From the NCBI GenBank assembly GCA_964505185.1, contig CAZDGM010000006.1, positions 10,944-74,943 on the forward strand: DNA of 64,000 nt. Direction: 5' to 3'. Origin of the DNA: an uncultured Thermodesulfobacteriota bacterium. GTDB taxonomy: Bacteria > Desulfobacterota > JBBIRW01. Shown here piece after piece: positions 1 to 64,000 of the stretch (positions are counted from its first letter, which is position 1; each line of letters begins with the position of its first letter). A model generated the notes under the pieces. It was given only the letters and a program-made list of their open reading frames with translations, was not told where the DNA came from and did no database searches. The position numbers were made by a program, and so were the translations under genes.

Positions 1-1
1 A

Positions 2-916
2 AATGGAGATCAAGCAGGTATTGCCCATATTGAAGGAGAAAGAAATCCTGTTCAAATAAAACTGAGGTTCCCTGTAAGTGAACGTTCATCAATTAATGAT
101 CTCTATCAGATTCCGATTAAGAATAGAGAGAATAGGTTAATACCGCTTGCCGAACTCGTTAAACTGAGAGAGGGCGTAATTGAAAAGACCATATACCATA
201 AGAATTTAAAAAGGGTTGTTTATGTATTTGGAGAAACGGCGGGATCGAGCCCTGTTTATTCTATTATAAAGATGTGGAAATATTTCAGTTCGAATAAGCT
301 TCCTGAAGGGTATAATATAGTGTGGAGAGGAGAGGGGGAATGGAAGATAACTGTTGATGTATTCAGGGATATGGGGCTTGCTTACATATTTGCACTTGCG
401 GGGATATATATTATTCTTGTCGCCCAGACAGGGAGTTTTCTTACTCCACTTCTTATAATGATATCGATTCCACTCACAATGATCGGAATCCTTCCAGGAT
501 TCTCCATACTCAATCTGATCTCTGGGGGAAAGATAGGGCAGTTTGAGAATCCTATATTTTTTACTGCAACAGCTATGATCGGTGTCCTTGCCCTTGCAGG
601 AATAGTTGTTAGAAATTCTGTAATACTTATTGATTTTATTCAGCTTATCAGTGAAAGGGAAAAAGGTAAGATATCACTTATGGATGCAATTATAGAAGCT
701 GGATCCATCAGAATAAGGCCAATATTTTTAACAGCAGCATCAGCTGCACTGGGCTCATGGGTTATAACGCTGGATCCAATATTTTCAGGACTTGCTTGGT
801 CTCTCATATTTGGGGTCTTTGCATCCACAATATTTACAATAGCTGTTGTCCCTGTTGTTTACTATCTTATCTATGGTAAAATTGATTCGGAAGCACATTC
901 AGGAGGTAAATCATGA
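2..916 (+). CDS. RND efflux permease, AcrB/CusA family (C-terminal part, 5' truncated by window edge)
   Basis: The frame is open from position 2 (NGDQAGIAHIEG...LIPLAELVKL...IYHKNLKRVVYV) into the listed ORF 272-916. It has typical RND C-terminal helices and motifs (IPLTMIG, GIVVRNSVILIDF, RIRPIFLT). Confidence 0.92.
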   Translation, partial: NGDQAGIAHIEGERNPVQIKLRFPVSERSSINDLYQIPIKNRENRLIPLAELVKLREGVIEKTIYHKNLKRVVYVFGETAGSSPVYSIIKMWKYFSSNKLPEGYNIVWRGEGEWKITVDVFRDMGLAYIFALAGIYIILVAQTGSFLTPLLIMISIPLTMIGILPGFSILNLISGGKIGQFENPIFFTATAMIGVLALAGIVVRNSVILIDFIQLISEREKGKISLMDAIIEAGSIRIRPIFLTAASAALGSWVITLDPIFSGLAWSLIFGVFASTIFTIAVVPVVYYLIYGKIDSEAHSGGKS

Positions 917-1107
917 ATATGCGTATGAATGAGGCATTGAGACTTATTGCGGGGTCATTCACAGTTCTCAGTGTGGTTTTGAGCATTATACATTCAAAAT
1001 ACTGGTTGTTATTCACAGTATTTGTTGGAATCAATCAGATTCAGTCAGCTTTTAGCGGATGGTGCCCAATGATGAATATTTTGAAAAAGCTTGGTGTTAA
1101 GGAATAA
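913..1107 (+). CDS. DUF2892 (YgaP-like) small membrane protein
   Basis: 64 aa with two hydrophobic segments, RLIAG and QSAFSGWCP motifs; ATGA overlap with the RND stop codon. Confidence 0.85.
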   Translation: MNMRMNEALRLIAGSFTVLSVVLSIIHSKYWLLFTVFVGINQIQSAFSGWCPMMNILKKLGVKE

Positions 1108-1132
1108 AAACTTTTTCCGAAGGAGGGAAGAT

Positions 1133-1339
1133 ATGGATTGTCCATTCTGTAGGAAGGAAATGGAGGTTCAAGGAACATGAAGTGGATCTTTCTGGCGGTG
1201 CCAGGGATGTGGGAGGATATTTTACACAATGGAGGAATTGAAAACCTGCGATATTAAAAATGAAAAAATGATGAAAATAAGGGTGACGGGAATGAATAAA
1301 GGGGGTTTTTATGGCTGGAAAAATTATAATTATAACTGA
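1133..1339 (+). CDS. Candidate small selenoprotein with CxxC-U-CxxC zinc-ribbon-like motif (68 aa if TGA 1178-1180 is read as Sec)
   Basis: RBS AAGGAGGG upstream of ATG 1133. Translation: MDCPFCRKEMEVQGT-U-SGSFWRCQGCGRIFYTMEELKTCDIKNEKMMKIRVTGMNKGGFYGWKNYNYN*. The two CxxC pairs are split by the TGA, a SECIS-like hairpin follows, and the ORF fills the gap between DUF2892 and the MBL gene. Confidence 0.72.
1186..1208 (+). promoter_or_regulatory. Putative bacterial SECIS element for TGA 1178-1180
   Basis: CTGGC-GGT-GCCAG perfect upper stem starting 11 nt after TGA, a U.G pair, a bulged UU and a lower ATC/GAT stem. The G-first loop resembles E. coli fdhF SECIS geometry. Confidence 0.65.
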
Positions 1340-2144
1340 GAATACACTCCCGGGCAAGATTGGCGGTATTTATGCTGAAAATGGATTTTCAGCATATATT
1401 GAAAAGGATGGTTCTCGATTCATATTCGATCCAGGTCCCGCAGGTATATCTGTAACGAATAATGCACCGAGGTTAGGGGTTAATCTTAAAGGCCTTTCAG
1501 GGATCATTCTCAGTCATGGTCATATAGATCATACGGGAGGGCTACCTGCACTTTTGAGAATTACAGGGAGAATCAAGGTCTATGCACATTCAGAGGTATT
1601 TAAAGATAGATATTCATTCCAGGACAACAGGTATGTCTATGTTGGTATGCCATATAAAAAAGAGGCGCTCGAAGGGATGGGAGCAGATTTTGATTTATCG
1701 GACTCATGGAGGGAAATATCACCGGGCGTATACCTTACGGGAGAGATTCCCCGTATAAACAAGATTGAAAAAGGTGATCCTGATCTACGTGTTAAGATTA
1801 ATGGAGAATTCATTGCGGATGATGTTATCGATGATCAGGCCCTTGTCATTGAATCTGATGGATCACTTGTTGTTGTTATTGGATGCGGTCATGCAGGGAT
1901 TATAAATACCATGGAGTATGTAAGAAAAAAGTTGAACATGAAGATTAAGTTATTAATAGGCGGAACGCATCTGGAATATGCAGGAGAAGATCAGTTTAAT
2001 GAAACTGTATCTTATTTGAGAGAATCAGAGGTTGAAAGGATAGGCCTGTGTCATTGTAGTGGATTGAGGGCGGGATCGATGCTAATCAGTAAACTGCAAG
2101 GCAGGGCGTTTTTCTGCCCTGTTGGATTCGCAATAAACATATAG
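1311..2144 (+). CDS. MBL-fold metallo-hydrolase (MJ0448-like / pterin-associated subfamily)
   Basis: ENGFSAYI, FIFDPG, LSHGHIDHTGG (HxHxDH), DDQALV, GCGHAG, GGTHL and CHCSG motifs. Confidence 0.88.
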   Translation: MAGKIIIITENTLPGKIGGIYAENGFSAYIEKDGSRFIFDPGPAGISVTNNAPRLGVNLKGLSGIILSHGHIDHTGGLPALLRITGRIKVYAHSEVFKDRYSFQDNRYVYVGMPYKKEALEGMGADFDLSDSWREISPGVYLTGEIPRINKIEKGDPDLRVKINGEFIADDVIDDQALVIESDGSLVVVIGCGHAGIINTMEYVRKKLNMKIKLLIGGTHLEYAGEDQFNETVSYLRESEVERIGLCHCSGLRAGSMLISKLQGRAFFCPVGFAINI

Positions 2145-2152
2145 GGGTGAGA

Positions 2153-2326
2153 ATGAAAATCCTTCTTAGCTTATTAATAATAATTCTGTGGATCTTTATT
2201 TCCTTTGTTATTCTTCCAAGGTTTGGAATAAGAACTTGAGGTATACATAATATAAGGTGCAGGAGTGGCACCGAAGAGAAAGGGAAAGAAGAGGGTGGGG
2301 ATGTAATTTCAGACAGAAGGGGGTAA
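2153..2326 (+). CDS. Candidate small membrane-anchored selenoprotein (57 aa if TGA 2237-2239 is read as Sec)
   Basis: RBS GGGGTGA upstream of ATG 2153. Translation: MKILLSLLIIILWIFISFVILPRFGIRT-U-GIHNIRCRSGTEEKGKEEGGDVISDRRG*. A hairpin follows the TGA, and the read-through stop lies 3 nt before the next ATG (2330). Confidence 0.62.
2256..2272 (+). promoter_or_regulatory. Putative bacterial SECIS element for TGA 2237-2239
   Basis: GGTGC-A-GGAG-T-G-GCACC: 5-bp GC-rich stem plus an A-U pair with one bulged G, GGAG apical loop about 22 nt after the TGA, in otherwise A-rich sequence. Confidence 0.55.
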
Positions 2327-2329
2327 CCA

Positions 2330-2680
2330 ATGAAGATAACGATTATTATCCAGGATGCACCATACGGATCTGAGAAGATGTGGAATGCCCTCAGACTCAC
2401 GCAGGCATTGATCAGGGACGGGGCACAGATAAATATCTTTCTTCTCGGTGATGCTGTTGTTGCATCCAAAAAGGGGCAGGAAACACCAACAGGATTTTAT
2501 AACATACAGCAGATGCTTTCTGAGATTCGCTCGAAGGGTGCAGTGATAAAGGCATGTATGACATGTTGTAAAGCAAGGGGTATAGGGGAAAAGGATTTGA
2601 TAGATGGAATTGAGATAGGAAAAACAGTAATTGATCTCTCCCGCTGGGTGATGGAGAGCGACAGAGTGCTTACCTTCTGA
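2330..2680 (+). CDS. DsrE/DsrF-like (YchN family) sulfur-relay protein
   Basis: IIIQDAPYGSEKMWNALRL, IFLLGDAV, ACMTCCKARG and SDRVLTF pattern. Confidence 0.88.
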   Translation: MKITIIIQDAPYGSEKMWNALRLTQALIRDGAQINIFLLGDAVVASKKGQETPTGFYNIQQMLSEIRSKGAVIKACMTCCKARGIGEKDLIDGIEIGKTVIDLSRWVMESDRVLTF

Positions 2681-2714
2681 GATAAAGATCGAACCTTATA
2701 TGGGTTTATAAAGG

Positions 2715-3449
2715 ATGCAGCTTAAATATGAAAGCAGGAAGCCACTTTCAGAAATAAGTATTAATGCATCCATATCATGGATCTTAAAGGTCTCAATGCT
2801 CCTTCTCATCCCTTATGCTATCTATTATGGAAAATATATCGAGGCTGGAAGTATTACAGTTTCAATAGTTGTTTCACTTCTGCCAAGCATACTTGCAAGA
2901 AGTTATCAGATTACGCTTCCATGGGAGATCGATCTTCTTATTACTGTTGCCCTTTACCTTCATGTTGGCCTTGGGAGCACTTTTGAGTTCTATGAAAAAT
3001 ACAGATTCTATGACAAATTTCTCCACTTTGTTAATACTGCAATAATATGCATTCTTGCCTTTATACTGGTTTTTTCGCTTCATTTTACTGGAAGGGTTAA
3101 CCTCAATTATTTCTATATGAGCTTCTTTATATTTATATTCGCGCTTGCTATGGGTTCACTCTGGGAGATAGGGGAATTCTTTTTTGACAAAATATTTGGT
3201 ACAAAAACCCAGGACAGTCTCGAGGATACCATGTGGGACCTTATCCTTGATGGCTTCGGAGGGATCTTTATTGGCATGCTGGGATATTTCTATGCAAAGT
3301 ATTCAAAACCTCAGCATAAAAGGAAGGTCGCTGCCCCTGTGAGGGAATTGATAAAGAAGGGGTGGTTCAGGAAGGAACGGGCAGAGGAATCCCTGATGAA
3401 GTGGATTAAGAGGAGAAAGAGTGCCTTAAAGAGAATAAGGAAAATTTAA
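2715..3449 (+). CDS. Integral membrane protein, DUF2238/YjdF-like
   Basis: Multiple TM helices with YLHVGLG, FYDKFLHF, LWEIGEF and DTMWDL motifs; basic C-terminal tail. Confidence 0.6.
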   Translation: MQLKYESRKPLSEISINASISWILKVSMLLLIPYAIYYGKYIEAGSITVSIVVSLLPSILARSYQITLPWEIDLLITVALYLHVGLGSTFEFYEKYRFYDKFLHFVNTAIICILAFILVFSLHFTGRVNLNYFYMSFFIFIFALAMGSLWEIGEFFFDKIFGTKTQDSLEDTMWDLILDGFGGIFIGMLGYFYAKYSKPQHKRKVAAPVRELIKKGWFRKERAEESLMKWIKRRKSALKRIRKI

Positions 3450-3494
3450 CATAATATATATTATCAGACTTTTTTAAAAAGAGCTCACGGTTTA

Positions 3495-4112
3495 ATGAAA
3501 AATAAAAAGATTTTATCAGAATTGAAAATTCCTATAATCCTGTTTATTATCCTTACCCTTTTGCAATTTTTTAAATTCGCAATTGCTATTGATAAATATG
3601 TTGAAGGAATCATATATCCACTTTTTAGTGGTAAGCTGGTTTTTATCTTTTCCATCCTGTCATTTACAGCGAAACTGAAGGTAGCCTCGATAATTACAGT
3701 TATTCTCATATTGATACTCTTTTATAAGGGTAACCATCGTGGATGGGTTGCAATTGGATTATTATTCTTTTTTTCAATAATATTTGAGGTAATATTAAAG
3801 GAAATCGTAATAAAACCCCGTCCTGATCTGTCACTATACAGATCAACTCTTGAACCTATGACAAAATCCTATTCATACCCCAGTGGCCATTGTATAAGGG
3901 CTGTATTAATTTATGGAGCCCTATATGAGATTATAAAGAGATATTTTTATGAGGGGATATCAAAGTTTTTCTATTCTTACCTTTTTACCACATTCATAAT
4001 TCTTATATGCCTAAGCAGGGTTGTTATAGGGGCACATTGGTTTACTGATTTATTAGGGGGTGCATTGGCCGGATGGATATTTTTTGTAATATTTCGAAAT
4101 AATTATCTGTAA
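3495..4112 (+). CDS. PAP2-family phosphatase
   Basis: KxxxxxPRP, SYPSGH and SRVVIGAHW catalytic motifs. Confidence 0.92.
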   Translation: MKNKKILSELKIPIILFIILTLLQFFKFAIAIDKYVEGIIYPLFSGKLVFIFSILSFTAKLKVASIITVILILILFYKGNHRGWVAIGLLFFFSIIFEVILKEIVIKPRPDLSLYRSTLEPMTKSYSYPSGHCIRAVLIYGALYEIIKRYFYEGISKFFYSYLFTTFIILICLSRVVIGAHWFTDLLGGALAGWIFFVIFRNNYL

Positions 4113-4193
4113 AATATAAATTAAAAGCTTAATTTTTGCCAAAAAAGTTAATATTAAATATTAGATTTAGGAAATAAATATTGGATTTTAAAT

Positions 4194-4874
4194 ATGAAAA
4201 AAGCTGTCTGCTTATTAAGTGGGGGTCTTGACAGTTCAGTTTGTTCATATAAGGCAAAAAGTGATGGAAACAGGGTCTATTGTATCACCTTTGATTACAA
4301 TCAGAGACACAGGAAGGAAATAAGGGCTGCAAGGAGAATCGCAGAGATCCTGGGTGCTGAAAAGCATTTAATAATAAAGATCAACCTTTCGAGTATCGGT
4401 GGTAGTGCACTTACTGACAGATCCATTGAGGTCCCTGATGCATTCAGTTACAACAGAGAGGAGATTCCGATTACCTATGTTCCTATGAGAAATACAATAT
4501 TCCTATCAATTGCTGCATCATGGGCAGAAGTGATCGGAGCTAATAGTATATATATTGGTGCAAATGCGGTGGATTTTTCCGGATATCCTGACTGTAGGCC
4601 TGAATTTTATCAAGTAATGGCAGAATGTTTCAGAGTCGGTTCAAAAAGAGGGGTTTCAGGGGATGCTATTGAAATAAAAACCCCTTTAATAAATATGAGC
4701 AAGAAGGAGATCGTAATCCTTGGCATGGAGCTCAATGTGCCTTTTCACCTCACCTGGAGCTGTTACAGAGGTGGTAGATTCCATTGCGGTAGATGTGATA
4801 GTTGTTTATTAAGATTGAAAGGTTTTAAAGAAGCTGGCATCAAAGACCCTGTGAAATATGAGGGGGCTCGGTGA
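4194..4874 (+). CDS. queC: 7-cyano-7-deazaguanine synthase
   Basis: SGGLDS, YNQRH, TYVPMRN, YPDCRPEF, TWSCY and CGRCDSC motifs. Confidence 0.96.
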   Translation: MKKAVCLLSGGLDSSVCSYKAKSDGNRVYCITFDYNQRHRKEIRAARRIAEILGAEKHLIIKINLSSIGGSALTDRSIEVPDAFSYNREEIPITYVPMRNTIFLSIAASWAEVIGANSIYIGANAVDFSGYPDCRPEFYQVMAECFRVGSKRGVSGDAIEIKTPLINMSKKEIVILGMELNVPFHLTWSCYRGGRFHCGRCDSCLLRLKGFKEAGIKDPVKYEGAR

Positions 4875-5742
4875 TTATCTCTGCCCTTTTCAGGATCTCG
4901 GGTATGCAGTCCTCTCTTCCAAGCATCATTAGGTGGACTCCATCGCAAAGCCCCTTTAATGCCCTTATCTGATCAATGATTATATCTTTTGCCTCCTCAA
5001 GAGGATTATCAACATGGGTGATTCTGTTAAAAATAGATTCGGGTATTTTAACACCTGGAAGTTTTTCTTTAAGAAAAACTGCTGTCCTGGATGATTTAAT
5101 AAATATGAGTCCGCCTATTATTCTTGCATCGCATGGCTTTATCCTGTTCATAAATCGTGAAAACTTCTCAATATCGAATATTGCTTGTGTCTGAAAGAAA
5201 TCCACTCCCGCATTTAATTTTTTTTCAAATTTTTTAAGCTCTATATCAATATCCTCTGCATCCGGGGATAGTGCTGCACCGATAAAAAAATTTTTATTAT
5301 CAGTGAGTTGAAACTCAATATTAATAGAATCCCTTATATTTTTGATCGCCTCATGGACAGCAAAATCATAAACCTCTTTTGCATCTATATGATCGCCATA
5401 TATCATCCTGTCGCCACCAAGAACAAGTGTATTTCTAATACCAAAGGTATAAGCAGTAAGGCTATCCTCTATGATAGCCTTACTATTTCTGTCCCTGCAT
5501 GTAATCTGAAAAATAGGGTCAAGACCTACCCTCTTCAGGATTATACATGCGGAAAGCGAACTCAATGCCATGATCGCCCTCTGATTGTCTGGCACATTGA
5601 CCCCGTCAACCCATCCCTTAAGGATCTCTGCCTTTTTAAGGATTTCAGAAACATCCGTTCCCTTTGGAGGGACGATCTCCGCTGTTATAATAAACCTATT
5701 TTCGGTGATTGCATCTTTCAATGTCATTTCTACATCGATCAA
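4840..5742 (-). CDS. metF: Methylenetetrahydrofolate reductase family protein
   Basis: [40 protein letters not shown] and GVHLM motifs. Confidence 0.88.
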
Positions 5743-6239
5743 GAACTCATTGGGTCTTGTTTTTTAAAAACGGATTCCGATTCTATTTTCTCCTGTAATT
5801 TTATCAATCCATAAAGTAACGCCTCTGGTCTGGGTGGACAACCAGGAACATAAACATCAACAGGAATTATCAGATCCACACCCTTTAAAACAGAATACGC
5901 ATATTTATGATATGGTCCTCCATTTATAGCACAGCTACCCATAGCGATGACATACTTGGGATCAGCCATCTGATCATATAATCTTTTCACTAATTCTGCC
6001 ATTTTATGTGTTACAGTTCCCGCAACAATCATAACATCAGCCTGTCTGGGTGTTGCCCTGAATACACCTGCCCCAAACCTATCAATATCAAATCTTGATG
6101 CGGTCGTTGCCATCATTTCTATTGCACAGCATGCAAGTCCAAATGTAAGTGGCCAGGGAGAGGATCTTTTTGCCCATTTTATCAGTTTTTCGAGCGGACC
6201 AATAAGAATATTGGTTTCTCCAAAATCTATTATTTTCAT
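5739..6239 (-). CDS. nuoB: NADH-quinone oxidoreductase subunit B (stand-alone); start reassigned to M20 of the listed ORF
   Basis: [34 protein letters not shown] and [12 protein letters not shown] motifs; AGAGGGGA upstream of ATG 6239. Confidence 0.92.
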
Positions 6240-6289
6240 TATATCATCCCCTCTAAAATCTATTTTAATTTTTGATGATCCAAGATCGA

Positions 6290-6757
6290 TTACCATTTAT
6301 GAAAAGCCCTTTTGATTCCATCTCTTATAAGGGAAATATGCTCCAGTTCTTCAACAGAAATTTGATAAAGAAAGGTTTTACCATCAGGATCCTTTATTTC
6401 CCTCGCAAAATATGAATAAAAAAGATAGGATTTTCTTTCCATTTTTAAAGCCATCTTCAATGCCTGCAAAAATGCAATATTTCCTTTTGCACCCATGATA
6501 TGTTCCATCGAAAGTCTCTTTTCGAGCTTTTTCAAATCTATAAGGTCCTGAAGGAGCCTTTCAATACATGAAGGCATGAATTCAGATCTCGAAAGCAGGC
6601 GTGCAAGATGTTCTTTCTCATTTCTTGCAAGGCGAAGGAAAATTGATTTCTCCTGGGAATCAGGGAGTATACTGAAAAGGGATGCATAGAGATCATATGA
6701 ATCAATCTCACTTCGCAGCCCAAGAGTAAAGAATTTTTCTATAGATTCTTGAAGCAT
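6290..6757 (-). CDS. Rubrerythrin/ferritin-like di-iron domain protein
   Basis: Duplicated E...Y...ExxH pattern ([10 protein letters not shown]...NEKEH; [10 protein letters not shown]...EELEH). Confidence 0.78.
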
Positions 6758-6780
6758 GATAGATCTCAGTCATATGTAGA

Positions 6781-6796
6781 CGCAATATACATGCCA
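6781..6796 (-). promoter_or_regulatory. sigma54 (-24/-12) promoter upstream of the rubrerythrin-like gene
   Basis: Minus strand TGGCATGTATATTGCG = GG-N10-GC, 24 bp upstream of the ATG at 6757, in an intergenic gap. Confidence 0.7.
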
Positions 6797-6887
6797 TTTA
6801 ATCCTTAAATTTTCTAGTGAAAAATGCGTATTTTTTATATATATGCTGTTTCAAAAATGGAAGTTCTTTCAAAAGGAAACGGGCATA

Positions 6888-7355
6888 TCAGCTCAAGGTC
6901 TGGTAAAAATACTCAAGTTTAGCCAGGTTTAATATATCCTCCTCATTATACCGCAGCAATAGAAAGAGTGATTTCAGATCGTTGAACTTTTTATAGTTTT
7001 CCCACAACCTCATGGCATCAAAACCTGATAATCCCTCAGTTGTTCTTCTTATACCGAAGATCTTCTCAAGCTTTTTCAACCCTCCCCCGAGCCTCTTCTT
7101 TTTACATTCCACATGAAGGTCAACGATGGGGAAAAGGCTTTTTAAATCGATCCCCAGACTTTGCCTGATTAATGGGATATCAAATCGCAGCCCGTTGAAT
7201 GTATATATTATTTCAACACCATCAAGGTACTCAAGGAGTCTATCCGCAGTAATGGCAGGCTTGATCAGTTGAAATACCCCCTTCCCTTCTATAAATATAC
7301 CGATAACGGTAATTTCGTTATCATAGGATGTTTCGATATCAAGGTAGGCTTTCAA
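6888..7355 (-). CDS. RNase H-like domain protein (YprB/RNase_H_2 family); likely TTG start at 7355 overlapping the nuoF stop
   Basis: YLDIET, TFNGLRFDIP, LKKLEK and YNEEDI DEDD-type motifs. Confidence 0.85.
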   Translation of the reverse strand: MKAYLDIETSYDNEITVIGIFIEGKGVFQLIKPAITADRLLEYLDGVEIIYTFNGLRFDIPLIRQSLGIDLKSLFPIVDLHVECKKKRLGGGLKKLEKIFGIRRTTEGLSGFDAMRLWENYKKFNDLKSLFLLLRYNEEDILNLAKLEYFYQTLS

Positions 7356-8620
7356 TGCGGACAATAGCAACCCTTTCTTCTTATATGCTCCTCAAACTCA
7401 ACTCCAAATTTTGAGATGAAACTCCTGACAGGAAAGACTGCTGCGTCAGCAAGGGGACATATCGTTTTTCCGATCATATTATCAGAGATATCTAAAAGAG
7501 CCTGAAGGTCTTCCTCTCTACCCTTCCCTTCTCCAATCCTTTTGATAATTTTATGAATCCATCCAGTTCCCTCACGACATGGAGTACACTGGCCACATGA
7601 TTCATGTGCATAGAATCGTGATATTATAAGGAGCAACTTTACCATACATGTTTTTTGATCAATAACAATTGCACATCCAGTTCCAAGCATCGAACCAGCT
7701 TTTGCCATGGAGTCAAAGTCCATCTTGACATCGATTTCATCAGCTTTAAGAACAGGGGTTGAGGAGCCACCGGGGATAACCGCTTTCAATTGACTTCCAT
7801 CCCTTAGTCCCATTCCATATTTATAGATAAGCTCACGGAGATTTATTCCCATGGGAAGCTCATAAATGCCGGGCCTCTTTATATGTCCGCTAAGACCATA
7901 AAGCTTTGTTCCGCCATTCTTTTCACAACCGAGCGATGCGAACCACTCTCCTCCATGATTTATAATTGATGGAATACATGCAATCGTTTCCACATTATTT
8001 ACCACAGTTGGACAGTCATAAAGTCCCCTTGTTGCAGGAAATGGTGGCTTCAACCTTGGATATCCCCTTTTGCCCTCCAGGGATTCAATTAAGGCTGTCT
8101 CTTCACCGCAGATGTATGCGCCGGCACCTCTGTGTATGATTATATCAAGGTTAAATCCAGAACCCATAATATCTTTCCCGAGGAAGCCGTATCTGTAGGC
8201 CTCACCCACAGCACTTTCCAGTTTGCTGATGGCCTCAATAAACTCACCCCTTACGTAGATAAATGAAAGATTTGCACCGATTGCATAGCTTGCTATTATA
8301 ATTCCTTCTATCAATAGATGAGGGTCCTTTTCCATCAAATATCTATCTTTAAATGCACCAGGCTCACCTTCGTCACCATTCACACAGAGATATTTCTTCA
8401 CCCCCTTTCCTTTTGGTATGAATCCCCATTTAACACCTGTTGGAAATCCTGCACCTCCCCTACCCCTTAGATTTGATTTTTTTACCTCGTCAATAACATC
8501 CTGAGGGGACGTTTCGAGAAGCGCCTTTCTGGCTGCATGGTAACCTCCGGTCTGTAGATAAACATCAATCCTGTTGGCACCATTAATATTAAATCTTTTT
8601 GTGAGTATCAGTTCTTCCAT
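7352..8620 (-). CDS. nuoF: NADH-quinone oxidoreductase subunit F (FMN/Fe-S)
   Basis: LRGRGGAGFPTG, NGDEGEPG, GAYICGEETAL, ESCGQCTPCREG and TICPLAD motifs. Confidence 0.95.
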   Translation of the reverse strand: MEELILTKRFNINGANRIDVYLQTGGYHAARKALLETSPQDVIDEVKKSNLRGRGGAGFPTGVKWGFIPKGKGVKKYLCVNGDEGEPGAFKDRYLMEKDPHLLIEGIIIASYAIGANLSFIYVRGEFIEAISKLESAVGEAYRYGFLGKDIMGSGFNLDIIIHRGAGAYICGEETALIESLEGKRGYPRLKPPFPATRGLYDCPTVVNNVETIACIPSIINHGGEWFASLGCEKNGGTKLYGLSGHIKRPGIYELPMGINLRELIYKYGMGLRDGSQLKAVIPGGSSTPVLKADEIDVKMDFDSMAKAGSMLGTGCAIVIDQKTCMVKLLLIISRFYAHESCGQCTPCREGTGWIHKIIKRIGEGKGREEDLQALLDISDNMIGKTICPLADAAVFPVRSFISKFGVEFEEHIRRKGCYCPH

Positions 8621-8626
8621 CTGGCC

Positions 8627-9766
8627 TTAAGGGGATATATATTCAAGTGCATTTGTTATTTCATTCTTCACATACGGGTCAACTTCCCTCTTAAGAGTAG
8701 CATTCAGTATGTCTTTTGCCTTACTTCCCCCTATTTTTCCTATTGCCCATGCGGCGTGTGATCTGATAACAGGATCATCATCAACTATTCCCATTGAAAG
8801 CTGTTCAAGGAACATGGGGTTTCTGCTATTTCCCATAACAATTGCTGCATTTCTTAACAACCCCCTTCTTCCAGTCCTGAGAATGGGTGTTCCTTTATAT
8901 TTTTCAATAAATTTTTTTTTATCCATGGAAAATATTCCCTCAAGGTTAAGAACGGGAAATCCCCCGCCTCGAAATGCATGAATATGCGTTTCTATCCTTT
9001 TATTATCAGGGCAGACCTCCTGGCATATATCACACCCGAAGAGCATATTACCCATTGATTCCCTAAGTGCGATTGGAATTGCCCCCCTGTTCTCTATAGT
9101 AAGAAATGAGATGCATCTTGTTGCATCAAGATATCCCTCGTTACTTATGGCCTCTGTCGGGCATGCCTCAATGCATTTCATGCAATCTTTGCAGTTTTTT
9201 TGAATGGGTTTTCCTTCATCGAGCTCCATATCAACGATTAGTTCCGAGAGGAAGATCCATGAACCAAAGGAAGGAGATATTATACATGTATTTTTTCCCA
9301 TCCATCCCAATCCAGCATTAAATGCGAATTCCTTTTCAGGTATGGGACAGGTGTCAACACATATCCTGTACTTAATATTTGAGCCGCTTTCTTTTTTAAT
9401 AAATGATGCAAGCTTCTCTGTCATATCCCGCAGGATTAGATGATAATCAGTTGATGATGCATATCTTGAAATTTTTGCAAAAGGTTCCTTTATTTCAGAA
9501 ACTATCTCATCATAGTTACTATTATAGTAATTTACAGCAAGTGATATTACTGCTTTTCCTTCTGGAAAGAATCTGTGTGGATTCTCCCAGACAGAAAGTG
9601 ATTTCTCAAGAAATTTCATTGAGCCATGACAATTCCATAATAGCCAATCCTTTAAAAGGCTAGATCTTTTTGATGCTGCAAAATGAGTGAAACCTACAAG
9701 GTTAAAACCAATTTCCATTGCGTGTTCTACTACAATATCGCTGGATAGCTTCCTCAAATGAGCCAT
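8627..9766 (-). CDS. queG: Epoxyqueuosine reductase with C-terminal HEAT repeats
   Basis: ISRYA..DYH, VDT.PI.EK, GKNTC, CxxCxxCxxxCP, CISFLTIE, FGCDICQEVCP and RNAAIVMGN motifs. Confidence 0.93.
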   Translation of the reverse strand: MAHLRKLSSDIVVEHAMEIGFNLVGFTHFAASKRSSLLKDWLLWNCHGSMKFLEKSLSVWENPHRFFPEGKAVISLAVNYYNSNYDEIVSEIKEPFAKISRYASSTDYHLILRDMTEKLASFIKKESGSNIKYRICVDTCPIPEKEFAFNAGLGWMGKNTCIISPSFGSWIFLSELIVDMELDEGKPIQKNCKDCMKCIEACPTEAISNEGYLDATRCISFLTIENRGAIPIALRESMGNMLFGCDICQEVCPDNKRIETHIHAFRGGGFPVLNLEGIFSMDKKKFIEKYKGTPILRTGRRGLLRNAAIVMGNSRNPMFLEQLSMGIVDDDPVIRSHAAWAIGKIGGSKAKDILNATLKREVDPYVKNEITNALEYISP

Positions 9767-10959
9767 TATCTTCTTATATTTGCATAATTCAAGACGATTT
9801 CCGATATATCCATCTGAACAATTTTTTCACCTTTTGTTTTTATTCCGCTTTTTGTTGTTCTCTTACACTGGGGGCATGCTGAAACAACAATCTGGGCTCC
9901 AGTTTTTTTAATCTCATCTATGAGATGAAAGTTTATCTTTTCAACTATCGATCTATCAACAATTTCAACATCGCCTCCTCCACCGCAGCAGAAACCACTT
10001 TCTCTATTTTTTGATAACTCTATGAAATCTACATCGGGAATGCTTTTTAAAACGATTCTGGGCTCTTCAAATACACCCATCCCTCTTCCGAGATCGCATG
10101 GATCATGGTATGTTATTTTTCTATTTAAACCTTTAAAAGAGATTTTTCCTTTACGCAAAAGCTCTGCGAAAAACTGTGTTTCATGCAATAGCTCCACATC
10201 ATTTAAATCATAATTTTTGGACCATGTATAAAAGCAGGATGGGCAATTAAAAATCACCCTTTTTGCTCCTATTTTCCTGACCATATTGGTGTTGTGTTTT
10301 ATCAGCTCTTCTGCTTCATCTCGAAATCCTGCTATTATTAAAGGAAATCCGCAGCACCATTCTTCACCACCTAAAAGGGTAACGTCTTCCCCTGATTCTA
10401 TAAGTATTTTCAATAGCGCCTGCGGAATATCCTGTGCAGCAGGTGAGAAGGAGGAGACACATCCGACAAAGTAGACTGTATTTGCCCTGTTTTTTATTAT
10501 ATTTTCCGGTACATCATCCATGTAATCCAGCCATAGTACCCTCTCTTCGTTCGGATAATTGAATATGTTGTGCTGCGTCTTCAAAGCAAGGAGAACAGCT
10601 GAGATATTTGATGGGAAATTTCCTTTTTTAACGAGTTCCTCTCTCAAATACACCACCATATCTCTTGTTCTTATTCCAACCGGACAAACCTGGGTACACC
10701 TTCCACAGAGTGTGCATCTATATGCACCCTCCATAAATTTCTGGATTTCTTCTGATATTTCAGCATCTCGAAGTTTTAGAAAAGAGAAAATGTCAAGGCT
10801 TCTCCTTGATAATCTTTTCCTTCTTTTTATCATCCCCATTACAGCAACAGATTCATCTCTCGTAGCACCAAATGAATCACATACTGATAAGCATAACCCG
10901 CACCTCGTGCAGGCTTCCATTTCTAATATCTTTCTTACCCTTATATCTGTTATTCTCAT
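9766..10959 (-). CDS. HdrD/GlpC-like Fe-S oxidoreductase (2x4Fe-4S plus CCG domains)
   Basis: CTRCGLC, CTLCGRC, CCG motifs (EWCCG, FCCGGGG), YHDPCDLGR and ACPQC. Confidence 0.9.
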   Translation of the reverse strand: MRITDIRVRKILEMEACTRCGLCLSVCDSFGATRDESVAVMGMIKRRKRLSRRSLDIFSFLKLRDAEISEEIQKFMEGAYRCTLCGRCTQVCPVGIRTRDMVVYLREELVKKGNFPSNISAVLLALKTQHNIFNYPNEERVLWLDYMDDVPENIIKNRANTVYFVGCVSSFSPAAQDIPQALLKILIESGEDVTLLGGEEWCCGFPLIIAGFRDEAEELIKHNTNMVRKIGAKRVIFNCPSCFYTWSKNYDLNDVELLHETQFFAELLRKGKISFKGLNRKITYHDPCDLGRGMGVFEEPRIVLKSIPDVDFIELSKNRESGFCCGGGGDVEIVDRSIVEKINFHLIDEIKKTGAQIVVSACPQCKRTTKSGIKTKGEKIVQMDISEIVLNYANIRR

Positions 10960-10960
10960 A

Positions 10961-11728
10961 TTATTTCTCTCTTACCTCTAACATCAGGTTTAGTGATGAG
11001 GAGAAAATATGAAACAGTTTTGTAAAGGGTATAGCAGCAACAAGAGCGATTGATAAAATCGCATGGGTATACCACATGATATTATCCAACTGTTTCCAAT
11101 CTACCTGAGATTTTTTCAAAATCAGTGAAAGACCGTAGCCAATAAAAGAGTAAATTGCAATGTAATCGGGAATATCCTGTATTATCAACCTTATAGCTTC
11201 AACAAAAAAACCGCTTAATGTTATAAGAGCAATCCATGACACAATCAGTATATCTTCTTCTTCTGTTACCAATTCATATGGTTTTTTAAAAAGCCTTCTA
11301 TAAAATGCAATGCAAACTCCTGTTAAAACAAGAAGCCCTCCAATCTCATTGAGTGAGGCAAAAATAGGTGTATCTTTTGGTAGGTTGATAATTCCTCTTT
11401 CATGAAGCATATCACCCAAACTTCCAATGAAAAATAATTCTATAAATCCCCATGCAAAACAAACACTCATCATCCATCTTTGAATGCTTTGTTTAAAAAG
11501 GCGACGCTGGATCAAAACATCAATAAGAAATGCCTTAAAGGTTTTTCTATTAAAGAAAAGGTAGATTATATCAGTAATAAATATTCTAAGATCAGCTACT
11601 TTTACAGGGTTCCCCGTCCCATCAATACTTCCTGAAAGTATCCTTCTAAATCTTAAAATGAGGCCATAGAAGAATATCAATAATGCGGGAATTGCTATTA
11701 TGTAAAAATAAAATATTCTTGTGGACAT
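10961..11728 (-). CDS. NarI/HdrE-like membrane anchor (nitrate reductase gamma family)
   Basis: About 5 TM helices, YTHAIL and IPFTKLFHIF motifs; adjacent to the HdrD-like gene. Confidence 0.82.
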   Translation of the reverse strand: MSTRIFYFYIIAIPALLIFFYGLILRFRRILSGSIDGTGNPVKVADLRIFITDIIYLFFNRKTFKAFLIDVLIQRRLFKQSIQRWMMSVCFAWGFIELFFIGSLGDMLHERGIINLPKDTPIFASLNEIGGLLVLTGVCIAFYRRLFKKPYELVTEEEDILIVSWIALITLSGFFVEAIRLIIQDIPDYIAIYSFIGYGLSLILKKSQVDWKQLDNIMWYTHAILSIALVAAIPFTKLFHIFSSSLNLMLEVREK

Positions 11729-11743
11729 TTTCCAGAGAAATCT

Positions 11744-12850
11744 TTATATCCGAAATGGTTTTTTTCTGATAAGTGCAAGGACATCAGATTTATTCTCTAT
11801 TCTTACTTCGATTGAATCCCTTATCCGAGTCCATACCTTTTCATCTATGCTGAGAAAGACATCAACAATTTCCGGATCAAACTGTTTTTCTCTGTGTTTC
11901 ATAATCTCCTCAACAGCAAAGTCATTTGTTTTTGATTGGCGGTAAGGTCTGTTTGATGTAATAGAATCAAATGCATCCACAACAGAGAATATCCTTGCGC
12001 CCAGGGGGATCTGATCCCCTTTTAGACCATTCGGATAGCCTTTTCCATCAAATCTTTCATGGTGTGAGAGGACTATCTGTGCTGCATTATTAAGGGGTTT
12101 TATGTCTTTAATAAGCGTATACCCAATGACAGGATGCCTTTTTATAATAAGCCACTCTTCCTCATTAAGTGGTCCTTTTTTCAGGAGTATGCTATCGGGT
12201 ATACCTATCTTCCCTAAATCATGAAGGAGGGAACCGCGCCATATATCAGCCACTTCATCCTGTGCGATTTCCATCTTTGCTGCAATGACCTCTGCATAAA
12301 ATGCAACCCTCAATGAGTGATTTCCAGTGCTCTCCTCTTTCACATCAATTGCATTGACCAGGCTCATAAGCGTCAGTTGATATGCATTCTCAAGCTCAGC
12401 TGTTCTCTCCCTTACCTTTTTCTCAAGGTATTTCTGATACTCACGGTTTTCAAGTATAAGCCTCCTTTTTTCAAGGGCTCCCTTTACTGAAATCTGCAGT
12501 TCTTCCGGATTGAATGGCTTTACCAGATAATCGTATGCGCCCATTTTAAGACATTCCACTGCGAGTTTCGTATCATCAAGGGCGGTGAGCATTATAATTG
12601 ATAGATCCTCATTAAGTTCCTTTATCTTTTTAAATAGCCAGAGCCCATCTTTACCAGGCATTCTTATATCTGAGATCACAAGCTCTAAATCAATATTTTG
12701 AATAATCCTCAAAGCTTCCTCTGCATTTGATGCCTCAAATGTATGATAACCTGAATTTCTAAGATACTCACTGATCAGGTGTCTTATGGTGAATTCATCG
12801 TCAACAATCAGAATTCTTTCCATAGTGCATTTTCCATTTTTGTTTCTCAT
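11744..12850 (-). CDS. Response regulator with HD-GYP phosphodiesterase domain (RpfG-like)
   Basis: REC domain (ILIVDD, SDIRMPG, KPF) plus LHDLGKIGIP, HHERFDGKGYP and RPYR. Confidence 0.94.
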   Translation of the reverse strand: MRNKNGKCTMERILIVDDEFTIRHLISEYLRNSGYHTFEASNAEEALRIIQNIDLELVISDIRMPGKDGLWLFKKIKELNEDLSIIMLTALDDTKLAVECLKMGAYDYLVKPFNPEELQISVKGALEKRRLILENREYQKYLEKKVRERTAELENAYQLTLMSLVNAIDVKEESTGNHSLRVAFYAEVIAAKMEIAQDEVADIWRGSLLHDLGKIGIPDSILLKKGPLNEEEWLIIKRHPVIGYTLIKDIKPLNNAAQIVLSHHERFDGKGYPNGLKGDQIPLGARIFSVVDAFDSITSNRPYRQSKTNDFAVEEIMKHREKQFDPEIVDVFLSIDEKVWTRIRDSIEVRIENKSDVLALIRKKPFRI

Positions 12851-12888
12851 TTTAATTCAAAATTAAAGCTCGATTCAATATCAACCAC

Positions 12889-14301
12889 TCAGAAAGCAAT
12901 GGTATGAATGGAATCATTCTCTAACTCATCGATCTTTGTTTTTACCTGGATAAATTTATCAAGCGAGTTGTCAAATGGATCATTCATGATAATCTTTCCT
13001 GCCCCAATCTTTTCAAGATTCACATTTGACCAGTCTATTGCAGAAATAAGCCCCTTTTTCTTGAGATATTTTACAATCTCTCCCCTCACACGGGCCCTTG
13101 TGTCCTGCGGGGGTTGATAAATTGCCCTTTCAATTTCCTTATCACTGAAAAATTTTATTACCAAGCCAGCATCTTCAAGCCTGTGATAGATCCCAGCTTC
13201 TGGATCTATATTATGGTAGGATATATCGAGCTGTAGAAGTCTGAAGCCATTGCCAGCCATTCCATTTTTTTTCTTATATTTATCGATCAGATTAAGCTTT
13301 ATAGCCCAGTCAATCCTGTCTGCAAGTCCCATGGGATCGGTCTTTAGCGTTTCAATAAGCTTTTTCCAATCTTCAAGTATTCCTTTAGATTCCTGATCTA
13401 ATCCTTTCTGAATATAAAATTTTTCCGCATATTCAATATATATTTCTTGGATTTCAAGGGGTGTATAATACCTCCCATCATTCATTTCAATTTTGACTTT
13501 GCATGTTAGATCATCGTTTATATCACGTAGTGCTTTCAGTGGATTCCTTATTTCAATATTCTTTTTGAAATATCCATTCTCTACCATATCGAGCACGATC
13601 CCCATTGTTCCCAGTTTTATATATGTGGTAAAGGGAGACATGTTGGAATCACTAAGAACTATATGGAGCCTTCTGTAAAGAAGGGGATCGGAGAGCGGTT
13701 CCTCTCGTGTATTTATAATGGGTCTGTCCCCCGTTGTTGATCCAGAGTAGACCTTTTCAATAAAATTCGCCCTCTGGGAGATTTTAAATCTTACATTGCC
13801 TCCATTCATATGGAGCCTTCCTGCTCCAGTAAATACAGTTCTCGTTACAAGGAATGGTATAATTTTCTCTGCCAGGTATGAAAAATTAACATCCTGTCTT
13901 ATCAGATAATTTTCATGACATCCGTATGTGTTCCCTATGGAGTCAGTATTATTTTTAAATATCTGAAATTTACCTATTAACCCTTCTTTTTCAAAAGATT
14001 CCTGAACTTTTTGGGCAATATTGTTCAATATCCTTTCTCCGGCCACATCATAGAGAACTGCATCCCTTACACTTGAACACTCAGGCGTTCCATATTCTGG
14101 ATGGCAGCCCGTGTCCTGATAAAGCCTCCCTCCATTTTCGAGGAATATGTTATAAATAGTTTCATTGGGGCAAAGGCTTTCAAAAAGAGCCTTTATTAGA
14201 TATTCACTGAACAGCGCCCTTTTTCCTGCAGGAGAAGAAAAGGGGCTCACATAATAGATTGCAAATTCCGTCTCTAATCCATAAATCCTTTTTTCATGCA
14301 T
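12889..14301 (-). CDS. pafA: Pup/UBact-protein ligase, PafA family; start reassigned to ATG 14301
   Basis: RIYGLETEF, FLENGGRLYQDTGCHPEYGTPEC, FKNNTDSIGNTYGCHENYL, RRLHIVLSDSN, LDISYHNI and TRARVRG match PafA rather than Dop. The listed N-terminal 36 aa overlap a terminator. Confidence 0.88.
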   Translation of the reverse strand: MHEKRIYGLETEFAIYYVSPFSSPAGKRALFSEYLIKALFESLCPNETIYNIFLENGGRLYQDTGCHPEYGTPECSSVRDAVLYDVAGERILNNIAQKVQESFEKEGLIGKFQIFKNNTDSIGNTYGCHENYLIRQDVNFSYLAEKIIPFLVTRTVFTGAGRLHMNGGNVRFKISQRANFIEKVYSGSTTGDRPIINTREEPLSDPLLYRRLHIVLSDSNMSPFTTYIKLGTMGIVLDMVENGYFKKNIEIRNPLKALRDINDDLTCKVKIEMNDGRYYTPLEIQEIYIEYAEKFYIQKGLDQESKGILEDWKKLIETLKTDPMGLADRIDWAIKLNLIDKYKKKNGMAGNGFRLLQLDISYHNIDPEAGIYHRLEDAGLVIKFFSDKEIERAIYQPPQDTRARVRGEIVKYLKKKGLISAIDWSNVNLEKIGAGKIIMNDPFDNSLDKFIQVKTKIDELENDSIHTIAF

Positions 14302-14380
14302 GATGAAACCCACCAATTGGAAATGCATAAATTGTGCCATTGAATTTTGGTATAGATAGTCGGTATTATGGATAAAAATA

Positions 14381-14406
14381 AAAAAGGAGGGAAAACCCTC
14401 CTTTTT
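14381..14406 (-). terminator. Rho-independent terminator after ppsA (potentially bidirectional)
   Basis: AAAAAGGAGGG-AAAA-CCCTCCTTTTT perfect inverted repeat with T tracts, about 40 nt downstream of the ppsA stop. Confidence 0.85.
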
Positions 14407-14443
14407 CAATTTTATAATTTTTCAAAATTGAAACCTGCCCTCT

Positions 14444-17400
14444 TTAGCTCATCCTCCTTTCATTTTCGACCATTTCAAAGATTATATTAATAAATTTTTC
14501 AACAAGATATTCCTTATGGGCTTTATCGAATAGAGCAAGTAATCCATCAATTTTGGCTGGATCCGAAAGAATAGGCACGGTGTTACCAAGACTTGCCTGT
14601 TGATTTATCCACATCTTTGAATTCCTGAGTAATGCAGAGACAGTAAGTGATCCAGCAGTTCTAATATCCACAAATTTTATTCTTGGACCCTCCAGGGCCT
14701 TTAAATCTACATCCTCCACCTTCCAGCAAAGGGCAACACGCTCGCCACCCGGATAATCGATCCACGTAGGTCTTGAAAGGTGATTCAAAAGGGTTGCACA
14801 AATAGCTTTATTATTATTATTTAAACAGGTTGCCTTCGGGACATTTTTATCAACCCATTTGCCCGCCTTCTCCCTCAGCCAGCTTGCATCCACACCCATT
14901 TTAACCTTTTGTGGACCCCTTTCCCCTCCATCCTCTACATATACAAGTCTCTTCTTTTCCTTCTTTGCAATCTCTGCGAAATATACAAGGATTCTTGTAT
15001 TAACAACGGTATCCGTATTGAGACTCATTGAGTCAATACCGACTTCAACAAGGAATGACGCTATTGATGGAAAATCGCTGGGCGCCTGTCCGCATATTCC
15101 AACCTTTCTTCTTGGCTTATGTACATGTGCCTTTTTTATGAGATCATCAAGAAGAATCCTCACTGCGTCATTCCTTTCGTCATAAAGATACTGGACAAGC
15201 TCAGAATCCCTGTCAAGACCCAGTGCAAGCTGGGTAAGGTCATTTGTACCTATAGAGAATCCATCAAAATACTTGGAAAATTCTGATGCAAGGATTACAT
15301 TGCTTGGAATTTCTGCCATAACATATATCTCAAGGCCATTTTCCCCTTGAATAAGACCATACTTTTTCATGGTCTCAATAACCTTCTTTCCCTCCTCCAC
15401 AGTTCTACAGAATGGGACCATAACCTTTACATTAACAAGACCCATCTCATCACGAACTTTTTTGATCGCTTTGCATTCAAGTGCAAATGCCCTTTCATAA
15501 AGCTGATGATAATACCTGCTTGCCCCCCTCCACCCAATCATCGGATTGCTTTCCTTTGGCTCATAGAATTTTCCGCCTATGAGATTTGCATACTCATTGG
15601 TTTTGAAATCCGAGAAACGTACGATCACATCCCCTTTTACCTTTCCACGCTCTTCACGATAAAAGGCAGCAGCAATACATCCTATCCCTCTTGCAAGCTC
15701 ATCAACGAAGAAATCATCCTTGTTTATATAACCCTTTGTTCTTTCATCTATAAGTTCTATAATCTTTTTGATTTCCTCAATCTCATTCTCTTTCTCCCTC
15801 TTTGCTACATATTCATCTATGATTTCAACCCCAAGCTCTGCCCTATCCTTCTCCTCACTTGACTGTAATTCATATTGCCACACCTTTTCCTTCAGTTTTT
15901 CATAATCCAGCAGGGCAAGTGGATGTATACCTATATAGGAGTTTATTATGAACTCCTTCCTGGCAAGTCCAACCCCATCATTTGGAAATCTTGCCTGATG
16001 GAAGGCCTGCTCAGGAATCCCTGCATTCATCATAATATCTGTTTTGGGATCAGGGATTTCATCAACTGCCATCCTGTCTATATGAAAAGGTAAAAGCCCT
16101 TTTAGAACCCTTCCAACTCCTGTAGAACAATCAACAGTAACCTCCATCCCTGTTTTTAACACCTCTGTTGCCCTTTCTGTTCCAATTATGCATGGGATAC
16201 CAAGCTCCCTTGATATGATGGCTGCATGACATGTTCTTCCGCCCCTGTTTGTAATGATTGCGGATGCCATTTTCATAATAGGTTCCCAATCAGGATCGGT
16301 CATATCTGTAACGAGGACCTCACCGAGCTTAAATTCACCGATCCTTTTCGCGCTATCTATCACATTTACACGACCTTTACCGATTTTAGTGCCAACAGGC
16401 ATCCCCCTTAAAAGTATATCCTCTTCTTCTACTTCACGGTCCAGTATGTATGTTTCGACCTCAACCTCATGCGCTTTAACAGTCTCTGGTCTTGCCTGAA
16501 CAACAAAAATCTTTCCAGTTCCAACATTTATCCCATCACCGTCTTTTGCCCACTCCACATCCATTGGTCTTTTATAGTGATCCTCAATTATGCAAACCCA
16601 TCGTGCAAGTTCGAGTATCTCATCGTCATTTAAAATAAATTTTTCTCTTTCATCCTTGAATACCTGAACCTTTTTTGTTGTATGCTCAGCATCATCACTA
16701 TATACAAGTTTAAATTGTTTGTCTCCGAGTTTTTTGGATATAATTGGCCTAAAACCCTTTTTTAATGTTGGTTTATGAACATAGAATTCATCAGGATTAA
16801 CCTGTCCCTGAACCACCATCTCTCCAAGGCCGTAGGATCCTGTAATATAAACAACATCCCTGAAGCCAGATTCTGTATCTATGGAAAATGCAACACCAGC
16901 ACATGCCATATCACTTCTTACCATTTTTTGAACACAAACCGATAAACTCACGCTGAAGTGATCAAACCCTTTATCTATCCTGTAAGATATTGCCCTGTTG
17001 TTAAAAAGAGATGCATAGCATCTCTTACATGCATCAACAACGTTGTATTCGCCTTTGATATTAAGATAGGTATCCTGGATCCCAGCAAAGGATGCCTCCG
17101 GTATATCCTCGGCTGTTGCGCTTGATCTGACTGCAACATCAATATCCTTAGAACCATATTTTTCGCACATCCTTCTGTATGCCTTAACGATCTCTTCCTC
17201 AAGCCTATCTGGCATATCCGTTTTTATAATCAGATCCCTTACCATCTTCCCCTTTGAAGATAAGTCCTCCATATCGTGGGGGTCTATATCACTGAGAATC
17301 TCCTTTATCCTGTCCTGTATCCCTGTTTCATTAAGAAAATATCTATATGCATATGAGGTAGTTGCAAATCCCCACGGAATCAATACACCTTTTTTGCTAA

Positions 17401-17512
17401 GGTTTCTCATCATCTCCCCAAGAGAAGCATTTTTACCACCCACAAGCTCGAGATCCTCCATTCCCACCTCATCCAGCCATAAAATGAACCTTTGACTTTT
17501 GCGTTTTGGCAT
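14444..17512 (-). CDS. ppsA: Phosphoenolpyruvate synthase (pyruvate,water dikinase) with extra C-terminal domain
   Basis: VGGKNASLGEM, AVRSSATAED, QARPETV, GGRTCHAAI (phospho-His), DFKTNEY, NPMIGWRGASRY and GTNDLTQL motifs; 1022 aa. Confidence 0.95.
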   Translation of the reverse strand: MPKRKSQRFILWLDEVGMEDLELVGGKNASLGEMMRNLSKKGVLIPWGFATTSYAYRYFLNETGIQDRIKEILSDIDPHDMEDLSSKGKMVRDLIIKTDMPDRLEEEIVKAYRRMCEKYGSKDIDVAVRSSATAEDIPEASFAGIQDTYLNIKGEYNVVDACKRCYASLFNNRAISYRIDKGFDHFSVSLSVCVQKMVRSDMACAGVAFSIDTESGFRDVVYITGSYGLGEMVVQGQVNPDEFYVHKPTLKKGFRPIISKKLGDKQFKLVYSDDAEHTTKKVQVFKDEREKFILNDDEILELARWVCIIEDHYKRPMDVEWAKDGDGINVGTGKIFVVQARPETVKAHEVEVETYILDREVEEEDILLRGMPVGTKIGKGRVNVIDSAKRIGEFKLGEVLVTDMTDPDWEPIMKMASAIITNRGGRTCHAAIISRELGIPCIIGTERATEVLKTGMEVTVDCSTGVGRVLKGLLPFHIDRMAVDEIPDPKTDIMMNAGIPEQAFHQARFPNDGVGLARKEFIINSYIGIHPLALLDYEKLKEKVWQYELQSSEEKDRAELGVEIIDEYVAKREKENEIEEIKKIIELIDERTKGYINKDDFFVDELARGIGCIAAAFYREERGKVKGDVIVRFSDFKTNEYANLIGGKFYEPKESNPMIGWRGASRYYHQLYERAFALECKAIKKVRDEMGLVNVKVMVPFCRTVEEGKKVIETMKKYGLIQGENGLEIYVMAEIPSNVILASEFSKYFDGFSIGTNDLTQLALGLDRDSELVQYLYDERNDAVRILLDDLIKKAHVHKPRRKVGICGQAPSDFPSIASFLVEVGIDSMSLNTDTVVNTRILVYFAEIAKKEKKRLVYVEDGGERGPQKVKMGVDASWLREKAGKWVDKNVPKATCLNNNNKAICATLLNHLSRPTWIDYPGGERVALCWKVEDVDLKALEGPRIKFVDIRTAGSLTVSALLRNSKMWINQQASLGNTVPILSDPAKIDGLLALFDKAHKEYLVEKFINIIFEMVENERRMS

Positions 17513-17628
17513 AATTCACCCCCATTATGCTTTCTTCATTTTCTTTCCCTTCAGTATAAATAAAACATTGTTTCTGCTATATATAAAGACTTATAGTATT
17601 TAAATGGACAAAATGATTTTTTAAAAAA

Positions 17629-17889
<261 letters not shown>

Positions 17890-17988
17890 CTATATTTAGA
17901 TTTAAGATCCATTTCCCATAATCACAAATCTAAATTATAGGTTCTGTATCCTCTTAAATCAATAATTTTCTTTTTTCGTTCGATAATC

Positions 17989-18408
17989 TTATTTTATACG
18001 GATCTCGACGGGGATCCCGTTCTTTACACTTTCTGTCACAACACAGTAGTCTTCAAAAATCTCCCTGCATCTGGCAAGTTTCGTGATATCATCTACCTGG
18101 GGTTTCAGCTCAATTGTTATTGCCCCTATTCTCAATCTCCCTCTCTCGTTTCTTTTCAAGGTTGTAATAATCTTCGTCTTCATTCCCTTTACATCTGCAT
18201 GGGACTTTCTCAAACAGAAAAGAAGACTTTCAGTAAGACACCCCCCAACTGCGGCTGAAATAAGCATGGCAGGATTAGGTCCACTTCCACTTCCCACGGG
18301 TGGAGGTTCGTCCATTGTAAGGTTTCCGAGTTCCTCCCCATCAAATCTTACTTTCAGCCTGTAGTCGTTTAAAAGTTCAAGTTCGGTAGTAATAACTTTT
18401 TCTCCCAT
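17989..18408 (-). CDS. OsmC-family protein
   Basis: DEP..G.G.GPNP, AVGGCL and DYCVVTES (two conserved Cys). Confidence 0.88.
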   Translation of the reverse strand: MGEKVITTELELLNDYRLKVRFDGEELGNLTMDEPPPVGSGSGPNPAMLISAAVGGCLTESLLFCLRKSHADVKGMKTKIITTLKRNERGRLRIGAITIELKPQVDDITKLARCREIFEDYCVVTESVKNGIPVEIRIK

Positions 18409-18416
18409 GTTACCCC

Positions 18417-19484
18417 CTATACTGTTTTTAACATTCTGTCAAGTGCAAGACGAGCATCCCTTTTTATATCGCCTGGCACATTGATTATATTTAATCTCCC
18501 GAGATTCTCAAGTGTCCAAAGGAGATGAGCAGTTGTGATCTTGAACATATTTCCACAAAGTGATCTTGCAAGCTCGAACACCCTTTTTCCAGGATTTTCC
18601 ATTGCAAGTCTTCTTATCAGGTTTAGCTCCGTGCCAATTATGATTGTTGATCCTTCAGATGCTCCATTTACATATTTCACTATGAAATCCGTTGATCCAT
18701 TTGCATCACTCATATCAACAACCTCTTGTATACATTCAGGGTGAACAACTATCGTTGCATCAGGGAATTTTGATCTCATCTCATAAATATGTCTGGTTTT
18801 AAAATATGTATGAACATGGCAGTATCCCTTCCACAGGATAAGCCTTGCCCTTATAATATCCTCCTTTTCATTTCCACCGAAATCCTTTTCGGGATCCCAG
18901 ACTATAATCTCCTCCTTCTTTATTCCCATTTTTTTCGCTGTGTTTCTGCCAAGATGCTCATCGGGAAAGAAGAAAAGTTTTTCCCTCTGAGCATACGCCC
19001 ACTGGAAAACAGCCATTGCATTAGTAGATGTGCATACACAACCTCCATGCCTTCCACAGAATGCCTTAAGTGCAGCTTTTGAATTCATATATGTAACAGG
19101 AATCACATTTTTTTCTCCGCAGATGGATGTTATCTGTTTCCAGGCATGTTCCACCTCATCAATTTCAGCCATATTTGCCATTGGGCATCCTGAATCAAGA
19201 TTTGGATGGTGAACAATCTGTTCATCATCGGTAAGTATATCGGCGCTTTCAGCCATAAAATGAACACCGCAAAACACAATAAACTCTGCATCCTTTTGTT
19301 CAGACGCCTTTTTTGAAAGGCCGAAGGAGTCTCCTCTGTAGTCTGAGAGAAAGACAATTTCTGGTCTCTGATAATGATGACCGAGGATGAGCAGATTTTT
19401 TCCCATCCTTTCCTTTATATTCTTTATCTTCTCTATTATCTCCTCTTCCTTCATTAATCTATATCTGTCAGGAATGATCATCAC
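18417..19484 (-). CDS. nadA: Quinolinate synthase
   Basis: ILGHHYQR, FCGVHFMAE, GCPMA, TYMNS, LWKGYCHVH and HPEC motifs. Confidence 0.95.
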   Translation of the reverse strand: MMIIPDRYRLMKEEEIIEKIKNIKERMGKNLLILGHHYQRPEIVFLSDYRGDSFGLSKKASEQKDAEFIVFCGVHFMAESADILTDDEQIVHHPNLDSGCPMANMAEIDEVEHAWKQITSICGEKNVIPVTYMNSKAALKAFCGRHGGCVCTSTNAMAVFQWAYAQREKLFFFPDEHLGRNTAKKMGIKKEEIIVWDPEKDFGGNEKEDIIRARLILWKGYCHVHTYFKTRHIYEMRSKFPDATIVVHPECIQEVVDMSDANGSTDFIVKYVNGASEGSTIIIGTELNLIRRLAMENPGKRVFELARSLCGNMFKITTAHLLWTLENLGRLNIINVPGDIKRDARLALDRMLKTV

Positions 19485-19494
19485 TGTTTACCCT

Positions 19495-20286
19495 TTAAAT
19501 TATGCTTTTTATAAGGCCTCCATCAATCTGAATAACTGAACCAGTAATATAGCTTGCCCTCTCTGAGCATAAAAATGTTACAACATCTGCAAATTCTGAA
19601 GGATATGCGAGCCTTCCGAGGGGGATATCCTTTATCCACGATTTATAAACCTCTTCCTCGGATGTATTGTTTCTTGATGATATTTCCTTTGCAAGCTCTT
19701 TTACCCTTTCTGTTAATGTATATCCAGGACAAACGCAATTTACCAGAATGTTATATTTTGCAACTTCATTTGACAGTGACTTTGAAAATCCCAGAACACC
19801 AGCACGCGATGTATTTGAGAGTATAAGTCCATCTATAGGTTGTTTTGCAGCAACTGATGTGATATTTACTATTCTTCCCCATCTGTTTTTTATCATGTGT
19901 GGAAGAACTTCGCGTGTAAGATTAATTGTGCTGATAAGATTTAATTCTATCGCTTTATTCCATTCTTCTTTACTGAAATCGAGGAATATACCGGTTGGTG
20001 GCCCACCTGCATTGTTTACAAGTATATCAATTCTTTGAAACCTCTGCAGCGTTTCATTAACTATAAACTTTACATCATCGATTTTTATAACATCACACAC
20101 TACAGCAAAAACAGAACCTGTCCCTATTGATTTTAATTCCTCCTCTGCCTTTTTGAGATTATCAATGTTTCTGGCACAGATGACGACATTTGCGCCCTCC
20201 TTTAAAAGTGAACGGGCAACTGCTTTCCCAAGACCTCTGCTTGATGCGGCAACTATTGCCACCCTATCTTTTATCCCCAGATCCAT
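19495..20286 (-). CDS. SDR family oxidoreductase
   Basis: [14 protein letters not shown], atypical LSNTSRA active site and PLGR. Confidence 0.9.
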
Positions 20287-20288
20287 TT

Positions 20289-21080
20289 TTATTCTCCTTC
20301 GGGTTCTTTATCGAATTTTATCCCATACTTTGTTGTTGTAGATCCATGAACATGTATTGCTTCACCTGTAATAAAGGAGGATAATTCAGAAACAAGAAAG
20401 AGCACAGCATTTGCAATATCATCCGGATTTCCAAAGGGTATTGTCAATCTGGAGCCCTGGAGCTTTCCCGTAAGATTCATTGATTGCCATTCATCCTTGC
20501 TTACAATCCATCCTGGGCATACACAATTTACCCTTATGCCCCTGGAAGCAAGTTCTTTTGCAAGTGATCTGGTGAAACCTATAACACCCATCTTACTTGC
20601 AGCATAGAATGAGTTGAAAGGCCTTTCTACATTATATATGGATGTTGCAATATTAACTATTGCCCCTCCTGTTCTTCTAAAATATGGAATTGCTGACCTT
20701 GTTACATTTATTGTTCCCGTTAAATTTGTTAGCAGGATATCCTCACCTGTTTCCCTTTCATCGTCGATCTTGATATTTCGCCAGATACCTGCATTATTGA
20801 CAAGTATATCTATCCCCCCAAAATCATAAGCAAATCTTTCAAATGTTTCCCTGCATTCGTTAGCATCGCTAATGTCAAGCCTGTAGCATTGGAAATTTCC
20901 ATTTATTCCCCTGAGTTCTTTGATTATCTCCTTTGCCTTATCTTTCCTATTGAAGTATGTAAATGCACCTGTTGCACCAGCTTTTGCGAGCTTCATTATT
21001 ATAGATTCTCCTATCTTGCTTGTTCCACCCGTTACAAATACAATCTTTCCCGTAAGAGTTATGAGTATACCCTTCTGCAT
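20289..21080 (-). CDS. SDR family oxidoreductase (FabG-like); start reassigned to ATG 21080
   Basis: [12 protein letters not shown] and YAASK motifs; GAGGTG upstream of ATG 21080. Confidence 0.88.
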
Positions 21081-21090
21081 TTTATTGAAG

Positions 21091-22215
21091 TCACACCTCG
21101 ATGAATTTTGGAAACTGGGTAAGATTCTCCACCCCATCCTCCTTTACAACAATGAGGTCTTCGACCCTGACACCACCGATGCCAGCATAGTATAAACCAG
21201 GTTCAACCGTAATTACATTTCCCTTCTTCAGTATATCACCTTCTTTACCGATTCGAGGAAATTCATGGATGTCAAGCCCAACGCCATGTCCTGTACCATG
21301 AAAAAATCCCTGCATCCTGCCATTTATGTAACCAGTTATGAAACCTCTTTCTGCAAATACAGCCTGAACCTCACTATGAACCTGTGATCCATCTGCACCA
21401 TCTTTAATCAGACAAAATGCCTTCTTCTGTGCTTCAATGACCGCTTCATACATAGCTCTTATCCCATCGGATGCCCTTCCCTTAACCACGGTTCTTGTTA
21501 TATCAGCATAATATTTTGTTTTCATTGATCTTGGAAAGATGTCGATAATTATGGGCTCATTGGCACGAAGAGGCCCCGATCCCTCATTGTGTGGATCACA
21601 TGCATCCTCTCCACAGGCAACAATCGTTCTATCAGCAATGGCTTCATGTAGCAGGAGTTCAATAAGGATCTCTTTCTTTACCATCTCTGATGTTAATATT
21701 TTACCTTCAGCGCAAAGCATACCGTTTTTTACATCCGCTTCAATTATGATTCCTATTGCTCTTTGCATTGCTTTTTCTGCAGCCCGCAGGGTTTGCCTTA
21801 TACTTTCAACTTCATCCGGAGTTTTTATAGCCCTGTTTTCAAAGAAAGGTTCCTTTTTATATCTCAATTCAAAGCCTCTAATCCTTAGCTGGTCACCATA
21901 CTCTATCCAGAAATTATACGGCACAATTACACTTTTAATACGAAATTCATTGAGAACTTCTTCAATTATATCAATGTAATTTATACTCTCTTTTCCTCTT
22001 TTTTTCAGTGAATTTTCAATGGAGCTTACTGATAAAACGGTATCTGCGCATGATTCCTTTTTTGCACGATCAATTTCAAGGTCGCTTGTTATTATTATCC
22101 TTTTACCATCTATAATAAGGAGTGCAAAGGGATCCGGTGCAAGGAATTTCGATGCATAGTAGAGATTTGCATCCCTTTCACTTATTCCAATGATGAGAAG
22201 GGGTTCATTCCTCAT
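21091..22215 (-). CDS. M24 family Xaa-Pro aminopeptidase/prolidase
   Basis: IIIDI...YYADITRT, HGTGHGVGLDIHE, TVEPGLY and GVRVED motifs. Confidence 0.93.
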   Translation of the reverse strand: MRNEPLLIIGISERDANLYYASKFLAPDPFALLIIDGKRIIITSDLEIDRAKKESCADTVLSVSSIENSLKKRGKESINYIDIIEEVLNEFRIKSVIVPYNFWIEYGDQLRIRGFELRYKKEPFFENRAIKTPDEVESIRQTLRAAEKAMQRAIGIIIEADVKNGMLCAEGKILTSEMVKKEILIELLLHEAIADRTIVACGEDACDPHNEGSGPLRANEPIIIDIFPRSMKTKYYADITRTVVKGRASDGIRAMYEAVIEAQKKAFCLIKDGADGSQVHSEVQAVFAERGFITGYINGRMQGFFHGTGHGVGLDIHEFPRIGKEGDILKKGNVITVEPGLYYAGIGGVRVEDLIVVKEDGVENLTQFPKFIEV

Positions 22216-22280
22216 AATTTAAATCCAGAGGTATTTCATATTTTAGCATTCTAATCACAACTCTCTCAATAATGGGTTAA

Positions 22281-24026
22281 CTATTCGAATAGGGGTACTA
22301 ATGCTCTCCTTTTTACATCAACTATTCCCTTTGTTGTGATTCTTATACTTGGAAGACCTACAAAGGAGAGGAAAAAAAGAACATTGATGGGTTTCTTAAA
22401 AGAAAATCCCCTTGATATAATTAGGTTGTTTATATGATTAAGCTCCATATATACATCATATATGTTTTTTGTCGTAAAAACGCCACCTACCTCCATGGGA
22501 AGTATGAGCTTTTTATCCCTATCAATAATCCCGATACCACCACCTGCCTCCATAAGGATCTTGGAGATATTTGCCATCTGCTCATCATTTTTTCCGATTA
22601 TGATGAGATTATTATCATCAAAGTTCAATGTTGAAGCAAAGGCATCAACCGATGCTCCAAACCCCCTCAGCACACCAAGAGTAAATCCACTCTTTCCGAT
22701 TCTATCTATGACAGCAATTTTTAAGAGGTCGGGGTAATATTCGGGTCTGAACTCTTTAAGACCCCTATCTATTTCAATAAACCCTTCCTTTGTAATATTT
22801 TCATTGATAATCTCAATTATCCTGATTTTATTTGCACCATCAGGAATATGGATGGTAAACTCTTCAGGATCAAGCCTGTACTTTACATTTATGCTTTTAT
22901 AAAAATGTGAGGGATAATTATATCTATTGGAAGCTTTCACTATCTTTCCTTCCTCTACAACAATTCTACCCTTTGCAATTACCATCGATATTTCCATATT
23001 ATTGAGATCCCTTATTATGTTGATGTCTGCATATCTGCCCGGTGCAATTCCCCCGATCTCTTGTTCCAATCCAGTATAATTGGCAGGATTTAGTGTTGCC
23101 ATACGGATGGCTTTTACCGGATCAAGACCGAGAGAGATCGCTTTCCTGATTATGTAGTCAATATGTCCTTTTTGAATAATATCTTCCGGATCAACAGAGT
23201 CAGAAACAAACATAACACGATCACCACTTACAGGATTATTCCCCAGAAAAGGAATCAGGGTTTTCTCTAAATCCCTCCTTGATGATCCTTCTCTGAGCAT
23301 AACCCAGTATCCCATTCGTAGCCTTTCCAATACATCCCTTTCATTTATCGATTCATGGCATGAAGATATACCAATTGATGAAAGTGCACAGAGTTTCCAG
23401 TCCTTTGCACCAGCGGTGTGGCCCTGGATAATCTTCCCTGATTTTTTTGCGAGTAATATCTTATCAAGTATCATATTATCACCAAGCAGGAGTCTTACCC
23501 AGGGTATTGTTTCACCCAGTCCATGGACATCATGTTCCCTGAATAGTTCCTTAATCTCATCGATACTCAAGGGAACTGCACTGCAGAAGTCAGTATCGTG
23601 CGGTACACAGAGAGGAATATAGGTATATACCTTTACATGATGTCTCCTCACTTCATCAAGAAAAATTTCCACACCTTCTTTCCCGAAAACAGAGACAAAT
23701 TCATCAGGCTCAGTGTATATGGAAGTTGTTCCCCTCATCAGGTATTCATCGAGATATTGAGTTGGTGAGACAATAAAATCTATATGGGTATGTGCATCAA
23801 TAAATCCAGGAGATGCAAACATTCCACTGGCATCTATTATCTGTGTATCTTTACCTATTGTGAATGAGGAGTCTTTACCCACATAGCATATCCTTTCACC
23901 AAATATGGAAATATCGGTATTGTCATTAATTTCGGAAGAATATACATTTATCAATTTTGCATTCCTTATGACAATATGTGATTTTAACTCTCCTGTTGCC
24001 GCATAGAATAATTCTCTGTTGTTCAT
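22281..24026 (-). CDS. Adenine deaminase-like amidohydrolase
   Basis: PGFIDAHTHID, GLGE, GH, CHE, LREGS, AIRMATLNPA and GGIAPGRYAD, plus an Ade-type C-terminal domain. Confidence 0.82.
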   Translation of the reverse strand: MNNRELFYAATGELKSHIVIRNAKLINVYSSEINDNTDISIFGERICYVGKDSSFTIGKDTQIIDASGMFASPGFIDAHTHIDFIVSPTQYLDEYLMRGTTSIYTEPDEFVSVFGKEGVEIFLDEVRRHHVKVYTYIPLCVPHDTDFCSAVPLSIDEIKELFREHDVHGLGETIPWVRLLLGDNMILDKILLAKKSGKIIQGHTAGAKDWKLCALSSIGISSCHESINERDVLERLRMGYWVMLREGSSRRDLEKTLIPFLGNNPVSGDRVMFVSDSVDPEDIIQKGHIDYIIRKAISLGLDPVKAIRMATLNPANYTGLEQEIGGIAPGRYADINIIRDLNNMEISMVIAKGRIVVEEGKIVKASNRYNYPSHFYKSINVKYRLDPEEFTIHIPDGANKIRIIEIINENITKEGFIEIDRGLKEFRPEYYPDLLKIAVIDRIGKSGFTLGVLRGFGASVDAFASTLNFDDNNLIIIGKNDEQMANISKILMEAGGGIGIIDRDKKLILPMEVGGVFTTKNIYDVYMELNHINNLIISRGFSFKKPINVLFFLSFVGLPSIRITTKGIVDVKRRALVPLFE

Positions 24027-24857
24027 CTATTCAACTCCTGTATCGATCTTTAATAATTTTGCTGCATTTCGGAATAGTATATTTTCTAAGGCATTTTCAT
24101 CAAGGGGGAGGGCTTTTAGATCGGCAATATTCTTTTTCAGATCCTTAACACCGGGCCAGTCGGAACCAAAAATAAATTTCTCGGGGTATTTTGATATTGA
24201 TGGAAAATATTCTGTTAACTTAAATGGTGGAAGACCAGATACTTCGATATAAACCCTTTCATGTCGAGTTGCAAGATATTCTGCCTCTTTATAAAAATAG
24301 CCTCTTCCACCATGTGCAAGCACTATATTGAGGAATGGGAAGTCGACGGCAACCTCGTCAAGATAAAGAGGATTTCCAAACTTAGCCTTTGCCCCGTAAA
24401 AGATGGAGGATCCAGTGTGCACGAGCAGCGGCAATTGCATCTCTTCGAGTTTTTCGTAAAGTGGATAAAGCAATCTATCGCTTGGATAAAAGGACTGATG
24501 GACAGGATGAAGCTTGACACCTTTTGACATATATCTTTCATGTTCATATAGAAACGTTTTCACAGGATCTTTAGCAATCCAGGGATTTATATTACTGAAT
24601 AGAATGAATTTCTCCGATGATTTACATAAAGAAAAAGCCTTTTCTATCGTAACCGTGCCATATGCCTTCGGGGAATACTCAGGAAGAATGATAGCAAATT
24701 TTACAGAACAATCATCAAGGTATTTTATAAATTTTTCAGTAACAAGTATTCCATTGTCAAAAACAGTCATGTATCTTGTGAATTTAAGGAAGTAATCCTG
24801 TGCCCAGGGAGTGAGATCGCTGAGGTCTCCTGCATGGATATGAAAATCAATAACCAT
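24027..24857 (-). CDS. Amidohydrolase_2 family protein
   Basis: IDFHIH, GVKLHP, LLVHTG, VLAHGG and IFGSDWP motifs. Confidence 0.88.
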   Translation of the reverse strand: MVIDFHIHAGDLSDLTPWAQDYFLKFTRYMTVFDNGILVTEKFIKYLDDCSVKFAIILPEYSPKAYGTVTIEKAFSLCKSSEKFILFSNINPWIAKDPVKTFLYEHERYMSKGVKLHPVHQSFYPSDRLLYPLYEKLEEMQLPLLVHTGSSIFYGAKAKFGNPLYLDEVAVDFPFLNIVLAHGGRGYFYKEAEYLATRHERVYIEVSGLPPFKLTEYFPSISKYPEKFIFGSDWPGVKDLKKNIADLKALPLDENALENILFRNAAKLLKIDTGVE

Positions 24858-25699
24858 CAGAAAACGATATCCCTTATTATTTTATGAATTTCATCAATTG
24901 ACCATACACCCTCTTTTTTCTCAACCCCTTCGGTAACTAACATCCTGTATGAATAGATTTTCCTCCCTTTTATTCCTATTATTTTTCCTGTTATGTCAGA
25001 TGCCATCTCAGAGCATAAATATACGACAACGGGAGCTATATACTGTGGCCCGATTTCATCAGGACTTGCGTCACTGTATCTTGGAAGATCCGATGTCATC
25101 CGGGTAAGGGCAATGGGTGCTATTGCGTTGACCGTTATTCCGTATCTCTTCAGTTCAATGGATGCAACCATTGTGAATCCATAAATACCAGCCTTAGCAG
25201 CTGCATAATTAGCCTGTCCGAAATTTCCTATCAGACCTGCAACAGATGTTGTATTTATTATTCTCCCCCCTGATCCCTGATCCTTCATAATGGCCGCCGC
25301 CTTCTGGGTCAAAAGGAATGTTCCTTTCAAGTGGACATTCATTACTGAATCCCACTCCTCTTCACTCATTTTTAAAATTGTTCTGTCTCTAAGAATTCCT
25401 GCATTGTTAACAAGGATATCTATTCTTCCGAAACTCTCGATTGCTTTTTTTATTATTGCGGTTGTACCTTCTGATGTTGCAACACTATCGTAACTTGCAA
25501 TAGCCTCACCACCGAACTTTCTTATTTCTTCGACCACTTGATCCGCCATTTTTGTATCACTTCCTGTTCCATTTCTCAGGCATCCAACATCGTTAACAAC
25601 AACCTTCGCACCAGCCTTTGCCAACTCCAGTGCTTCAAATCTCCCTATCCCTCCCCCTGCTCCCGATACTATTGCAACCTTGTTTTTAAGAATCTCCAT
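24857..25699 (-). CDS. SDR family oxidoreductase (MFE-2/3-hydroxyacyl-CoA dehydrogenase-like); start reassigned to ATG 25699
   Basis: SGAGGGIG, VVVND, NNAGILRD and FGQANYAAAK motifs; GGAG RBS. Confidence 0.9.
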   Translation of the reverse strand: MEILKNKVAIVSGAGGGIGRFEALELAKAGAKVVVNDVGCLRNGTGSDTKMADQVVEEIRKFGGEAIASYDSVATSEGTTAIIKKAIESFGRIDILVNNAGILRDRTILKMSEEEWDSVMNVHLKGTFLLTQKAAAIMKDQGSGGRIINTTSVAGLIGNFGQANYAAAKAGIYGFTMVASIELKRYGITVNAIAPIALTRMTSDLPRYSDASPDEIGPQYIAPVVVYLCSEMASDITGKIIGIKGRKIYSYRMLVTEGVEKKEGVWSIDEIHKIIRDIVF

Positions 25700-25725
25700 A
25701 ACCCGCTCCTTTCCGATTTTATGCA

Positions 25726-26940
25726 TTAAAGTAGACTTGTTAGTTTTTTTAAAGCTAATGATATAATAGTCCCCAACCATGCCATCAAGCAAGCAAGAAT
25801 GAATGCGGGATTAAAGCTTCCCATGGTATCAGTAAGATATCCAGCTATAGATGGGGATATCATCTGACCTATTCCAAATATAAATGTCACAAATCCAAGG
25901 GCTGCGGGTGCCATCTTTGCGCCACAGTAATCCCCGCATGCCGCAGCCATTATTGCAGGTATGCTCCATGCTGTTAAGCCAAACATTGCTGCTGATATGT
26001 AAAATGAAGAAGCACCAATATTTAATGTAAAAATCAGGTATGATAATCCTTGAAAGAAAGAAACAAGGGCAAAACCAAACTTTCTTCCTATAATATCAGA
26101 GATGCTTCCCCACATAAGTCCACTTACTATGCTCAATATCCCTATGAGAGACAATAGATTTCCTGCGAGGCCAGAGTGCATATGTCTCTCTTTTATTATA
26201 TAGGCAGCAAAGAATGTTGCGTAGATGATATAGGAAAATCCAAATGTAAAATAAATTGCTGCAAGATGCCAGAGGGATTTATTTCTGCATAGCTCTCCGA
26301 ATCCTGGATTGTTTATTTTTTCATCGCCTTTTGGAACACCGCCGATGGGCTTCAATCCAACTTCTGCTGGACGGTCCCTGAGAAAGATCCATGCAACCAC
26401 ACCGATGAGGATCACCGCAGCGCCGAGATATATCCAGCTCATCCTCCACCCCCGCGGCCCATAGTTTGAAACCCATCTCGGCACTAGATACCCTGTTAAA
26501 AGAAGACCTATACCAGAGCCGCCAACTGCAAAACCGCTTGCCATCCCCCTTCTTCGCGAAGTAAACCAGGAGGAGAGCAAGCCCATAACAGGCACATTGC
26601 TGCCACCACTTCCAATCCCTGTTGCTGTTCTAAACAAGAGTGCCTGATAGAAATTTTTAGAAAATCCTGTAAGGATCATGGTAATGCCCGCAAGCATAAG
26701 GGAGCTGCTTATCACCTTCTTTGAGCTATACCTTGTTGCGAACCAGCCACCTATTATTGAAAATATAAAATAGCCAATAAGGTTTCCTGTTGCAAGGAGC
26801 CCCATCTGGGTATAAGTGAGAGAAAGCCCCTCTTTCATGAATGGAAGTATCATGCTGTAGCCAAAACGTGCGAAACCGAGTGCTCCGGTAACAACCATTA
26901 TGCTCAGAATAACTATAATAAATCCATAATGGATTAGCAT
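25726..26940 (-). CDS. MFS transporter (YbfB/YjiJ-like)
   Basis: About 12 TM helices; GFARFGYSMILP and SDIIGRK motifs. Confidence 0.88.
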   Translation of the reverse strand: MLIHYGFIIVILSIMVVTGALGFARFGYSMILPFMKEGLSLTYTQMGLLATGNLIGYFIFSIIGGWFATRYSSKKVISSSLMLAGITMILTGFSKNFYQALLFRTATGIGSGGSNVPVMGLLSSWFTSRRRGMASGFAVGGSGIGLLLTGYLVPRWVSNYGPRGWRMSWIYLGAAVILIGVVAWIFLRDRPAEVGLKPIGGVPKGDEKINNPGFGELCRNKSLWHLAAIYFTFGFSYIIYATFFAAYIIKERHMHSGLAGNLLSLIGILSIVSGLMWGSISDIIGRKFGFALVSFFQGLSYLIFTLNIGASSFYISAAMFGLTAWSIPAIMAAACGDYCGAKMAPAALGFVTFIFGIGQMISPSIAGYLTDTMGSFNPAFILACLMAWLGTIISLALKKLTSLL

Positions 26941-26987
26941 AAGCTAAACCGCCCCTTTTTGATTAGATTCCAATAATTTTATTTTCC

Positions 26988-27362
26988 TTATTCTCTAATG
27001 TAAAGAGCACCTGTGGTGCAGATTTTCACACACTGTGGATCACTGCCACACAGATCACAATGGAAAACCTTTTCATTAAATGCAAATATTGCTTTATGAG
27101 GACATTTATTAACTGTTTCACATGGCCATATGAATTCCCGTAACATCATTTTTTTATCAACATCCAATCCATCCAGACAGAACATCTTGTTTTCATTACA
27201 TTGAAGGCAAACATGCGGTACATTCACCCCTTTTCCAAGATCATCCTTAATTACCCTGATGGCGGAGGTAATTGGATTTATGTAGCCGAAATGATAAAGT
27301 GAACAGACAATCTCACACTGATGACATCCTGTGCATTTTTCCCTTCTTGTAAGAACCCTCAT
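26988..27362 (-). CDS. 4Fe-4S dicluster protein (AOR partner)
   Basis: CTGCHQCEIVCS and CDLCGSDPQCVKIC motifs; overlaps the AOR stop. Confidence 0.88.
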   Translation of the reverse strand: MRVLTRREKCTGCHQCEIVCSLYHFGYINPITSAIRVIKDDLGKGVNVPHVCLQCNENKMFCLDGLDVDKKMMLREFIWPCETVNKCPHKAIFAFNEKVFHCDLCGSDPQCVKICTTGALYIRE

Positions 27363-29227
27363 TGAATCAATTCTCTCAACCCGAGTTTCTCAAGCTGAGA
27401 AGCTGTTGGAATACCCCTTTCATCCCAGCCATGCAAGCTGTAATACTCATCGAGCATCTGCTGGAACTTACCCTTATCAATAAAAGCCCCCTTTGCAGGT
27501 CCATCCTTAACAGGTTCCTCGAAATAGATCCATGGTAATGTATCGTCCTTCCTGTCCATTCCTTCCCTTACAAGATACATCCTTTCTGTTGTGTATATCC
27601 TCTCACCAATTTCAAAAACATCATCCCTGCTTACATTAAATCCTGTTGCAAGGTAAATAAGATTTGCAAATTCATCAAATTTTGGTGCATGAGGGCTGCT
27701 GAATGCAGTTAAAAATCTACACAATCCAAGTGCATCAGTGACAGCATGAAGCAGTTCATGCCACCATACCATCCTTGCTTTCCCCTCATAAGATCTATAG
27801 TCAGGCGAAACCTTACCCCCATATAATTTCTCAAGAAGTGAAGGTGGGAGATTTAGAACATCATTAGATGGACGACTTCTCATATGATCACATCCCCTTG
27901 TCGCCGTTGCAAGTCCCAGGGCAAAGGATGGAACAATACGCTCATCCGTAACCTCAAGCGGCATGTTTTTTATACTGTAGGCATATCTCTTCGCATTTTC
28001 GCCAAGGACTTCGGCCTTCCAGAATCCCTCTGCAAGGAGATCCCCAAAACCTTCCCTGTATGCAACATCCCTTATGAGCCTATCCGTACTTTCTATGTTT
28101 CCCCAGTCAAGCGGATAGCCAAGATCTTTTTCATTGATCACTCCCTTTTCATATAACTCCATTGCCCAACCTATATAGGCGCCCATACTCATTGCATCAA
28201 TTCCGTAGAGATTGCACAAATCTGTAAAATAAACAGCCCTTTCAAGATCAGAAATTCCAATATTTGCACTGAGAGGACCTAATGCACCATAGTCAGGACC
28301 CTCGCCGTTAAATTCTTTTCCATCAATATTAACTATATGTTTATGTCTGCAATGAACAGGACAGGAGCTACATGCAACCATTCCCTTTGACAACCTTTCG
28401 AGATTCTCGGCAGAGAGTTTATTTCCTTCTTCACCCATTGATGTTTGCTGATGATTCTTTACACTCAGCCACCCGCCTTCATTTGCATAACGAAGCAAAA
28501 GTGGCGTTCCATATCTTCCCAGTGCCTGACACCAGGCCCTTTTCATAACCTGTTGCTGAAGCTCAAAGCAATAGGATAAGAATTCTTTCGGTTTAAAAAC
28601 GGAAAGACCCTTTGTTCCAATGACTGCGATTGCCTTCAGATTTTTTGAACCCATAACAGCGCCAATGCCTGTTCTTGCTGCCATATTCTTGCGACCGGTA
28701 ACGATCCCTGAGAACCTGACAAGCCTTTCTCCTGCAGGACCTATACATGCAATCTTCAACCTTTCAATTCCCTCATCTTCCCTGATAATCTTTTGCGTCT
28801 CAAGTGTATCTTTTCCCCATATATGCTGTGCATCCTTTATCTCGATATCATCATCCTTTATAAGTATATAAACAGGCTTTTTACTCCTTCCCCTGATAAC
28901 AACATGACTGTATCCTGTATAGTTTAGCTCGGCTCCGAAATCACCTCCTATGTTAGAATCTCCGAGGAATCGATTTTCAGGAGAGCGGGCAGTTATATTC
29001 ATTCTTCCCGCCCCGGGCGCCATTGTTCCTGTAAGAAGACCTGCTCCAAGTATTACAGGATTTTCAGGTGAAAAGGGATCTGTATCTCGTCCTGTAAAAT
29101 GATAAAGGAAATAGGTATTTATACCCCTTCCTCCGAGGAACTTTCTCCTGAGCTCAAGACTTATTTCTTCCTTTTTTATTTCTCCAGAATCAAGGTTAAT
29201 GTGAAGAAGCTTTCTGTTGAGAGGCAA
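27359..29227 (-). CDS. Aldehyde:ferredoxin oxidoreductase family (W/Mo-bis-pterin)
   Basis: GGRG, ACIGPAGE, GAVMGSKNLKA, CxxCPVHC, EGPDY, RGCDH and DALGLC motifs; TTG start. Confidence 0.93.
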   Translation of the reverse strand: MPLNRKLLHINLDSGEIKKEEISLELRRKFLGGRGINTYFLYHFTGRDTDPFSPENPVILGAGLLTGTMAPGAGRMNITARSPENRFLGDSNIGGDFGAELNYTGYSHVVIRGRSKKPVYILIKDDDIEIKDAQHIWGKDTLETQKIIREDEGIERLKIACIGPAGERLVRFSGIVTGRKNMAARTGIGAVMGSKNLKAIAVIGTKGLSVFKPKEFLSYCFELQQQVMKRAWCQALGRYGTPLLLRYANEGGWLSVKNHQQTSMGEEGNKLSAENLERLSKGMVACSSCPVHCRHKHIVNIDGKEFNGEGPDYGALGPLSANIGISDLERAVYFTDLCNLYGIDAMSMGAYIGWAMELYEKGVINEKDLGYPLDWGNIESTDRLIRDVAYREGFGDLLAEGFWKAEVLGENAKRYAYSIKNMPLEVTDERIVPSFALGLATATRGCDHMRSRPSNDVLNLPPSLLEKLYGGKVSPDYRSYEGKARMVWWHELLHAVTDALGLCRFLTAFSSPHAPKFDEFANLIYLATGFNVSRDDVFEIGERIYTTERMYLVREGMDRKDDTLPWIYFEEPVKDGPAKGAFIDKGKFQQMLDEYYSLHGWDERGIPTASQLEKLGLRELIQ

Positions 29228-29247
29228 TAGTTTCCCCCTGGAAATGG

Positions 29248-30417
29248 TCAGCGAAAGGCATCAAATTCAGTTATCTTCTGTCCAAGGATAAGAATATGAA
29301 TATCATGTGTACCCTCATATGTTTTTACCGTTTCCAGATTACACATATGTCTCATTACAGGATACTCATCAACAATCCCATTTGCTGCAAGTATATCCCT
29401 TGCCATCCGTGCACATTCAAGAGCCATATTCACATTATTCATCTTCGCCATTGATATCTGGGCGTAGTTGGCCTTTCCCTCATCCTTAAGTCTCCCAAGA
29501 CGATATGATAGTAATTGAGCTTTTGTTATTTCTGTTAACATCCACACAAGCTTCTGCTGGGCGAGTTGCTTTGATGCAAGAGGTTTTCCAAATACGATAC
29601 GGTTTTTTGAATAGTTAAGGGCAACCTCATAACATTCCATTGCTACACCGATTGCTCCCCAGGAGATCCCATATCTTGCCTGACTCAAACACATAAGGGC
29701 ATTTTTAAGACCGATTGTACCAGGAAGGAGGTTCTCTTCTGGTATCCTGCAGTCTTCAAACACAAGTTCGGATGTTATTGATGCCCTTAAGGAGAGCTTA
29801 CCCTTGATATCGTTTGCTTTAAATCCAGGGGTTCCCTTCTCTACAAGAAATCCCCTTATTGTTCCATCATCCGTCTTTGCCCATACGACAGCAACATCTG
29901 CTATTGATCCATTTGTTATCCACATCTTTGTTCCGTTTATGATATAACTTTTACCATCCTTCTTAGCCCTCGTTCTCATTCCTCCTGGATCAGAACCGAA
30001 ATCCGGTTCTGTTAGACCAAAACAACCAATTGCCTCTCCTTTCGCAAGCTTTGGTAACCAGTAACTTTTTTGTTCCTCTGATCCAAATGTGTATATGGGA
30101 TACATCACGAGTGAGCCCTGGACAGAAACAAAGCTCCTAATCGAACTATCCCCTCTTTCGAGCTCCTGCATAACAAGACCATAGGCCACGTTATTCATTC
30201 CAGCACAACCATAACCATGAAGATTTGCACCCAGAAGTCCGAGCTTTGCAATCTCTGGAATAAGATGGAGAGGGAATTGACACTTTTGATTGTATTCCTC
30301 GATTATCGGTTTTACCCTATCATTTACAAATTGCCTCACCACATCCCTTGTGATTCTTTCCTCTTCAGTTAACAGCTCATCAATTTGGTAAAAATCGACA
30401 CCCCTGAGTGACGACAT
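29248..30417 (-). CDS. gcdH: Glutaryl-CoA dehydrogenase-like acyl-CoA dehydrogenase
   Basis: ELERGDS, CFGLTEPDFGSDP, KMWITNG, KLSLRASIT, QARYGISWG and TYEGTHDIH motifs. Confidence 0.88.
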   Translation of the reverse strand: MSSLRGVDFYQIDELLTEEERITRDVVRQFVNDRVKPIIEEYNQKCQFPLHLIPEIAKLGLLGANLHGYGCAGMNNVAYGLVMQELERGDSSIRSFVSVQGSLVMYPIYTFGSEEQKSYWLPKLAKGEAIGCFGLTEPDFGSDPGGMRTRAKKDGKSYIINGTKMWITNGSIADVAVVWAKTDDGTIRGFLVEKGTPGFKANDIKGKLSLRASITSELVFEDCRIPEENLLPGTIGLKNALMCLSQARYGISWGAIGVAMECYEVALNYSKNRIVFGKPLASKQLAQQKLVWMLTEITKAQLLSYRLGRLKDEGKANYAQISMAKMNNVNMALECARMARDILAANGIVDEYPVMRHMCNLETVKTYEGTHDIHILILGQKITEFDAFR

Positions 30418-30429
30418 CTTATCTCTCCT

Positions 30430-31620
30430 TCATGTCTCTCTTCTTATAACCATGGCCATTGTGACACCTCCACCCCCGCAAATACCAGCAACACCGATTT
30501 CACCATTTATTCTCTTCAGTGCATAATATAGTGTTATAAGAATTCTCGCTCCGCTCATCCCTGTTGGATGTCCAAGGGCTATTGCCCCACCATGTATGTT
30601 AAGCCTCCCTCTGTCCCATTTAAGAACCCTTTCATTTGCAAGAATCTGTGCTGCAAACGCCTCATTGACCTCGATCAGGTCTGCATCGTTGAGGGTCATA
30701 CCTGCCTTTTTTAATGCCTGTGGAATTGAGACAGAGGGACCTTCACCCATAAGCGATGGCTCCACTGCTGCTGATGCATAAGAGATAACGGAAAAAAGAG
30801 GCTTCAGTCCCTTTGCCCTCGCAATATCCCTTGTTGTCAGGATTAGGGCAGCAGCTCCATCGGACATTCCGCATGCATTTCCCGCAGTGATGGTTCCATC
30901 CTTTCTGAATACGGGTTTTAACTTTGAAAGGGCTTCAAGGGATGTGTTCATCCTTACTGATTCATCCTTTGAGAATATTATATTCTGCCTCAATTCCTTG
31001 GAATACACCTCTATAGGAATAATCTCTTCGTCAAAATAGCCAAGCTTTTGCGCTTGAGATGCTTTCATATGACTTTCAAAGGCAAACTGATCCTGTTCCT
31101 CCCTTGAAATACCATATTTCTTCACCAGATTTTCTGCTGTTTCCCCCATACCCATGTTACACAGCGGATCAATTGTATCATTCCATCCATCCATAAGTAT
31201 CTTATCCCCCATTCTGAAGCCTTCCCATCTCACATTTTTGAGGATATAGGGTATAGTGCTCATGCTTTCCATTCCGCCTGCAATAACTATTTTTGCATCA
31301 CCAAGCATTATTGATTGAATCGCCATCTGAATACATTTCATCCCTGAGGGGCATGCCTTATTTATGGTTGTGCATGGGATGGTAACAGGGATCCCTGCCA
31401 GAACAGATGCCGTTCTTGCAGGATTTGGGCCATTCCCTGCCTGTCTTGTATTACCGAGGAGTACCTCATCAACTTCTGCGGGCTTAATGTCAGTTTTCTC
31501 AAGTACCCCCTTCATTACAGAGGCCCCTAGTTCATAAACCATTACATCACGCAGTGTTCCACCAAATTTTCCAATGGCAGTTCTTCCTGCACCAACTATC
31601 ACCACATCGTTTATCTTCAT
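30430..31620 (-). CDS. Acetyl-CoA acyltransferase (thiolase)
   Basis: NKACPSG (catalytic Cys), NEAFA, GGAIALGHP and ICGGGG motifs. Confidence 0.94.
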   Translation of the reverse strand: MKINDVVIVGAGRTAIGKFGGTLRDVMVYELGASVMKGVLEKTDIKPAEVDEVLLGNTRQAGNGPNPARTASVLAGIPVTIPCTTINKACPSGMKCIQMAIQSIMLGDAKIVIAGGMESMSTIPYILKNVRWEGFRMGDKILMDGWNDTIDPLCNMGMGETAENLVKKYGISREEQDQFAFESHMKASQAQKLGYFDEEIIPIEVYSKELRQNIIFSKDESVRMNTSLEALSKLKPVFRKDGTITAGNACGMSDGAAALILTTRDIARAKGLKPLFSVISYASAAVEPSLMGEGPSVSIPQALKKAGMTLNDADLIEVNEAFAAQILANERVLKWDRGRLNIHGGAIALGHPTGMSGARILITLYYALKRINGEIGVAGICGGGGVTMAMVIRRET

Positions 31621-33134
31621 TCTTCCTTTACCTTTGATCTTTCTGCCTCTCTCAAGATCCTTTTTAATATCTTTCCTGTGGGACTCTTGGGTATTTCCTT
31701 AACAAATTCTATCTCCTTTGGTGCCTTGTATGAAGCAATTCTCTCCTTACAAAAGGCGATTATTTCTTCAGCTGATGCCCTTTCTCCTTCTCTTAATATT
31801 ATAAAAGCCTTAACCCTTTCCCCGTATACTTTATCAGGAACACCTATAACCGCACATTCCAATACTGCAGGATGCTTGAACAGGACCTCTTCAACCTCGC
31901 GCGGCCAGATTTTGAACCCGGCAGAGTTAATCATATCCTTTACCCTATCCACAATATAAAAGTATCCATCATCGTCAGTCATCCCAATATCTCCAGAATG
32001 AAGCCACCCGTTCCTTATCGTTTTTTCCGTTTCCTCAGGTTTATTGTAATAGCCCTTCATAACATTTGGACCTTTTATAACTATCTCCCCAAGCTGCCCC
32101 GGTGGCAGCTGCACACCATTTTCATCAACAACTTTCATCTCCACATTTTCAATGGGTGTTCCTATTGATCCCGACCTGTATTTTATATCGTGATTATAAG
32201 AAGCAAAAGGGGTTGTTTCTGTAAGACCGTAACCTTCATATATTGTAAGACCAAACGTTTCTTTCCATTTTTTTGAAACCTCCGCGGGCATCGATGCTGC
32301 GGCTGAAAAACAGTATCCAAGTGATTTAAGGAAAGGGTATGTCTTTTCTTCATTAAGTAGCATAATGTATATTGTTGGAACTCCAAAGAATCTCGTAACT
32401 CTGTTGCTTTTTATGGAATTTACTATCTCATCAAGCTCAAATTTTTTATGAAGAATAAGTGTTGCACCACGGCATATGCATGAATTCATTATAAAATTTT
32501 GACCGAAAGAATGATAAAGTGGAAGAAAACATATCAGGATATCTTCGGGTTTCATTAGTGTGTGATGAATTGCGGAGAAAGAGTTTGATATTACATTTCC
32601 ATGGGTAAGCATTGCACCCTTGGGTTTTCCCGTTGTTCCAGACGTATATATTATCGATGCAACATCATCCTTCTCCATTTCCATAATACTCAGTTCATCA
32701 TGGGATTTCTCCATCATCTCTTTATAGGAGATGCCCTTATCACACTTTTCGCCAATTATAATTATGTTTCTCAATCTTTCAGAGATATCAAGTTCAGGTA
32801 TATTCTGAATTAGTTCCTCAGTGGTTACAAGGGTATTTGCTTCTGAATCCTCGATAACATATGAAACTTCATCCCTTTTCCATAATGATGAAATAGAAAC
32901 AGCTATTGCGCCTATTTTTACAATGCCAAAAAAGCATATTATGAATTCCGGAATATTGGGAAGATAAATGCAAACCTTATCCCCCTTTTTTACTCCAATA
33001 CTTTTAAGAATATTTCCAAATCTATTGCTTAGTCTTTCAATATCACGATAGCTAAAGCTGCTTCTGCCAAATACAATTGCATCCTTTTCAGGAAAATATA
33101 TTGATGATCTCCTGAGATTAAAACCTAAATTCAT
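31617..33134 (-). CDS. Long-chain fatty-acid/acyl-CoA ligase (AMP-forming)
   Basis: YTSGTTGKPKG, EGYGLTET, SGDIG, DRVKDMI and TGKILKR motifs. Confidence 0.94.
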   Translation of the reverse strand: MNLGFNLRRSSIYFPEKDAIVFGRSSFSYRDIERLSNRFGNILKSIGVKKGDKVCIYLPNIPEFIICFFGIVKIGAIAVSISSLWKRDEVSYVIEDSEANTLVTTEELIQNIPELDISERLRNIIIIGEKCDKGISYKEMMEKSHDELSIMEMEKDDVASIIYTSGTTGKPKGAMLTHGNVISNSFSAIHHTLMKPEDILICFLPLYHSFGQNFIMNSCICRGATLILHKKFELDEIVNSIKSNRVTRFFGVPTIYIMLLNEEKTYPFLKSLGYCFSAAASMPAEVSKKWKETFGLTIYEGYGLTETTPFASYNHDIKYRSGSIGTPIENVEMKVVDENGVQLPPGQLGEIVIKGPNVMKGYYNKPEETEKTIRNGWLHSGDIGMTDDDGYFYIVDRVKDMINSAGFKIWPREVEEVLFKHPAVLECAVIGVPDKVYGERVKAFIILREGERASAEEIIAFCKERIASYKAPKEIEFVKEIPKSPTGKILKRILREAERSKVKEE

Positions 33135-33146
33135 ATATTAACCATT

Positions 33147-34115
33147 TCATGCAGTTTTTCTCTGTTTTTCCTCATCAAAATCAATCCCGAATCTCTTACG
33201 TTCAATAGCCTTTATAATATATGTAACAATTTTATTGAACGGAACATCTATTGCAAGTTTTTCAGCCTCTTTTACAACCGCATAATTTATAAAATCTATC
33301 TCCGTTCTTCTTCCAGCAAGAAAATCCTGTAGCATTGATACCTTGTTATCCTTAACACCGAGTAGGGCTTTCTCAACGTATTCAACCGGTTTCTCAAGCT
33401 CTGAGAACCAGATGTTCTTCGCCTTTGCAACATTTGCCGTTTCAATAGCAATCTGTCTGATAAGTTCCATGGTATAAGGATTGCTGTAAAGCTCACTCCC
33501 TGTCATATCTACAATTGCCGCAATTGCATTGACCGCCGCATTAGCCAGAAGCTTTCTCCATATAAATGGCATTATGTCATTTACTATCTCTGTTTTTATG
33601 CCTGCTTTATCGAAAGCAGCTCCTATTTTGAAAAGAAATGGATCGATTAATCCTGAGTACATTCCAATTACAAGATTCCCGTAACCCCCCACATATTTTA
33701 TGCTGTTGGGTCCAAGCATCATTGCGCTATGCGCGGTTACTCCCCCTATCACCCTTTCCTTACCAGCATATTGTGAAATGATTTCAAGATTGCCTATACC
33801 ATTTTGAACCGAAAGGAAGTATGTATTCTCACTTGCCATTAACAGCGCGCCTCTTATGGCTGATTCAGTATGATATGACTTGACACATATCTGAATAAGA
33901 TCTACCTTTCCGATCTCTTCTGGATTGCTCGTTATTTTAACCTTTACATTTTGCTCCTTTGCATCCCCTTCTCTGAGAATCCAAAGTCCTTCCCTTTTTA
34001 TTAAGCCAACCCTATTTTTATCTATTTCGAGAAGCCATACATCGCAACCAGCCATAGTAAGAAGAGCACCAAAGGTGCCCCCCAATGCCCCTGCCCCAAC
34101 AATTGCAAATTTCAT
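33147..34115 (-). CDS. panE: Ketopantoate reductase family (ApbA/PanE)
   Basis: GAGALG, VKSY, QNGIG, WRKLLAN, SMLQD and TEIDFIN motifs. Confidence 0.88.
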   Translation of the reverse strand: MKFAIVGAGALGGTFGALLTMAGCDVWLLEIDKNRVGLIKREGLWILREGDAKEQNVKVKITSNPEEIGKVDLIQICVKSYHTESAIRGALLMASENTYFLSVQNGIGNLEIISQYAGKERVIGGVTAHSAMMLGPNSIKYVGGYGNLVIGMYSGLIDPFLFKIGAAFDKAGIKTEIVNDIMPFIWRKLLANAAVNAIAAIVDMTGSELYSNPYTMELIRQIAIETANVAKAKNIWFSELEKPVEYVEKALLGVKDNKVSMLQDFLAGRRTEIDFINYAVVKEAEKLAIDVPFNKIVTYIIKAIERKRFGIDFDEEKQRKTA

Positions 34116-34162
34116 ATGAATTATACCCCTTTTTTAAAACATTGTATCGCAATTTTAAAAAA

Positions 34163-34178
34163 TGCAAATTAAATGCCA
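34163..34178 (-). promoter_or_regulatory. sigma54 promoter of the panE-ligase-thiolase-gcdH-aor operon
   Basis: Minus strand TGGCATTTAATTTGCA = GG-N10-GC consensus, about 48 bp upstream of the panE ATG. Confidence 0.8.
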
Positions 34179-34287
34179 TCCACTGGGCGAAAGAATTAAA
34201 ATGATATTTCAAATTTCCTTTTAATTTCAACTATTTACAAAGGGATCCTTCTTACAGCATCGTTTATGGAGGGGTGGGGTTTTAAAA

Positions 34288-34368
34288 AGTATATAAATTT
34301 GGACAGATTATATATGCCCCCTATTTTTTCGAGATTTTCAGCAGATGTCTTGTCCAAAATATTAGACC
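34288..34368. promoter_or_regulatory. Putative bEBP upstream activating sequences (two inverted 18-bp sites)
   Basis: AGTATATAAATTTGGACA (34288-34305) and TGTCCAAAATATTAGACC (34351-34368) resemble TGTC-N10-GACA and lie 110-190 bp upstream of the sigma54 promoter. Confidence 0.55.
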
Positions 34369-34374
34369 CCACAG

Positions 34375-36501
34375 CTATAGATTCGATACCTTCTTTTTCC
34401 CTATGTTATATTTTTTAAGCTTGGCATATAGTGTGGAGCGAGGGATACCGAGAAGCTTTGCTGCCTTGACCCGATTTCCATCGACAACTTTGAGTGCTGT
34501 TATAATTGTTTTCTTCTCAGCCTCAGCAATGGCCTCGGAAAGGCCTGCAACCTTCTCCTGTCTTTCCTCAGTCAATTCATTTCTAATATAGCTTGGAACA
34601 TCTTCAACTGTGAGAACCCTTTTGTCCGTTGAAATGATCATTCTTTCAAGCACATTCATGAGTTCTCTTACATTGCCGGGCCAATGGTATCTCATGAAAA
34701 TCTCCCTGACTTTCTCATCTATTTTTATCAGATCCTTTCCATACTTTTCGCAGATTTCCCTGAGAAAGTGGTCAATTAATAGGTCGATATCTTCTCTTCT
34801 TTCCCTCAGCGGTGGTAAATTTAAGGATACAACATTTAGCCTATAAAATAGATCTTCACGGAACCTCCCCTCTTCTATAAGCCTTCTTACATCCTTGTTT
34901 GTAGCCGAAATAATCCTTATATCTACTTTTATACTTTTTGTGCTACCCACCCTTTCAACCTCTTTTGTTTCGATAACCTTGAGGAGCTTTGCCTGCATCT
35001 CCAGAGGCATATCACCGATTTCATCAAGGAAAATGGTCCCACCATTTGCAAGTTCAAATTTACCAGGTTTCCCATCCTTCAGTGCACCCGTAAATGCCCC
35101 TTTTTCATAACCAAACAGTTCTGATTCAAGCAACTCCCTTGGTATTGCAGCACAGTTTACATGAATGAACTTATTTCGGCATCTGGGGCTTGCATTGTGG
35201 ATTGCCTGTGCAAAGAGATCTTTCCCGGTCCCGCTTTCACCGATAAGTAATATATTGGCATCTGTTCTTGCGTACTTAAGGGCCAGCTTTTTCAGTTCCT
35301 GTATCTGGCTGCTCTTTCCGATTATGGAGCTGAATGAGTATTTTACGGACCTCACAGCATCAAGCTCCTTTTCATAATATGCAACCTTGTTTTCGAGAAG
35401 CTCTACCTGTTTCATCAATGCTTCAAGCTCTGAAATGTCCTTAAAGATAATTTTTCCAATTGCACCAACAACCTGTCCGTCTTCAATTATGGGTATTCGC
35501 TCTGCTATTATATCTCTGCCCTTAAGTCTCTGTACCCATCCCACCTCCGGCTTACCCGTTTTTACAACAATGTGGAGTCTTGTATTTTCAATCACCTCTG
35601 TCACATGTTTGCCTATCATTTCACTTCTATCCATTCCAAGAAATTCTTCTGTTGCCCTGTTAACCATGGTGATAATGCCATCACGATTAACAACCGCTAT
35701 TCCATAAAATGATGTATCGAGAATTGTCTGAAGTGTGCTCAGATATCTCTTCGTCGTTCCAAGCTCTTCCATCAACTTTTCCAGATCGGTTATATCCTGA
35801 AAAACAGCAACAGCTCCAACAGGTTTTCCGCCTCTCATTATTGGAGTCCTGTTTGTTATAAGAATCTTATTTTCATAATAGAATTTTTGATTTATCTCAG
35901 GTTTTCCTGTTTTTATCACATCGAGTAGACGGGTATTTGGAACTATATTTAAGATATTCTTTCCTATAACCTCTTCAGAGGTTTTACCAAGGATTCTTTC
36001 TGCGGCTTTGTTAAATATTCTGATGGTTCCTTTCTCATCTATCGCTACTATTCCACTGTATGCGGAATTTATAACAAGCGAGAATTCTTCATATATATGA
36101 TTAATTGAGTGAAGTGCAATGGAAAGTAGGTCATCTTCGTTAATAATCATCGAAGGAATTCCATCGGGATTTATATAGATCATATATTTTTTCCACTTAA
36201 GATAAGCATTCAATATATCATAAACAGTCCAGTTATCGTTAACACAGAGAAATTCAGTTTCCATAAAATCTCTTACCCTATCTCCTACCCTATTTGTTTC
36301 CAGCTGATTTTTTTCAGAAATCTTTTTGAAAAAGGAATCCTTCTCGATAACACCCACAACCTGTCCAGCAGTATTTAAAATAGGTATAACACTTATCTCG
36401 GGATCATCAAATAATTTTACAGCCTGATTTATCGGGGAATCCGTATTGAGAACAGGGATTTTTTTTGTACTGATATTGTCAATTATATCTGAGAGCCTCA
36501 A
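34375..36501 (-). CDS. sigma54-dependent activator (CBS-CBS-PAS-PAS-AAA+-Fis HTH)
   Basis: GESGTGKDLFA, GAFTGA, FLDEIGDM, RFREDLFYRL, WPGNVREL and a C-terminal HTH; N-terminal CBS-like and two PAS-like repeats; TTG start. Confidence 0.94.
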   Translation of the reverse strand: MRLSDIIDNISTKKIPVLNTDSPINQAVKLFDDPEISVIPILNTAGQVVGVIEKDSFFKKISEKNQLETNRVGDRVRDFMETEFLCVNDNWTVYDILNAYLKWKKYMIYINPDGIPSMIINEDDLLSIALHSINHIYEEFSLVINSAYSGIVAIDEKGTIRIFNKAAERILGKTSEEVIGKNILNIVPNTRLLDVIKTGKPEINQKFYYENKILITNRTPIMRGGKPVGAVAVFQDITDLEKLMEELGTTKRYLSTLQTILDTSFYGIAVVNRDGIITMVNRATEEFLGMDRSEMIGKHVTEVIENTRLHIVVKTGKPEVGWVQRLKGRDIIAERIPIIEDGQVVGAIGKIIFKDISELEALMKQVELLENKVAYYEKELDAVRSVKYSFSSIIGKSSQIQELKKLALKYARTDANILLIGESGTGKDLFAQAIHNASPRCRNKFIHVNCAAIPRELLESELFGYEKGAFTGALKDGKPGKFELANGGTIFLDEIGDMPLEMQAKLLKVIETKEVERVGSTKSIKVDIRIISATNKDVRRLIEEGRFREDLFYRLNVVSLNLPPLRERREDIDLLIDHFLREICEKYGKDLIKIDEKVREIFMRYHWPGNVRELMNVLERMIISTDKRVLTVEDVPSYIRNELTEERQEKVAGLSEAIAEAEKKTIITALKVVDGNRVKAAKLLGIPRSTLYAKLKKYNIGKKKVSNL

Positions 36502-36512
36502 TTTTTAATACC

Positions 36513-37082
36513 TCAATTGATTTCTTTTCCCATTTTAAACGCCAATATATTCACCTCTTTATATTTTTCAGGGACCCTCTTTTCTATTGCCTTTATCCAT
36601 GCATTTTCATCGAAAGGAATATGATTGGATGCAGCTCCAAGCAGGACTATATTTACCGCCCTGGAATTTCCTGCCTGTTGAGCTATCTTAATTCCATCTA
36701 CAAATATCGCCCCTGATGAAGAAAGTATTTCATCAATATTTTCCGGATATTTTTCCTTTCCAGCAAGAACAGAGAGTGGATTGATTTTCATCCTGTTAAC
36801 AATAATTTTTCCATTCTTCTTTAAATAGCTCAGATATCGGAGACCTTCCAACTCTTCAAGTGCAATTATAAGATCACAAAAACCCTTTTCAACCAGCGGG
36901 GAAAAAACCTTATTCCCAAATTTAACATGAGATATAACACTTCCTCCCCTCTGTGACATTCCATGTATTTCTGCCTGTTTGACATCATAACCGGATATTA
37001 TTGCTGCTTCTGCAATGATATCACTGCACAGTATTATACCCTGCCCACCAACGCCAGTTATGATAATGCCCATCTGATTCAT
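36513..37082 (-). CDS. iorB: Indolepyruvate:ferredoxin oxidoreductase beta subunit; start at ATG 37082 overlapping the upstream stop
   Basis: GVGGQG, EIHGMSQRGGSV and NIVLLGA motifs. Confidence 0.93.
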   Translation of the reverse strand: MNQMGIIITGVGGQGIILCSDIIAEAAIISGYDVKQAEIHGMSQRGGSVISHVKFGNKVFSPLVEKGFCDLIIALEELEGLRYLSYLKKNGKIIVNRMKINPLSVLAGKEKYPENIDEILSSSGAIFVDGIKIAQQAGNSRAVNIVLLGAASNHIPFDENAWIKAIEKRVPEKYKEVNILAFKMGKEIN

Positions 37083-39595
37083 TAATGTATCTGTGCACAT
37101 ATTTCAATTGCCCCAAACTTGCATAGCTGCTGACATACCGTGCACCCCCTGCAAAGATCAGGATCAATGCTTACATATTTTTTACCATCCCCATCAGTTT
37201 TAAATTCCATTGCAATGCATCCGGCCTTTAGACATACACCGCATCCCGTGCATTTTTCCTTTATCACCGTCATTTTTTCAAACCAGATATTCTCAACAAG
37301 GACACAGGGCATCTCAACAATAATTACAGAGGGCTCATCTATATTTATTTCCCTTTTGATTATTTCTTCAGCCTCCGATATATTGTAGCTATTTATCTTA
37401 CTTACTCTTTTTATACCCACAGCCCTGACAATCGCCTCTATATCAATCTTGATTGTTTCCTCATTCTTTGCTGTTTTTCCTGTGCCAGGATGTGCCTGTC
37501 CTCCTGTCATAGCAGTTGTTCTATTATCAAGGACGATGATTGTTGAACTCCCTTTATTGTATGCTATATCTATAAGTGATGTTATACCTGAGTGGAAAAA
37601 TGTTGAATCTCCAATAACAGCAACCACTTTACCCCTTGCATCCTTTCCCATAGCCTTTTCTATTCCATGTGCCATACCTATGCTTGCACCCATGCATATA
37701 CAGCTATGGAGGGCTTCAATAGGAGAAAGGGCTGCAAGAGTATAACAACCAATATCACCTGATACAAACACTTTAAGCTTCCTCAGTGCTGTAAAAATAG
37801 CCCTGTGTGAACAACCCGGACATAGTGATGGATGCCTTACCGGTATATTTAGGTTCATTTCCTGAATTATTGACCTATCCGTATCATTTGATCTTAGACC
37901 AAAGGATTTACGAAGTAGGTCGGGTGTATATTCACCACACCTCGGTAAAATATCCTTGCCTACAACAGCTATACCCATTTCTTTTATCTGCTCCTCTAAA
38001 AAAGGATCGAGCTCCTCAATCACCAAAATTTTTTCAACTTCCGAGGCAAATTTTCGGATCAAATTATGTGGGATTGGATAAACCATTCCAAGTTTAAGAT
38101 ATGATGCATCAGGAAATACCTCTTTTGCATGATTGTAACAGATACCACTTGTTATGATACCAATTTTTCTATTTCCCCATTCAATACGGTTAATTGACAT
38201 TGTCTCAGCAGCAGTTGAAAGCTTCCTTATTCTATCCTCAACTATTGGATGTCTTAATCTTGCAAATGCAGGCATCATCACATATTTTGGAATATTTTTT
38301 TCTGGTTCAATTTTTGAATTCCCCTCTTCTCTATCCTCAAGTGTTACTATTCCCTTTGAATGTGAAATCCTTGTTGTTGTCCTTAATAATACAGGTGTAT
38401 CAAATTGCTCACTTATTTTAAAAGCTATCTTAACAAATTCTTTCGCTTCCATGCTATCAGATGGCTCAAGCATGGGTATCTTTGCAAACTTTGCATAGTT
38501 CCTATTATCCTGTTCATTCTGCGAACTATAAAGGTTGGGATCATCCGCTGTAACTATTACAAGACCACCCTTTATCCCTGTATATGAGAGTGTAAAAAGC
38601 GGATCAGAGGCAACATTAAGTCCGACATGTTTCATTGAAACAAGTGATCTTGCCCCAGCGATGGAAGAACCTATTGCAACTTCGAGAGCAACCTTTTCAT
38701 TTGGAGACCATTCGCAGTATACACCTTTATATTTTGTAAGAGCCTCAAGAATCTCTGTGCTTGGAGTTCCAGGATAGGCTGTTGCTACCTTTACATCTGC
38801 CTCATAAGCTCCTCTTGCAATTGCCTCGTTTCCAGAAAGTATAATCTTTGGTTTTTCTACTTTATAATCGGAAATTTTGTATCCCATATATGCCCTTTTC
38901 AATTTCTCCTTATCAAAAATTTCGTCAGAATTTCCCTGCATAACAATCCTTCCTGTTTCCATTACATATGCCCTTTTTGAAACACTCAAAGCAAGATTTG
39001 CATTCTGTTCAACAAGAAATATGGTCTTACCCTCCATTGAAAGTTTTTTAATTATATCGAATAACTCCCTTACAATCAGCGGTGACAGGCCCATTGATGG
39101 TTCATCCATTAATAGAAGTTTTGGTCTTGCCATCAATGCCCTTGCAAGTGCAAGCATCTGCTGTTCTCCACCAGAAAGCGTGCCTGCAATCTGTTTGTAT
39201 CTCTCTCTTAATATAGGAAAGAGATTCATTACATAATCCATATCTGCCTTTACCTCTGCATATTTTTTCTTTCTCAATCTCAAATAAGCACCAAGCTCAA
39301 GGTTTTCCATCACCGTCATATTGCAGAATATCTGCCTACCCTCAGGGACGTGAATTATACCAAGCTCAACGATCCTGTCAGGACTTTTATTCTGTATCTC
39401 TTGTCCCATGAAGATAATCTTTCCTTTCGCGGCCCTGATAAGACCTGAGATTGTATTTATAAGTGTTGTTTTGCCAGCACCATTTGCCCCTATAACTGCT
39501 ACAATCTCCCCCTCGTCAACATGGAGGTTTATCTCCTTTAAAGCCTCTATTTCGCCGTAATATGTGCTTACTCCGTTCAGTTTAAGAATGCTCAC
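37082..39595 (-). CDS. Fusion of LivF-type ABC ATPase (aa 1 to ~238) and indolepyruvate oxidoreductase alpha subunit IorA
   Basis: N-terminal GANGAGKTT, LSGGEQQM, DEPS and RAYMG; then LSGNEAIARG, YPGTPSTE, NEKVA, CPGCSH, GDIGCY, GDSTFFHSG and a C-terminal ferredoxin, in one 837-aa frame. Confidence 0.88.
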   Translation of the reverse strand: MSILKLNGVSTYYGEIEALKEINLHVDEGEIVAVIGANGAGKTTLINTISGLIRAAKGKIIFMGQEIQNKSPDRIVELGIIHVPEGRQIFCNMTVMENLELGAYLRLRKKKYAEVKADMDYVMNLFPILRERYKQIAGTLSGGEQQMLALARALMARPKLLLMDEPSMGLSPLIVRELFDIIKKLSMEGKTIFLVEQNANLALSVSKRAYVMETGRIVMQGNSDEIFDKEKLKRAYMGYKISDYKVEKPKIILSGNEAIARGAYEADVKVATAYPGTPSTEILEALTKYKGVYCEWSPNEKVALEVAIGSSIAGARSLVSMKHVGLNVASDPLFTLSYTGIKGGLVIVTADDPNLYSSQNEQDNRNYAKFAKIPMLEPSDSMEAKEFVKIAFKISEQFDTPVLLRTTTRISHSKGIVTLEDREEGNSKIEPEKNIPKYVMMPAFARLRHPIVEDRIRKLSTAAETMSINRIEWGNRKIGIITSGICYNHAKEVFPDASYLKLGMVYPIPHNLIRKFASEVEKILVIEELDPFLEEQIKEMGIAVVGKDILPRCGEYTPDLLRKSFGLRSNDTDRSIIQEMNLNIPVRHPSLCPGCSHRAIFTALRKLKVFVSGDIGCYTLAALSPIEALHSCICMGASIGMAHGIEKAMGKDARGKVVAVIGDSTFFHSGITSLIDIAYNKGSSTIIVLDNRTTAMTGGQAHPGTGKTAKNEETIKIDIEAIVRAVGIKRVSKINSYNISEAEEIIKREINIDEPSVIIVEMPCVLVENIWFEKMTVIKEKCTGCGVCLKAGCIAMEFKTDGDGKKYVSIDPDLCRGCTVCQQLCKFGAIEICAQIH

Positions 39596-40365
39596 GATTC
39601 CTCTCCAAGATATGCTGAGATTACCAGGGGATCTTTTGCAGCGTCCTCCGGCTTGCCCTCGAATATCTTTTCTCCATAATTGAGAACAATAACCCTTTCA
39701 GAGATCTTCATAACAACATTCATGTCATGCTCTATGAGAAGAATGGTCAGCCCCCTATCCCTCATAAGTGAAATCAGCTTTATAATCGATTCCTTCTCAT
39801 CTATATTGAGACCAGCTGTGGGTTCATCAAGCAGGAGTAATTTTGGTTCAAGTGCAAGCGCTCTTGCAAGTTCAAGCTTTTTTCTATCCCCATAAGGCAA
39901 TGCTGTTACCGGTCGATAAGCTTTATCACCAAGGCCTATAAATTCCAGGAACTCGGCACTCCTCTCCCAGATCCATTTTTCCTCGCTTCTCATCCAGGGA
40001 AATGTAAAGATGCATCCTAACATACCTCTATTAATTTTAGTATGAAAGCCAACCATAACATTTTCAATCACCGTCATATTGGTAAAAAGCTGGGGTGTTT
40101 GAAATGTTCTCGTAATTCTCCTGTATGCTATCTCATCAGGGGGATTACCTGTAATCTCCTCTCCTTCAAAGATAATCCTTCCCCTGACCGGTTTATAAAT
40201 TCCTGATACTATATTCAGGAATGTGGTCTTTCCGGCTCCATTCGGTCCGATAAGGGAGATAAGCTCCCCATCGTATATATCAATATTTATATCCTTCAAT
40301 GCAAGCAAACCACCAAATTCCATTCTTATATTTTCTGCATGAAGAATTATCTTTTTTTCCTCCAT
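39592..40365 (-). CDS. livG: Branched-chain ABC transporter ATP-binding protein
   Basis: FGGL, GPNGAGKTT, LPYG, DEPTAG, IEHDM and AYLG motifs. Confidence 0.92.
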   Translation of the reverse strand: MEEKKIILHAENIRMEFGGLLALKDINIDIYDGELISLIGPNGAGKTTFLNIVSGIYKPVRGRIIFEGEEITGNPPDEIAYRRITRTFQTPQLFTNMTVIENVMVGFHTKINRGMLGCIFTFPWMRSEEKWIWERSAEFLEFIGLGDKAYRPVTALPYGDRKKLELARALALEPKLLLLDEPTAGLNIDEKESIIKLISLMRDRGLTILLIEHDMNVVMKISERVIVLNYGEKIFEGKPEDAAKDPLVISAYLGEES

Positions 40366-41375
40366 TATTTTCCTTTTTGAGGATACATATATGTGCTAAT
40401 TAATTTACCAATTATGCTTCCTTTTCTTTCCAGCATGTTTGAAATATATTCACTCAATGTTGGGATAACACCCTTTGGGAGAAAGAACATTATAATAATC
40501 AGAAGAAGGCCGTATATAATTATGTTATAATCTTCTATTGAATGAAGGACCTCAGGAAGGATGGATAATAATGATCCGCCGAAATATGAACCCCATATGC
40601 TTCCCATACCTCCCAGAATAACCATGGTGATAAATAGTATTGAATAATGGAAATCAAAGCTGCTCGGACTTATGAAATTAACAAAATGTGCATAATAGCT
40701 TCCAGCTAATGATGCAAATATCGCACTCAATATAAAAACTTTTATTTTAAGTTTATGTGTTTCAACGCCAAGAACCATCGATGCAACTTCACCTGTATGT
40801 ATTGCACGAAGAGCTCTTCCCACCTTTGATTCTACAAGATTTATCGAGAGAACTGTTAGCACAAAAAGGGTGAGCCAAATAAGATAATACATCCTGAAAC
40901 TCGTTGAAAAGCTGAATCCAAAAATTGATAGATAAGGGATTCCCACCAAGCCGGATGCCCCACCTGTTAATTCATCAAGCTGAACAAAAATTATGCTGAG
41001 GATCATGCCAAACCCAAGTGTTGCCATTGCAAGGTAATAACCTTTTAACTTTAAAGTTGGATGTGCAATAGTAAGGGCAAGAATAGAAGTTAACAAAACA
41101 GCAATTATAAGCGCGATCCATGGATTTATTGAATACTTTGCCGTAAGTATCCCTGATATGTATGCTCCCGTTCCGAAGAATCCTGCATGGCCAAGGGAAA
41201 TCTGCCCTGCATATCCCATTAATAGATTGAGACCGAGGACTATCATAATGTTTATACCCATGAAGTTCATAACACTTATTATGTATTCATTTGAGTTGAA
41301 TAATGGAAATGCAAGAACAAGTGCTGCGATTATGATCAGAATGTAGTAATTAATCCTTCCATATTGCATGATCAT
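40365..41375 (-). CDS. livM: Branched-chain ABC transporter permease
   Basis: GYAGQISLGH, GYYLAMATL, GRALRAI and VILGGMG motifs. Confidence 0.92.
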   Translation of the reverse strand: MIMQYGRINYYILIIIAALVLAFPLFNSNEYIISVMNFMGINIMIVLGLNLLMGYAGQISLGHAGFFGTGAYISGILTAKYSINPWIALIIAVLLTSILALTIAHPTLKLKGYYLAMATLGFGMILSIIFVQLDELTGGASGLVGIPYLSIFGFSFSTSFRMYYLIWLTLFVLTVLSINLVESKVGRALRAIHTGEVASMVLGVETHKLKIKVFILSAIFASLAGSYYAHFVNFISPSSFDFHYSILFITMVILGGMGSIWGSYFGGSLLSILPEVLHSIEDYNIIIYGLLLIIIMFFLPKGVIPTLSEYISNMLERKGSIIGKLISTYMYPQKGK

Positions 41376-42254
41376 TTACACCTTTTCAATCAATCCTTTT
41401 CCTAATATGCCGCTTGGCTTAATAAATAAGACAAGTAACAATATTAGAAATGCTACCGCATCCTTGTATCCTGATGATATCAATGCTGCAGCAAGACATT
41501 CGAGTATTCCAAGTAATAGACCTCCAATCAATGCGCCAAAACTGTTTCCAATACCCCCAAGGATAGCTGCACTGAAACCCTTCAATCCAAAAATTATTCC
41601 AATATCATAGGTTGTTAAAGTTATTGGAGTTATTATTATCCCTGCTATACTTCCCAGGGCACCGCTAAATCCAAAAGAGATAAGCAATATTCTCTCTATT
41701 TTTATACCCATAAGTGATGCAGCCCTTTTATTATCAGCAACTGCTCTCATAGCTTTTCCGGTTATTGTTTTCTTAAAGAAAAATTGGAGTAACATGACCA
41801 CTACAATTGTCGTTCCAATAATCCATAAACTCTGTGGGTTAATAGCAGCATTTTTTATAATAATTGGTTCAGATGAAGTAAAGGATGGCAATATATATGG
41901 ATCCTTACCCCATATGAGCATCGATATACCTCTGATAAATATAGAAGCCCCGATGGTTATTATTACGAGAACAGATACATCCGCATGCCTTACAGGTTGT
42001 ATAGCCAGTCTTTCGATTAATGCACCTATAAGCGTAACAATGGCAGTCGAAATAATAAGAGTATAAATTGGATTAATCTTAAAAACATTAAATGTTGTAG
42101 CGGCAATCATACCGCCAAGCATAACAAATTCACCCTGGGCAAAATTGATTATATATGATGCATTGTAAATTATATTGAATCCCAGACCTATAAGTCCGTA
42201 AATAGAACCAACTGTGATTCCACTCAATATCGCCTGCAGGATTATCTCAAACAT
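41376..42254 (-). CDS. livH: Branched-chain ABC transporter permease
   Basis: GSIYGLIGLG, NFAQGE, GKAMRA and FSAAILGG motifs. Confidence 0.92.
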   Translation of the reverse strand: MFEIILQAILSGITVGSIYGLIGLGFNIIYNASYIINFAQGEFVMLGGMIAATTFNVFKINPIYTLIISTAIVTLIGALIERLAIQPVRHADVSVLVIITIGASIFIRGISMLIWGKDPYILPSFTSSEPIIIKNAAINPQSLWIIGTTIVVVMLLQFFFKKTITGKAMRAVADNKRAASLMGIKIERILLISFGFSGALGSIAGIIITPITLTTYDIGIIFGLKGFSAAILGGIGNSFGALIGGLLLGILECLAAALISSGYKDAVAFLILLLVLFIKPSGILGKGLIEKV

Positions 42255-42269
42255 TTATTTCCCTTCAAA

Positions 42270-42294
42270 GGGGCTCCAAAATTAATGGAGCCCC
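42270..42294 (-). terminator. Stem-loop between the substrate-binding gene and livH (attenuator or RNA-stabilising hairpin)
   Basis: GGGGCTCCA-AAATTAA-TGGAGCCCC perfect 9-bp inverted repeat; only a short T run follows. Confidence 0.6.
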
Positions 42295-42306
42295 TCACTA
42301 TTTTCC

Positions 42307-43455
42307 TCATTCAATTAGCCTCCAATCACCATTTCTCCATTCTATCATTACAAGGTCTTTCGCTTTCAATCCATTATGATCAGTGGGACTGTAAGTAAAC
42401 ACTCCTCCGGTTCCATAGAAATTAACCGTGTTTTTTTCGATCTCATCTCTTAACCTCTCAGGATTGTTAGTATCCACCCTTTCTAATGCCTTAACAATCA
42501 TCCAAAATGCGTCATAAGCATGCCCGCCGAATGTAGAAACAGGCTCTTTGAATCTGCTTTCATAATCCTTTTTATATTTCACAAGCGCTGCTTTTTGAGG
42601 GTCCTTGTCACTTAACTGTTCAGCAATGAGTATCTTTCCTGATGGAAGAAGAACACCTTCTCCTGCTTCTCCCGCAAGCTGGAATATCTTTTTGTTAGCA
42701 ACCCCATGGCTCTGGATAAGCTTCATTGTTTTATTCATTCCAAGCTGTTTAAAATTCTTCATGACGATTACTGTTGGAGGGCCTACTGCCCAGCAGAGAA
42801 CTGCGTGTGGATTTTTGGCCTTTATCTTGCTGAGCTGCGTTGTCATATCTGTATCCTTTGATTGAAAACTTTCAACTGCAACAAGTTCCAATCCATATTT
42901 TGGTGCGACATTCTTCAGAACTTTATATCCGTCTTCTCCGAAGGCATCTGCTGAGTAGATTATTGCTACTTTCTTCATCTTTCTGTCCTTCAGGTATGAT
43001 GCTATCTTTTCAATTACAATGTCATTTGGCTGTGCTGTTGAGAAGACCCATTTTTTAACAGGATGAACAACCGGTGCGCCTGCAACGAGTGCGAGCATGG
43101 GTATCTTTGCCTCTTCAATCACAGGAATCATTGCAAGTGCATCAGGGGTTCTGGAAGGTCCAATAACAACTTTTACACCATCCTTCGTGATAAGCCTCTT
43201 TAGTGTTGTTACAGCTTTAGTTGGATCTCCTTCGTTATCATAGATTATCATCTCGATTTTCCACCCTTTTACGCCGCCTTTGGAATTCAGTTCTTCTGTA
43301 AGCATTTCGAGTGTTTTCTTCTCAGGATCTCCAAGCGTTGAAGCTACACCAGTTACAGCAACAGTTGCACCAATTTTGATTACCTTCTGTTGCGCTGTTG
43401 CAAAAGGAGTTAAGCAAAGAAGAATCGCCATCATCAGAAGCATACATTTTTTCAT
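42307..43455 (-). CDS. ABC transporter substrate-binding protein (LivK/Peripla_BP_6 family)
   Basis: Signal peptide; IKIG, YDNEGDP, QSHG and FGGHAYDA, typical of binding proteins linked to aromatic-acid/paaK clusters. Confidence 0.9.
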   Translation of the reverse strand: MKKCMLLMMAILLCLTPFATAQQKVIKIGATVAVTGVASTLGDPEKKTLEMLTEELNSKGGVKGWKIEMIIYDNEGDPTKAVTTLKRLITKDGVKVVIGPSRTPDALAMIPVIEEAKIPMLALVAGAPVVHPVKKWVFSTAQPNDIVIEKIASYLKDRKMKKVAIIYSADAFGEDGYKVLKNVAPKYGLELVAVESFQSKDTDMTTQLSKIKAKNPHAVLCWAVGPPTVIVMKNFKQLGMNKTMKLIQSHGVANKKIFQLAGEAGEGVLLPSGKILIAEQLSDKDPQKAALVKYKKDYESRFKEPVSTFGGHAYDAFWMIVKALERVDTNNPERLRDEIEKNTVNFYGTGGVFTYSPTDHNGLKAKDLVMIEWRNGDWRLIE

Positions 43456-43479
43456 GTTTACCTCCCTTTACTGGACTTA

Positions 43480-44823
43480 TTATTTTAATCTCTTATCTAT
43501 AACTCTCTTTGCCTTTCCCTCGCTTCTCTGTATGGATTTAGGTGAAAGCAACTTTACATCAACCGTTACACCTATATAATCCTTTATTTCCTTTTTTATT
43601 CTGTTTTTAATCTCAAGAAACTTGTGAAAATCTTCCAGAAGACCTTTGTCTTCCGCTCCGAGTAGATGTTGTTGCGCTTCTTTGAAAAGCTCTTCATTCA
43701 CTTCAACCTGAACTTCAAGTGTATCAATACTTTCCTTTCTTTCAAGGACAAGTTGATAATGAGGTTCCACCCCTTTTATTTTTAAAATTATGGATTCGAT
43801 CTGAGATGGAAATACATTAACTCCTCTTATGATTAACATATCATCACTTCGTCCTTTAATCCTTGACATCCTTGCATTAGTTCTGCCACATATGCAGGGA
43901 TTATAATTGAGCGAGCTGATATCCCTTGTTCGATATCTGATGAGTGGAACGCCTTCTTTGGTAAGTGTTGTAAACACAAGTTCTCCCTCGCTCCCTTCCG
44001 GAAGGACCTCGCCGGTTTCCGGATTTATTATCTCCGGATAGAAAACATCCTCATTAATATGTAAACCTTTCTGGGCCTCTATACATTCGCATGAAACACC
44101 AGGACCTATTATTTCTGTAAGTCCATAAATATCTATGGCTTTTATATTAAGTTTTTCCTCTATCTCCCTTCTCATATTTTCACTCCACGGCTCTGCACCA
44201 AAGAGTCCCACCCTTAGCCTCATTTTTTTAAAATCAATGCCCTCTTCATCTGCAACCTCCCGGATGTATAAAGAGTATGATGGGGTACAACAAAGTACGG
44301 TTGCCCCAAAATCCTCCATAAGCATTAGCTGTCTTCTTGTGTTCCCACTTGAAGCGGGAACAACAGTTGCGCCTATTTTCAAAGCACCATAGTGGAATCC
44401 CAATCCACCTGTAAAGAGTCCATATCCATACGCGTTTTGAATAATGTCATTTCTGTTAACACCTGCACACGAGTAAACTCTTGCCATTACCTCTGACCAC
44501 AGTTCTATATCGGCCCTTGTATAACCAGCAACAACTGGTTTTCCTGTTGTCCCTGATGATGCATGTATCTCAACTATATCTTTCAAAGGAACGGCAAATA
44601 AGCCAAATGGATAGTTTTCCCTTAGGTCATCTTTGTATGTAAACGGCAGAAGCGAGATGTCTTCAAGGTATCTTATGTCTGAAGGCTTTACACCTTTCTC
44701 ATCCATTTTTCTTCTGTAAAAAGGAACAAGATTATATACCCTTTCAACAATTTCAATTAGCCTCTTTTCCTGAAGCCTCTTTAATTCATTCCTTGAGGCT
44801 CTTTCTATGTTGTTCCATATCAT
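43480..44823 (-). CDS. paaK: Phenylacetate-CoA ligase family
   Basis: [57 protein letters not shown] and GKAKRV motifs. Confidence 0.92.
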
Positions 44824-44853
44824 CTCACTCCCTCCATATTCAATTAATGCATC

Positions 44854-45720
44854 CTATTTATCTCCATAATTGTAAAATCCTCTCCCTGTTTTTCTTCCCA
44901 GATATCCTGCCTTTACCATCTGTCTTAATAATGGAGGAGGCGCATATCTCGACTCCCTGAGGTATTCAAAAAATACCTCTGCAACATGATAAGCAATATC
45001 GACGCCTGTGAAATCCATCAACTCAAACGGTCCCATTGGAAGATTGGCCCCAAGTTTTAAAGCCGTATCAATATCTTCCTTTGACGCTATTCCCTGCTCA
45101 TACATCCTCACAGCATCAATCATAAAAGGAACCAGGAGCCTGTTTACTATGAAGCCCGGCGTATCCTTACATCTAACAGGAACTTTACCAATTTTCTTAC
45201 ACAATTCAATTGCCGCATTTACTGTATCTTCGGATGTTTGAATTGCTGGTATAACTTCAACAAGTTTCATTATGGGAACAGGATTAAAAAAGTGCATACC
45301 AACAAACTTATCAGGCCTTTTAACTACTGATGCCATCTCAGTAATTGATATTGATGATGTATTGCTCGCATAGATAACATCATCCCTGCAGATTGCATCC
45401 AGTTTTTCAAAGAGTTCCTTCTTAATGTTAAAATTTTCAAACACTGCCTCAATAATAAAATCAGAATCAGCAAGTGTCTTTATGTCTGTGGAAAAAGATA
45501 TTCTTTCAAGTGCGGATCTTTTATCTTCTTCACTAATTGTGCCCTTCTTTATGAATCTGTCCAGACTGTTTGTTATATTCTTCCCGGCAATTTCCCATAC
45601 ACTTTCACTTACATCAACAACCCTTACATTAAACCCGCTCATTGAAAACACCTGAACTATACCTGAACCCATTGTTCCTGCACCTGCAACCCCTATTTTC
45701 CTTATTTCTTCAATTTTCAT
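44854..45720 (-). CDS. hbd: 3-hydroxybutyryl/3-hydroxyacyl-CoA dehydrogenase; start reassigned to ATG 45720
   Basis: GAGTMGSG, EAVFE, SNTSS, GMHFFNP, GFIVNR and GYLGRKTG motifs. Confidence 0.92.
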   Translation of the reverse strand: MKIEEIRKIGVAGAGTMGSGIVQVFSMSGFNVRVVDVSESVWEIAGKNITNSLDRFIKKGTISEEDKRSALERISFSTDIKTLADSDFIIEAVFENFNIKKELFEKLDAICRDDVIYASNTSSISITEMASVVKRPDKFVGMHFFNPVPIMKLVEVIPAIQTSEDTVNAAIELCKKIGKVPVRCKDTPGFIVNRLLVPFMIDAVRMYEQGIASKEDIDTALKLGANLPMGPFELMDFTGVDIAYHVAEVFFEYLRESRYAPPPLLRQMVKAGYLGRKTGRGFYNYGDK

Positions 45721-45746
45721 AAAATCACCCCCGCTATATTTAAATT

Positions 45747-46949
45747 TTATCGCTGGTAGTTTTCTAAAATTATTGCCATACCCTGACCTCCTCCTATACA
45801 TAAAGCACATAAACCATAACGAGCATTTCTCCTCTTCATTTCATAAAGAAGGGTTATAACAAGTCTTATACCTGTTGCAGCAACAGGGTGTCCCAGTGAT
45901 ATTGCACCGCCATTGACATTCAGGATATTTCTATCGATACCAAGTTCTCTTTCTGCATAAACCACAACAGCAGCAAATGCTTCGTTAATCTCAAACAGAT
46001 CTATATCGGATATATTCATGCCGGTCTTTTTTAAGACCTCCCTTGTTGCGGGAACAGGGCCTATTCCCATTATTGAGGGTTCAACTCCAACAATTGCCCA
46101 GTCAACAATCCTTCCCATGGGTTTAAGATTCAACTGAACAGCCCTTTTTTCTGATGTAACGAGTAAAGCAGCCCCGGCGTCATTAATACCTGATGCATTC
46201 CCCGCAGTTATAGTTCCATCCTTTTTAAAAACAGGAGGAAGCTTTGATAATTTTTCAATTGTTGTTTCAGGCTTTATATATTCATCAATGTCAAAAATCT
46301 TTGTCTCCCCCTTCTTTCCCGTTTTAACCTCAACCGGGATGATCTCATCCTTAAGAAACCCATTCTTTGTTGCATTCCAGGCCCTCATCTGACTCATATA
46401 TGCATATTCATCCTGTGCTTCCCTGGAGATTTTGAATCTTTCAACAAGATTCTCTGCAGTTTCACCCATATGTTCTCCATTGAAATCGTGATAGTAATGG
46501 AAAATGGCATCTTCCAGCTGGGCATGTCCTATTCTGTAACCATTCCATCTTACTCCACCATAGAGTAGATAAGGTGCCTGACTGAAGCTCTCAGAACCAC
46601 CTGCAATAACAACATCTGCATCCCCAAGGATTATATCCTTTGCTGCCATAGCAATTGCGCTCATCCCAGTCCCACATAATCTGTTTATTGTTATTGCCCT
46701 TGAACTTACTGGGAGTCCCGCCTTGATACCTATGGCTCTTGCCTGGAAGGCACCGAGCCTGTCTGTTTGTGCCATATTGCCCATGATTATACTGTCTACA
46801 TATGCGGGATCTATACCTGATCGCTCGATACACCCCTTTACCGCGATCACTCCCAGATCCACCGAACTGAAGTCTTTAAGGGATCCGCCAAAATTTCCAA
46901 TTGCTGTTCTTACTCCTCCTATGAGAACGATATCACCTTTTGATAACAT
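45747..46949 (-). CDS. Acetyl-CoA acyltransferase (thiolase), second paralogue
   Basis: NRLCGTG, NEAFA, GGAISLGHP and LCIGGGQG motifs. Confidence 0.94.
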   Translation of the reverse strand: MLSKGDIVLIGGVRTAIGNFGGSLKDFSSVDLGVIAVKGCIERSGIDPAYVDSIIMGNMAQTDRLGAFQARAIGIKAGLPVSSRAITINRLCGTGMSAIAMAAKDIILGDADVVIAGGSESFSQAPYLLYGGVRWNGYRIGHAQLEDAIFHYYHDFNGEHMGETAENLVERFKISREAQDEYAYMSQMRAWNATKNGFLKDEIIPVEVKTGKKGETKIFDIDEYIKPETTIEKLSKLPPVFKKDGTITAGNASGINDAGAALLVTSEKRAVQLNLKPMGRIVDWAIVGVEPSIMGIGPVPATREVLKKTGMNISDIDLFEINEAFAAVVVYAERELGIDRNILNVNGGAISLGHPVAATGIRLVITLLYEMKRRNARYGLCALCIGGGQGMAIILENYQR

Positions 46950-46954
46950 AGTTC

Positions 46955-47743
46955 CTACCTCCCTTTGAACTCTGGCTTCCTCTTTTCTATAAAGGCCCTC
47001 AGACCCTCTTTCGCATCATCTGTTTTAAAGACTTCTATAAATGCCTCTTTCTCTATTCTTAATCCCGTGTATATATCATGCTGAAGCCCTTGATTTATTG
47101 CCCTTTTTATAAGACCGATCGATTTTGTTGCACCCTTTGTTATGTCTCTTGCAAACTCAATGCTCTTTTTAATTAGATCTTCTGGGGGGAATACCTTATC
47201 TACAATTCCTATCTGGAGCGCCTCTCTGGGTGTTAATCTCTTACCAAAAATGATGAGTTCTGATGCCTTCGAAATTCCTATTAGTCTTGGAAGCCTCTGT
47301 GTTCCTCCAGCTCCCGGAAGTATCCCGAGCGTAACCTCTGGAAGTCCGATATAAATTTTTTCTCTATCAGCCATAAATCGGAAATCGCAAGCCAGTGCAA
47401 GTTCACATCCACCTCCCAGTGCATGTCCGTTGATTGCCGCTATTATGATCTTTGGCATTTCCATCAACTTGTTAAAGCATGTTTGAAATTTATCTGTTAC
47501 TTTTTCAGCAATATTTTCACTCATCTCTCCCAGCATTTTTATATCAGCTCCCGCAATGAATATATTGTCTATACCTCCCGTAATAATCATTACCTTACCA
47601 TCTTCACTATTTGAGAAGATATCAAATATTCGCGAAAGCTCTTCTATCAGTTCCATATCGAGTGCATTTGCTGGTGGTTTGTTGATTCGAACAATGAATA
47701 CACCATCTTCAGCGTTTAAATTTAAGAATTTGAAATCATTCAT
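46955..47743 (-). CDS. Enoyl-CoA hydratase/isomerase
   Basis: AGADI, GGGCE, LPEVTLG and PGAGGTQRL motifs. Confidence 0.93.
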   Translation of the reverse strand: MNDFKFLNLNAEDGVFIVRINKPPANALDMELIEELSRIFDIFSNSEDGKVMIITGGIDNIFIAGADIKMLGEMSENIAEKVTDKFQTCFNKLMEMPKIIIAAINGHALGGGCELALACDFRFMADREKIYIGLPEVTLGILPGAGGTQRLPRLIGISKASELIIFGKRLTPREALQIGIVDKVFPPEDLIKKSIEFARDITKGATKSIGLIKRAINQGLQHDIYTGLRIEKEAFIEVFKTDDAKEGLRAFIEKRKPEFKGR

Positions 47744-48530
47744 GATAGCCCCCCTGTTTCTTTTGTGAATTCATATCCTCCTGTGCAATTAGTGCAGCTC
47801 CAAATGCCCCAATTATTTGAGGTTCATCAGGAACAATAATTTCAACGCCAAGTTCCTGCGCAAGAACCTCCCTCATCGCCTTGTTTTTTGCTACTCCACC
47901 TGTAAACAAGACTGGTTTTTCAATCCTTACCCTCTTTGCAAGCGATGCAATCTTTGAAGCAATACTTTTATGGACGCCAGCAATAATTTCAGCAATCTCC
48001 TTTCCTGAGGCAATATGGGATATAACCTCAGATTCAGCAAAAACTGTACATGTGCTGCTGATTGAAACTGGAGTTTTTCCACTTATCTCGGTATTTCCCA
48101 GCTCATCCAGTGACATCTCCAGAATCGATGCCATTACTTCAAGAAACCTTCCTGTTCCGGCTGCACACTTATCATTCATGATGAAATCCCTGACCCTTCC
48201 ATTCTCATCGATTTTTAAAACTTTGCTGTCCTGACCGCCAATATCAATGACTGTTCTTACTGATGGAAATAGTTTATGCGCCCCTCTTGCTATACAGGTT
48301 ATCTCCGTAATAGTTCTATCCACTCCAGGAATGTTTCTTCTCCCATATCCTGTGCCAACTATCCACCCGATCATTTCTCCTGTTTTTTCCACAACCTCTT
48401 TCTTTATCTCTTCGGACATAATTTTTTGCTCGGGCTTTGTTTTGAGGATTCGATTGTATATTGCTAATCCGTTTTTCATTGCAACTACTTTGGTCATTAT
48501 TGAGCCTATATCTATACCGACTGCGATCAT
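47736..48530 (-). CDS. ATP-dependent activase (HgdC/BzdQ/BcrD family)
   Basis: GIDIGS, TGYGR, IDIGGQDSK, CAAGTGRF, CTVFAESE and GGVA motifs. Confidence 0.93.
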   Translation of the reverse strand: MIAVGIDIGSIMTKVVAMKNGLAIYNRILKTKPEQKIMSEEIKKEVVEKTGEMIGWIVGTGYGRRNIPGVDRTITEITCIARGAHKLFPSVRTVIDIGGQDSKVLKIDENGRVRDFIMNDKCAAGTGRFLEVMASILEMSLDELGNTEISGKTPVSISSTCTVFAESEVISHIASGKEIAEIIAGVHKSIASKIASLAKRVRIEKPVLFTGGVAKNKAMREVLAQELGVEIIVPDEPQIIGAFGAALIAQEDMNSQKKQGGYHE

Positions 48531-49738
48531 TTTAAGCCATCTATAGTTTCAAGAAATGATTCTATTCTTGTTTTAATAGACTCCAATGAGTAATTGCCTG
48601 AATCGCTGTGGTCTGCCTCAATTATAAGGGATGGAATACCTCTTTCATCCATAATTTTTTTCTTAATTTCATGCTGGATCAGGGAATATGGTTTGCAGCT
48701 CCTGTCAGAATGCATTACGATTCCATCCACACTGTATTCATCAACCAGCTGTTTTATTAACTTATAGCGCCTATCAATACCTACATTCAAAAATCCCGAT
48801 GCACAGAAATACGCATAGCTCCTTAAAGGATTATCCCTATCCACAATTCCCATAAATTCAGGACCCCAGGCTTGTGTATATGTATCAGTTACAAAGATTG
48901 CACCGTATTGCTCCAGATAGTCAAATAATTTTAAATCATACCATACAGGAAGATTATCCCAGAGAAGGCGGTATTTCTCATTATGATCTGGATCGGGATT
49001 ACTGAGCCGTTCATAAACTTCATTATTTAGAGATATCAGGTGTCTTAATCCTTCCTCTGTTCCGCGAAGCGCTACCATTGGAAACATATGTGTAAATACA
49101 TCACCGGCATTTATTGGTGAAGGGATATTCTTCCTCGCATTTAGAACCTCAGACCATAGTGACTTTGTTTCGTTTGAAATTTCTGTAACTTCAATTAGCC
49201 TTTCTATATCAAACCTCTTTCCCGTTATGTTTTCGACAGATTCTATCATTTTTCTAAACTGCTTCTCAGTATAATCAAGATGCAATGTGTCCGACTCATA
49301 TTGAACAATTGGCGTATCTATAACAATAGTTGGCACATTTTTGAAATAACTAACAGCCCTCCACCATGTAAGCACAGTTATACAGGAATTTGTTGCACAT
49401 ACCTGAATTGTAGGAGGAGGAATCTCTCCCAGTGGACCTTTACCGCTTAAAACCGTTGCCAAATTAACCCTCGCATAGGAGCAAAGATCCTGAGAAAAGC
49501 CAAATGATTCAGCAATTCGTGATAATTCCGTAGCAACTTTTCTTGCACCACAAAGTGCTCCGTAATTTTCGGGATAGAAGGGAAAAACATCCATAGCCCA
49601 GAACAATTCACATGGAATACCTACATTCAGCCATGCAACAGGTCTTTTTTCATTAGAATATCTGAACATCTTTTTATAGTATTCATCTATAAGATTTTTA
49701 AGATTAATCGTTGTCTGGAGCCTCTTTCCCATCATCAA
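48527..49738 (-). CDS. 2-hydroxyacyl-CoA dehydratase / benzoyl-CoA reductase subunit (HgdA/BzdO/BcrB-like)
   Basis: PENYGALCG, DLCSY, NSC, RSCKPY and EAD motifs. Confidence 0.88.
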   Translation of the reverse strand: MMMGKRLQTTINLKNLIDEYYKKMFRYSNEKRPVAWLNVGIPCELFWAMDVFPFYPENYGALCGARKVATELSRIAESFGFSQDLCSYARVNLATVLSGKGPLGEIPPPTIQVCATNSCITVLTWWRAVSYFKNVPTIVIDTPIVQYESDTLHLDYTEKQFRKMIESVENITGKRFDIERLIEVTEISNETKSLWSEVLNARKNIPSPINAGDVFTHMFPMVALRGTEEGLRHLISLNNEVYERLSNPDPDHNEKYRLLWDNLPVWYDLKLFDYLEQYGAIFVTDTYTQAWGPEFMGIVDRDNPLRSYAYFCASGFLNVGIDRRYKLIKQLVDEYSVDGIVMHSDRSCKPYSLIQHEIKKKIMDERGIPSLIIEADHSDSGNYSLESIKTRIESFLETIDGLK

Positions 49739-50853
49739 TTTCCTTGATTTGAGAATATACCTTCAACAAATGCTTCAATTCTGTTTGCTATTTGATCTTT
49801 TCCTGACAATCTATGATCAACTTCAAGTAAAATGACAGGTATACCTTCATTGTTTAGTTTGTTTTTGATAATAGGAAATTCCATTGCATCATTATCACAG
49901 AATCTCATAAGTAGAAATATTACACCTTTTGCTTCTGCTTCCCTGATTTCACTTAGTAAATGTTCATGTCTTCTTTCGGTTGGATGTTTTGTTGAACATG
50001 GAATCTTATTTATATATCTTTTACTGATCGAATACAGACAACCTTTTTCATGATTTTCCTCAATATTTCCGATAAAATATCTTGTTCCAAATGCCAGATC
50101 ATCCGAGACCACATCAATATCATACTTGTCTAACATTTCAAAAAGCTCAACAGAATCATTCATCATGCCGGATATTATAACAGGTATCTTTTTGGATTCC
50201 GCGGGCTTAGATAATCTTCTTTCTTGAATAAATTTTTCAATTTCTCCAATAAATTCGATGGGATCCATCAATCCAGCAGATATGATGAGGGATATATATT
50301 CCTTATTGTTCATGTTGATAAGCTTTTTCTTCCTCAGGTCATTCAATTTTTTTAAGATGTCCCTCTTCCTGTTAAATACCATTACCGAATTAATTAATTC
50401 CGACTCTGAAACGCTTCTACCTGATTTTTTTTCCAGGAAATAGCAGAGCTGCCTTAATTCTGTTAAAAGATATTCAATGGCATCCTCGCTTATAATAGAA
50501 GGATATTTTATGTAATATACCCAGCTGTTGTAATTCTCCTGTCTCAATACTTCGTAAATACCTCTGATGGAGTCACAGTATCTTGTGAATACATAACCCT
50601 CAATGGGTGTAAAGTCTCCTCTTAATGCCTGTTCAAGTATTGATCTTGCAAAATTGCATGCGAATGATGCAATTACATTGTCGGTCTCTGTAAGGTCCAT
50701 ATCCTTTCCCGTTAAACGGATGGGATGGAATCCGTATGAATAAGCGATTTCTTCCGGGAAATAGGGGTCCATGTATCCAATAAGCCTTTTTCCTTCATTG
50801 TGTAATCGATGGATGTAGCTACAAGGGTCAAGCGCTATTTCGGCAAACTTCAT
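49735..50853 (-). CDS. 2-hydroxyacyl-CoA dehydratase / benzoyl-CoA reductase subunit (HgdB/BzdN/BcrC-like); start reassigned to ATG 50853
   Basis: PEEIA..G..P, ACNF, YCDS, SDDLAFG and FCD motifs. The listed N-terminal extension contains the sigma54 promoter; GGGGA RBS precedes 50853. Confidence 0.86.
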   Translation of the reverse strand: MKFAEIALDPCSYIHRLHNEGKRLIGYMDPYFPEEIAYSYGFHPIRLTGKDMDLTETDNVIASFACNFARSILEQALRGDFTPIEGYVFTRYCDSIRGIYEVLRQENYNSWVYYIKYPSIISEDAIEYLLTELRQLCYFLEKKSGRSVSESELINSVMVFNRKRDILKKLNDLRKKKLINMNNKEYISLIISAGLMDPIEFIGEIEKFIQERRLSKPAESKKIPVIISGMMNDSVELFEMLDKYDIDVVSDDLAFGTRYFIGNIEENHEKGCLYSISKRYINKIPCSTKHPTERRHEHLLSEIREAEAKGVIFLLMRFCDNDAMEFPIIKNKLNNEGIPVILLEVDHRLSGKDQIANRIEAFVEGIFSNQGN

Positions 50854-50898
50854 GGATACATCCCCATTCTTAAAAATAAAACGCCATTTATTTAGAAA

Positions 50899-50914
50899 AG
50901 CAATTGATGTGCCA
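50899..50914 (-). promoter_or_regulatory. sigma54 promoter of the reductase/dehydratase-paaK-liv-ior operon
   Basis: Minus strand TGGCACATCAATTGCT is an exact TGGCAC-N5-TTGCW consensus, 46 bp upstream of ATG 50853. Confidence 0.88.
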
Positions 50915-51087
50915 TTTCTTATTATTCCTTTCACCCTTTGCAATTTTTTCCTTTTGAATAACAATAACTTTTTTTATTAGGTTATGATTAAAACATTCAA
51001 AATTATTTTAATCCATCAGTAATGTTTAATATTATAGACATTTTAAGGGAAAAGTAAAATCTTTTTAGAAGGATGTGGTCCTTAGAA

Positions 51088-51123
51088 TGACCTTAATTTT
51101 GGACATGAATTGATAGAAGGACA
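51088..51123. promoter_or_regulatory. Putative bEBP upstream activating sequences (tandem 18-bp sites)
   Basis: TGACCTTAATTTTGGACA and TGAATTGATAGAAGGACA; the first shares the TTTGGACA core with the sites at 34288-34368. Confidence 0.5.
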
Positions 51124-51126
51124 GTA

Positions 51127-51456
51127 TTATTCCCTTATCTCCCCCTTCTCCCTCAATACCATTAATAGTTTTTCAATCCCAGCTTTTGCTACAATCATAT
51201 CCTCCTCTGGGGTCCCAGAGCTACAACCTACACCACCTATAACCTGCCCCTCAACAATAATGGGTAAACCTCCACCGAATATTGTAAATCGCCCCTGATT
51301 GCTTACATGGATTCCAAATGCAGGGCCTTTAGGTAATGCTATATCCCTGTATTCATGGGTTCCTTTACGTGTTCCAGCAGATGTATATGCCTTATTTATT
51401 GCAATATCTATGCTCGTCAATTTTGCCATGTCCATTCTATGGAATAGAAGGAGATT
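51127..51456 (-). pseudogene. 5'-truncated GlcG/HbpS-like heme-binding protein
   Basis: In-frame NLLLFHRMD.AKLTSIDIAINKAYTS...GGLPI...GGVGCS.G...D matches GlcG/PduO-C. The first ~35 residues are absent, and an in-frame TGA lies at 51472-51474 with no upstream start. Confidence 0.62.
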
Positions 51457-51493
51457 TAATAATATTTCTTTTCACCATTTGTGTAAAAATATT

Positions 51494-52927
51494 CTAAATC
51501 GATGCAGAGATTTTCTTTCCTGTTCTTCTTGCAACACCAGTTTTCTGTGCTGCCTTTATTACTTCCTGAGCAACCTTCTTTGCAACCCTTTTGTCAAAAA
51601 CGCTCGGTATTATGTATTCCTCAGAAAGTTCACTTTTTCCTATCACTGAAGCTATGGCATGAGCAGCAGCTATTTTCATCTCATCATTTATATCAACTGC
51701 CCTGCAATCAAGAACACCCCTGAAGAGACCTGGAAAACAGAGAACATTATTAATCTGATTTGGATAGTCTGATCTTCCTGTTGCCATAATTCTAACATAA
51801 GGGAGGGCCTCCTCAGGCATGATCTCCGGTATAGGGTTTGCCATCGCAAAGACAATTGGATCCTTTGCCATAAGTTTCAGATCCTTCTGTTCAATAACAC
51901 CCGGGCCTGAAAGACCTATAAATACATCGGCATTCTCAAGTGCCTCTTTAATAGAGCCGGTGAACGCTTCCTTATTTGTATGTTCCGCAATCCATTCCTT
52001 AATAGGGTTCATGTTTTCCTGCCTTCCTTTATATATAGCTCCATTTCTGTCGCACATGATAATATTCTTAACCCCTGCATTCATGAGCAGTTTCGCTGTT
52101 GCAATGGCAGCGGCACCAGCCCCTGAAAAAACGATCTTTATCTCTTCAAACCTCTTCTTGACTATCTTCAATGCATTTATCAATGCTGCAAGCACTACCA
52201 CTGCAGTCCCATGCTGATCATCGTGAAATACAGGGATATCCAGTTCTCTTTTTAATCTTTCCTCAATCTCGAAACATCTGGGGGCTGAGATATCCTCCAG
52301 AACAATGCCACCAAACGTTGGGCTTATAATCTTTATGGTCCTTACTATTTCATTCACATCCTTTGTTTGTAAACATATGGGGAATGTGTCCACGCCACCG
52401 AACTCCTTAAAAAGCATGGCTTTTCCTTCCATAACAGGGAGCGCAGCTTCAGGGCCAATATCACCGAGTCCTAATACAGCTGTTCCATCTGTAACTATCG
52501 CAATCGTATTCTTCTTTATGGTAAGTTGAAAAAGCTTCGAGGGATCCTCTTTTATTGCCATGCATACCCGGGCAACTCCAGGCGTGTATACCATGGAGAG
52601 GGCATCCCTTGTTTTAATCTGGATTTTGTTTGAAATCTCAATCTTTCCACCAAGGTGAGCAAGGAAGGTCCTGTCGGATACATTTATTACTCTTACACCC
52701 TCAATCCATTTGAGTCTTTCAACAATCTGATGCGCATGCTTTACATCCCTCGTATTTATAGTGATATCCCTGAGAATTGTGTCTTTTCCAAATCCTGAAA
52801 TATCCACAGCACCGATATCTCCGCCCACTTCACCGATTGCTGATGTAACCTTTCCCAGCATCCCGGGCACATTTCTGATTTCAAGGCGGACAATGATACT
52901 ATAACTTGCGCTGGGTCGAGGTTCCAT
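51494..52927 (-). CDS. NAD(P)-dependent malic enzyme with N-terminal ACT domain
   Basis: N-terminal ACT (PGMLGKV); YTPGVA, VTDGTAVLGLG, EDI, HDDQHGT, GAGAA and NQINN motifs. Confidence 0.92.
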   Translation of the reverse strand: MEPRPSASYSIIVRLEIRNVPGMLGKVTSAIGEVGGDIGAVDISGFGKDTILRDITINTRDVKHAHQIVERLKWIEGVRVINVSDRTFLAHLGGKIEISNKIQIKTRDALSMVYTPGVARVCMAIKEDPSKLFQLTIKKNTIAIVTDGTAVLGLGDIGPEAALPVMEGKAMLFKEFGGVDTFPICLQTKDVNEIVRTIKIISPTFGGIVLEDISAPRCFEIEERLKRELDIPVFHDDQHGTAVVVLAALINALKIVKKRFEEIKIVFSGAGAAAIATAKLLMNAGVKNIIMCDRNGAIYKGRQENMNPIKEWIAEHTNKEAFTGSIKEALENADVFIGLSGPGVIEQKDLKLMAKDPIVFAMANPIPEIMPEEALPYVRIMATGRSDYPNQINNVLCFPGLFRGVLDCRAVDINDEMKIAAAHAIASVIGKSELSEEYIIPSVFDKRVAKKVAQEVIKAAQKTGVARRTGKKISASI

Positions 52928-52994
52928 TTCAATACTCCCATTGTTTTATTTTTTAAAAATTTAACATTTTGGTAGCTATTTTACAACTGAATTC

Positions 52995-53510
52995 TTAATA
53001 ACTCATGAGGGACAGGACTTCAACCGATGAAAGCTTTTCCCTCCCCTTAAGACTCTCAAGTTCTATAAGGAAGGAGCATCCAATAATAGTTCCTCCTGAT
53101 TTCCTTACAAGCTCTATCACTGCTGCAGCTGTTCCCCCGGTTGCAAGAACATCGTCCACAATAAGAATCCTTTCCCCGGGTATTATTGCATCTTCATGGA
53201 GCTCCAGTTCATCAAATCCATACTCAAGTTGATATGAGGCCCTTATTGATCTATAAGGAAGCTTCCCCTTTTTCCGCACAGGAACAATCCCAGCACCGAG
53301 CTTATAAGCAACTGCCGCACCAAGGATAAACCCTCTTGCCTCGATACAAACTACTTTATCAACCCCCCTTTCGAGAAAGGGGTGGGCCATAAGATCAACA
53401 GCCCTGTTAAAGGCATATCTACTTTTCAGAAGTGGTGTTATGTCTTTAAAGCTTATCCCTGGTCTTGGCCAGTCTGGGATTTCCCTTATATATTTTTTAA
53501 GATCCTCCAT
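52995..53510 (-). CDS. apt: Adenine phosphoribosyltransferase
   Basis: IPDWP.PGISFKDITP, EARGF, RKKGKLP and VDDVLATGGT motifs. Confidence 0.96.
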   Translation of the reverse strand: MEDLKKYIREIPDWPRPGISFKDITPLLKSRYAFNRAVDLMAHPFLERGVDKVVCIEARGFILGAAVAYKLGAGIVPVRKKGKLPYRSIRASYQLEYGFDELELHEDAIIPGERILIVDDVLATGGTAAAVIELVRKSGGTIIGCSFLIELESLKGREKLSSVEVLSLMSY

Positions 53511-53512
53511 GT

Positions 53513-53986
53513 TTATATATCCCCTTTTTTAATGATTCTAAATAGTACCTCCACAGCCTCCCGGGCTGTTTCGGCCTTTATTATACCTGGTATATCCCAT
53601 GTTTTTATCCCTACAATGGGTTTACCCATCTTCAATGCGAAAGCGATCTCAGAAAGCGTTCCATATTCACCACCTATTGCAATCAGTCCATCCGATGAGG
53701 AGACGACAATTACATTCCTTGCATGAGCAAGACCTGTTGTGATAGTGATCCCTATAAATTTATTGGCATCCCCCTTGGAATAAGTTGGAATTATCCCCAC
53801 AGCTATACCGCCCTCTTCCACAACACCCCTTGCTGCTGACTCCATTACCCCGCCAAGACCTCCACAAATAAGGACTGCACCCCTTTTCCCAATCTCTCTT
53901 CCCACATGATAGGCAATTTCGGCTATATTGCTGTCGCACTGACTCCCGCCAATTACACCTATTTGTAATCCCTTCTGGTCTCTCAT
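53513..53986 (-). CDS. TIGR00725 family (LOG/SLOG-like) protein
   Basis: CGGLGGVMES, ARN and GGEYGTLSE motifs. Confidence 0.88.
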   Translation of the reverse strand: MRDQKGLQIGVIGGSQCDSNIAEIAYHVGREIGKRGAVLICGGLGGVMESAARGVVEEGGIAVGIIPTYSKGDANKFIGITITTGLAHARNVIVVSSSDGLIAIGGEYGTLSEIAFALKMGKPIVGIKTWDIPGIIKAETAREAVEVLFRIIKKGDI

Positions 53987-54615
53987 GAGTTAAAATAAAC
54001 TCTAAGGATAAAGAATCCACCAATAAGCAGTAAAACGAATATTATGGTAAACAGGTTAAAATATTTTTCAATATAAATTTTTATCCTTTCTCCAAAAAAA
54101 TAGATCAATGAAGAGACAAGAAAGAAGCGGGCAGATCTGCTTATAAGCGATGCAATAATGAAGGTATAAAAATTGATAGCAAAGAAACCTGCTGCAATGG
54201 TAAAAACCTTATAGGGAACAGGTGTAAAGCCTGCTATCGCAACAGCTATTGCGTTATATTTATCGTAGAGGCGAGCAACATCGTTAAATCTGTCTGTAAG
54301 TCCATAAAATGCAATAATAGTTTTACCGATCCATTCCATAAATTTTAGACCGATCAGATATCCAAAGGCACCACCAGCTACAGAACCGATTGAGCATATT
54401 AAGGCAAAGATATAAGACTTTCGAGGTTTTGATAGGGAAAGCGTGATAAGAAGGATATCAGGTGGGATGGGAAAGAATGATGACTCCATAAATGCTATAG
54501 AAAAAAGTGCCCACTTCGAATATGGTGATTTTCCCAGTGAAAGGACCCAGTTATAAAGTCGGAGGAGATGATTTTCTTTGATTAATCCCCTTTCCACCCC
54601 CACTATTCTTCCCAC
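53983..54615 (-). CDS. YqaA/DedA-family (SNARE-associated) membrane protein
   Basis: ESSFFPIPPD, GFTPVPYK and SRSARFF motifs. Confidence 0.9.
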   Translation of the reverse strand: MGRIVGVERGLIKENHLLRLYNWVLSLGKSPYSKWALFSIAFMESSFFPIPPDILLITLSLSKPRKSYIFALICSIGSVAGGAFGYLIGLKFMEWIGKTIIAFYGLTDRFNDVARLYDKYNAIAVAIAGFTPVPYKVFTIAAGFFAINFYTFIIASLISRSARFFLVSSLIYFFGERIKIYIEKYFNLFTIIFVLLLIGGFFILRVYFNS

Positions 54616-55247
54616 CCGTATAAGCCAATAAGCCTTACAAATCTTACATCTCCGAGATCCATGTACTCAAGACCTTTTGGAGTTTTTCTTGCTGCATATA
54701 GTGTTTGTGAAAATTTTCCGCCAACTGGGATAACAATTATTCCCTCGATTTTTAATTGCTCAATCAATGGCTTTGGTATATCTGGTGAACCAGCTGTAAC
54801 AACTATTCCACTAAAGGGAGCCTCTTCAGGCCATCCGAGAGTCCCATCCCCAACCTTTATTTTTATATTTCTATAACCGAGGTTCTCAAGCAACTTCATT
54901 GCCTTATCAGCAAGGGACTGGAATCTCTCTATTGAACAGACATATGAACACAATTCTGCAAGAATTGCCGTTTGATAACCTGATCCTGTTCCTATCTCGA
55001 GGACTTTCTCATCCCCTTTTAGCTGCAGTGCCTCTGTCATCAGGGCAACAATGTAGGGCTGGGAAATAGTTTGATCCTCGCCTATGGGGAGCGGATAATC
55101 ACCATAAGCCCTGGATCTTAAGGATTCATCAACAAATAGATGTCTCGGCACCTTAAGCATTACCTCGAGAACCCTCTCATCCTTTATTCCTCTCCTCCTC
55201 AACTGTTCTTCAATCATCTGTTTTCGTGCCTTATAATATGGATCCAT
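54603..55247 (-). CDS. pcm: Protein-L-isoaspartate O-methyltransferase
   Basis: VPRHLFV, QTISQPY, LEIGTGSGY, GDGTLGW and VIPVG motifs. Confidence 0.96.
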   Translation of the reverse strand: MDPYYKARKQMIEEQLRRRGIKDERVLEVMLKVPRHLFVDESLRSRAYGDYPLPIGEDQTISQPYIVALMTEALQLKGDEKVLEIGTGSGYQTAILAELCSYVCSIERFQSLADKAMKLLENLGYRNIKIKVGDGTLGWPEEAPFSGIVVTAGSPDIPKPLIEQLKIEGIIVIPVGGKFSQTLYAARKTPKGLEYMDLGDVRFVRLIGLYGWEE

Positions 55248-55252
55248 TAATT

Positions 55253-56632
55253 TTAAATCCTTCTTTTAATCCCCCTCGCCCCTATAATACCGGAGATACA
55301 TGCCTGGATAAGGCCTCTCGAAACCCCAGCTCCATCACCAGCAGCAAAAAGATTTTTTATCTCTGTTTCCATTTCACTTATTAATTTTAGTCTCACAGAG
55401 TAAAACTTTACCTCCACACCATAAAGAAGCGTATGGGGAGACTTAACACCTGGTGCAATTGAATCGAGTGCATCTATCATTTCAATGATATTACTCAGAT
55501 GTCTGTAAGGCAGTGCAAAACTGAGATCACCTGGTACAGCAGCAGATAGCGTCGGTCTTACAATCCCTTTTGATATCCTTTCTGGTGTCGATCTTCTCCC
55601 AGCGATCAAATCTCCAAGCCTTTGAACAATTACCCCTCCGCTGAGTAAATTTGCAAGACCGGCTATGTATCTCCCGTATGAGATGGGATCATTGAATGGT
55701 GCAGTAAATTGTGTACTCACAAGAATGGCAAAGTTTGTGTTTTCAGTCTTGCGATCCCTATAACTATGACCATTTACAGTGAATACACCCTCAATATACT
55801 CATTTATTACCTCCCCATAAGGATTCATGCAGAACGTTCTTACCTTGTCGTCGAATTGCCTTGAATAATAAATGAATTTCCCTTCATAAACGACATCTGT
55901 AATATCCTTCAGCACCACGGCAGGGACTTCCACCCTTATACCAATATCAACGGGATTGTTAATAGTAGTTATATTTAATCTTTTTGCTTCTTCCTTCAAC
56001 CATTTTGATCCTTCCCTTCCAATGGCCAGAATAACAAAGGGTGCCGATATCTCTGTTCCATCATCAAGCAATACTCCAGTAACACTTCCTGCATGAGTCA
56101 ATATCCTTATTACATTCTTTCCAAAAAGAAGATCCATCTTTCCGGAAATCTTCTCCCTCATCTTTCTCAAGATTTGTCTGCAACCCTCAGTTCCGACATG
56201 CCTTATGGGTATGGGTATAAATTGGAGATTATGCTTTAATGCCTTATGCCTAAGTTCAATCGTAAAATCACTTTCTGTGCCATAAAGTGTTTGAGGTGCA
56301 CCAAATGACAAGAAGATCCCATCGGTATATTTAATCAATGAATCCAGTTCATCCTCCGGTAAATATTCACCCAGAAAGCCACCAACATCCATCGAAAGCG
56401 TAAGCTTACCATCACTGAATGCACCTGCCCCGCCCCATCCGGAAAGGATTGCCTTTCCAAAACCCGGTCCTTTTGTAGAAAGATTTTCATTAAGGTCGGC
56501 AAGTCTTTCATCTATATCCTTTCCTTTATCGATAATAAGAATTCTGAGTCCTCTTTTATCCATCAATTCCATTGCAGCAAAAATACCAGCAGGACCTGCC
56601 CCAACTATTATGACATCATATTCTTTTCTCAT
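55253..56632 (-). CDS. Uncharacterised NAD(P)/FAD-dependent oxidoreductase (HI0933/YhiN-related)
   Basis: GAGPAG, GGAGAFSDGKL, VRTFCMNP, GVEVKFYS and AGDGAG motifs. Confidence 0.85.
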   Translation of the reverse strand: MRKEYDVIIVGAGPAGIFAAMELMDKRGLRILIIDKGKDIDERLADLNENLSTKGPGFGKAILSGWGGAGAFSDGKLTLSMDVGGFLGEYLPEDELDSLIKYTDGIFLSFGAPQTLYGTESDFTIELRHKALKHNLQFIPIPIRHVGTEGCRQILRKMREKISGKMDLLFGKNVIRILTHAGSVTGVLLDDGTEISAPFVILAIGREGSKWLKEEAKRLNITTINNPVDIGIRVEVPAVVLKDITDVVYEGKFIYYSRQFDDKVRTFCMNPYGEVINEYIEGVFTVNGHSYRDRKTENTNFAILVSTQFTAPFNDPISYGRYIAGLANLLSGGVIVQRLGDLIAGRRSTPERISKGIVRPTLSAAVPGDLSFALPYRHLSNIIEMIDALDSIAPGVKSPHTLLYGVEVKFYSVRLKLISEMETEIKNLFAAGDGAGVSRGLIQACISGIIGARGIKRRI

Positions 56633-57396
56633 GCTATATCATGCTCGGAGAACCATTTTTTAAGGATTCCTATTGATTCATAATTTGTAAGATCCAGATG
56701 AAGTGGAGTAATGGAGATATATCCTTCTTTCACTGCAAGATAGTCGCTTTCCTCTATAGGCTCTGGAGCAAGGGATTCACCCCCTATCCAGTAGTATTTC
56801 CTCCCTCTTGGATCGATCTTCTCCACTATGCGATTGTTGAATCTCCTTTTGCCCTGCCTTGTAATTTTAAAACCTTTTATCATTTCCCATGGCAAATTCG
56901 GAACATTAATATTCAGCAATGTATCTCTGGGCCATTCATGCTTTAACATCTCATTTGCAAGCCTCTTTGCAAATTTCGCCGCAGAGTTAAAATGAAAATC
57001 GCCGCTTCCTGTAATGGATATGGCAAATGAGGGGATTCCGAGGATCATCCCCTCCATGGCCGCAGAAACTGTTCCTGAATATATAATATCCTCCCCCATA
57101 TTTCCGCCCTTATTTATACCTGATGCTACAAGTGAAGGTTTGGTCTCGAGGATCCCATTCACGCCAAGATAAACGCAATCAGCAGGTGTTCCATCAACTG
57201 AAAAAACTTTTTCGGAAAGTTTTTCCACTCTTAATGGGCGGTGCAGTGTGAGGGAATGACTTGCTGCACTCCTTTCTCTGTCTGGAGCAATTATGTATAC
57301 CTGTCCGAGATACTTAAGTTCCCTCGCAAGAACATGTAATCCTTCTGAATTTATACCATCATCATTTGTCAAAAGTATTATTGGTGGAGATGCCAT
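56629..57396 (-). CDS. surE: 5'/3'-nucleotidase SurE
   Basis: TNDDG, SAASHSLT, GTPADC, SGIN.G.N.G and YSGTV motifs. Confidence 0.96.
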   Translation of the reverse strand: MASPPIILLTNDDGINSEGLHVLARELKYLGQVYIIAPDRERSAASHSLTLHRPLRVEKLSEKVFSVDGTPADCVYLGVNGILETKPSLVASGINKGGNMGEDIIYSGTVSAAMEGMILGIPSFAISITGSGDFHFNSAAKFAKRLANEMLKHEWPRDTLLNINVPNLPWEMIKGFKITRQGKRRFNNRIVEKIDPRGRKYYWIGGESLAPEPIEESDYLAVKEGYISITPLHLDLTNYESIGILKKWFSEHDIA

Positions 57397-57489
57397 TTCC
57401 GAATATTAATGTTAACACCAAAGAGAGGTGCCATCAAATTCAAAATATATCTTCATTTCATGGGGAGCGGTGATTTAGAGAAATATAAA

Positions 57490-57563
57490 TCGGGGCGAGC
57501 GGATTTGAACCGCCGACCACACGCACCCCAAGCGTGTACGCTACCAGGCTGCGCCACGCCCCG
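57490..57563 (-). tRNA. tRNA-Pro(GGG), CCA not encoded
   Basis: Minus strand CGGGGCG-TG-GCGC-AGCCTGGTA-GCGT-A-CACGC-TTGGGGT-GCGTG-TGGTC-GGCGG-TTCAAAT-CCGCT-CGCCCCG-A folds as a cloverleaf; it is followed by TTT. Confidence 0.95.
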
Positions 57564-57564
57564 A

Positions 57565-57924
57565 TTAAACAAGTTTATCCCTCAATTCTTCAAGTCTTCT
57601 TTTTATCTCAAGCAATATCTTTCTCTGCCTTTTTTCCTCAAGCTGAAGTTTCAGCTGTTTTCTTTCCTGATTCATTAGATCCTTTAATTTCCTCTTTGCC
57701 CCATCAATGGTAAATTTATCTTCGTAGAGCAATTTCTTTATCTGCAAGAGATTTTCTATATCCTTTCTCCTGTAAAGTCTATGCCCTTTTCGTGATTTTA
57801 TGGGTTTTATAATATCAAATTCTTTTTCCCAGAATCTGAGCACATAAGGTTCAACATTGAGAATCTTACTGACCTCCCCGATTCTGAAATAAACCTTTTC
57901 TGGAACCTCTTTTTCCGTAATCAA
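57565..57924 (-). CDS. MerR-family transcriptional regulator
   Basis: YFRIGEVS, VLRFWE, R.YRRKD and FTIDGAK; conserved position after ihfA; start uncertain. Confidence 0.92.
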   Translation of the reverse strand: MITEKEVPEKVYFRIGEVSKILNVEPYVLRFWEKEFDIIKPIKSRKGHRLYRRKDIENLLQIKKLLYEDKFTIDGAKRKLKDLMNQERKQLKLQLEEKRQRKILLEIKRRLEELRDKLV

Positions 57925-57930
57925 GGCAGG

Positions 57931-58221
57931 CTACTTCTCCGTCATATTCATTGCATCCTTCATGAGCTGGCTTGGCTTGAAGGAAAGCACCCTTCTTGCT
58001 GATATTTCAATCTCTTCACCTGTTTGAGGATTCCTGCCTTTTCTTGTCTTTTTATTCCTCACTGAAAAGTTACCAAACCCGGATATCTTAACCTTCTCTC
58101 CATTTTTTAACGCCTCTTTTATGATATCAAAAACGCCCTCGAGGATATCTGAGGCATCCTTTTTTGATATACCTATCTTCGAATATATCATTTCAACCAA
58201 ATCGGCCTTTGTCATGGCCAA
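57931..58221 (-). CDS. ihfA: Integration host factor alpha
   Basis: MTKADL, VKISGFGNF, GRNPQTGEEIEISARRV and FKPS; follows pheT. Confidence 0.93.
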   Translation of the reverse strand: MAMTKADLVEMIYSKIGISKKDASDILEGVFDIIKEALKNGEKVKISGFGNFSVRNKKTRKGRNPQTGEEIEISARRVLSFKPSQLMKDAMNMTEK

Positions 58222-58257
58222 CCTCCAGTGAAAAGGATATTATATATTTTTGCATAA

Positions 58258-60648
58258 TTATCTAATCCTTGCCCCAAATTTTTCAACAACTTCTTTTATA
58301 ATCTCATTGTGAACAAGGTTTACTTCTTCATCAAGTAGGGTCCTCTCAGGTGATCTGTAATTTATTCTAAATGCAATACTTTTTTTCCCTGGGGGAACTT
58401 GATCACCTTTATATACATCAAAAATTTTTACATCTTCAATCCAGGGATGCTTTTTCTGTTTTATCATTCTCAATACTTCTTCTGCAAAAAGGGATTCATC
58501 AACTATAAGGGCAACATCTCTGTAAAGGGACGGATACCTGGGTAGTTCCGTGAAGGTTCTTTCGGGACGGAAATATTTCCTCAATAATCCAATATCTAAC
58601 TCAAAAACAAAGATGTCGTGTATTTCCAGCCTTTCTTCTACATCCGGATGCAAGAGACCAAGAAAGCCCACCTCCATATTGTTTATCTTTAGAACAGCAG
58701 ATTTTCCCGGATGCAAAAAAGCCTCAGAAGCAGGATAAAATTCATAATTATCTATACCAAGAACATCAACTATAGCTTCAACAACGCCCTTAATATCATA
58801 GAAGTCTATATCTACATCTTTCAGATTCCATAAAGATTCATACCTTCCACCACATGCAAGCCCTGCGATTCTCTCCTCCTCGCGGATACCCTCATCAAAA
58901 AAGAAGACCCTGCCTATTTCAAAAATCCTTATCCCTCTGTTACCTCTGTTTATATTGGTTTTCATCGATTCAATAAGTCCGGGAATGAGCGTGGTGCGCA
59001 TTATGGATTGTTTCCTGCTCAAAGGATTTCTTAAAGTAACATATTTCCTGTAATTACTATCATGGTTTATTTTTAAGTCATCGAATATCTCGGGGTATAG
59101 GAAACTGTAGTTTATTACCTCGAAATAACCTGAAGAAATAAGGGTATTCCTGACAAGTGCTTCTACATCTTCCCTTACTGTAACAGAACCAGCAGTAATT
59201 TCAGAAGAAGGTAGGGACACCGGTATTTTCTCGTAACCGTATATCCTTGCAATTTCCTCAACAAGATCCTCCTCAATTTCAATATCACGTCTGTAACTTG
59301 GAGGGATCACCTTCAGGGTATTTTCTGTCTCATCCTTTACATTCATCCCCAGCCTTCTAAGGATATTCTTTATCTCTTCCGCTGAGATCTTAAAACCGAT
59401 GAGCATACATGCCCTATCGATCCGAAGTATGATTTCGGGAGATTTTATATCCTGTGGATATACATCAAATATTCCCTTAAGAGCCTCACCCCCACAGATC
59501 TCGACAATGAGCTGCGATGCCCTGTTTATTGCAGCAATGACATTTTCAGGATCAGCACCCCTTTCAAATCTCTGGGATGCCTCTGTTCTCAGCCCAAGCT
59601 TCTTTGATGTTTTTCTTATAGAAGTCGGGTTAAAATATGCGCTTTCAAGAAGGATGTTTTTCGTATCAAGAGAAACTTCTGTATTGCTCCCCCCCATTAT
59701 CCCCGCTATAGCAACAGGCTTTACCCTATCACAGATCATCAGCATCCCTGTATCAAGATCCCTCATTACACCATCAAGCGTAACTATCCTTTCACCCGGT
59801 CTTGCCTTCCTTACTACAATTTCTCTTCCTTCAAGGAGATCATTATCAAATGCATGAAGGGGGTGCCCCATCTCTAATAGCACATAATTGGTAATATCAA
59901 CAACATTATTGATGCTTCTCAAACCGCATCTTTCAAGCCTTGATCTGATCCAGAATGGGGATGAACCAATGCTAACCCCTCTTATAATCCTTGCTGCATA
60001 TCTTGGACAGAGATCTCTATCTTCTATTGTTATCCTTGTGTAATCTTCAATCCTTTCATCACATTCACGAACCCTTATCGAAGGCAAAGAAAGGGGCACT
60101 CCTGTCACAGCTGCAATTTCCCTTGCAATACCAAGGATACTCATGCAATCAGGTCTGTTTGGGGTGATGTTTACCTCAAGGATAAAGTCCTCGAGACCCA
60201 GATATGCGTTTATGTCTACTCCTACTGGTGCATCTCCAGGTAGGATCATTATTCCCTCGGATATCTCACTCAGCCCGAGTTCTTCCTCAGAGCACAACAT
60301 TCCATCCGATACAATACCCCTTATCTTAGCCCTCTCAATTCTTCTTCCACCTGCAAGTATGGCACCCGGGAGGGCAAGGGCTACCTTATCCCCTGGCTTC
60401 ATATTTTTTGCACCACAAACTATTAACTTCTCCGATTTACCATCTGATACCCTGCATAATGATAGGCGATCTGCATTGGGATGTTTCTCAATAGAAACAA
60501 TATGTGCAACAATAACATCTTTGATTGCGCTTGATATTCTCTGAATCTCTTCAACTTCAAATCCCGTATTTGTTAACAGTTGTGCAAGTTCATCAGGTGG
60601 GATATCTATATTAACAAAATCTTTTAACCAGTTATAACTTACTTTCAT
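58258..60648 (-). CDS. pheT: Phenylalanine-tRNA ligase beta subunit
   Basis: HPNADRL, ITPNRPDC, NNVVD, RFERG, EEIARIYGY and FDX-ACB C-terminus. Confidence 0.97.
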   Translation of the reverse strand: MKVSYNWLKDFVNIDIPPDELAQLLTNTGFEVEEIQRISSAIKDVIVAHIVSIEKHPNADRLSLCRVSDGKSEKLIVCGAKNMKPGDKVALALPGAILAGGRRIERAKIRGIVSDGMLCSEEELGLSEISEGIMILPGDAPVGVDINAYLGLEDFILEVNITPNRPDCMSILGIAREIAAVTGVPLSLPSIRVRECDERIEDYTRITIEDRDLCPRYAARIIRGVSIGSSPFWIRSRLERCGLRSINNVVDITNYVLLEMGHPLHAFDNDLLEGREIVVRKARPGERIVTLDGVMRDLDTGMLMICDRVKPVAIAGIMGGSNTEVSLDTKNILLESAYFNPTSIRKTSKKLGLRTEASQRFERGADPENVIAAINRASQLIVEICGGEALKGIFDVYPQDIKSPEIILRIDRACMLIGFKISAEEIKNILRRLGMNVKDETENTLKVIPPSYRRDIEIEEDLVEEIARIYGYEKIPVSLPSSEITAGSVTVREDVEALVRNTLISSGYFEVINYSFLYPEIFDDLKINHDSNYRKYVTLRNPLSRKQSIMRTTLIPGLIESMKTNINRGNRGIRIFEIGRVFFFDEGIREEERIAGLACGGRYESLWNLKDVDIDFYDIKGVVEAIVDVLGIDNYEFYPASEAFLHPGKSAVLKINNMEVGFLGLLHPDVEERLEIHDIFVFELDIGLLRKYFRPERTFTELPRYPSLYRDVALIVDESLFAEEVLRMIKQKKHPWIEDVKIFDVYKGDQVPPGKKSIAFRINYRSPERTLLDEEVNLVHNEIIKEVVEKFGARIR

Positions 60649-60650
60649 AT

Positions 60651-61667
60651 TTAGAATTGTTTAAGGAATCTCAGATCGTTTTCAAAAAATAATCTTATGT
60701 CATTTATGCCATATTTCAACATACAGATCCTTTCTATTCCCATTCCAAATGCAAAGCCTGTATACCGCTCCGTATCATAACGCACTTCCTTTAAAACCCT
60801 GGGGTGAACCATACCCGCACCAAGGATTTCAAGCCATCCACTATTCTTACACAATCTGCACCCCTTTCCCATGCATAATACGCATTCTATATCAACCTCC
60901 GCACTTGGTTCTGTAAAGGGGAAGAAGCTTGGCCTGAATCTCAATGCTGTTTTTTCGCCAAAAAATATTTTTACAAATTGCGTGAGAATACCCTTAAGAT
61001 GTGCGAAGCTGATACCTTCATCAACCATAAGTCCTTCAAGTTGATGGAACATCGGGGTATGTGATATATCGGAATCACACCTGTAAACAGTTCCAGGGGC
61101 AATAATCCTTATTGGTGGTCCCTTTTTCAACATCGCCCTTATCTGAACAGGTGATGTATGTGTTCTCAGAATTATATCGTCTGTTATATAGAAGGTATCC
61201 TGCATATCCCTTGCCGGATGATCTTTTGGAATATTTAGTGCCTCAAAATTATAGTAATCTGTTTCAATCTCGGGTCCTTCTTCAACAGAAAATCCCATCC
61301 TGACAAATATCCCTATCATCTCCTCGGTAATCTGGGTCAGGGGGTGTTTTTTTCCCGGAATTATCCTCCTTCCTGGAAGGGTAATATCTATCCTCTCTTT
61401 TATTATTCTTCTTCTTTTCTCTTCTTCCCTGATCTTTTTTCTTACTCTTTCAAATTCCCCTTCAAGATAATCCTTTAACTCATTTATAAGCTTACCAAAG
61501 TAAGGTCTCTTCTCTGCTTGAAGCAGCATTACCTCCTTTATAAGCGCAGAAACCTCCCCTTTCCTACCAAGATATTTGCTTTTTAAAAGTTGAAGCGATC
61601 TTTCTTCGCTTACAGCCTTCAGCTCCTCAAGGGCATTTTTTCTTATTAATTCTACCCTGTCTTCCAT
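60651..61667 (-). CDS. pheS: Phenylalanine-tRNA ligase alpha subunit
   Basis: HPARDMQDTFY, RTHTSPVQ, FPFTEPS and GFAFGMG motifs. Confidence 0.97.
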   Translation of the reverse strand: MEDRVELIRKNALEELKAVSEERSLQLLKSKYLGRKGEVSALIKEVMLLQAEKRPYFGKLINELKDYLEGEFERVRKKIREEEKRRRIIKERIDITLPGRRIIPGKKHPLTQITEEMIGIFVRMGFSVEEGPEIETDYYNFEALNIPKDHPARDMQDTFYITDDIILRTHTSPVQIRAMLKKGPPIRIIAPGTVYRCDSDISHTPMFHQLEGLMVDEGISFAHLKGILTQFVKIFFGEKTALRFRPSFFPFTEPSAEVDIECVLCMGKGCRLCKNSGWLEILGAGMVHPRVLKEVRYDTERYTGFAFGMGIERICMLKYGINDIRLFFENDLRFLKQF

Positions 61668-61679
61668 AAAAGCTATCCT

Positions 61680-62045
61680 TTATGCCTGTGCATGAATATT
61701 CCTTTTCACAAGATTAACAAGATGTTCAAATGAACCTGGATCCTTTATTGCCATGTCAGCAAGCACCTTTCTGTCCATTATAATATTTGAATCTTTAAGC
61801 CCCTTTATGAACTGGCTGTAAGATAGATCATAAGGTCTTACAGCTGCATTTATCCTTGCAATCCAGAGCCTTCTGAACTCTCTTTTCTTCGCTTTTCTGT
61901 CCCTGTATGTATAGGCAAGCGCCCTATTTACAGCCTCCTTTGCAATCCTGTATGAATTTTTTCTCACGCCCCAGTAGCCTTTTGCCATTGAAAGTACTTT
62001 TCTTCTTTTCTTTTTCGCATGAACGCCCCTTTTTACGCGTGGCAT
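61680..62045 (-). CDS. rplT: 50S ribosomal protein L20
   Basis: MPRVKRG, AKGYWG and [12 protein letters not shown] motifs. Confidence 0.97.
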
Positions 62046-62088
62046 TTTTATCTCCTTTTTTAAATTTATCTGGATTGTTGCAAAATTA

Positions 62089-62283
62089 TCAGGTTACAAG
62101 AAGCCTTTTTATAATCACTGCAGCCCTTTTTTTCAAGACTTTATACTTTCCGAGTGCCATCTTTCTCTTTGAGGATTTTTTACTGAGAAGGTGCCTCTTG
62201 CCTGCCCTGAATGCCAGTACTTTTCCCTTTTTTGTTATTTTAAATCTCTTTGCTGCCCCCTTGTGGGTTTTTAATTTTCCCAT
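62089..62283 (-). CDS. rpmI: 50S ribosomal protein L35
   Basis: [15 protein letters not shown] and KRHLL motifs. Confidence 0.96.
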
Positions 62284-62310
62284 TTTCAGTCCTTTCCGCC
62301 CTGACTTCCT

Positions 62311-62820
62311 CTATGTCTTTGGCGCTATTATTACTGTTAGTGTTTTCCCCTCCATCTTTGGCATCTGTTCAATAATACCTATATCTTTTACCTCCTGATA
62401 AACCCTTTCAAGAAGATTTTTCCCAAGATCGGTATGAACAATCTCCCTCCCTCTAAAGATCACGGTGACCTTTGCCTTATTCCCCTCTGATAGAAATCTC
62501 CTTATATGATTGATCTTAAATTGAAAATCGTGATCCTCTGTTGATGGTCTAAGCTTAACCTCCTTTATCTCTATGATCGTTTGCTTTTTCTTTGCCTCCT
62601 GTATCTTTTTTGAAATTTGATATTTATACTTTCCGTAATCCATCAACTTGCAAACAGGTGGTACAGCCTGTGGAGCAACTTCAACAAGATCAAGATTCAT
62701 TTCCTCAGCCATCTTCAATGCCTCATTTATGGAAAAAATGCCGAGCTGTTTTCCCTCGCTATCAATTACCCTCACTTTTGGTGCCTTTATCCTCTCATTT
62801 ACCCTTAACTCTTTAACTAT
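62311..62820 (-). CDS. infC: Translation initiation factor IF-3 with non-canonical start (ATA 62820, or ATT 62823)
   Basis: The frame extends upstream of the listed GTG as [20 protein letters not shown]; GGAGGTG SD precedes ATT/ATA; [14 protein letters not shown] and KEVKLRP motifs. Confidence 0.94.
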
Positions 62821-64000
62821 AATCTCACCTCCAGGTAAGGATTCTCTCTCTCTATCTCCTCTTTTATTATTTTTACAAACTCAATTAAACTTAAACTCCC
62901 AAGATTGCCCTTTCCCTTTCTCCTTACATTGACCGTATTGGTAGCCTTTTCCCTGTTTCCCACAACAACCATATATGGAATACGATTAACCTCTGCCTCT
63001 CTGATCTTATATGAAAGTTTTTCATTCCTTATGTCAAGCCTTGTTCTTAGACCCCTTTTTATCAATTCTCCTGCTATATATTCTGCATAATCCTTCTGTG
63101 CATCTGTGATGCTCATGACAGTAACCTGTATGGGTGAAATCCATACAGGAAATGAGCCTTTGTAATGCTCAATGAGTATGCCAAAAAACCTTTCAAGGGA
63201 ACCCATCAGCGCCCTGTGAATCATTATGGGCCTGTAATATTTTCCATCATATCCGACATAGTTCACATCAAATCTCTCAGGCAGATTAAAATCCACCTGA
63301 ATCGTTGAACACTGCCAGAATCTCCCTAAGGAGTCTTTTATCTTTATATCAATCTTTGGTCCATAAAAAACCCCCTCGCCGGGATCCACACTGTATTCAA
63401 GACCCTCTCTTTTCAATGCTCCCTCCAGGGCTGCGGTTGCCTTTTCCCAATTCTCTATTGATCCAACAAACTTCTCAGGCCTCGTGCTTACAAATATCTT
63501 AAATTGGTAAAATCCGAACACACCGAGGACCATCATTGATAATCTCAGGATGGAAACAAGCTCATCCTCAAGCTGATCCTCTCTGCAAAATATATGTGCA
63601 TCGTCCTGAGTGAACCCCCTTACCCTCAGCAATCCATGTAGCACACCCGATCGTTCATATCTATAAACAGTGCCCAGTTCAGCAAACCTTAAAGGCAGGT
63701 CCCTGTAACTTCTGATATGCCTTTTGTATATGAGGATATGTCCGGGGCAGTTCATCGGTTTCAGTATATATTTCTGCCCCTCGATATCTATAGGGGAATA
63801 CATGTTTTCCTTATAAAACTGGAGGTGACCTGAAGTTTCCCACATCTGGATACTCGCAATGTGAGGTGTATATACGATTTCATAACCGTTTTTAATATGT
63901 TGTTCCTTCCAGAAATCCTCTATAATCTTCCTCACCATTGCACCTTTCGGGTGCCAGAATATCAGACCTGCCCCGGCTTCATCCTCTATGCTGAATAGAT
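62817..64000 (-). CDS. thrS: Threonine-tRNA ligase (5' part outside window)
   Basis: Frame open to the window edge ([19 protein letters not shown]); [28 protein letters not shown] and HRA..GS.ERF motifs. Confidence 0.97.

Follow-up and report, generated by a model that had tools for sequence, protein, structure and literature searches.

Two probable micro-selenoproteins in a putative RND efflux operon: a zinc-ribbon protein and a membrane-anchored selenopeptide

Why should the end of an efflux pump operon carry two very small genes, each with an in-frame TGA followed by a hairpin? The question is raised by positions 2–2680 of a 64,000-nucleotide stretch of DNA from an uncultured Thermodesulfobacteriota bacterium (hereafter the window). 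An earlier note interpreted these positions as an undescribed six-gene module for handling or exporting reactive sulfur/selenium or a thiophilic metal(loid), with two selenol-bearing micro-proteins serving the pump. The six tightly packed same-strand genes are all present where the note placed them, with the overlaps and gaps that it described. They comprise the 3' portion of an OEP-PG0541-MFP-RND efflux operon and, after it, DUF2892, ORFA, a COG1237-type MBL gene, ORFB, and a YchN/DsrE-like gene. This region is probably the downstream end of an operon for a tripartite RND efflux pump (OEP, PG0541-family P-II-like protein, MFP, and RND), an operon that also carries thiol/selenol accessory genes.

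All of these genes lie on the + strand. The first encodes the C-terminal 304 residues of an RND permease (2–916; PF00873 ACR_tran, 132 bits), its start being located upstream of the window. It overlaps through an ATGA (913–916) with the gene for a DUF2892/YgaP-like two-helix membrane protein harboring a conserved ...WCPM... cysteine (913–1107; PF11127, 43 bits). ORFA (1133–1339), a predicted 68-codon zinc-ribbon selenoprotein gene (MDCPFCRKEMEVQGT-U-SGSFWRCQGCGRIF...) with similarity to NF041197, overlaps by 29 nt with the gene for an MBL-fold protein of the COG1237 type carrying an HGHIDHTGG motif (1311–2144; PF00753, 55 bits). A gap of 8 nt precedes ORFB (2153–2326, stop TAA at 2324–2326), a predicted 57-codon gene for a single-pass membrane selenoprotein (MKILLSLLIIILWIFISFVILPRFGIRT-U-GIHNIRCRSGTEEK...) recognized by a family HMM, and a gap of 3 nt precedes the gene for a DsrE/YchN-like protein with an ACMTCC motif (2330–2680; PF02635, 74 bits; YchN 1JX7, E = 9e-27). 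Two further + strand genes, for a DUF2238-like membrane protein (2715–3449) and a PAP2 phosphatase (3495–4112), are possibly co-transcribed, and no terminator-like site was found on the + strand between the genes. They are doubtful members of the module, being kept only in close relatives (L081–L083) and absent from the other ORFB or DUF2892 loci.

A 91%-identical relative (L083), in which the RND fragment is 97% identical, encodes an OEP, a PG0541-family protein, an MFP, and a full RND upstream of the matching region. Of the upstream genes anticipated by the earlier note, the outer-membrane factor and the membrane-fusion protein are thus found in this relative, and an ArsR-type regulator occurs in related clusters, but L083 itself shows no regulator within 4 kb upstream. 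The DUF2892 start of L083 matches window position 919, hence without the ATGA overlap, and the true start in the window is possibly also 919. The L083 ORFA tail after ...IKNEK is in another frame through a 1-nt indel and ends ahead of the MBL start. Since L083 has neither of them, the RND/DUF2892 and ORFA/MBL overlaps are not conserved. The exact six-gene order was found only in the lineage of the window.

The proton relay of the RND permease is of the AcrB type, with a VDD in TM4, an Arg aligned to AcrB K940 (...GIVVRNSVILI...), and an R971 equivalent, the last two both within the part of the gene at 2–916. The CusA Met573/623/672 triad and E939/K984 are absent from it, and the NCBIfam multidrug model scores 454 bits vs 273 bits for the CusA/CzcA model. 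The relay and the missing methionine triad weaken the 'thiophilic metal(loid)' option of the earlier note. A fuller reading along these lines, in which the module would confer resistance to soft metals or metalloids (Hg, As, Cu/Ag, and Cd) and the micro-proteins would be pump-feeding selenol/thiol metal chaperones under ArsR/SmtB control, is unlikely. It would agree with the ArsR/SmtB regulators of related clusters, with the recurrent zinc-ribbon and Cys-rich partners, with the partial CzcB/NccB similarity of the MFP, and with ZneA being almost as near to the RND as multidrug pumps are. Metal transporters containing Sec are also known, of the MerT-like, P-type ATPase, and SO_0444 types (PMC13188914). 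Besides the relay and the scores, however, the OsmC, DsrE/YchN, and COG1237 MBL partners are atypical for metal resistance, and the ArsR family also includes persulfide/sulfite sensors (BigR model match).

Turning to the small genes, the in-frame TGA (1178–1180 in ORFA and 2237–2239 in ORFB, both on the + strand) is followed in each by a hairpin that fits published bSECIS criteria. That of ORFA, UUUCUGGC-GGU-GCCAGGGA (1189–1207, + strand), has its apical loop 16 nt past the UGA; that of ORFB, GGUGC-AGGAGUG-GCACC (2256–2272, + strand), has it 21 nt past the UGA, with the Cys codon within the 5' arm, and is marginal (-7.8 kcal/mol, z = -3.5). A hairpin by itself is weak evidence, the loose bSECIS model being passed by 157 of the 2623 TGA trinucleotides in the window (6%) and a stricter test, in which the hairpin alone reaches -7.5 kcal/mol, by 18 (0.7%). 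ORFA passes both tests and ORFB the loose one only. That two such genes are more than coincidence, as the earlier note argued, is supported by other genomes and not by hairpin statistics. Indeed, TGA and hairpin are kept in homologues of both, which behave as real selenoprotein genes. Both appear to be conserved genes with a translated UGA, which most probably encodes selenocysteine under the direction of the hairpin 16–21 nt downstream. Because sel genes, tRNA-Sec, and further selenoprotein genes are all absent from the 64 kb window, Sec decoding in the source organism is deduced from ORFA and ORFB only.

In sequence, ORFA is related to, but diverged from, the zinc-ribbon selenoprotein family NF041197, and thus belongs to an already described kind. 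This 'dual CXXC motif small (seleno)protein' corresponds to OS_HP3 (Zhang & Gladyshev 2007) and to 'hypothetical protein DW' (deep-Sep 2025). It is the only meaningful family match of ORFA, at 24 bits with U changed to C and 15.8 bits with Sec masked as X, below the NCBIfam cut-off of 40 bits. ORFA is collinear with a bona fide Cys member of the family (L138:108–275; 59.5 bits), which carries Cys16 where ORFA has Sec. Like the family, ORFA is small, with two CxxC knuckles at equal spacing and the Sec between them, in the Sec/Cys column and within a G-x-U as in 'DW'; a G-[RK]-I-F follows the second knuckle, the SECIS hairpin lies directly past the UGA, and the conserved core spans ~45 residues. 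It differs from the family by lacking the C-terminal ...RPCNRV part of the model and by a tail that is not conserved even in L083. The score below the cut-off and the missing C-terminal motif are points against the family placement. The surroundings also differ: ORFA and its homologue in L331 lie beside RND-DUF2892, whereas L138, the one bona fide member seen, adjoins a multihaem cytochrome. In L083, the TGA and hairpin of ORFA are unchanged. The L331 homologue (Thermoanaerobaculum, Acidobacteriota MAG) also bears the TGA (...CPACGGHLRPVPT-TGA-GMLLWRCQGCGRIM...) and is placed in an RND-DUF2892-PG0541-ArsR cluster. The hairpin core of the GC-rich L331, CUGGC-GGU-GCCAG, is identical to that of the window, and the changes at the stem base are compensatory, affecting both sides (U-A to G-C; U.G to C-G or U-A).

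Whereas the label 'undescribed' does not hold for ORFA, it does for ORFB, which appears to belong to a family without a Pfam or NCBIfam model and not among the 119 prokaryotic selenoprotein families of the 2026 catalogue. Its members have 50–57 residues: the N-terminus is acidic, a single TM helix and basic residues follow, and a U/C motif (R/K-x-G-x-x-[TS]-U-G-x(2-5)-C) precedes a short, charged tail. Grouping at 90% identity gives 72 clusters, mostly from Methylomirabilota, which are reported to be extremely selenoprotein-rich (PMC13188914), and grouping at 50% identity gives 23 representatives. Databases hold it only as truncated 31-residue hypothetical proteins: all 72 clusters stop at the TGA position, almost all ending exactly in ...AG[VL]PT. 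Against the six-frame translation of the window, an HMM built from Methylomirabilota-type members only has ORFB as its sole significant match (E = 3e-7, vs 0.05 for the next best).

At the DNA level, TGA occupies the aligned site in 16 of 16 distinct sequences, and TGA matches to the strict family pattern in ~3 Mb of loci are family members only. Entropy at codon positions 1/2/3 is 0.20/0.31/1.10 in the two codons straight after the TGA, and 0.66/0.23/0.99 in the undisputed coding part upstream. The spacing from TGA to Cys differs solely by 0, +3, or +6 nt, and tails of the ...PEKKS type end in TAA, TAG, or TGA at one same codon, with synonymous changes ahead of the stop. The second stop is an ATGA overlapping the OsmC start in 8 OsmC-adjacent loci, and a natural variant with a 12-nt in-frame deletion reads on to this same stop. 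Together, the wobble just past the TGA, the indels that keep the frame, the swapping of stop codons at the second stop, and the ATGA coupling argue for translation through the UGA. As for the hairpin, the window ORFB shares the outer stem GGUGC/GCACC with the Methylomirabilota type GGUGCUC-GUC-GAGCACC, and pairing reaches 92.9% vs 25–45% with partners slid. Covariation is slight, both sides having changed in two pairs; in TGCTCGTCGAGCAC, synonymous sites are unchanged and the sole S-to-V change sits in the loop.

Could ORFB nevertheless be a membrane peptide of 28–31 residues ending at the UGA, its hairpin being an RNA element for mRNA stability or translation control of the next gene rather than a SECIS? 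Accepted selenoprotein families mostly have Cys-containing homologues, and the Cys/Sec interchange that the earlier note proposed to look for, seen for ORFA, was not found for ORFB by word-indexed or exhaustive HMMER search. All database entries are truncated, the ORFB tail shows little conservation, and the E-E-K that is conserved in it overlaps the Shine-Dalgarno sequence of the next gene. In L083, the TGA is flanked as S-U-I instead of T-U-G, the hairpin is weakened by a C.A mismatch, and the downstream region is far more diverged than the neighboring genes. Against this stand the third-position wobble, the spacing changes in multiples of three with the 12-nt deletion variant, the stop swap at one in-frame position past synonymous changes, and a hairpin whose loop and position match the bSECIS model; we consider termination at the UGA as the whole story quite unlikely. 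As Sec insertion usually competes with termination, production of the short peptide is likely either way.

A role chiefly as a regulatory leader is very unlikely for ORFB. In that case, read-through dependent on Sec and reaching the ATGA would make translation of the downstream genes (OsmC, DUF2892, and MBL; in the window, DsrE) responsive to selenium supply. The ATGA overlaps with OsmC and the 3-nt gap before DsrE would suit such a role, but ORFB ends well short of the next gene in L309, L323, and L327, and its TM helix, Trp, R/K-A-G-x-P-T motif, and Cys are conserved as protein, which a mere leader would not need.

ORFB is genomically tied to the window-type RND clade, DUF2892, and the COG1237 MBL. 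The RND lies immediately 5' of it in ~15 loci, L325 being the single exception among loci with upstream sequence. The co-occurrence sought by the earlier note is thus seen in many genomes, the conserved core being RND, ORFB, DUF2892, and MBL, often with OsmC; DsrE, which the note had included, lies outside it. DUF2892 homologues (52–68% identity) were found in 79 GTDB loci, 29 of them with the window-type RND clade (26 directly downstream of RND) and 23 with an ArsR-type regulator, some also with DsrE. MBL orthologues (48–53% identity) follow ORFB/DUF2892 in 11 other loci. The nearest solved structures of this MBL, 2P4Z and TM1679, are both uncharacterised, and NCBIfam gave no persulfide-dioxygenase match, only a weak one to glyoxalase II (GloB). 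The DsrE/YchN-like protein scores below the TusD cut-off and is confined to the form that the cluster takes in this lineage; homologues (55–58% identity) lie near DUF2892 and ArsR in L262, L297, and L299. That the genes are merely neighbors and both TGA-hairpin pairs coincidental is scarcely credible: the six-gene order is restricted to one lineage and MBL relatives of ≤41% identity occur in GTDB genomes without these neighbors, but the joint recurrence of RND, ORFB, DUF2892, and MBL in another order in another phylum, and of ORFA with RND-DUF2892 in a third, contradicts it, as do the strict-pattern matches confined to family members.

Several known systems resemble parts of this operon. In E. 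coli, small single-pass proteins of the AcrZ type bind RND permeases, as AcrZ does AcrB. ORFB is likewise a single-helix membrane protein of ~50 residues genetically tied to an AcrB-type permease; unlike AcrZ, to which it has no sequence similarity, it has a Sec-x(4-6)-Cys motif and its gene lies within the pump operon, and its pump binding is putative. DUF6132 (PF19628), a small membrane protein with a G-C-x4-C motif, sits between the window-type RND clade and DUF2892 in L260, L273, and L301 and also has two chalcogen residues, spaced by four positions, after a hydrophobic helix, but it has two helices and no Sec. Homology with ORFB was not detected (no Pfam match for ORFB; hhalign probability 1%). 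A Sec positioned within or next to membrane transport machinery, where it would presumably bind a soft ligand, is also a feature of the MerT-like putative mercuric transporter, the SO_0444 family Cu/Zn efflux transporter, the Sec P-type ATPase, and SaoP/SaoB/SaoX (PMC13188914). In these, however, it is the transporter or its binding protein that contains Sec, RND pumps and free-standing micro-proteins play no part, and ORFB has no NCBIfam match to them. Finally, ArsR/BigR sulfur-stress clusters combine YgaP/DUF2892, DsrE/TusA-like carriers, and MBL persulfide dioxygenases. The window shares DUF2892, DsrE/YchN-like, and MBL genes with them, but its MBL is of the uncharacterised COG1237 type and its cluster has no rhodanese, TauE, or SQR gene.

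In Azospira suillum, H2S induces a DUF2892 gene and an RND+SQR operon (PMC5358917). The micro-proteins may act as carriers or sensors for reactive sulfur/selenium, as the earlier note proposed. The positive-inside rule would place both the U...C pair of ORFB and the conserved WCP cysteine of DUF2892 on the cytoplasmic side of the inner membrane. There they may make up a selenol/thiol site that is anchored in the membrane and possibly cycles through a selenenyl-sulfide. This site would bind or sense a thiol-reactive toxicant, most likely a reactive sulfur/selenium species or an organic electrophile/peroxide rather than a free metal cation, and pass the toxicant or a redox signal to the AcrB-type pump. 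Processing of the toxicant in the cytoplasm would fall to the soluble partners (MBL, OsmC or DsrE/YchN, and the zinc-ribbon selenoprotein). DUF6132, in the same slot in Verrucomicrobiota, may be a Cys analogue of ORFB. One of the two tiny proteins, ORFB, represents a widespread family of probable membrane-anchored selenopeptides, hidden in databases as truncated hypothetical proteins and nearly always encoded beside an RND pump.

The cluster lies on the + strand at 2-2680 of the window and opens with the C-terminus of an RND efflux permease (2-916, +, PF00873), followed by a DUF2892/YgaP-TM membrane protein (913-1107, +, PF11127). Next come ORFA, a small zinc-ribbon ORF (1133-1339, +) that reads MDCPFCRKEMEVQGT-TGA-SGSFWRCQGCGRIF... 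with its in-frame TGA at 1178-1180, and an MBL-fold protein (1311-2144, +, PF00753). ORFB, a small ORF with a single transmembrane helix (2153-2326, +), reads MKILLSLLIIILWIFISFVILPRFGIRT-TGA-GIHNIRCRSGTEEK... with its in-frame TGA at 2237-2239, and a DsrE/YchN-like protein (2330-2680, +, PF02635) closes the series. Reading of the sequence from 1 to 4200 and an ORF listing agreed with the earlier note on the six same-strand genes and on the overlaps and gaps between them. In-frame ATG codons at 913, 919 and 925 are all candidate starts for the DUF2892 gene; since L083, a relative of 91% nucleotide identity, has equivalents of 919 and 925 only, the true start may not be the ATG that overlaps the RND stop (ATGA). 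Between the cluster genes, no promoter or terminator signal rose above shuffle expectation. The last gene product belongs to the DsrE/YchN family, with 74 bits for PF02635 against a gathering score of 22.7, and its nearest solved structure is E. coli YchN (1JX7, E = 9e-27); the TusD/DsrE equivalog was not reached (38.6 vs 89). The nearest structures of the MBL protein are uncharacterised COG1237 proteins, and in NCBIfam it gave no match to persulfide dioxygenases (ETHE1/Blh/CstB) and a weak match to GloB (20 bits).

Both small ORFs carry a hairpin downstream of the TGA. Published criteria for a bacterial SECIS (bSECIS) are a loop of 3-9 nt whose first two positions include a G, a stem of 4 bp or more, a distance of 16-37 nt from the UGA, and a minimum free energy of -7.5 kcal/mol or lower. 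The ORFA hairpin (1189-1207, +; UUUCUGGC-GGU-GCCAGGGA) has a stem of 8 bp, preserved through changes on both sides, and its GGU loop lies 16 nt from the UGA. The window ORFB hairpin (2256-2272, +; GGUGC-AGGAGUG-GCACC) has a 5-bp stem and an AGGAGUG loop 21 nt from the UGA, at -7.8 kcal/mol, within the same limits. The published model accepts both of them and also 6% of all TGA trinucleotides in the window, so the hairpins alone are little proof. Under a stricter test, in which the hairpin by itself must reach -7.5 kcal/mol, 0.7% of window TGAs pass; ORFA is among them and ORFB is not. Neither hairpin matched Rfam. On the minus strand, the ORFB hairpin sequence together with TTATATTATG scores as terminator-like, which is probably meaningless as no minus-strand gene lies nearby.

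The sole meaningful NCBIfam match of ORFA is NF041197, 'dual CXXC motif small (seleno)protein', at 24.0 bits with selenocysteine (Sec, U) replaced by Cys and 15.8 bits with X, below the curated cut-off (40). Scores are 20.3 for the L083 copy and 23.1 for a homologue in L331, from a Thermoanaerobaculum MAG. The match covers model positions 1-46 in the window, 1-28 in L083 and 1-33 in L331, and the conserved C-terminal segment of the family (model positions about 47-53) is absent from all three. A pattern scan of the compared loci found a bona fide Cys member of NF041197 in L138 (59.5 bits), to which ORFA aligns without gaps, its C3-C6, U16 and C23-C26 being collinear with C3-C6, C16 and C23-C26. 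Masking the U costs 8 bits against the model, and ORFA has two CxxC motifs with the Sec in the family column between them. A 2026 review tabulating 119 prokaryotic selenoprotein families contains NF041197 twice, as OS_HP3 from an Olavius symbiont and as 'hypothetical protein DW' with the motif GxU (PMC13188914); ORFA carries G-T-U. ORFA is thus a relative of a described family, which corrects the earlier interpretation on this point; a query of a word-indexed protein database with its read-through product returned no homologues.

In L083, the ORFA TGA and the surrounding 34 nt are identical and the other substitutions are mostly synonymous; through a single G-to-A change, CQGC of the protein becomes CQEC and a U.G pair in the stem becomes U-A. 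A 1-nt indel between the two shifts the frame past ...IKNEK, so that only about the first 45 residues are conserved. A genome scan with the ORFA alignment confirmed at least one further locus among the matches listed, that of L331, which reads ...CPACGGHLRPVPT-TGA-GMLLWRCQGCGRIM... Its hairpin core, CUGGC-GGU-GCCAG, lies on the W-R-C-Q-G codons and is identical to that of the window, and the stem base is altered on both sides (UUU...GGA to GCU...GGC). The surrounding cluster runs RND-DUF2892-PG0541-ArsR-ORFA-FmdB-DUF302, PG0541 being a P-II-like transporter-associated family. With the TGA retained in the window, L083 and L331, the conserved hairpin within bSECIS limits, and Cys at the aligned position in L138, ORFA is very probably a real selenoprotein gene. 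It represents a subfamily that falls below the NCBIfam cut-off, lacks the C-terminal motif of NF041197 and recurs with RND-DUF2892 in an unrelated phylum.

The ORFB family was reached through its neighbours only, by a search of metagenomes with the MBL protein and then of GTDB genomes with DUF2892; the read-through ORFB found no homologues in the word-indexed protein database. In L163, a metagenomic locus whose MBL protein is 53% identical, an RND gene is followed by MEWLSQIWPIATMVGLWILLQILLRRAGVPT-TGA-GVQGCSSSTGEKPEYTEEKP, OsmC, DUF2892, a Cys-rich 121-residue protein and MBL. The search of GTDB genomes with a DUF2892 alignment found seven Methylomirabilota/NC10 loci of the same arrangement. 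An alignment-seeded protein search then gave 72 clusters, nearly all of 31 residues and all ending ...RKAG[VL]PT, which, where named at all, are called 'hypothetical protein', NCBI records included; these entries are the ORFB family truncated at the TGA by gene callers. The TGA stands at the aligned site in 16 of 16 distinct DNA copies. An HMM built solely from Methylomirabilota-type members picked the window ORFB as its one significant match among 1708 six-frame segments (E = 3e-7; next 0.05), and the strict motif pattern gave zero false TGA matches over about 3 Mb of loci. Four ORFB variants had no match in Pfam or NCBIfam release 20. The table of the 2026 review holds nothing ORFB-like and mentions neither RND nor transmembrane micro-proteins (PMC13188914); a literature search combining selenoprotein with RND or efflux returned nothing relevant, and an earlier description of ORFB may nonetheless exist. 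Membership of DUF6132, another family of small membrane proteins, was considered and rejected, since three ORFB variants gave no PF19628 or other Pfam match and hhalign returned a probability of 1%.

Several features indicate translation past the UGA. The first two codons past the TGA (G, V/I), compared over 13 sequences of the Methylomirabilota type, give entropies of 0.20/0.31/1.10 at positions 1/2/3; the coding sequence upstream wobbles in the same way (0.66/0.23/0.99). The Cys codon lies 12, 15 or 18 nt from the TGA, always in frame. In three loci the tail ...PEKKS ends in TAA, TAG or TGA at the same codon, after synonymous TCG/TCC and AAG/AAA changes, and where OsmC is adjacent, also in the locus with an extra codon, its start shares an ATGA with the second stop. 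In L332 (1035-1181), a 12-nt in-frame deletion fuses TG with G and removes U-G-V-x-x, giving ...LPT-W-CSSSTEEK... with the same stop and the same ATGA overlap with OsmC. The stretch TGC-TCG-TCG-AGC-AC is invariant, synonymous sites included (entropy 0.08/0.08/0.23), and its use of both Ser codon families forms the palindrome GUGCUC-GUC-GAGCAC; the single amino-acid change within it, S to V, falls in the loop. Hairpins of the Methylomirabilota type have stems of 6-7 bp, GUC or GGU loops about 17-20 nt from the UGA, and energies of -9 to -17 kcal/mol. Pairing holds in 92.9% of cells, compared with 25-45% for slid partners, and covariation is modest, with two pairs altered on both sides. ORFB therefore shows both the conserved UGA and the signs of downstream translation expected of a bacterial selenoprotein gene.

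Against this reading stand the missing Cys homologue, the diverged L083 copy and the marginal hairpin of the window. Cys at the Sec position was found neither in the 72 clusters nor among the 23 representatives recovered when 1.84 billion representatives were searched exhaustively with HMMER and an N-terminal profile. Longer forms occur only with TGG, either after the deletion in L332 or in a degenerate copy in L333; the L333 variant has a degenerate downstream part. The L083 copy retains the TGA and, apart from an in-frame codon insertion, conserves the hydrophobic N-terminal part, but T-U-G has become S-U-I, the downstream part, with a 33-nt insertion, has diverged strongly, and the hairpin has gained a mismatch and is marginal at -7.0 kcal/mol; on the comparison with L083 alone, ORFB would be doubtful. 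With the wider family taken into account, we consider that ORFB is probably a selenoprotein, and comparison across genomes thus supports both of the micro-selenoprotein genes that the earlier note had proposed.

Within the 64-kb window, no selA, selB, selC, selD or tRNA-Sec, and no other selenoprotein or TGA-split gene, was found. The only other long TGA-joined pair, same-frame ORFs of 396 and 389 residues separated by TGA plus 12 nt (29248-31620, -), is probably two adjacent paralogous genes. An aldehyde:ferredoxin oxidoreductase (27359-29227, -), a sigma-54 activator with CBS and PAS domains (34375-36501, -) and a malic enzyme with an N-terminal ACT domain (51494-52927, -) form a set consistent with an anaerobe. 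A Pup-ligase family gene (PF03136, 452 bits; 12889-14409, -) beside a 1022-residue ORF (14444-17512, -) is unusual for a MAG labelled Deltaproteobacteria. Apart from L083, the QueC of the organism has no relative above 57% identity, so the lineage is deep-branching.

A QueC-anchored search identified L083, a locus collinear with the window, in the MAG 'Deltaproteobacteria bacterium SLF170214_bin_359'. Upstream of the part that corresponds to the window it contains the end of an outer-membrane factor gene, a PG0541-family protein (40 bits, cut-off 45), a membrane-fusion protein and the whole RND gene. The membrane-fusion protein and outer-membrane factor predicted from the sequence alone are both there, and the cluster is thus the tail of a tripartite efflux operon; full sets (PF02321, membrane-fusion protein domains and PF00873) are present in L323 and L328. 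In L083, the membrane-fusion protein (670-1735) and RND (1745-4979) genes are each split into two overlapping ORFs, with frameshifts near 1121-1197 and 2166-2221, which reflects either decay of the pump in this MAG or an assembly error, coverage being about 9x.

As to the pump type, the permease scores 454 bits with the multidrug-type NCBIfam model vs 273 bits with CusA/CzcA, neither cut-off being reached (701 for CusA/CzcA). Among solved structures it is nearest to MexK and TriC, and ZneA follows closely. Alignment with E. coli AcrB and CusA places VDD in TM4, an Arg at the position of AcrB K940, and an equivalent of R971. At the positions of CusA Met573, Met623 and Met672 it has I/V, Q/V and V, at those of E939 and K984 it has R and M/I, and VDD replaces the single TM4 Asp of CusA. 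By these residues the pump has a proton relay like that of AcrB and lacks a Cu/Ag binding site of the CusA type; it does not belong to the heavy-metal type.

In about 15 independent loci the gene immediately preceding ORFB is that of the RND permease. L324 has two small genes between them, one encoding an FmdB zinc ribbon; the one exception is L325, in which the gene upstream of ORFB lies on the opposite strand. Downstream follow OsmC and/or DUF2892 and/or the Cys-rich protein of 102-121 residues, and then a 280-residue MBL protein; the lineage of the window has the order RND-DUF2892-ORFA-MBL-ORFB-DsrE. The same partners in a different order in another phylum argue for a functional link rather than inherited adjacency. 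The proposed tie of the micro-ORFs to an RND/DUF2892/MBL module is thus borne out by recurrence in other phyla; DsrE, which had been counted in, falls outside the conserved core and is lineage-specific. Among 79 GTDB loci, the DUF2892 subfamily is found in two settings: 29 contain the RND clade of the window pump, with DUF2892 immediately after RND in 26 of these, and 23 of the 79 have an ArsR-type regulator, in some cases together with DsrE, DUF302 and methyltransferases. The locus with the nearest DUF2892 after L083 (L244) has RND-DUF2892 and lacks ORFA, ORFB and MBL. MBL relatives in GTDB representative genomes (at most 41% identity) share no cluster neighbours, so MBL alone is not a module marker.

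In Verrucomicrobiota/Lentisphaerae, the slot between RND and DUF2892 holds PG0541, DUF302 and DUF6132, the last a small membrane protein with G-C-x4-C. The DUF6132 genes at L260:5297-5470, L273:5265-5438 and L301:5253-5426 (motif G-C-R-T-G-T-C), together with DUF302, occupy the slot of ORFB/OsmC in Methylomirabilota. DUF6132 is plausibly a Cys analogue of ORFB, with no detectable homology. The Cys-rich protein (CVDCEC...CLGCEPCEP), encoded between DUF2892 and MBL at L163:3562-3927 and also in L276, L309, L320 and L327, holds the position of ORFA in the window; the L163 protein weakly matches (35 bits) the N-terminal portion of an MtrA-like model in NCBIfam and nothing else. FmdB-family zinc-ribbon genes (TIGR02605/PF09723) recur beside ORFB, ORFA and DUF2892 clusters (L324:343-588, L331:4132-4371, L260, L292 and L301), and a Sec form of this family is listed in the 2026 review (PMC13188914).

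How might such a peptide act? In ORFB an acidic N-terminus leads into one helix, followed by Arg/Lys, and by the positive-inside rule its U-x(4-6)-C tail would be cytoplasmic and hug the membrane. The conserved WCP cysteine of DUF2892, after the second helix, would lie on the same side. Together they could make up a selenol/thiol site, anchored in the membrane and working with the pump, at which a thiol-reactive compound is bound or sensed; MBL, OsmC or DsrE/YchN, and the zinc-ribbon selenoprotein would be its soluble partners. Free metal cations would seem a poorer fit to these partners and to the AcrB-type relay than reactive sulfur or selenium species, organic electrophiles or peroxides. 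In Azospira suillum, H2S induces a DUF2892 gene and an operon of RND and SQR (PMC5358917), which lends some support here; the ArsR regulators and Cys-rich partners leave room for a metal(loid) alternative. Given the ATGA coupling of ORFB, its read-through may also gate downstream translation. Joined together, these steps make a tentative model, rather unlikely to be right as a whole: ORFB-family peptides would be dedicated Sec subunits of the RND pump, forming with DUF2892 a selenol/thiol gate on the cytoplasmic side; this gate would trap or sense a soft electrophile, such as a reactive sulfur or selenium species, and couple it to efflux. DUF6132 would be the Cys version where Sec is not used, and read-through may tie downstream detoxifying enzymes to selenium supply.

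The novelty lies in the ORFB family and in its link with RND pumps, the ORFA family having been described already. ORFB would be a selenoprotein family overlooked by current annotation, and it can be re-annotated by a transmembrane helix, the motif R/K-A-G-x-P-T-U-G-x(2-5)-C and a hairpin on the Cys codon. It would link Sec to RND efflux pumps, a link absent from the literature searched, and, if the proposed mechanism is true, ORFB would be the first case of a selenoprotein acting as a component of an RND transporter. If the peptide works with the pump, it would offer a handle on what the widespread, uncharacterised RND-DUF2892 clade exports, on the roles of DUF2892, DUF6132 and COG1237 MBL proteins, and on the many selenoproteins of the Methylomirabilota, a phylum reported to be Sec-rich (PMC13188914).

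Follow-up and report, generated by a model that had tools for sequence, protein, structure and literature searches.

The closest described relatives of the locus presented here belong to NCBIfam family NF041197, "dual CXXC motif small (seleno)protein", which a 2026 review maps to two selenoproteins named "hypothetical protein OS_HP3" and "hypothetical protein DW" (PMC13188914). OS_HP3 was found in 2007 in the metagenome of an Olavius symbiont (Zhang & Gladyshev, PMC1976440), and protein DW, characterized by the motif GxU, was found in 2025 by deep-Sep (PMC12013277). The consensus model of the bacterial SECIS element (bSECIS) describes a hairpin whose loop measures 3-9 nt and has a G within its first two positions, with 16-37 nt between the UGA and the loop and a minimum free energy (MFE) of -7.5 kcal/mol or lower (PMC13188914). 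In Escherichia coli, the hairpin is required to start 11 nt after the UGA (PMC11431864).

The DNA analysed here is a stretch of 64 kb, referred to below as the window. Its + strand very likely carries, from position 1133 to about 1299, a real and translated gene encoding a cytoplasmic selenoprotein of about 55 residues that is a divergent relative of OS_HP3. An earlier note on this DNA had proposed a small selenoprotein gene of this kind, and a base-for-base check found the ribosome-binding site, the ATG at 1133, the TGA at 1178-1180 and the pattern C3xxC6...U16...C23xxC26 all at the positions it had given. The Shine-Dalgarno-like sequence AAGGAGGG (1120..1127, +), read directly, has its GGAGG core 6 nt 5' of the ATG (1133-1135). 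The first part of the coding sequence (1133..1177, +; MDCPFCRKEMEVQGT) spans residues M1-T15, which direct translation from the ATG gives as M-D-C-P-F-C-R-K-E-M-E-V-Q-G-T, and includes the first CxxC knuckle with its codons C3 at 1139-1141 and C6 at 1148-1150. The in-frame UGA (1178..1180, +) would encode Sec16. Beyond it the frame opens with SGSFWRCQGCGRIFY, and the core of the second part, S17-K45 (1181..1267, +; SGSFWRCQGCGRIFYTMEELKTCDIKNEK), bears the second knuckle, of the CxxC-G type, in which C23 (1199-1201) and C26 (1208-1210) are followed by G27.

Read literally through the UGA, the frame ends at TGA 1337-1339 and yields 68 aa. This was the length first claimed; it stands as a literal reading of the window, but the last 23 residues result from a shorter A-run and are not conserved. 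The run in question is an A6 homopolymer at 1263..1268, aligned with A7 in the relatives L001 and L245 described below, and the frame of the window shifts after K45. The tail as literally read (MMKIRVTGMNKGGFYGWKNYNYN; 1268..1339, +) is present in no relative and runs over the ribosome-binding site and the start of the next gene. If the run were A7, the tail would be read in the frame of the relatives (..DENKGDGNE; 1270..1299, +, stop TAA 1297-1299) and the window protein would read ...IKNEKNDENKGDGNE, with 55 aa. The corresponding C-termini are NDKNKGDGDE in L001 and NDENEGDGK in L245, each followed by a stop. Lengths in the clade relatives range from 54 to 62 aa and the NF041197 profile has 53 positions. 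Because the tail of the window is frameshifted relative to its relatives, the protein is probably about 55 aa long rather than 68 aa. The A6 run, located 3' of the conserved core, is either a homopolymer sequencing error or a real mutation.

The closest relatives define a small clade. Among species-representative genomes, L001 was the only one found, with 94% DNA identity, in a metagenome-assembled genome (MAG) labelled Deltaproteobacteria. Three further lineages were reached by using the neighbouring MBL-fold (MBL) protein as a search handle: L245, a Logan assembly whose MBL protein is 96% identical to that of the window, L241/L242, Logan assemblies in which this identity is 79%, and L243, a contig of 2.7 kb from an NCBI MAG that carries the label Aenigmatarchaeota. 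Across the clade lineages, the MBL neighbours are thus 79-96% identical to the MBL protein of the window. All four show a YgaP-like gene, a gap without a called gene and the MBL gene, together with the same ATG, TGA and hairpin. The ribosome-binding site is kept in L001 and L245 and is weaker in L241 (GGAAAGGG), whose product reads MDCPFCKKDMEVHGT-U-SESFWRCQECGRIFYTVEEVKGCSIKKEVNKDNGSKEDVNSNRGF. That no gene is called at the equivalent spot in these four public loci agrees with the suggestion that ORF callers overlook it. The search of a protein database with the read-through peptide gave no match, an expected result since gene callers truncate at the UGA. Compared with 1.8 billion representatives, the 30 residues following the UGA matched only eukaryotic C2H2-type repeat proteins and other knuckle repeats. 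When metagenomes were scanned with a strict clade pattern, one Caldimicrobium-type member and four chance matches came up, and no further member of the clade. No Cys form of the clade was found in the protein database, in this strict-pattern scan or in the search of 1.8 billion representatives.

The family at large was explored with a degenerate DNA pattern of the Cys/Sec skeleton. At least about 50 further UGA-containing members were recovered from Desulfobacterota and Thermodesulfobacteria genomes; this census is a lower bound, since many GC-rich chance matches were filtered by composition and ORF continuity. The recovered members comprise a group with R-T-U and a ..RCDRL tail (OS_HP3 type), a group with G-R-U and a YRDQIE-W helix (DW type) and a group with G-T-U in Thermodesulfobacteria. 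The Thermodesulfobacteria relatives of protein DW recovered here are L046, L056, L097, L145, L157, L171, L182 and L223. The core skeleton C-x2-C-x9-U-x6-C-x2-C-G of the window protein aligns without gaps with the sequences of the deep-Sep supplement. Its columns C3, C6, U16, C23, C26 and G27 do not vary in alignments of 7 and of 46 sequences, the larger one consisting of the window and 45 recovered sequences (3 from the clade and 42 from outside it). Position 16, where the earlier note had looked for TGA or Cys in homologues, is occupied by TGA in the four related lineages and in at least about 50 family members, and by Cys in two database homologues, P0121 and P0125. Trp is found there in P0122-P0124. 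P0123 is near-identical to the TGA-bearing loci L098 and L044, which indicates that the gene caller probably rendered a TGA as Trp.

The window protein shares with OS_HP3/NF041197 a length of about 55 aa, the two CxxC motifs, a UGA placed exactly 9 residues beyond the first motif and 6 ahead of the second, the Gly after the second and a SECIS-like hairpin inside the ORF, and in both cases the hosts are anaerobes of the sulfate-reducer type. As in the family, it would be a small stand-alone protein of about 50-70 aa. OS_HP3 proper differs in having R-T-U and a conserved acidic helix ending in ..RCDRL, whereas the window has G-T-U and no such tail. The loop of the OS_HP3 hairpin lies 23 nt after the UGA, compared with 16 nt in the window, and the gene neighbourhoods differ. 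Protein DW and its Thermodesulfobacteria relatives have the GxU motif in common with the window. The Thermodesulfobacteria forms carry G-T-U exactly as the window does, and L182 also has CPFC. Their hairpin is early (17 nt from the UGA to the loop); its centre is the Cys23 codon, and its register is near that of the window. The hairpins of the DW type and of Thermodesulfobacteria are nevertheless offset by 1-2 nt from that of the window and cannot be superimposed on it. The window protein further lacks three features of DW and Thermodesulfobacteria proteins, namely GG-x-A following the first CxxC, A-x-A-x-V following Sec and the helix Y-[RE]-[DE]-x-I-E-x-[WLM].

The SECIS-like hairpin of the window (1192..1204, +) consists of a CUGGC/GCCAG stem (1192-1196/1200-1204) closed by a GGU loop (1197-1199). 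As reported in the earlier note, it begins 11 nt 3' of the UGA, and it forms part of the MFE fold. The bulged U's described there do not appear in this fold: the flanking U's are engaged in G-U pairs that, on folding of 1178-1225, lengthen the stem to about 1189-1207. The full MFE fold covers 1178-1224 with the UGA at its base (-11.4 kcal/mol). With a GGU loop, a spacing of 16 nt, a stem of 5-8 bp and an MFE of -11.4 to -12.3 kcal/mol, the hairpin agrees with the published bSECIS description on all four counts. The Rfam search of the locus identified neither a SECIS nor any other family. E. coli fdhF-type elements and the bSECIS consensus likewise place an in-CDS hairpin just after the UGA, with a small apical loop beginning GG or GU. 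The fdhF type has the same distance of 11 nt from the UGA to the stem, and its UGA stands at the base of an extended fold. The stem of the window is much shorter (5 Watson-Crick pairs plus G-U pairs) and is predicted without a bulged U.

The hairpin by itself is weak evidence. Its energy is unexceptional, with a z-score of -1.3 relative to shuffled sequences, and 7.6% of the 2622 TGA triplets of the window precede a hairpin passing the bSECIS criteria (3.3% with a stem of at least 6 bp). Given this base rate of 3-8%, passing these criteria is necessary and insufficient. What raises the observation above chance is that the UGA, the hairpin, the downstream frame and the Cys/Sec spacing are conserved elsewhere. 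The hairpin is invariant in the four clade lineages, and double compensatory changes are therefore absent within the clade. Beside the hairpin core, G1206 is replaced by A in the clade and pairing with U1190 is retained. A reduction of synonymous variation in the SECIS zone did not reach significance (2/11 variable third positions vs 15/32, P = 0.15).

The most immediate alternative is that the UGA acts as a plain stop, in which case a peptide of 15 residues or fewer would be followed by a conserved non-coding or regulatory RNA in the leader of the MBL gene. Such an arrangement fits the invariance of the hairpin, the empty interval between the YgaP-like and MBL gene calls of the four public relatives and the fact that no stop is commoner in the window than TGA, which ends 23 of the 58 long ORFs. 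It accounts poorly for the way in which the DNA varies beyond the UGA. Between the window and L241, codons 17-44 have undergone 19 substitutions, distributed 4/4/11 over the three codon positions (binomial P = 0.024 for the third-position bias), and the changed codons divide almost evenly into 8 synonymous and 7 non-synonymous ones. Over these 28 codons there is no indel, and the Cys codons and Gly27 are invariant. Codons 1-15 vary in the four clade lineages at 0/2/6 sites by codon position, and their inclusion in the comparison with L241 brings the distribution to 4/5/17 (binomial P = 0.0008). Purifying selection has thus conserved the residues after the UGA, in answer to the question of downstream conservation that the earlier note had raised. 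Moreover, the post-UGA peptide aligns with the second half of proteins in a family whose members extend across the UGA, and the hairpin lacks a following T-run, which means that it is not a terminator. A separate start after the UGA would find no conserved codon, M33 of the window being V in L241. We regard termination at this UGA as very improbable.

A decaying pseudogene would explain the UGA differently, as a TGY-to-TGA nonsense mutation in a Cys zinc-ribbon gene, with the shifted tail as a second lesion. The NF041197 family does include Cys forms, and relative to L001 and L245 the window has lost 1 nt in its A-run. Against this, the TGA is common to lineages whose MBL proteins are as little as 79% identical, the frame beyond it still bears the marks of purifying selection, and a TGA at this position is the rule in at least about 50 other species. 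The indel itself falls 3' of the conserved core; the tail in which it lies is of low complexity and varies from one lineage to the next. Decay is accordingly an extremely remote explanation. A third possibility accepts translation of the UGA and attributes the protein to convergence, as a small zinc ribbon sharing no descent with NF041197/OS_HP3. It draws on the distance between the window and the family. With Cys substituted for Sec, NF041197 is the best NCBIfam match (E = 3.3e-5) at 24.0 bits, below the curated cutoff of 40; identity to non-clade members is 16-27%; and hairpin register and gene neighbourhood both differ. A profile built from the roughly 50 non-clade members gives the window 32 bits, nearly all from residues 2-29. 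No positive profile match extends past about profile position 30 (hmmsearch), and the conserved C-terminal helix (YRDQIE-W or LDD-LEE-LA--RCDRL type) is absent, the window having YTMEELKTCDIKNEK instead. Most of the similarity to NF041197 resides in the Cys/Gly skeleton. That skeleton is nonetheless matched in the identical x2-x9-x6-x2-G spacing without a gap, and G-T-U is shared with the Thermodesulfobacteria subgroup, in which L182 has CPFC as well. NF041197 is the sole NCBIfam match with a meaningful E-value, the next being at 0.12, and generic zinc ribbons in the PDB, Pfam and a library of 1.8 billion proteins match only at the level of the knuckles. Convergence is, in our estimation, improbable.

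The comparative test of the related loci bears out the reading as a small selenoprotein gene with an in-ORF SECIS, overlooked by ORF callers. The guess, made in the earlier note, that a curated CxxC-Sec-CxxC family might already exist proved right in the form of NF041197. The score under the cutoff, the missing C-terminal helix motif and the different hairpin register together point to a divergent sister clade, and the locus is best described as a divergent, unannotated relative of a selenoprotein family known since 2007.

Insights into the fold were sought from P0121, a Cys-form relative about 20-30% identical that stands in for the window protein. Its AF2 model (mean pLDDT 65, core 72-86) contains a strand at 19-23, a turn G24-R25-C26(=Sec)-A27, strands at 30-33 and 39-41 and a helix at 42-50. 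The best Foldseek matches of this model are zinc ribbons of the TFIIS/Rpb9/RPC10 type, all with E > 0.1, and a PDB profile search returned the Rpb12, L37ae and LysW ribbons at E of about 0.01-0.07. TFIIS/Rpb9/RPC10 ribbons combine two CxxC knuckles with a beta-hairpin whose tip bears functional residues, a pairing of scaffold and reactive tip that the window protein may share. In these proteins, acidic tip residues operate in the active site of RNA polymerase, and no sequence homology is detectable. Judging from the model, the likeness appears to be a resemblance of design only. Rubredoxins match at a single knuckle, 'x-W/V-x-C-x-x-C-G' (profile positions 20-34, E 0.002-0.2); Pfam found no rubredoxin domain, and no homology extends beyond that knuckle. 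Sec probably does not join the two half-sites into one metal site, as the P0121 model puts the Sec position in the hairpin turn between the two knuckles. Carried over by way of the gapless core alignment, and with moderate confidence, this would put U16 of the window protein at the hairpin tip, in a G14-T15-U16 turn remote from the four Cys.

The gene occupies a 203-nt gap between two called genes on the same strand. Upstream, an AcrB-type RND efflux permease gene is truncated by the start of the window, which retains its 3' end (1..916, +; Pfam ACR_tran, E = 1.8e-24). The syntenic L241/L242 have the full gene (1077 aa) behind OEP and MFP genes. This pump could not be assigned to the heavy-metal exporters, generic multidrug models outscoring CusA/CzcA. 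The adjoining upstream gene (913..1107, +; Pfam PF11127, E = 4e-11) encodes a small YgaP-like/DUF2892 protein with two TM segments and is syntenic in all clade loci. Adjoining downstream is the MBL-fold metallo-hydrolase gene (1311..2144, +; Pfam Lactamase_B), whose homologues are named at source 'MBL fold metallo-hydrolase' or '7,8-dihydropterin-6-yl-methyl-4-(beta-D-ribofuranosyl)aminobenzene 5'-phosphate synthase'. A DsrE/TusD-like sulfur-relay family protein follows (2330..2680, +; Pfam DsrE, E = 1.4e-20; syntenic in L241, L242 and L245). The gene order conserved in the clade is OEP, MFP, RND permease, YgaP-like, the selenoprotein gene, MBL, DsrE, DUF2238, PAP2 and QueC. No promoter-like or terminator-like site was found on the + strand between 600 and 1399, an interval reaching from the 3' portion of the RND gene into the very beginning of the MBL gene, which is consistent with a single transcript.

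Clustering of the neighbourhoods of about 50 family loci revealed no neighbour common to the window and the other family loci, and hence no family-wide clue from context. One OS_HP3 subgroup adjoins ArgJ, an auxin-efflux-type carrier and TruA, and one DW subgroup adjoins NrfD, 4Fe-4S and TPR genes. In the single clade of the window, the neighbours hint weakly at sulfur or metal handling.

The window offers little on the decoding machinery: no tRNA-Sec was found in its 64 kb, no SelA, SelB or SelD domain in the 50 of 58 long ORFs scanned, and no other TGA-interrupted or selenoprotein gene by the scan made. As TGA stops 23 of the 58 long ORFs, the genetic code is the standard one, and an alternative code with a recoded TGA is ruled out. 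We propose the following pathway. The RND efflux pump, the YgaP-like membrane protein, the selenoprotein, the MBL-fold hydrolase and the DsrE-like protein would be encoded on one transcript, and a ribosome would initiate at ATG 1133. The hairpin at 1192-1204 would recruit SelB with Sec-tRNA(Sec), and Sec would be inserted at the UGA (1178-1180) instead of termination. In the folded protein, C3, C6, C23 and C26 would form two zinc-ribbon knuckles gripping a single metal ion. The stretches from C6 to U16 (ten residues) and from U16 to C23 (seven residues) would form a beta-hairpin with its turn at G14-T15-U16, so presenting the selenol at the exposed tip of a rigid scaffold. There, the selenol might react with a partner or with a small soft ligand such as persulfide sulfur, a thiol/disulfide or a thiophilic metal.

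Taken further, the clade might be a functionally distinct offshoot of OS_HP3, recruited into an operon of RND, YgaP-like, Sec zinc ribbon, MBL and DsrE-like genes. The tip selenol would then serve as a carrier or sensor linking the membrane components to the DsrE and MBL enzymes by the transfer of persulfide sulfur, selenium or a thiophilic metal. We consider this proposal rather unlikely; if true, it would open a first route to the function of a family that has offered none since 2007. The operon context of the clade and the predicted hairpin-tip Sec in any case constitute two testable leads on the function of the family.

The locus does not represent a new kind of system; it is a good annotation catch of modest novelty. 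Its practical value lies in annotation, as the gene is missing from every public gene call of the locus. The window protein, falling under the NF041197 cutoff, also shows where the boundary of that model could be widened. The position of the hairpin is of more general interest. Family members have hairpins with G-containing loops in the same zone after the UGA, and among 57 distinct family sequences 31 share one register, with the loop at nt 27-29 after the U of the UGA. In this majority register, the stem is built from both Cys codons of the second CxxC and shows compensatory changes at pairs 26-30 and 20-36. Eight Thermodesulfobacteria sequences form GGUAAG-GUGY-CUUACC with the loop at 21-24, and in the clade of the window the loop is at 20-22. 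Within the same 11 codons, the SECIS hairpin of a single small selenoprotein family would thus occupy at least three registers, which illustrates the plasticity of bacterial SECIS elements.

Three public protein predictions of the dual CXXC motif small (seleno)protein family NF041197 carry a tryptophan where selenocysteine is expected (P0122, P0123 and P0124, reading ..GRWANA..). Two genomic loci of the family, L098 and L044, are near-identical to P0123 and have TGA as the codon at this position, and the gene caller therefore appears to have read TGA as Trp. The tryptophan of deposited family members is evidently a TGA translated in this manner, and such calls, as judged from the comparison of P0123 with genomic loci, are a systematic misannotation of the family. 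Among the family loci L009-L223, the SECIS-like hairpin located within nucleotides 1-45 after the UGA adopts at least three different registers within this one small protein family. In the majority register, two base pairs vary in a compensatory manner: 26-30 (GC/CG/AU/GU) and 20-36 (GC/CG/UA).

The selenoprotein gene of the window contains an A6 homopolymer at positions 1263-1268, where two close relatives have A7: the MAG locus L001 (5328-5334) and the Logan assembly locus L245. Because of this difference, the frame of the C-terminal tail is shifted in the window, and the shifted tail overruns the RBS and the start of the next gene. The A6 run may reflect either an error in sequencing or a genuine frameshift. 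Further downstream, a 4HBT/YbgC-type thioesterase gene (L241 6954-7412) separates the MBL-fold hydrolase and DsrE-like genes in the Logan contigs L241/L242; this gene is absent at window positions 2144-2330 and in L245, a 185-nt gap remaining instead.

Locus L243 is a 2.7-kb contig (JAWCPQ010000181.1) of MAG GCA_039090655.1, which bears the label Candidatus Aenigmatarchaeota archaeon. Over the RND pump, YgaP-like, selenoprotein and MBL genes, L243 hardly differs from the bacterial-type contigs L241/L242, and it is probably a bacterial contig placed in the wrong bin.

The window also encodes a Pup-ligase family protein of the PafA/Dop type (12889-14409, minus strand; E = 3e-135). Beyond Actinobacteria and a small number of other phyla, pupylation genes are uncommon, and this gene may also be relevant to where the source of the window truly belongs taxonomically. 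The same window contains DsrMK-like genes (9766-11728) and anaerobe-type genes such as one for aldehyde:ferredoxin oxidoreductase. Besides an ABC-transporter ATPase domain at its N-terminus, an 837-aa ORF (37082-39595, minus strand) carries POR_N, TPP_enzyme_C and 4Fe-4S domains of the indolepyruvate/pyruvate:ferredoxin oxidoreductase type. Either this ORF is an unusual fusion, or two neighbouring genes appear as a single ORF when read from a GTG further upstream. Finally, positions 45747-50964 (minus strand) encode two HGD-D-type dehydratase subunits, a BcrAD/BadFG-type activator ATPase, an enoyl-CoA hydratase and a thiolase, adjoined by acyl-CoA ligase, 3-hydroxyacyl-CoA dehydrogenase and branched-chain amino-acid ABC transporter genes. 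This cluster is an ordinary module and looks like one for anaerobic 2-hydroxyacyl-CoA or aromatic-acid fermentation.

Follow-up and report, generated by a model that had tools for sequence, protein, structure and literature searches.

Does the in-frame UGA at positions 2237–2239 end a small membrane peptide, or is it read as selenocysteine (Sec)? The codon closes a micro-ORF on the plus strand of the 64,000-nt stretch of DNA analysed here (the window), and all features described below lie on that strand. A sequence-only reading of the locus had proposed a membrane-anchored selenoprotein of 57 residues with Sec at position 29, Cys at position 36, and a hairpin downstream of the UGA as the recoding signal. 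Overall, we find the selenoprotein reading of the micro-ORF to be partly supported.

The micro-ORF (2153–2236, 28 codons, ATG at 2153) encodes a single hydrophobic helix followed by LPRFGIRT (MKILLSLLIIILWIFISFVILPRFGIRT) and runs directly into the TGA at 2237–2239. A Shine-Dalgarno-like GGGGTGA, read directly at 2144–2150, serves as its ribosome-binding site, 8 nt past the stop codon of the MBL-fold gene. The sequence-only reading had all of these coordinates right, including the helix of about 20 residues, and comparison with related loci bears out its proposal of a gene for a single-TM micro-protein. Start, length, frame, and stop of the ORF are kept in four lineages of the window's clade (the window itself, L088, L114/L115, and L083/L084/L089), with a one-codon insertion in L114. 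Within this clade, the dN/dS is 0.13–0.31 (Fisher P = 0.0016–0.049 in three comparisons with L114), the frame has the lowest pN/pS of all six, differences fall mainly at codon position 3, and the substitutions are conservative. We conclude that the micro-ORF is a real, conserved gene for a single-helix membrane protein under purifying selection. The C-terminus of the protein is probably cytoplasmic because of the positive-inside rule. With E cut-offs of 1 or 10, searches of Pfam-A and NCBIfam 20.0 with the 28-, 31-, 52-, and 57-residue forms gave no family match; the sole exception was a chance-level match to FxsA (E 0.08).

A diverged version of 31 codons lies directly after an AcrB-like gene in L117 and L119–L121. 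These loci are high in GC, and their MBL protein is 49–51% identical to that of the window; related MBL proteins in this distant clade are labelled NC10/Methylomirabilales. Strong Shine-Dalgarno sequences (AAGGAGG, GAGGAGG) precede the distant-clade ORF, which ends in ...G-V-x-T-UGA-G followed by a 17-nt hairpin element and GA. The element of L117, GGUGCUCGUCGAGCACC, has the same 17-nt frame as the hairpin of the window. The comparisons that follow draw on six distinct sequences, namely those of the window, L088, L114/L115, L083/L084/L089, L117/L118, and L119–L121.

The codon that ends the micro-ORF is TGA in all six, where homologues ending in TAA or TAG had been named beforehand as a refutation. 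UGA conservation alone is weak evidence because four of six neighbouring genes likewise keep the identity of their stop codon. The 16-nt spacer between UGA and hairpin (2240–2255) differs between the window and L083 at 3 of 16 positions, compared to roughly 60% at neutral sites (P ~0.001). No indels interrupt it in the window's clade; in the distant clade, it is 10 nt long, and the two differences there leave the amino acids of the read-through frame unchanged. The hairpin, a candidate bacterial SECIS of 17 nt (GGUGC-AGGAGUG-GCACC at 2256–2272, stems 2256–2260 and 2268–2272, loop AGGAGUG), is present exactly where it had been placed, 16 nt past the TGA, and is identical in the window, L088, and L083. 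Spacer and hairpin together (33 nt) show 3 differences between the window and L083, set against roughly 60% at the synonymous sites of neighbouring genes (P ~1e-9). In all six sequences, a hairpin of the form GGUGC-N7-GCACC begins 10–16 nt past the UGA. Covariation had been proposed as a check, and one clean compensatory change was found: the outer G-C pair of L117 is swapped to C-G in L119 (CGUGC...GCACG). Across the alignment, 88% of cells are paired compared with 19–48% for slid partners, a value reached by 3 of 500 shuffles, in a test that comprises six sequences only, of which L114 breaks one pair. The element also stays with the micro-ORF despite a differing next gene, which encodes DsrE, a thioesterase, YgaP, or OsmC. 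We conclude that the hairpin is maintained as an RNA structure and that UGA, spacer, and hairpin are a conserved, co-inherited unit with SECIS-like geometry.

Published constraints on bacterial SECIS elements comprise a loop of 3–9 nt, a stem of 4–16 bp, a G within the first two loop positions, 16–37 nt from UGA to loop, and a minimum free energy of –7.5 kcal/mol or lower (PMC13188914). The window hairpin has a loop of 7 nt that begins with AG, a stem of 5 bp, and a distance of 21 nt, and its folding energy is –7.8 kcal/mol in a 54-nt context (equalled by 2 of 200 shuffles) and –6.4 kcal/mol when taken alone. The hairpins of L117 and L119 pass, with a distance of 17 nt, a loop C-GUC-G, and energies of –10.1 and –9.2 kcal/mol. 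The fit to the constraints is thus firm in the distant clade and marginal in the window. The hairpin of L114/L115 has lost its closing pair, folds at –5.6 kcal/mol, and fails, with ORF, UGA, and the dual-CXXC gene of the operon (below) all intact. Within the window, 0 of 23 ordinary TGA gene stops are followed by a SECIS-passing hairpin at –7.5 kcal/mol, a hairpin that is at least as good under these constraints as that of the micro-ORF follows 1.7% of all TGA triplets, and the pattern GGTGC-N(2-14)-GCACCGA occurs once, compared to 0 in 100 shuffles. Such single-sequence evidence against chance is weak; the decisive support for the UGA-hairpin pattern is its conservation. Rfam SECIS covariance models gave no match in 2000–2500 at the gathering score, and none when E was relaxed to 10; bacterial SECIS elements are too diverse for a missing Rfam match to be decisive. 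The hairpin is not an intrinsic terminator on the plus strand because no U run follows it. A terminator-like call on the minus strand at the same place was rejected: no minus-strand gene enters the hairpin, and the distant clade has no T-run there.

Beyond the TGA, the frame continues as GIHNIRCRSGTEEKGKEEGGDVISDRRG and ends with TAA at 2324–2326. The proposal that a defined 57-residue product fills the intergenic gap exactly is not supported: the read-through frame varies in length among the related sequences (28, 30, 27, 16, 20, and 20 codons), the purine-rich stretch that had been described as a charged tail (2273–2326) is neutral between the window and L088, and in L083 a thioesterase gene starts within the hairpin loop. 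Comparison of the window with L088 over the 78 nt that follow the TGA gives Nd 7/61.8 and Sd 2/16.2 (dN/dS ~0.9) plus a 1-nt indel, and the 54 nt past the hairpin carry five nonsynonymous and two synonymous changes. The 13 codons past the UGA show eight nonsynonymous and no synonymous changes between the window and L114, which carries 33 extra nt in the tail region. Past the hairpin, then, the tail evolves neutrally, and most of the 57-residue product resembles unconstrained filler. The numbering of U29 and C36 is correct. The Cys codon (UGC, 2258–2260) lies within the hairpin and supplies three of its five stem pairs, so that its conservation is no evidence for a selenenylsulfide redox pair, and the spacing from U to C differs by clade (six versus four residues). 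Between L117 and L119, Sd is 4/7.3 and Nd 1/22.7 over the first 10 codons of the read-through frame, and L083 shares U-G-x-Q with the distant clade, though in different codons. This T-poor stretch is fairly open in each of the three frames. Selection on the RNA could account for the amino acids that are kept past the UGA, and the conserved part coincides with the RNA element.

In L083, the position of the tail is filled by a 4HBT thioesterase gene of 152 aa (GTG 4539 to 4997 of that locus) with a full 4HBT_2 domain that begins at residue 24. The only canonical start of this gene, GTG 4539, is in the hairpin loop in L083/L084/L089, and a TAA-to-CAA change in the read-through frame of these loci is synonymous in the thioesterase frame. 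In the window, the thioesterase frame reads MAPKRKGKKRVGM and then stops, compared with MAPRRKNNKRIS... in L083, a low-complexity alignment with no outgroup, and it keeps a TAA 3 nt before the DsrE start. The stretch at 2273–2326 may well be what remains of a lost thioesterase gene, namely its 5′ and 3′ ends. Since the presumed loss, the 39 nt past the UGA have accumulated one change on the window branch and seven on the L114 branch; the window's copy is still constrained because about 5–6 changes would be expected under neutrality. An ordinary stop codon combined with a relic of a thioesterase start was rejected as a sufficient account, since L117 and L119 carry the UGA-hairpin unit in a distant clade that has no thioesterase there.

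The operon also bears on Sec use. An AcrB-family pump gene precedes genes for a YgaP-like TM protein (DUF2892, Pfam; 913–1107), a small dual-CXXC selenoprotein (1133–1339), and an MBL-fold hydrolase (Pfam; 1311–2144, same operon as the micro-ORF), in an order that is the same in relatives, and the next gene downstream of the micro-ORF encodes a DsrE/TusD-like sulfur-relay protein (2330–2680; Pfam DsrE, E 1.4e-20). The dual-CXXC protein, MDCPFCRKEMEVQGT-U-SGSFWRCQGCGRIFY..., matches NCBIfam NF041197 (E 3.3e-5; 24 bits, under the curated cut-off of 40). Its TGA (1178–1180) is conserved in four lineages, a hairpin with loop GGU (1189–1207) lies downstream, with its loop 16 nt from the UGA compared with 21 nt in the micro-ORF, and the 26 codons past the TGA are clearly coding (window versus L083, Sd 8.5/14.3 and Nd 8.5/63.7). 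Because a gene of the NF041197 family lies about 1 kb upstream of the micro-ORF, the window's lineage very probably decodes Sec. The 64-kb window holds none of selA, selB, selD, or tRNA-Sec, and a scan of it for larger TGA-split genes, with length limits too high for the small dual-CXXC gene, returned none. Methylomirabilota MAGs have been reported to have very large selenoproteomes. A literature search on DUF2892 together with selenoproteins gave no match.

We consider the case that the UGA of the micro-ORF is recoded as Sec to be evenly balanced. According to the mechanism we favor, the region would encode a small single-pass inner-membrane protein whose UGA most likely serves, at least part of the time, as a Sec codon. 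The hairpin 16 nt downstream would act as a bacterial SECIS, at which SelB with Sec-tRNA would bind and deliver Sec at position 29. The ribosome would then continue through the hairpin (G-I-H-N-I-R-C-R-S-G-T-E-E), cross a stretch that is free in sequence and length, and stop shortly ahead of the DsrE-like gene. In the resulting product, a helix would position one Sec, and perhaps a nearby Cys, at what is predicted to be the cytoplasmic face of the membrane, and the product may have a redox or metal-binding role. Its setting would be an operon that combines an RND pump with sulfur/selenium handling (the YgaP-like TM protein, the dual-CXXC selenoprotein, the MBL-fold hydrolase, and the DsrE-like protein). 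Several observations count against Sec: in L083, read-through would run into the beginning of a real thioesterase gene; L114/L115 keep ORF and UGA though their hairpin is degraded; the window hairpin is marginal (5 bp, –6.4 kcal/mol alone, 1.7% of TGA triplets as good); the amino acids past the UGA are poorly conserved; and neither a Cys-for-U homologue, in searches of low sensitivity, nor an Rfam SECIS match, nor Sec machinery within the 64 kb was found.

The main competing account, to which we assign a substantial though minority probability, takes the UGA as an ordinary stop. The product would be a 28-residue membrane peptide only, perhaps an accessory subunit of a membrane protein encoded in the operon, be it the pump or another one. 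The hairpin would be a conserved RNA element that serves a different function, for example in mRNA stability or processing between cistrons, in pausing of the terminating ribosome, or in control of next-gene initiation. The sequence past the window hairpin would then be a relic of the deleted thioesterase gene. TGA is a common stop here (24 of the 63 likely genes in the window), stop identity is equally kept in four of six neighbouring genes, the tail is neutral and variable in length, and neither a Cys homologue nor a family match was found. In L083/L084/L089, the thioesterase start in the hairpin loop and the synonymous TAA-to-CAA change fit this account, as does the constrained ORF of L114 beside its decaying hairpin. 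However, an ordinary stop gives no specific reason why a hairpin of conserved sequence should persist 10–16 nt past it in lineages so far apart and ahead of four different genes, and it leaves unexplained the conservation of the spacer, the synonymous-only changes between L117 and L119, and the match to SECIS geometry and to the apex of the fdhF element (below). Also against this account, the hairpin lacks the downstream U run of an intrinsic terminator on this strand, and the Shine-Dalgarno sequence of the next gene is not sequestered in L117 or L119.

Two further accounts carry less weight. The UGA-hairpin unit could be a selenium-responsive recoding leader, in which Sec is inserted, the extended peptide is irrelevant, and read-through couples translation of the next gene to selenium supply. 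The read-through frame does end in an ATGA start overlap in L117 (YgaP), L119 (OsmC), and L088 (DsrE), and in the window it stops 3 nt short of the DsrE start; the frame stays open although the tail sequence is unconstrained; and in L083, ribosomes that read through would unfold the hairpin in which the thioesterase start codon lies. We nevertheless think a leader improbable: the frame ends 45 nt before DsrE in L114 and inside the thioesterase gene in L083, two of three frames would reach the DsrE start region by chance in T-poor sequence, the downstream genes have good Shine-Dalgarno sequences of their own, and the helix is under a purifying selection that a pure leader would not need. The remaining account, a chance short ORF and a chance hairpin in an intergenic gap, could appeal to the absence of a database family or annotated homologue for the window sequence and to the ease with which AT-rich DNA yields short hydrophobic ORFs. 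It is contradicted by the comparative data and is very improbable: start, length, frame, and stop are kept in four lineages with a dN/dS well below 1 and a codon-sized indel, the distant clade has a recognisable copy with a strong Shine-Dalgarno sequence, and neutral sites have diverged far more than spacer and hairpin.

Comparison with known systems bears on the recoding reading from both sides. The apex of the verified E. coli fdhF SECIS is GGUUGCAGGUCUGCACC, in the layout UGA + 11 nt + apex, and the window hairpin shares its stem bases (GGU(U)GC/GCACC) and loop start (AGG). The window differs from fdhF in its stem of only 5 bp, in its loop GGA rather than GGU, and in its distance from UGA to loop of 21 nt, compared to 17 nt in fdhF and L117/L119. 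Like bacterial SECIS genes in general, the micro-ORF combines a UGA, a short fixed distance, and a small G+C-rich stem-loop that has a G in the first loop positions and a compensatory change. Unlike bacterial selenoprotein genes, it has neither a conserved fold past the UGA nor a known Cys homologue, and Sec here is putative. The neighbouring dual-CXXC gene, of family NF041197 (OS_HP3 / hypothetical protein DW), likewise encodes a small protein and has an in-frame UGA that is conserved and is followed by a hairpin at 16 nt; the dual-CXXC protein is, in contrast, soluble and zinc-ribbon-like, with clear coding conservation past the UGA that the micro-ORF lacks.

AcrZ (which works with AcrB), KdpF, and CydX are small single-helix accessory proteins of membrane complexes and carry no recoding signal. 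The micro-protein resembles them in size, single helix, and position within an operon, and it follows the AcrB-family gene in L117 and L119; unlike them, it lies two to three genes from the pump gene in the window's clade, and it shows no similarity to the Pfam/NCBIfam small-protein families. Eukaryotic SELENOK and SELENOS consist of an N-terminal membrane helix and a disordered cytosolic Sec tail, with the Sec of SELENOS paired with a nearby Cys; they have 94–189 residues, Sec as the second or third residue from the end, and a eukaryotic SECIS in the 3′ UTR. Their layout is alike by analogy, with no homology and in another domain of life. Bacterial families with Sec near the C-terminus include UXX-star, KCU-star, and SaoC Cys-Cys-COOH, for which roles in metal or metalloid binding have been proposed (PMC13188914). 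As in these families, Sec near the protein end leaves a recoding hairpin constrained as RNA and not as protein. They end 0–3 residues past U, whereas the micro-ORF frame continues for 16–30 codons, and the micro-protein, which is essentially a TM helix only, matches no NCBIfam model, those of the C-terminal-Sec families included.

The homologue search proposed for the 57-residue form yielded no Cys-for-U homologue, in searches too insensitive for the purpose. A word-indexed protein search with the U-to-C form gave no match, and an exhaustive HMMER search of 1.84 billion representatives found no micro-protein homologue and also missed the known 31-aa relative P0163. Protein, NCBIfam, and plasmid searches, with sensitivity too low even for P0163, returned no Cys-for-U homologue, and neither a PDB search nor tblastn against plasmids gave a match. 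Metagenome scans with patterns from the window's clade alone found no relatives; 23 metagenome pattern matches were chance matches inside other genes, as were those in L047 and L067 inside coding sequence, and a viral-contig pattern scan gave no match. Among reference genomes, 80 loci with MBL homologues at 27–41% identity have neither the gene order nor the UGA-hairpin unit, and the gene upstream of DsrE homologues with identities of up to 60% encodes an ArsR-type regulator, with no micro-ORF present.

We tentatively propose, at somewhat less than even confidence, a previously undescribed candidate family of single-pass membrane selenoproteins of about 45–60 residues, present in two deeply separated uncultivated lineages within operons for an RND pump and sulfur/selenium handling, with Sec at the cytoplasmic face and a drifting tail. 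If the proposal is true, the micro-protein would be the first selenoprotein of bacteria to consist of hardly more than a membrane anchor, and its layout would parallel that of eukaryotic SELENOK and SELENOS. A 2026 catalogue of 119 prokaryotic selenoprotein families includes no single-helix micro-protein of this kind (PMC13188914). Standard selenoprotein searches, which need a Cys homologue and a conserved fold past the UGA, would miss such genes, and gene callers truncate ORFs of this kind to 28–31 codons or omit them entirely. The operon context (RND pump, YgaP-like TM protein, dual-CXXC selenoprotein, MBL-fold hydrolase, and DsrE-like or OsmC protein) would then suggest that a step in the handling of sulfur, selenium, or soft metals is associated with the membrane. 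If the UGA is a stop only, the locus still yields a small membrane protein that is conserved and unannotated, and its hairpin, likewise conserved, mimics a SECIS, which would be a caution for SECIS-based prediction.

All the elements that the sequence-only reading had placed around the micro-ORF, an unannotated single-helix ORF, were found where it had put them: a Shine-Dalgarno sequence (GGGGTGA, 2144-2150), the micro-ORF itself (MKILLSLLIIILWIFISFVILPRFGIRT; ATG 2153, TGA 2237-2239), its read-through continuation (GIHNIRCRSGTEEKGKEEGGDVISDRRG, open to TAA 2324-2326), and a DsrE-family gene (ATG 2330, to 2680; Pfam E 1.4e-20), all on the plus strand. The gene order begins with an AcrB-family pump truncated by the window edge, followed by a YgaP-like TM/DUF2892 protein (913-1107), a small zinc-ribbon ORF (the dual-CXXC gene, 1133-1339), and an MBL-fold hydrolase (1311-2144) directly before the micro-ORF; after the DsrE-like gene come a DUF2238-like membrane protein, PAP2, and QueC, in that order. 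Elsewhere in the window are genes of ordinary metabolism and one of the Pup-ligase family (12889-14409, minus strand, Pfam E 3e-135). Exact-protein look-ups reached close relatives that share this gene order, namely L088 (MBL 96% identical to the window's), L114/L115 (two NCBI assemblies), and L083/L084/L089 (MBL 79% identical), and in the last group synonymous sites of the neighboring genes are saturated (dS 1.2-2.9). The micro-ORF is present in every one, with 28 codons, or 29 in L114 via a one-codon insertion. Within this clade its dN/dS is 0.13-0.31 with conservative substitutions, its differences concentrate at codon position 3, no other of the six frames has as low a pN/pS, and in the three comparisons involving L114 the synonymous proportion exceeds the nonsynonymous one (Fisher P 0.0016-0.049). 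These patterns mark the micro-ORF as a genuine gene for a small membrane protein that annotation has missed. A 127-codon antisense ORF (2086-2469, minus strand) that covers the micro-ORF, hairpin, and DsrE start is also open in relatives; it shows a higher pN/pS than the sense frame does, and we treated it as spurious.

The hairpin proposed as a SECIS element, GGUGC-AGGAGUG-GCACC, was confirmed at 2256-2272, starting 16 nt past the TGA. Its folding energy is -7.8 kcal/mol in context (equaled by 2 of 200 shuffles) and -6.4 kcal/mol alone. Of the window's 63 likely genes, 24 have TGA as their stop, 1.7% of all window TGA triplets precede a hairpin of equal or better quality under published SECIS constraints (taken from a 2026 review, PMC13188914), and all frames around the micro-ORF tend to be open because the stretch is T-poor. 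In the window sequence alone, the combination of TGA, hairpin, and open frame is not much as evidence. None of 23 ordinary TGA gene stops in the window has a hairpin passing the constraints at -7.5 kcal/mol, and GGTGC-N(2-14)-GCACCGA occurs once in the window and never in 100 shuffles. The bacterial consensus comprises an apical loop of 3-9 nt, an upper stem of 4-16 bp, a UGA-to-loop distance of 16-37 nt, an MFE of -7.5 or below, and a G in the first two loop positions, usually as N1-G-[G/U]-N-N2 (PMC13188914). The window hairpin is a marginal fit (21 nt from UGA to loop, loop AGGAGUG, 5-bp stem), and Rfam SECIS models gave no match to it. The E. coli fdhF SECIS (UGA, 11 nt, then GGUUGCAGGUCUGCACC; checked against 5,419 E. 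coli genomes) has identical stem bases and the same AGG at the start of the loop.

The UGA and hairpin recur in a distant high-GC clade, in which related MBL proteins carry the label NC10/Methylomirabilales. The MBL homologues P0028 (51% identical to the window's) and P0082 (49% identical to the window's and 81% to P0028) led to loci L117/L118 and L119-L121, respectively. There, next after an AcrB-like gene, comes a 31-codon ORF for a single helix (MEWLGQAGLFVAAAVIWVVLQIALRKAGVLT in L117, MDWLGQVWTVGAVLGIWVVLQIILRKAGVPT in L119), which has a strong Shine-Dalgarno sequence in front of it and ends in TGA, with GGUGCUCGUCGAGCACC-GA (L117) or CGUGCUCGUCGAGCACG-GA (L119) 10 nt past the TGA. These elements have the 17-nt frame of the window hairpin and the same outer stem, and they agree with the SECIS consensus on every point (17 nt from UGA to loop, loop C-GUC-G; -10.1 kcal/mol in L117 and -9.2 kcal/mol in L119). 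The peptides of both clades align as W-h-h-h-[S/Q]-h-h-h ... [R/K]-x-G-[I/V]-x-T-U-G, and U-G-x-Q (Gly and Gln after U) is common to L083 and the distant clade via different codons. What follows the micro-ORF varies: YgaP (L117), OsmC (L119), a thioesterase gene (L083), or DsrE (window); thus, the hairpin belongs to the micro-ORF and not to the next gene. The read-through frame ends exactly in an ATGA start overlap with YgaP in L117 and with OsmC in L119, and between L117 2376-2530 and L119 2081-2235, its 60 nt run without indels despite 16 substitutions.

Covariation, a check put forward by the sequence-only reading, was found at one pair among six sequences: L117 has G-C as its outer stem pair where L119 has C-G, so that both bases changed in a compensatory way. 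Pairing holds in 88% of cells across the six, compared to 19-48% for slid partners, and 3 of 500 shuffles do as well. The window and L083 differ at 3 of the 33 positions of spacer plus hairpin, against ~60% of neighboring synonymous sites (P ~1e-9), and at 3 of 16 in the spacer alone (2240-2255; P ~0.001). These comparisons argue that the hairpin is selected as RNA and that the spacer is likewise constrained. For L117 versus L119, the first 10 read-through codons (spacer and hairpin) give Sd 4/7.3 and Nd 1/22.7, and the last 10 give Sd 4.5/7.2 and Nd 6.5/22.8. The Cys codon of the read-through frame forms part of the hairpin stem, so its conservation carries no information on the U29-C36 redox pair that the sequence-only reading proposed. 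The distance from U to Cys also differs, at 6 residues in the window's clade against 4 in the distant one.

That the 57-aa read-through product fills the gap before DsrE exactly, a point made in its favor, is incidental: frame length varies among relatives (28 codons in the window, 30 in L088, 27 in L114, 16 in L083, and 20 in L084/L089), and the sequence after the hairpin is unconstrained. The window and L088 differ by Nd 7/61.8 and Sd 2/16.2 over the first 78 nt past the TGA; 5 nonsynonymous and 2 synonymous of these changes lie within the 54 nt after the hairpin, which is the neutral-site rate, and a 1-nt indel shifts the read-through stop. L114 has 33 extra nt, and its read-through frame stops 45 nt short of DsrE. 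L083/L084/L089 carry a 152-aa 4HBT thioesterase gene between micro-ORF and DsrE (L083 4539-4997); the hairpin loop contains this gene's sole canonical start (GTG 4539 in L083), and the Pfam domain of its product begins at residue 24. A TAA-to-CAA difference between L083 and L084 alters the read-through stop and is synonymous in the thioesterase frame. Given the neutral rate, the variable length, and the thioesterase in a sister lineage, 2273-2326 is best read as unconstrained. On these alignments, the tail beyond the hairpin is filler with no conserved protein sequence, probably the remains of the thioesterase gene. This gene is missing from the window, L088, and L114/L115, apparently with the same junction before the DsrE start (window 2273-2329), which suggests one ancestral deletion. 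The L089 contig (JAWCPQ010000181.1, 2,684 bp), with its bacterial AcrB/YgaP/MBL/micro-ORF/thioesterase cluster, is filed under a Candidatus Aenigmatarchaeota archaeon MAG and is probably mis-binned.

Within the 64-kb window we found no selA, selB, selD, or tRNA-Sec; tRNA-Pro is the sole tRNA and the only Rfam match. The dual-CXXC gene (MDCPFCRKEMEVQGT-TGA-SGSFWRCQGCGRIFYTMEELKTC...), whose 3' end overlaps the MBL gene start by 29 nt in the window, has an in-frame TGA (1178-1180) between two CxxC motifs that is kept in all four lineages of the window's clade; it is probably what the sequence-only reading counted as its first selenoprotein candidate. The 26 codons past this TGA are clearly coding (Sd 8.5/14.3, Nd 8.5/63.7, window versus L083), and an 8-bp hairpin (1189-1207) places a GGU loop 16 nt after the UGA. 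When Cys stands in for U, the product gives a match to NCBIfam NF041197, "dual CXXC motif small (seleno)protein" (E 3.3e-5, 24 bits, below the 40-bit cut-off), a family counted among known selenoproteins. With an NF041197-type gene that combines a conserved UGA, a coding 3' part, and a hairpin, it is very likely that the organism decodes Sec. Very large selenoproteomes have been reported for Methylomirabilota MAGs.

Together, the UGA, spacer, and hairpin make up a conserved unit for which Sec recoding is the most specific explanation. We regard Sec insertion at the micro-ORF UGA as evenly poised, counting in a minor contribution from a variant in which the unit is a selenium-responsive leader; that the UGA is an ordinary stop and the hairpin serves another function is a real possibility, which we hold somewhat doubtful. 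Counting against Sec here are L114/L115, which retain the micro-ORF, the UGA, and an intact dual-CXXC gene. In the 39 nt past the UGA, L114 differs from the window at 8 positions, 7 of them on the L114/L115 branch (hairpin and spacer, L114 4013-4057) and all 8 nonsynonymous in the read-through frame; the L114/L115 hairpin has lost its closing pair (-5.6 kcal/mol) and fails the SECIS constraints. Thus, the helix can be maintained even where the hairpin is poor. The window branch carries 1 change in these 39 nt where 5-6 would be expected if neutral (P ~0.02-0.04), so the window's own copy is still under constraint. Loss of the recoding element may be confined to the L114/L115 lineage. An exhaustive search found no homologue with Cys at the U position, and it missed even the collection's 31-aa relative, so this negative says nothing. 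With Sec insertion, the micro-ORF would define a new family of selenoproteins, unusual in being a membrane anchor only; with an ordinary stop, it would be a new small protein next to an element that resembles a SECIS.

The genome is 39% G+C and also has sigma-54 activators and aldehyde:ferredoxin oxidoreductase and 2-hydroxyacyl-CoA dehydratase-type genes. Together with the Pup ligase, this gene content may point to an anaerobe resembling Nitrospirota. An 837-codon ORF (37082-39595, minus strand) joins an ABC-transporter ATPase domain (residues 19-167) to POR_N, TPP-binding, and 4Fe-4S domains of the 2-oxoacid:ferredoxin oxidoreductase type, and is either two genes in one stop-free frame, a real fusion, or an assembly artefact. 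An 86-codon ORF with a TGA stop (17632-17889, minus strand), in a 476-nt gap with pyruvate phosphate dikinase and OsmC-like genes on either side, encodes a two-cluster ferredoxin-like protein (CxxCxxCxxxCP twice).
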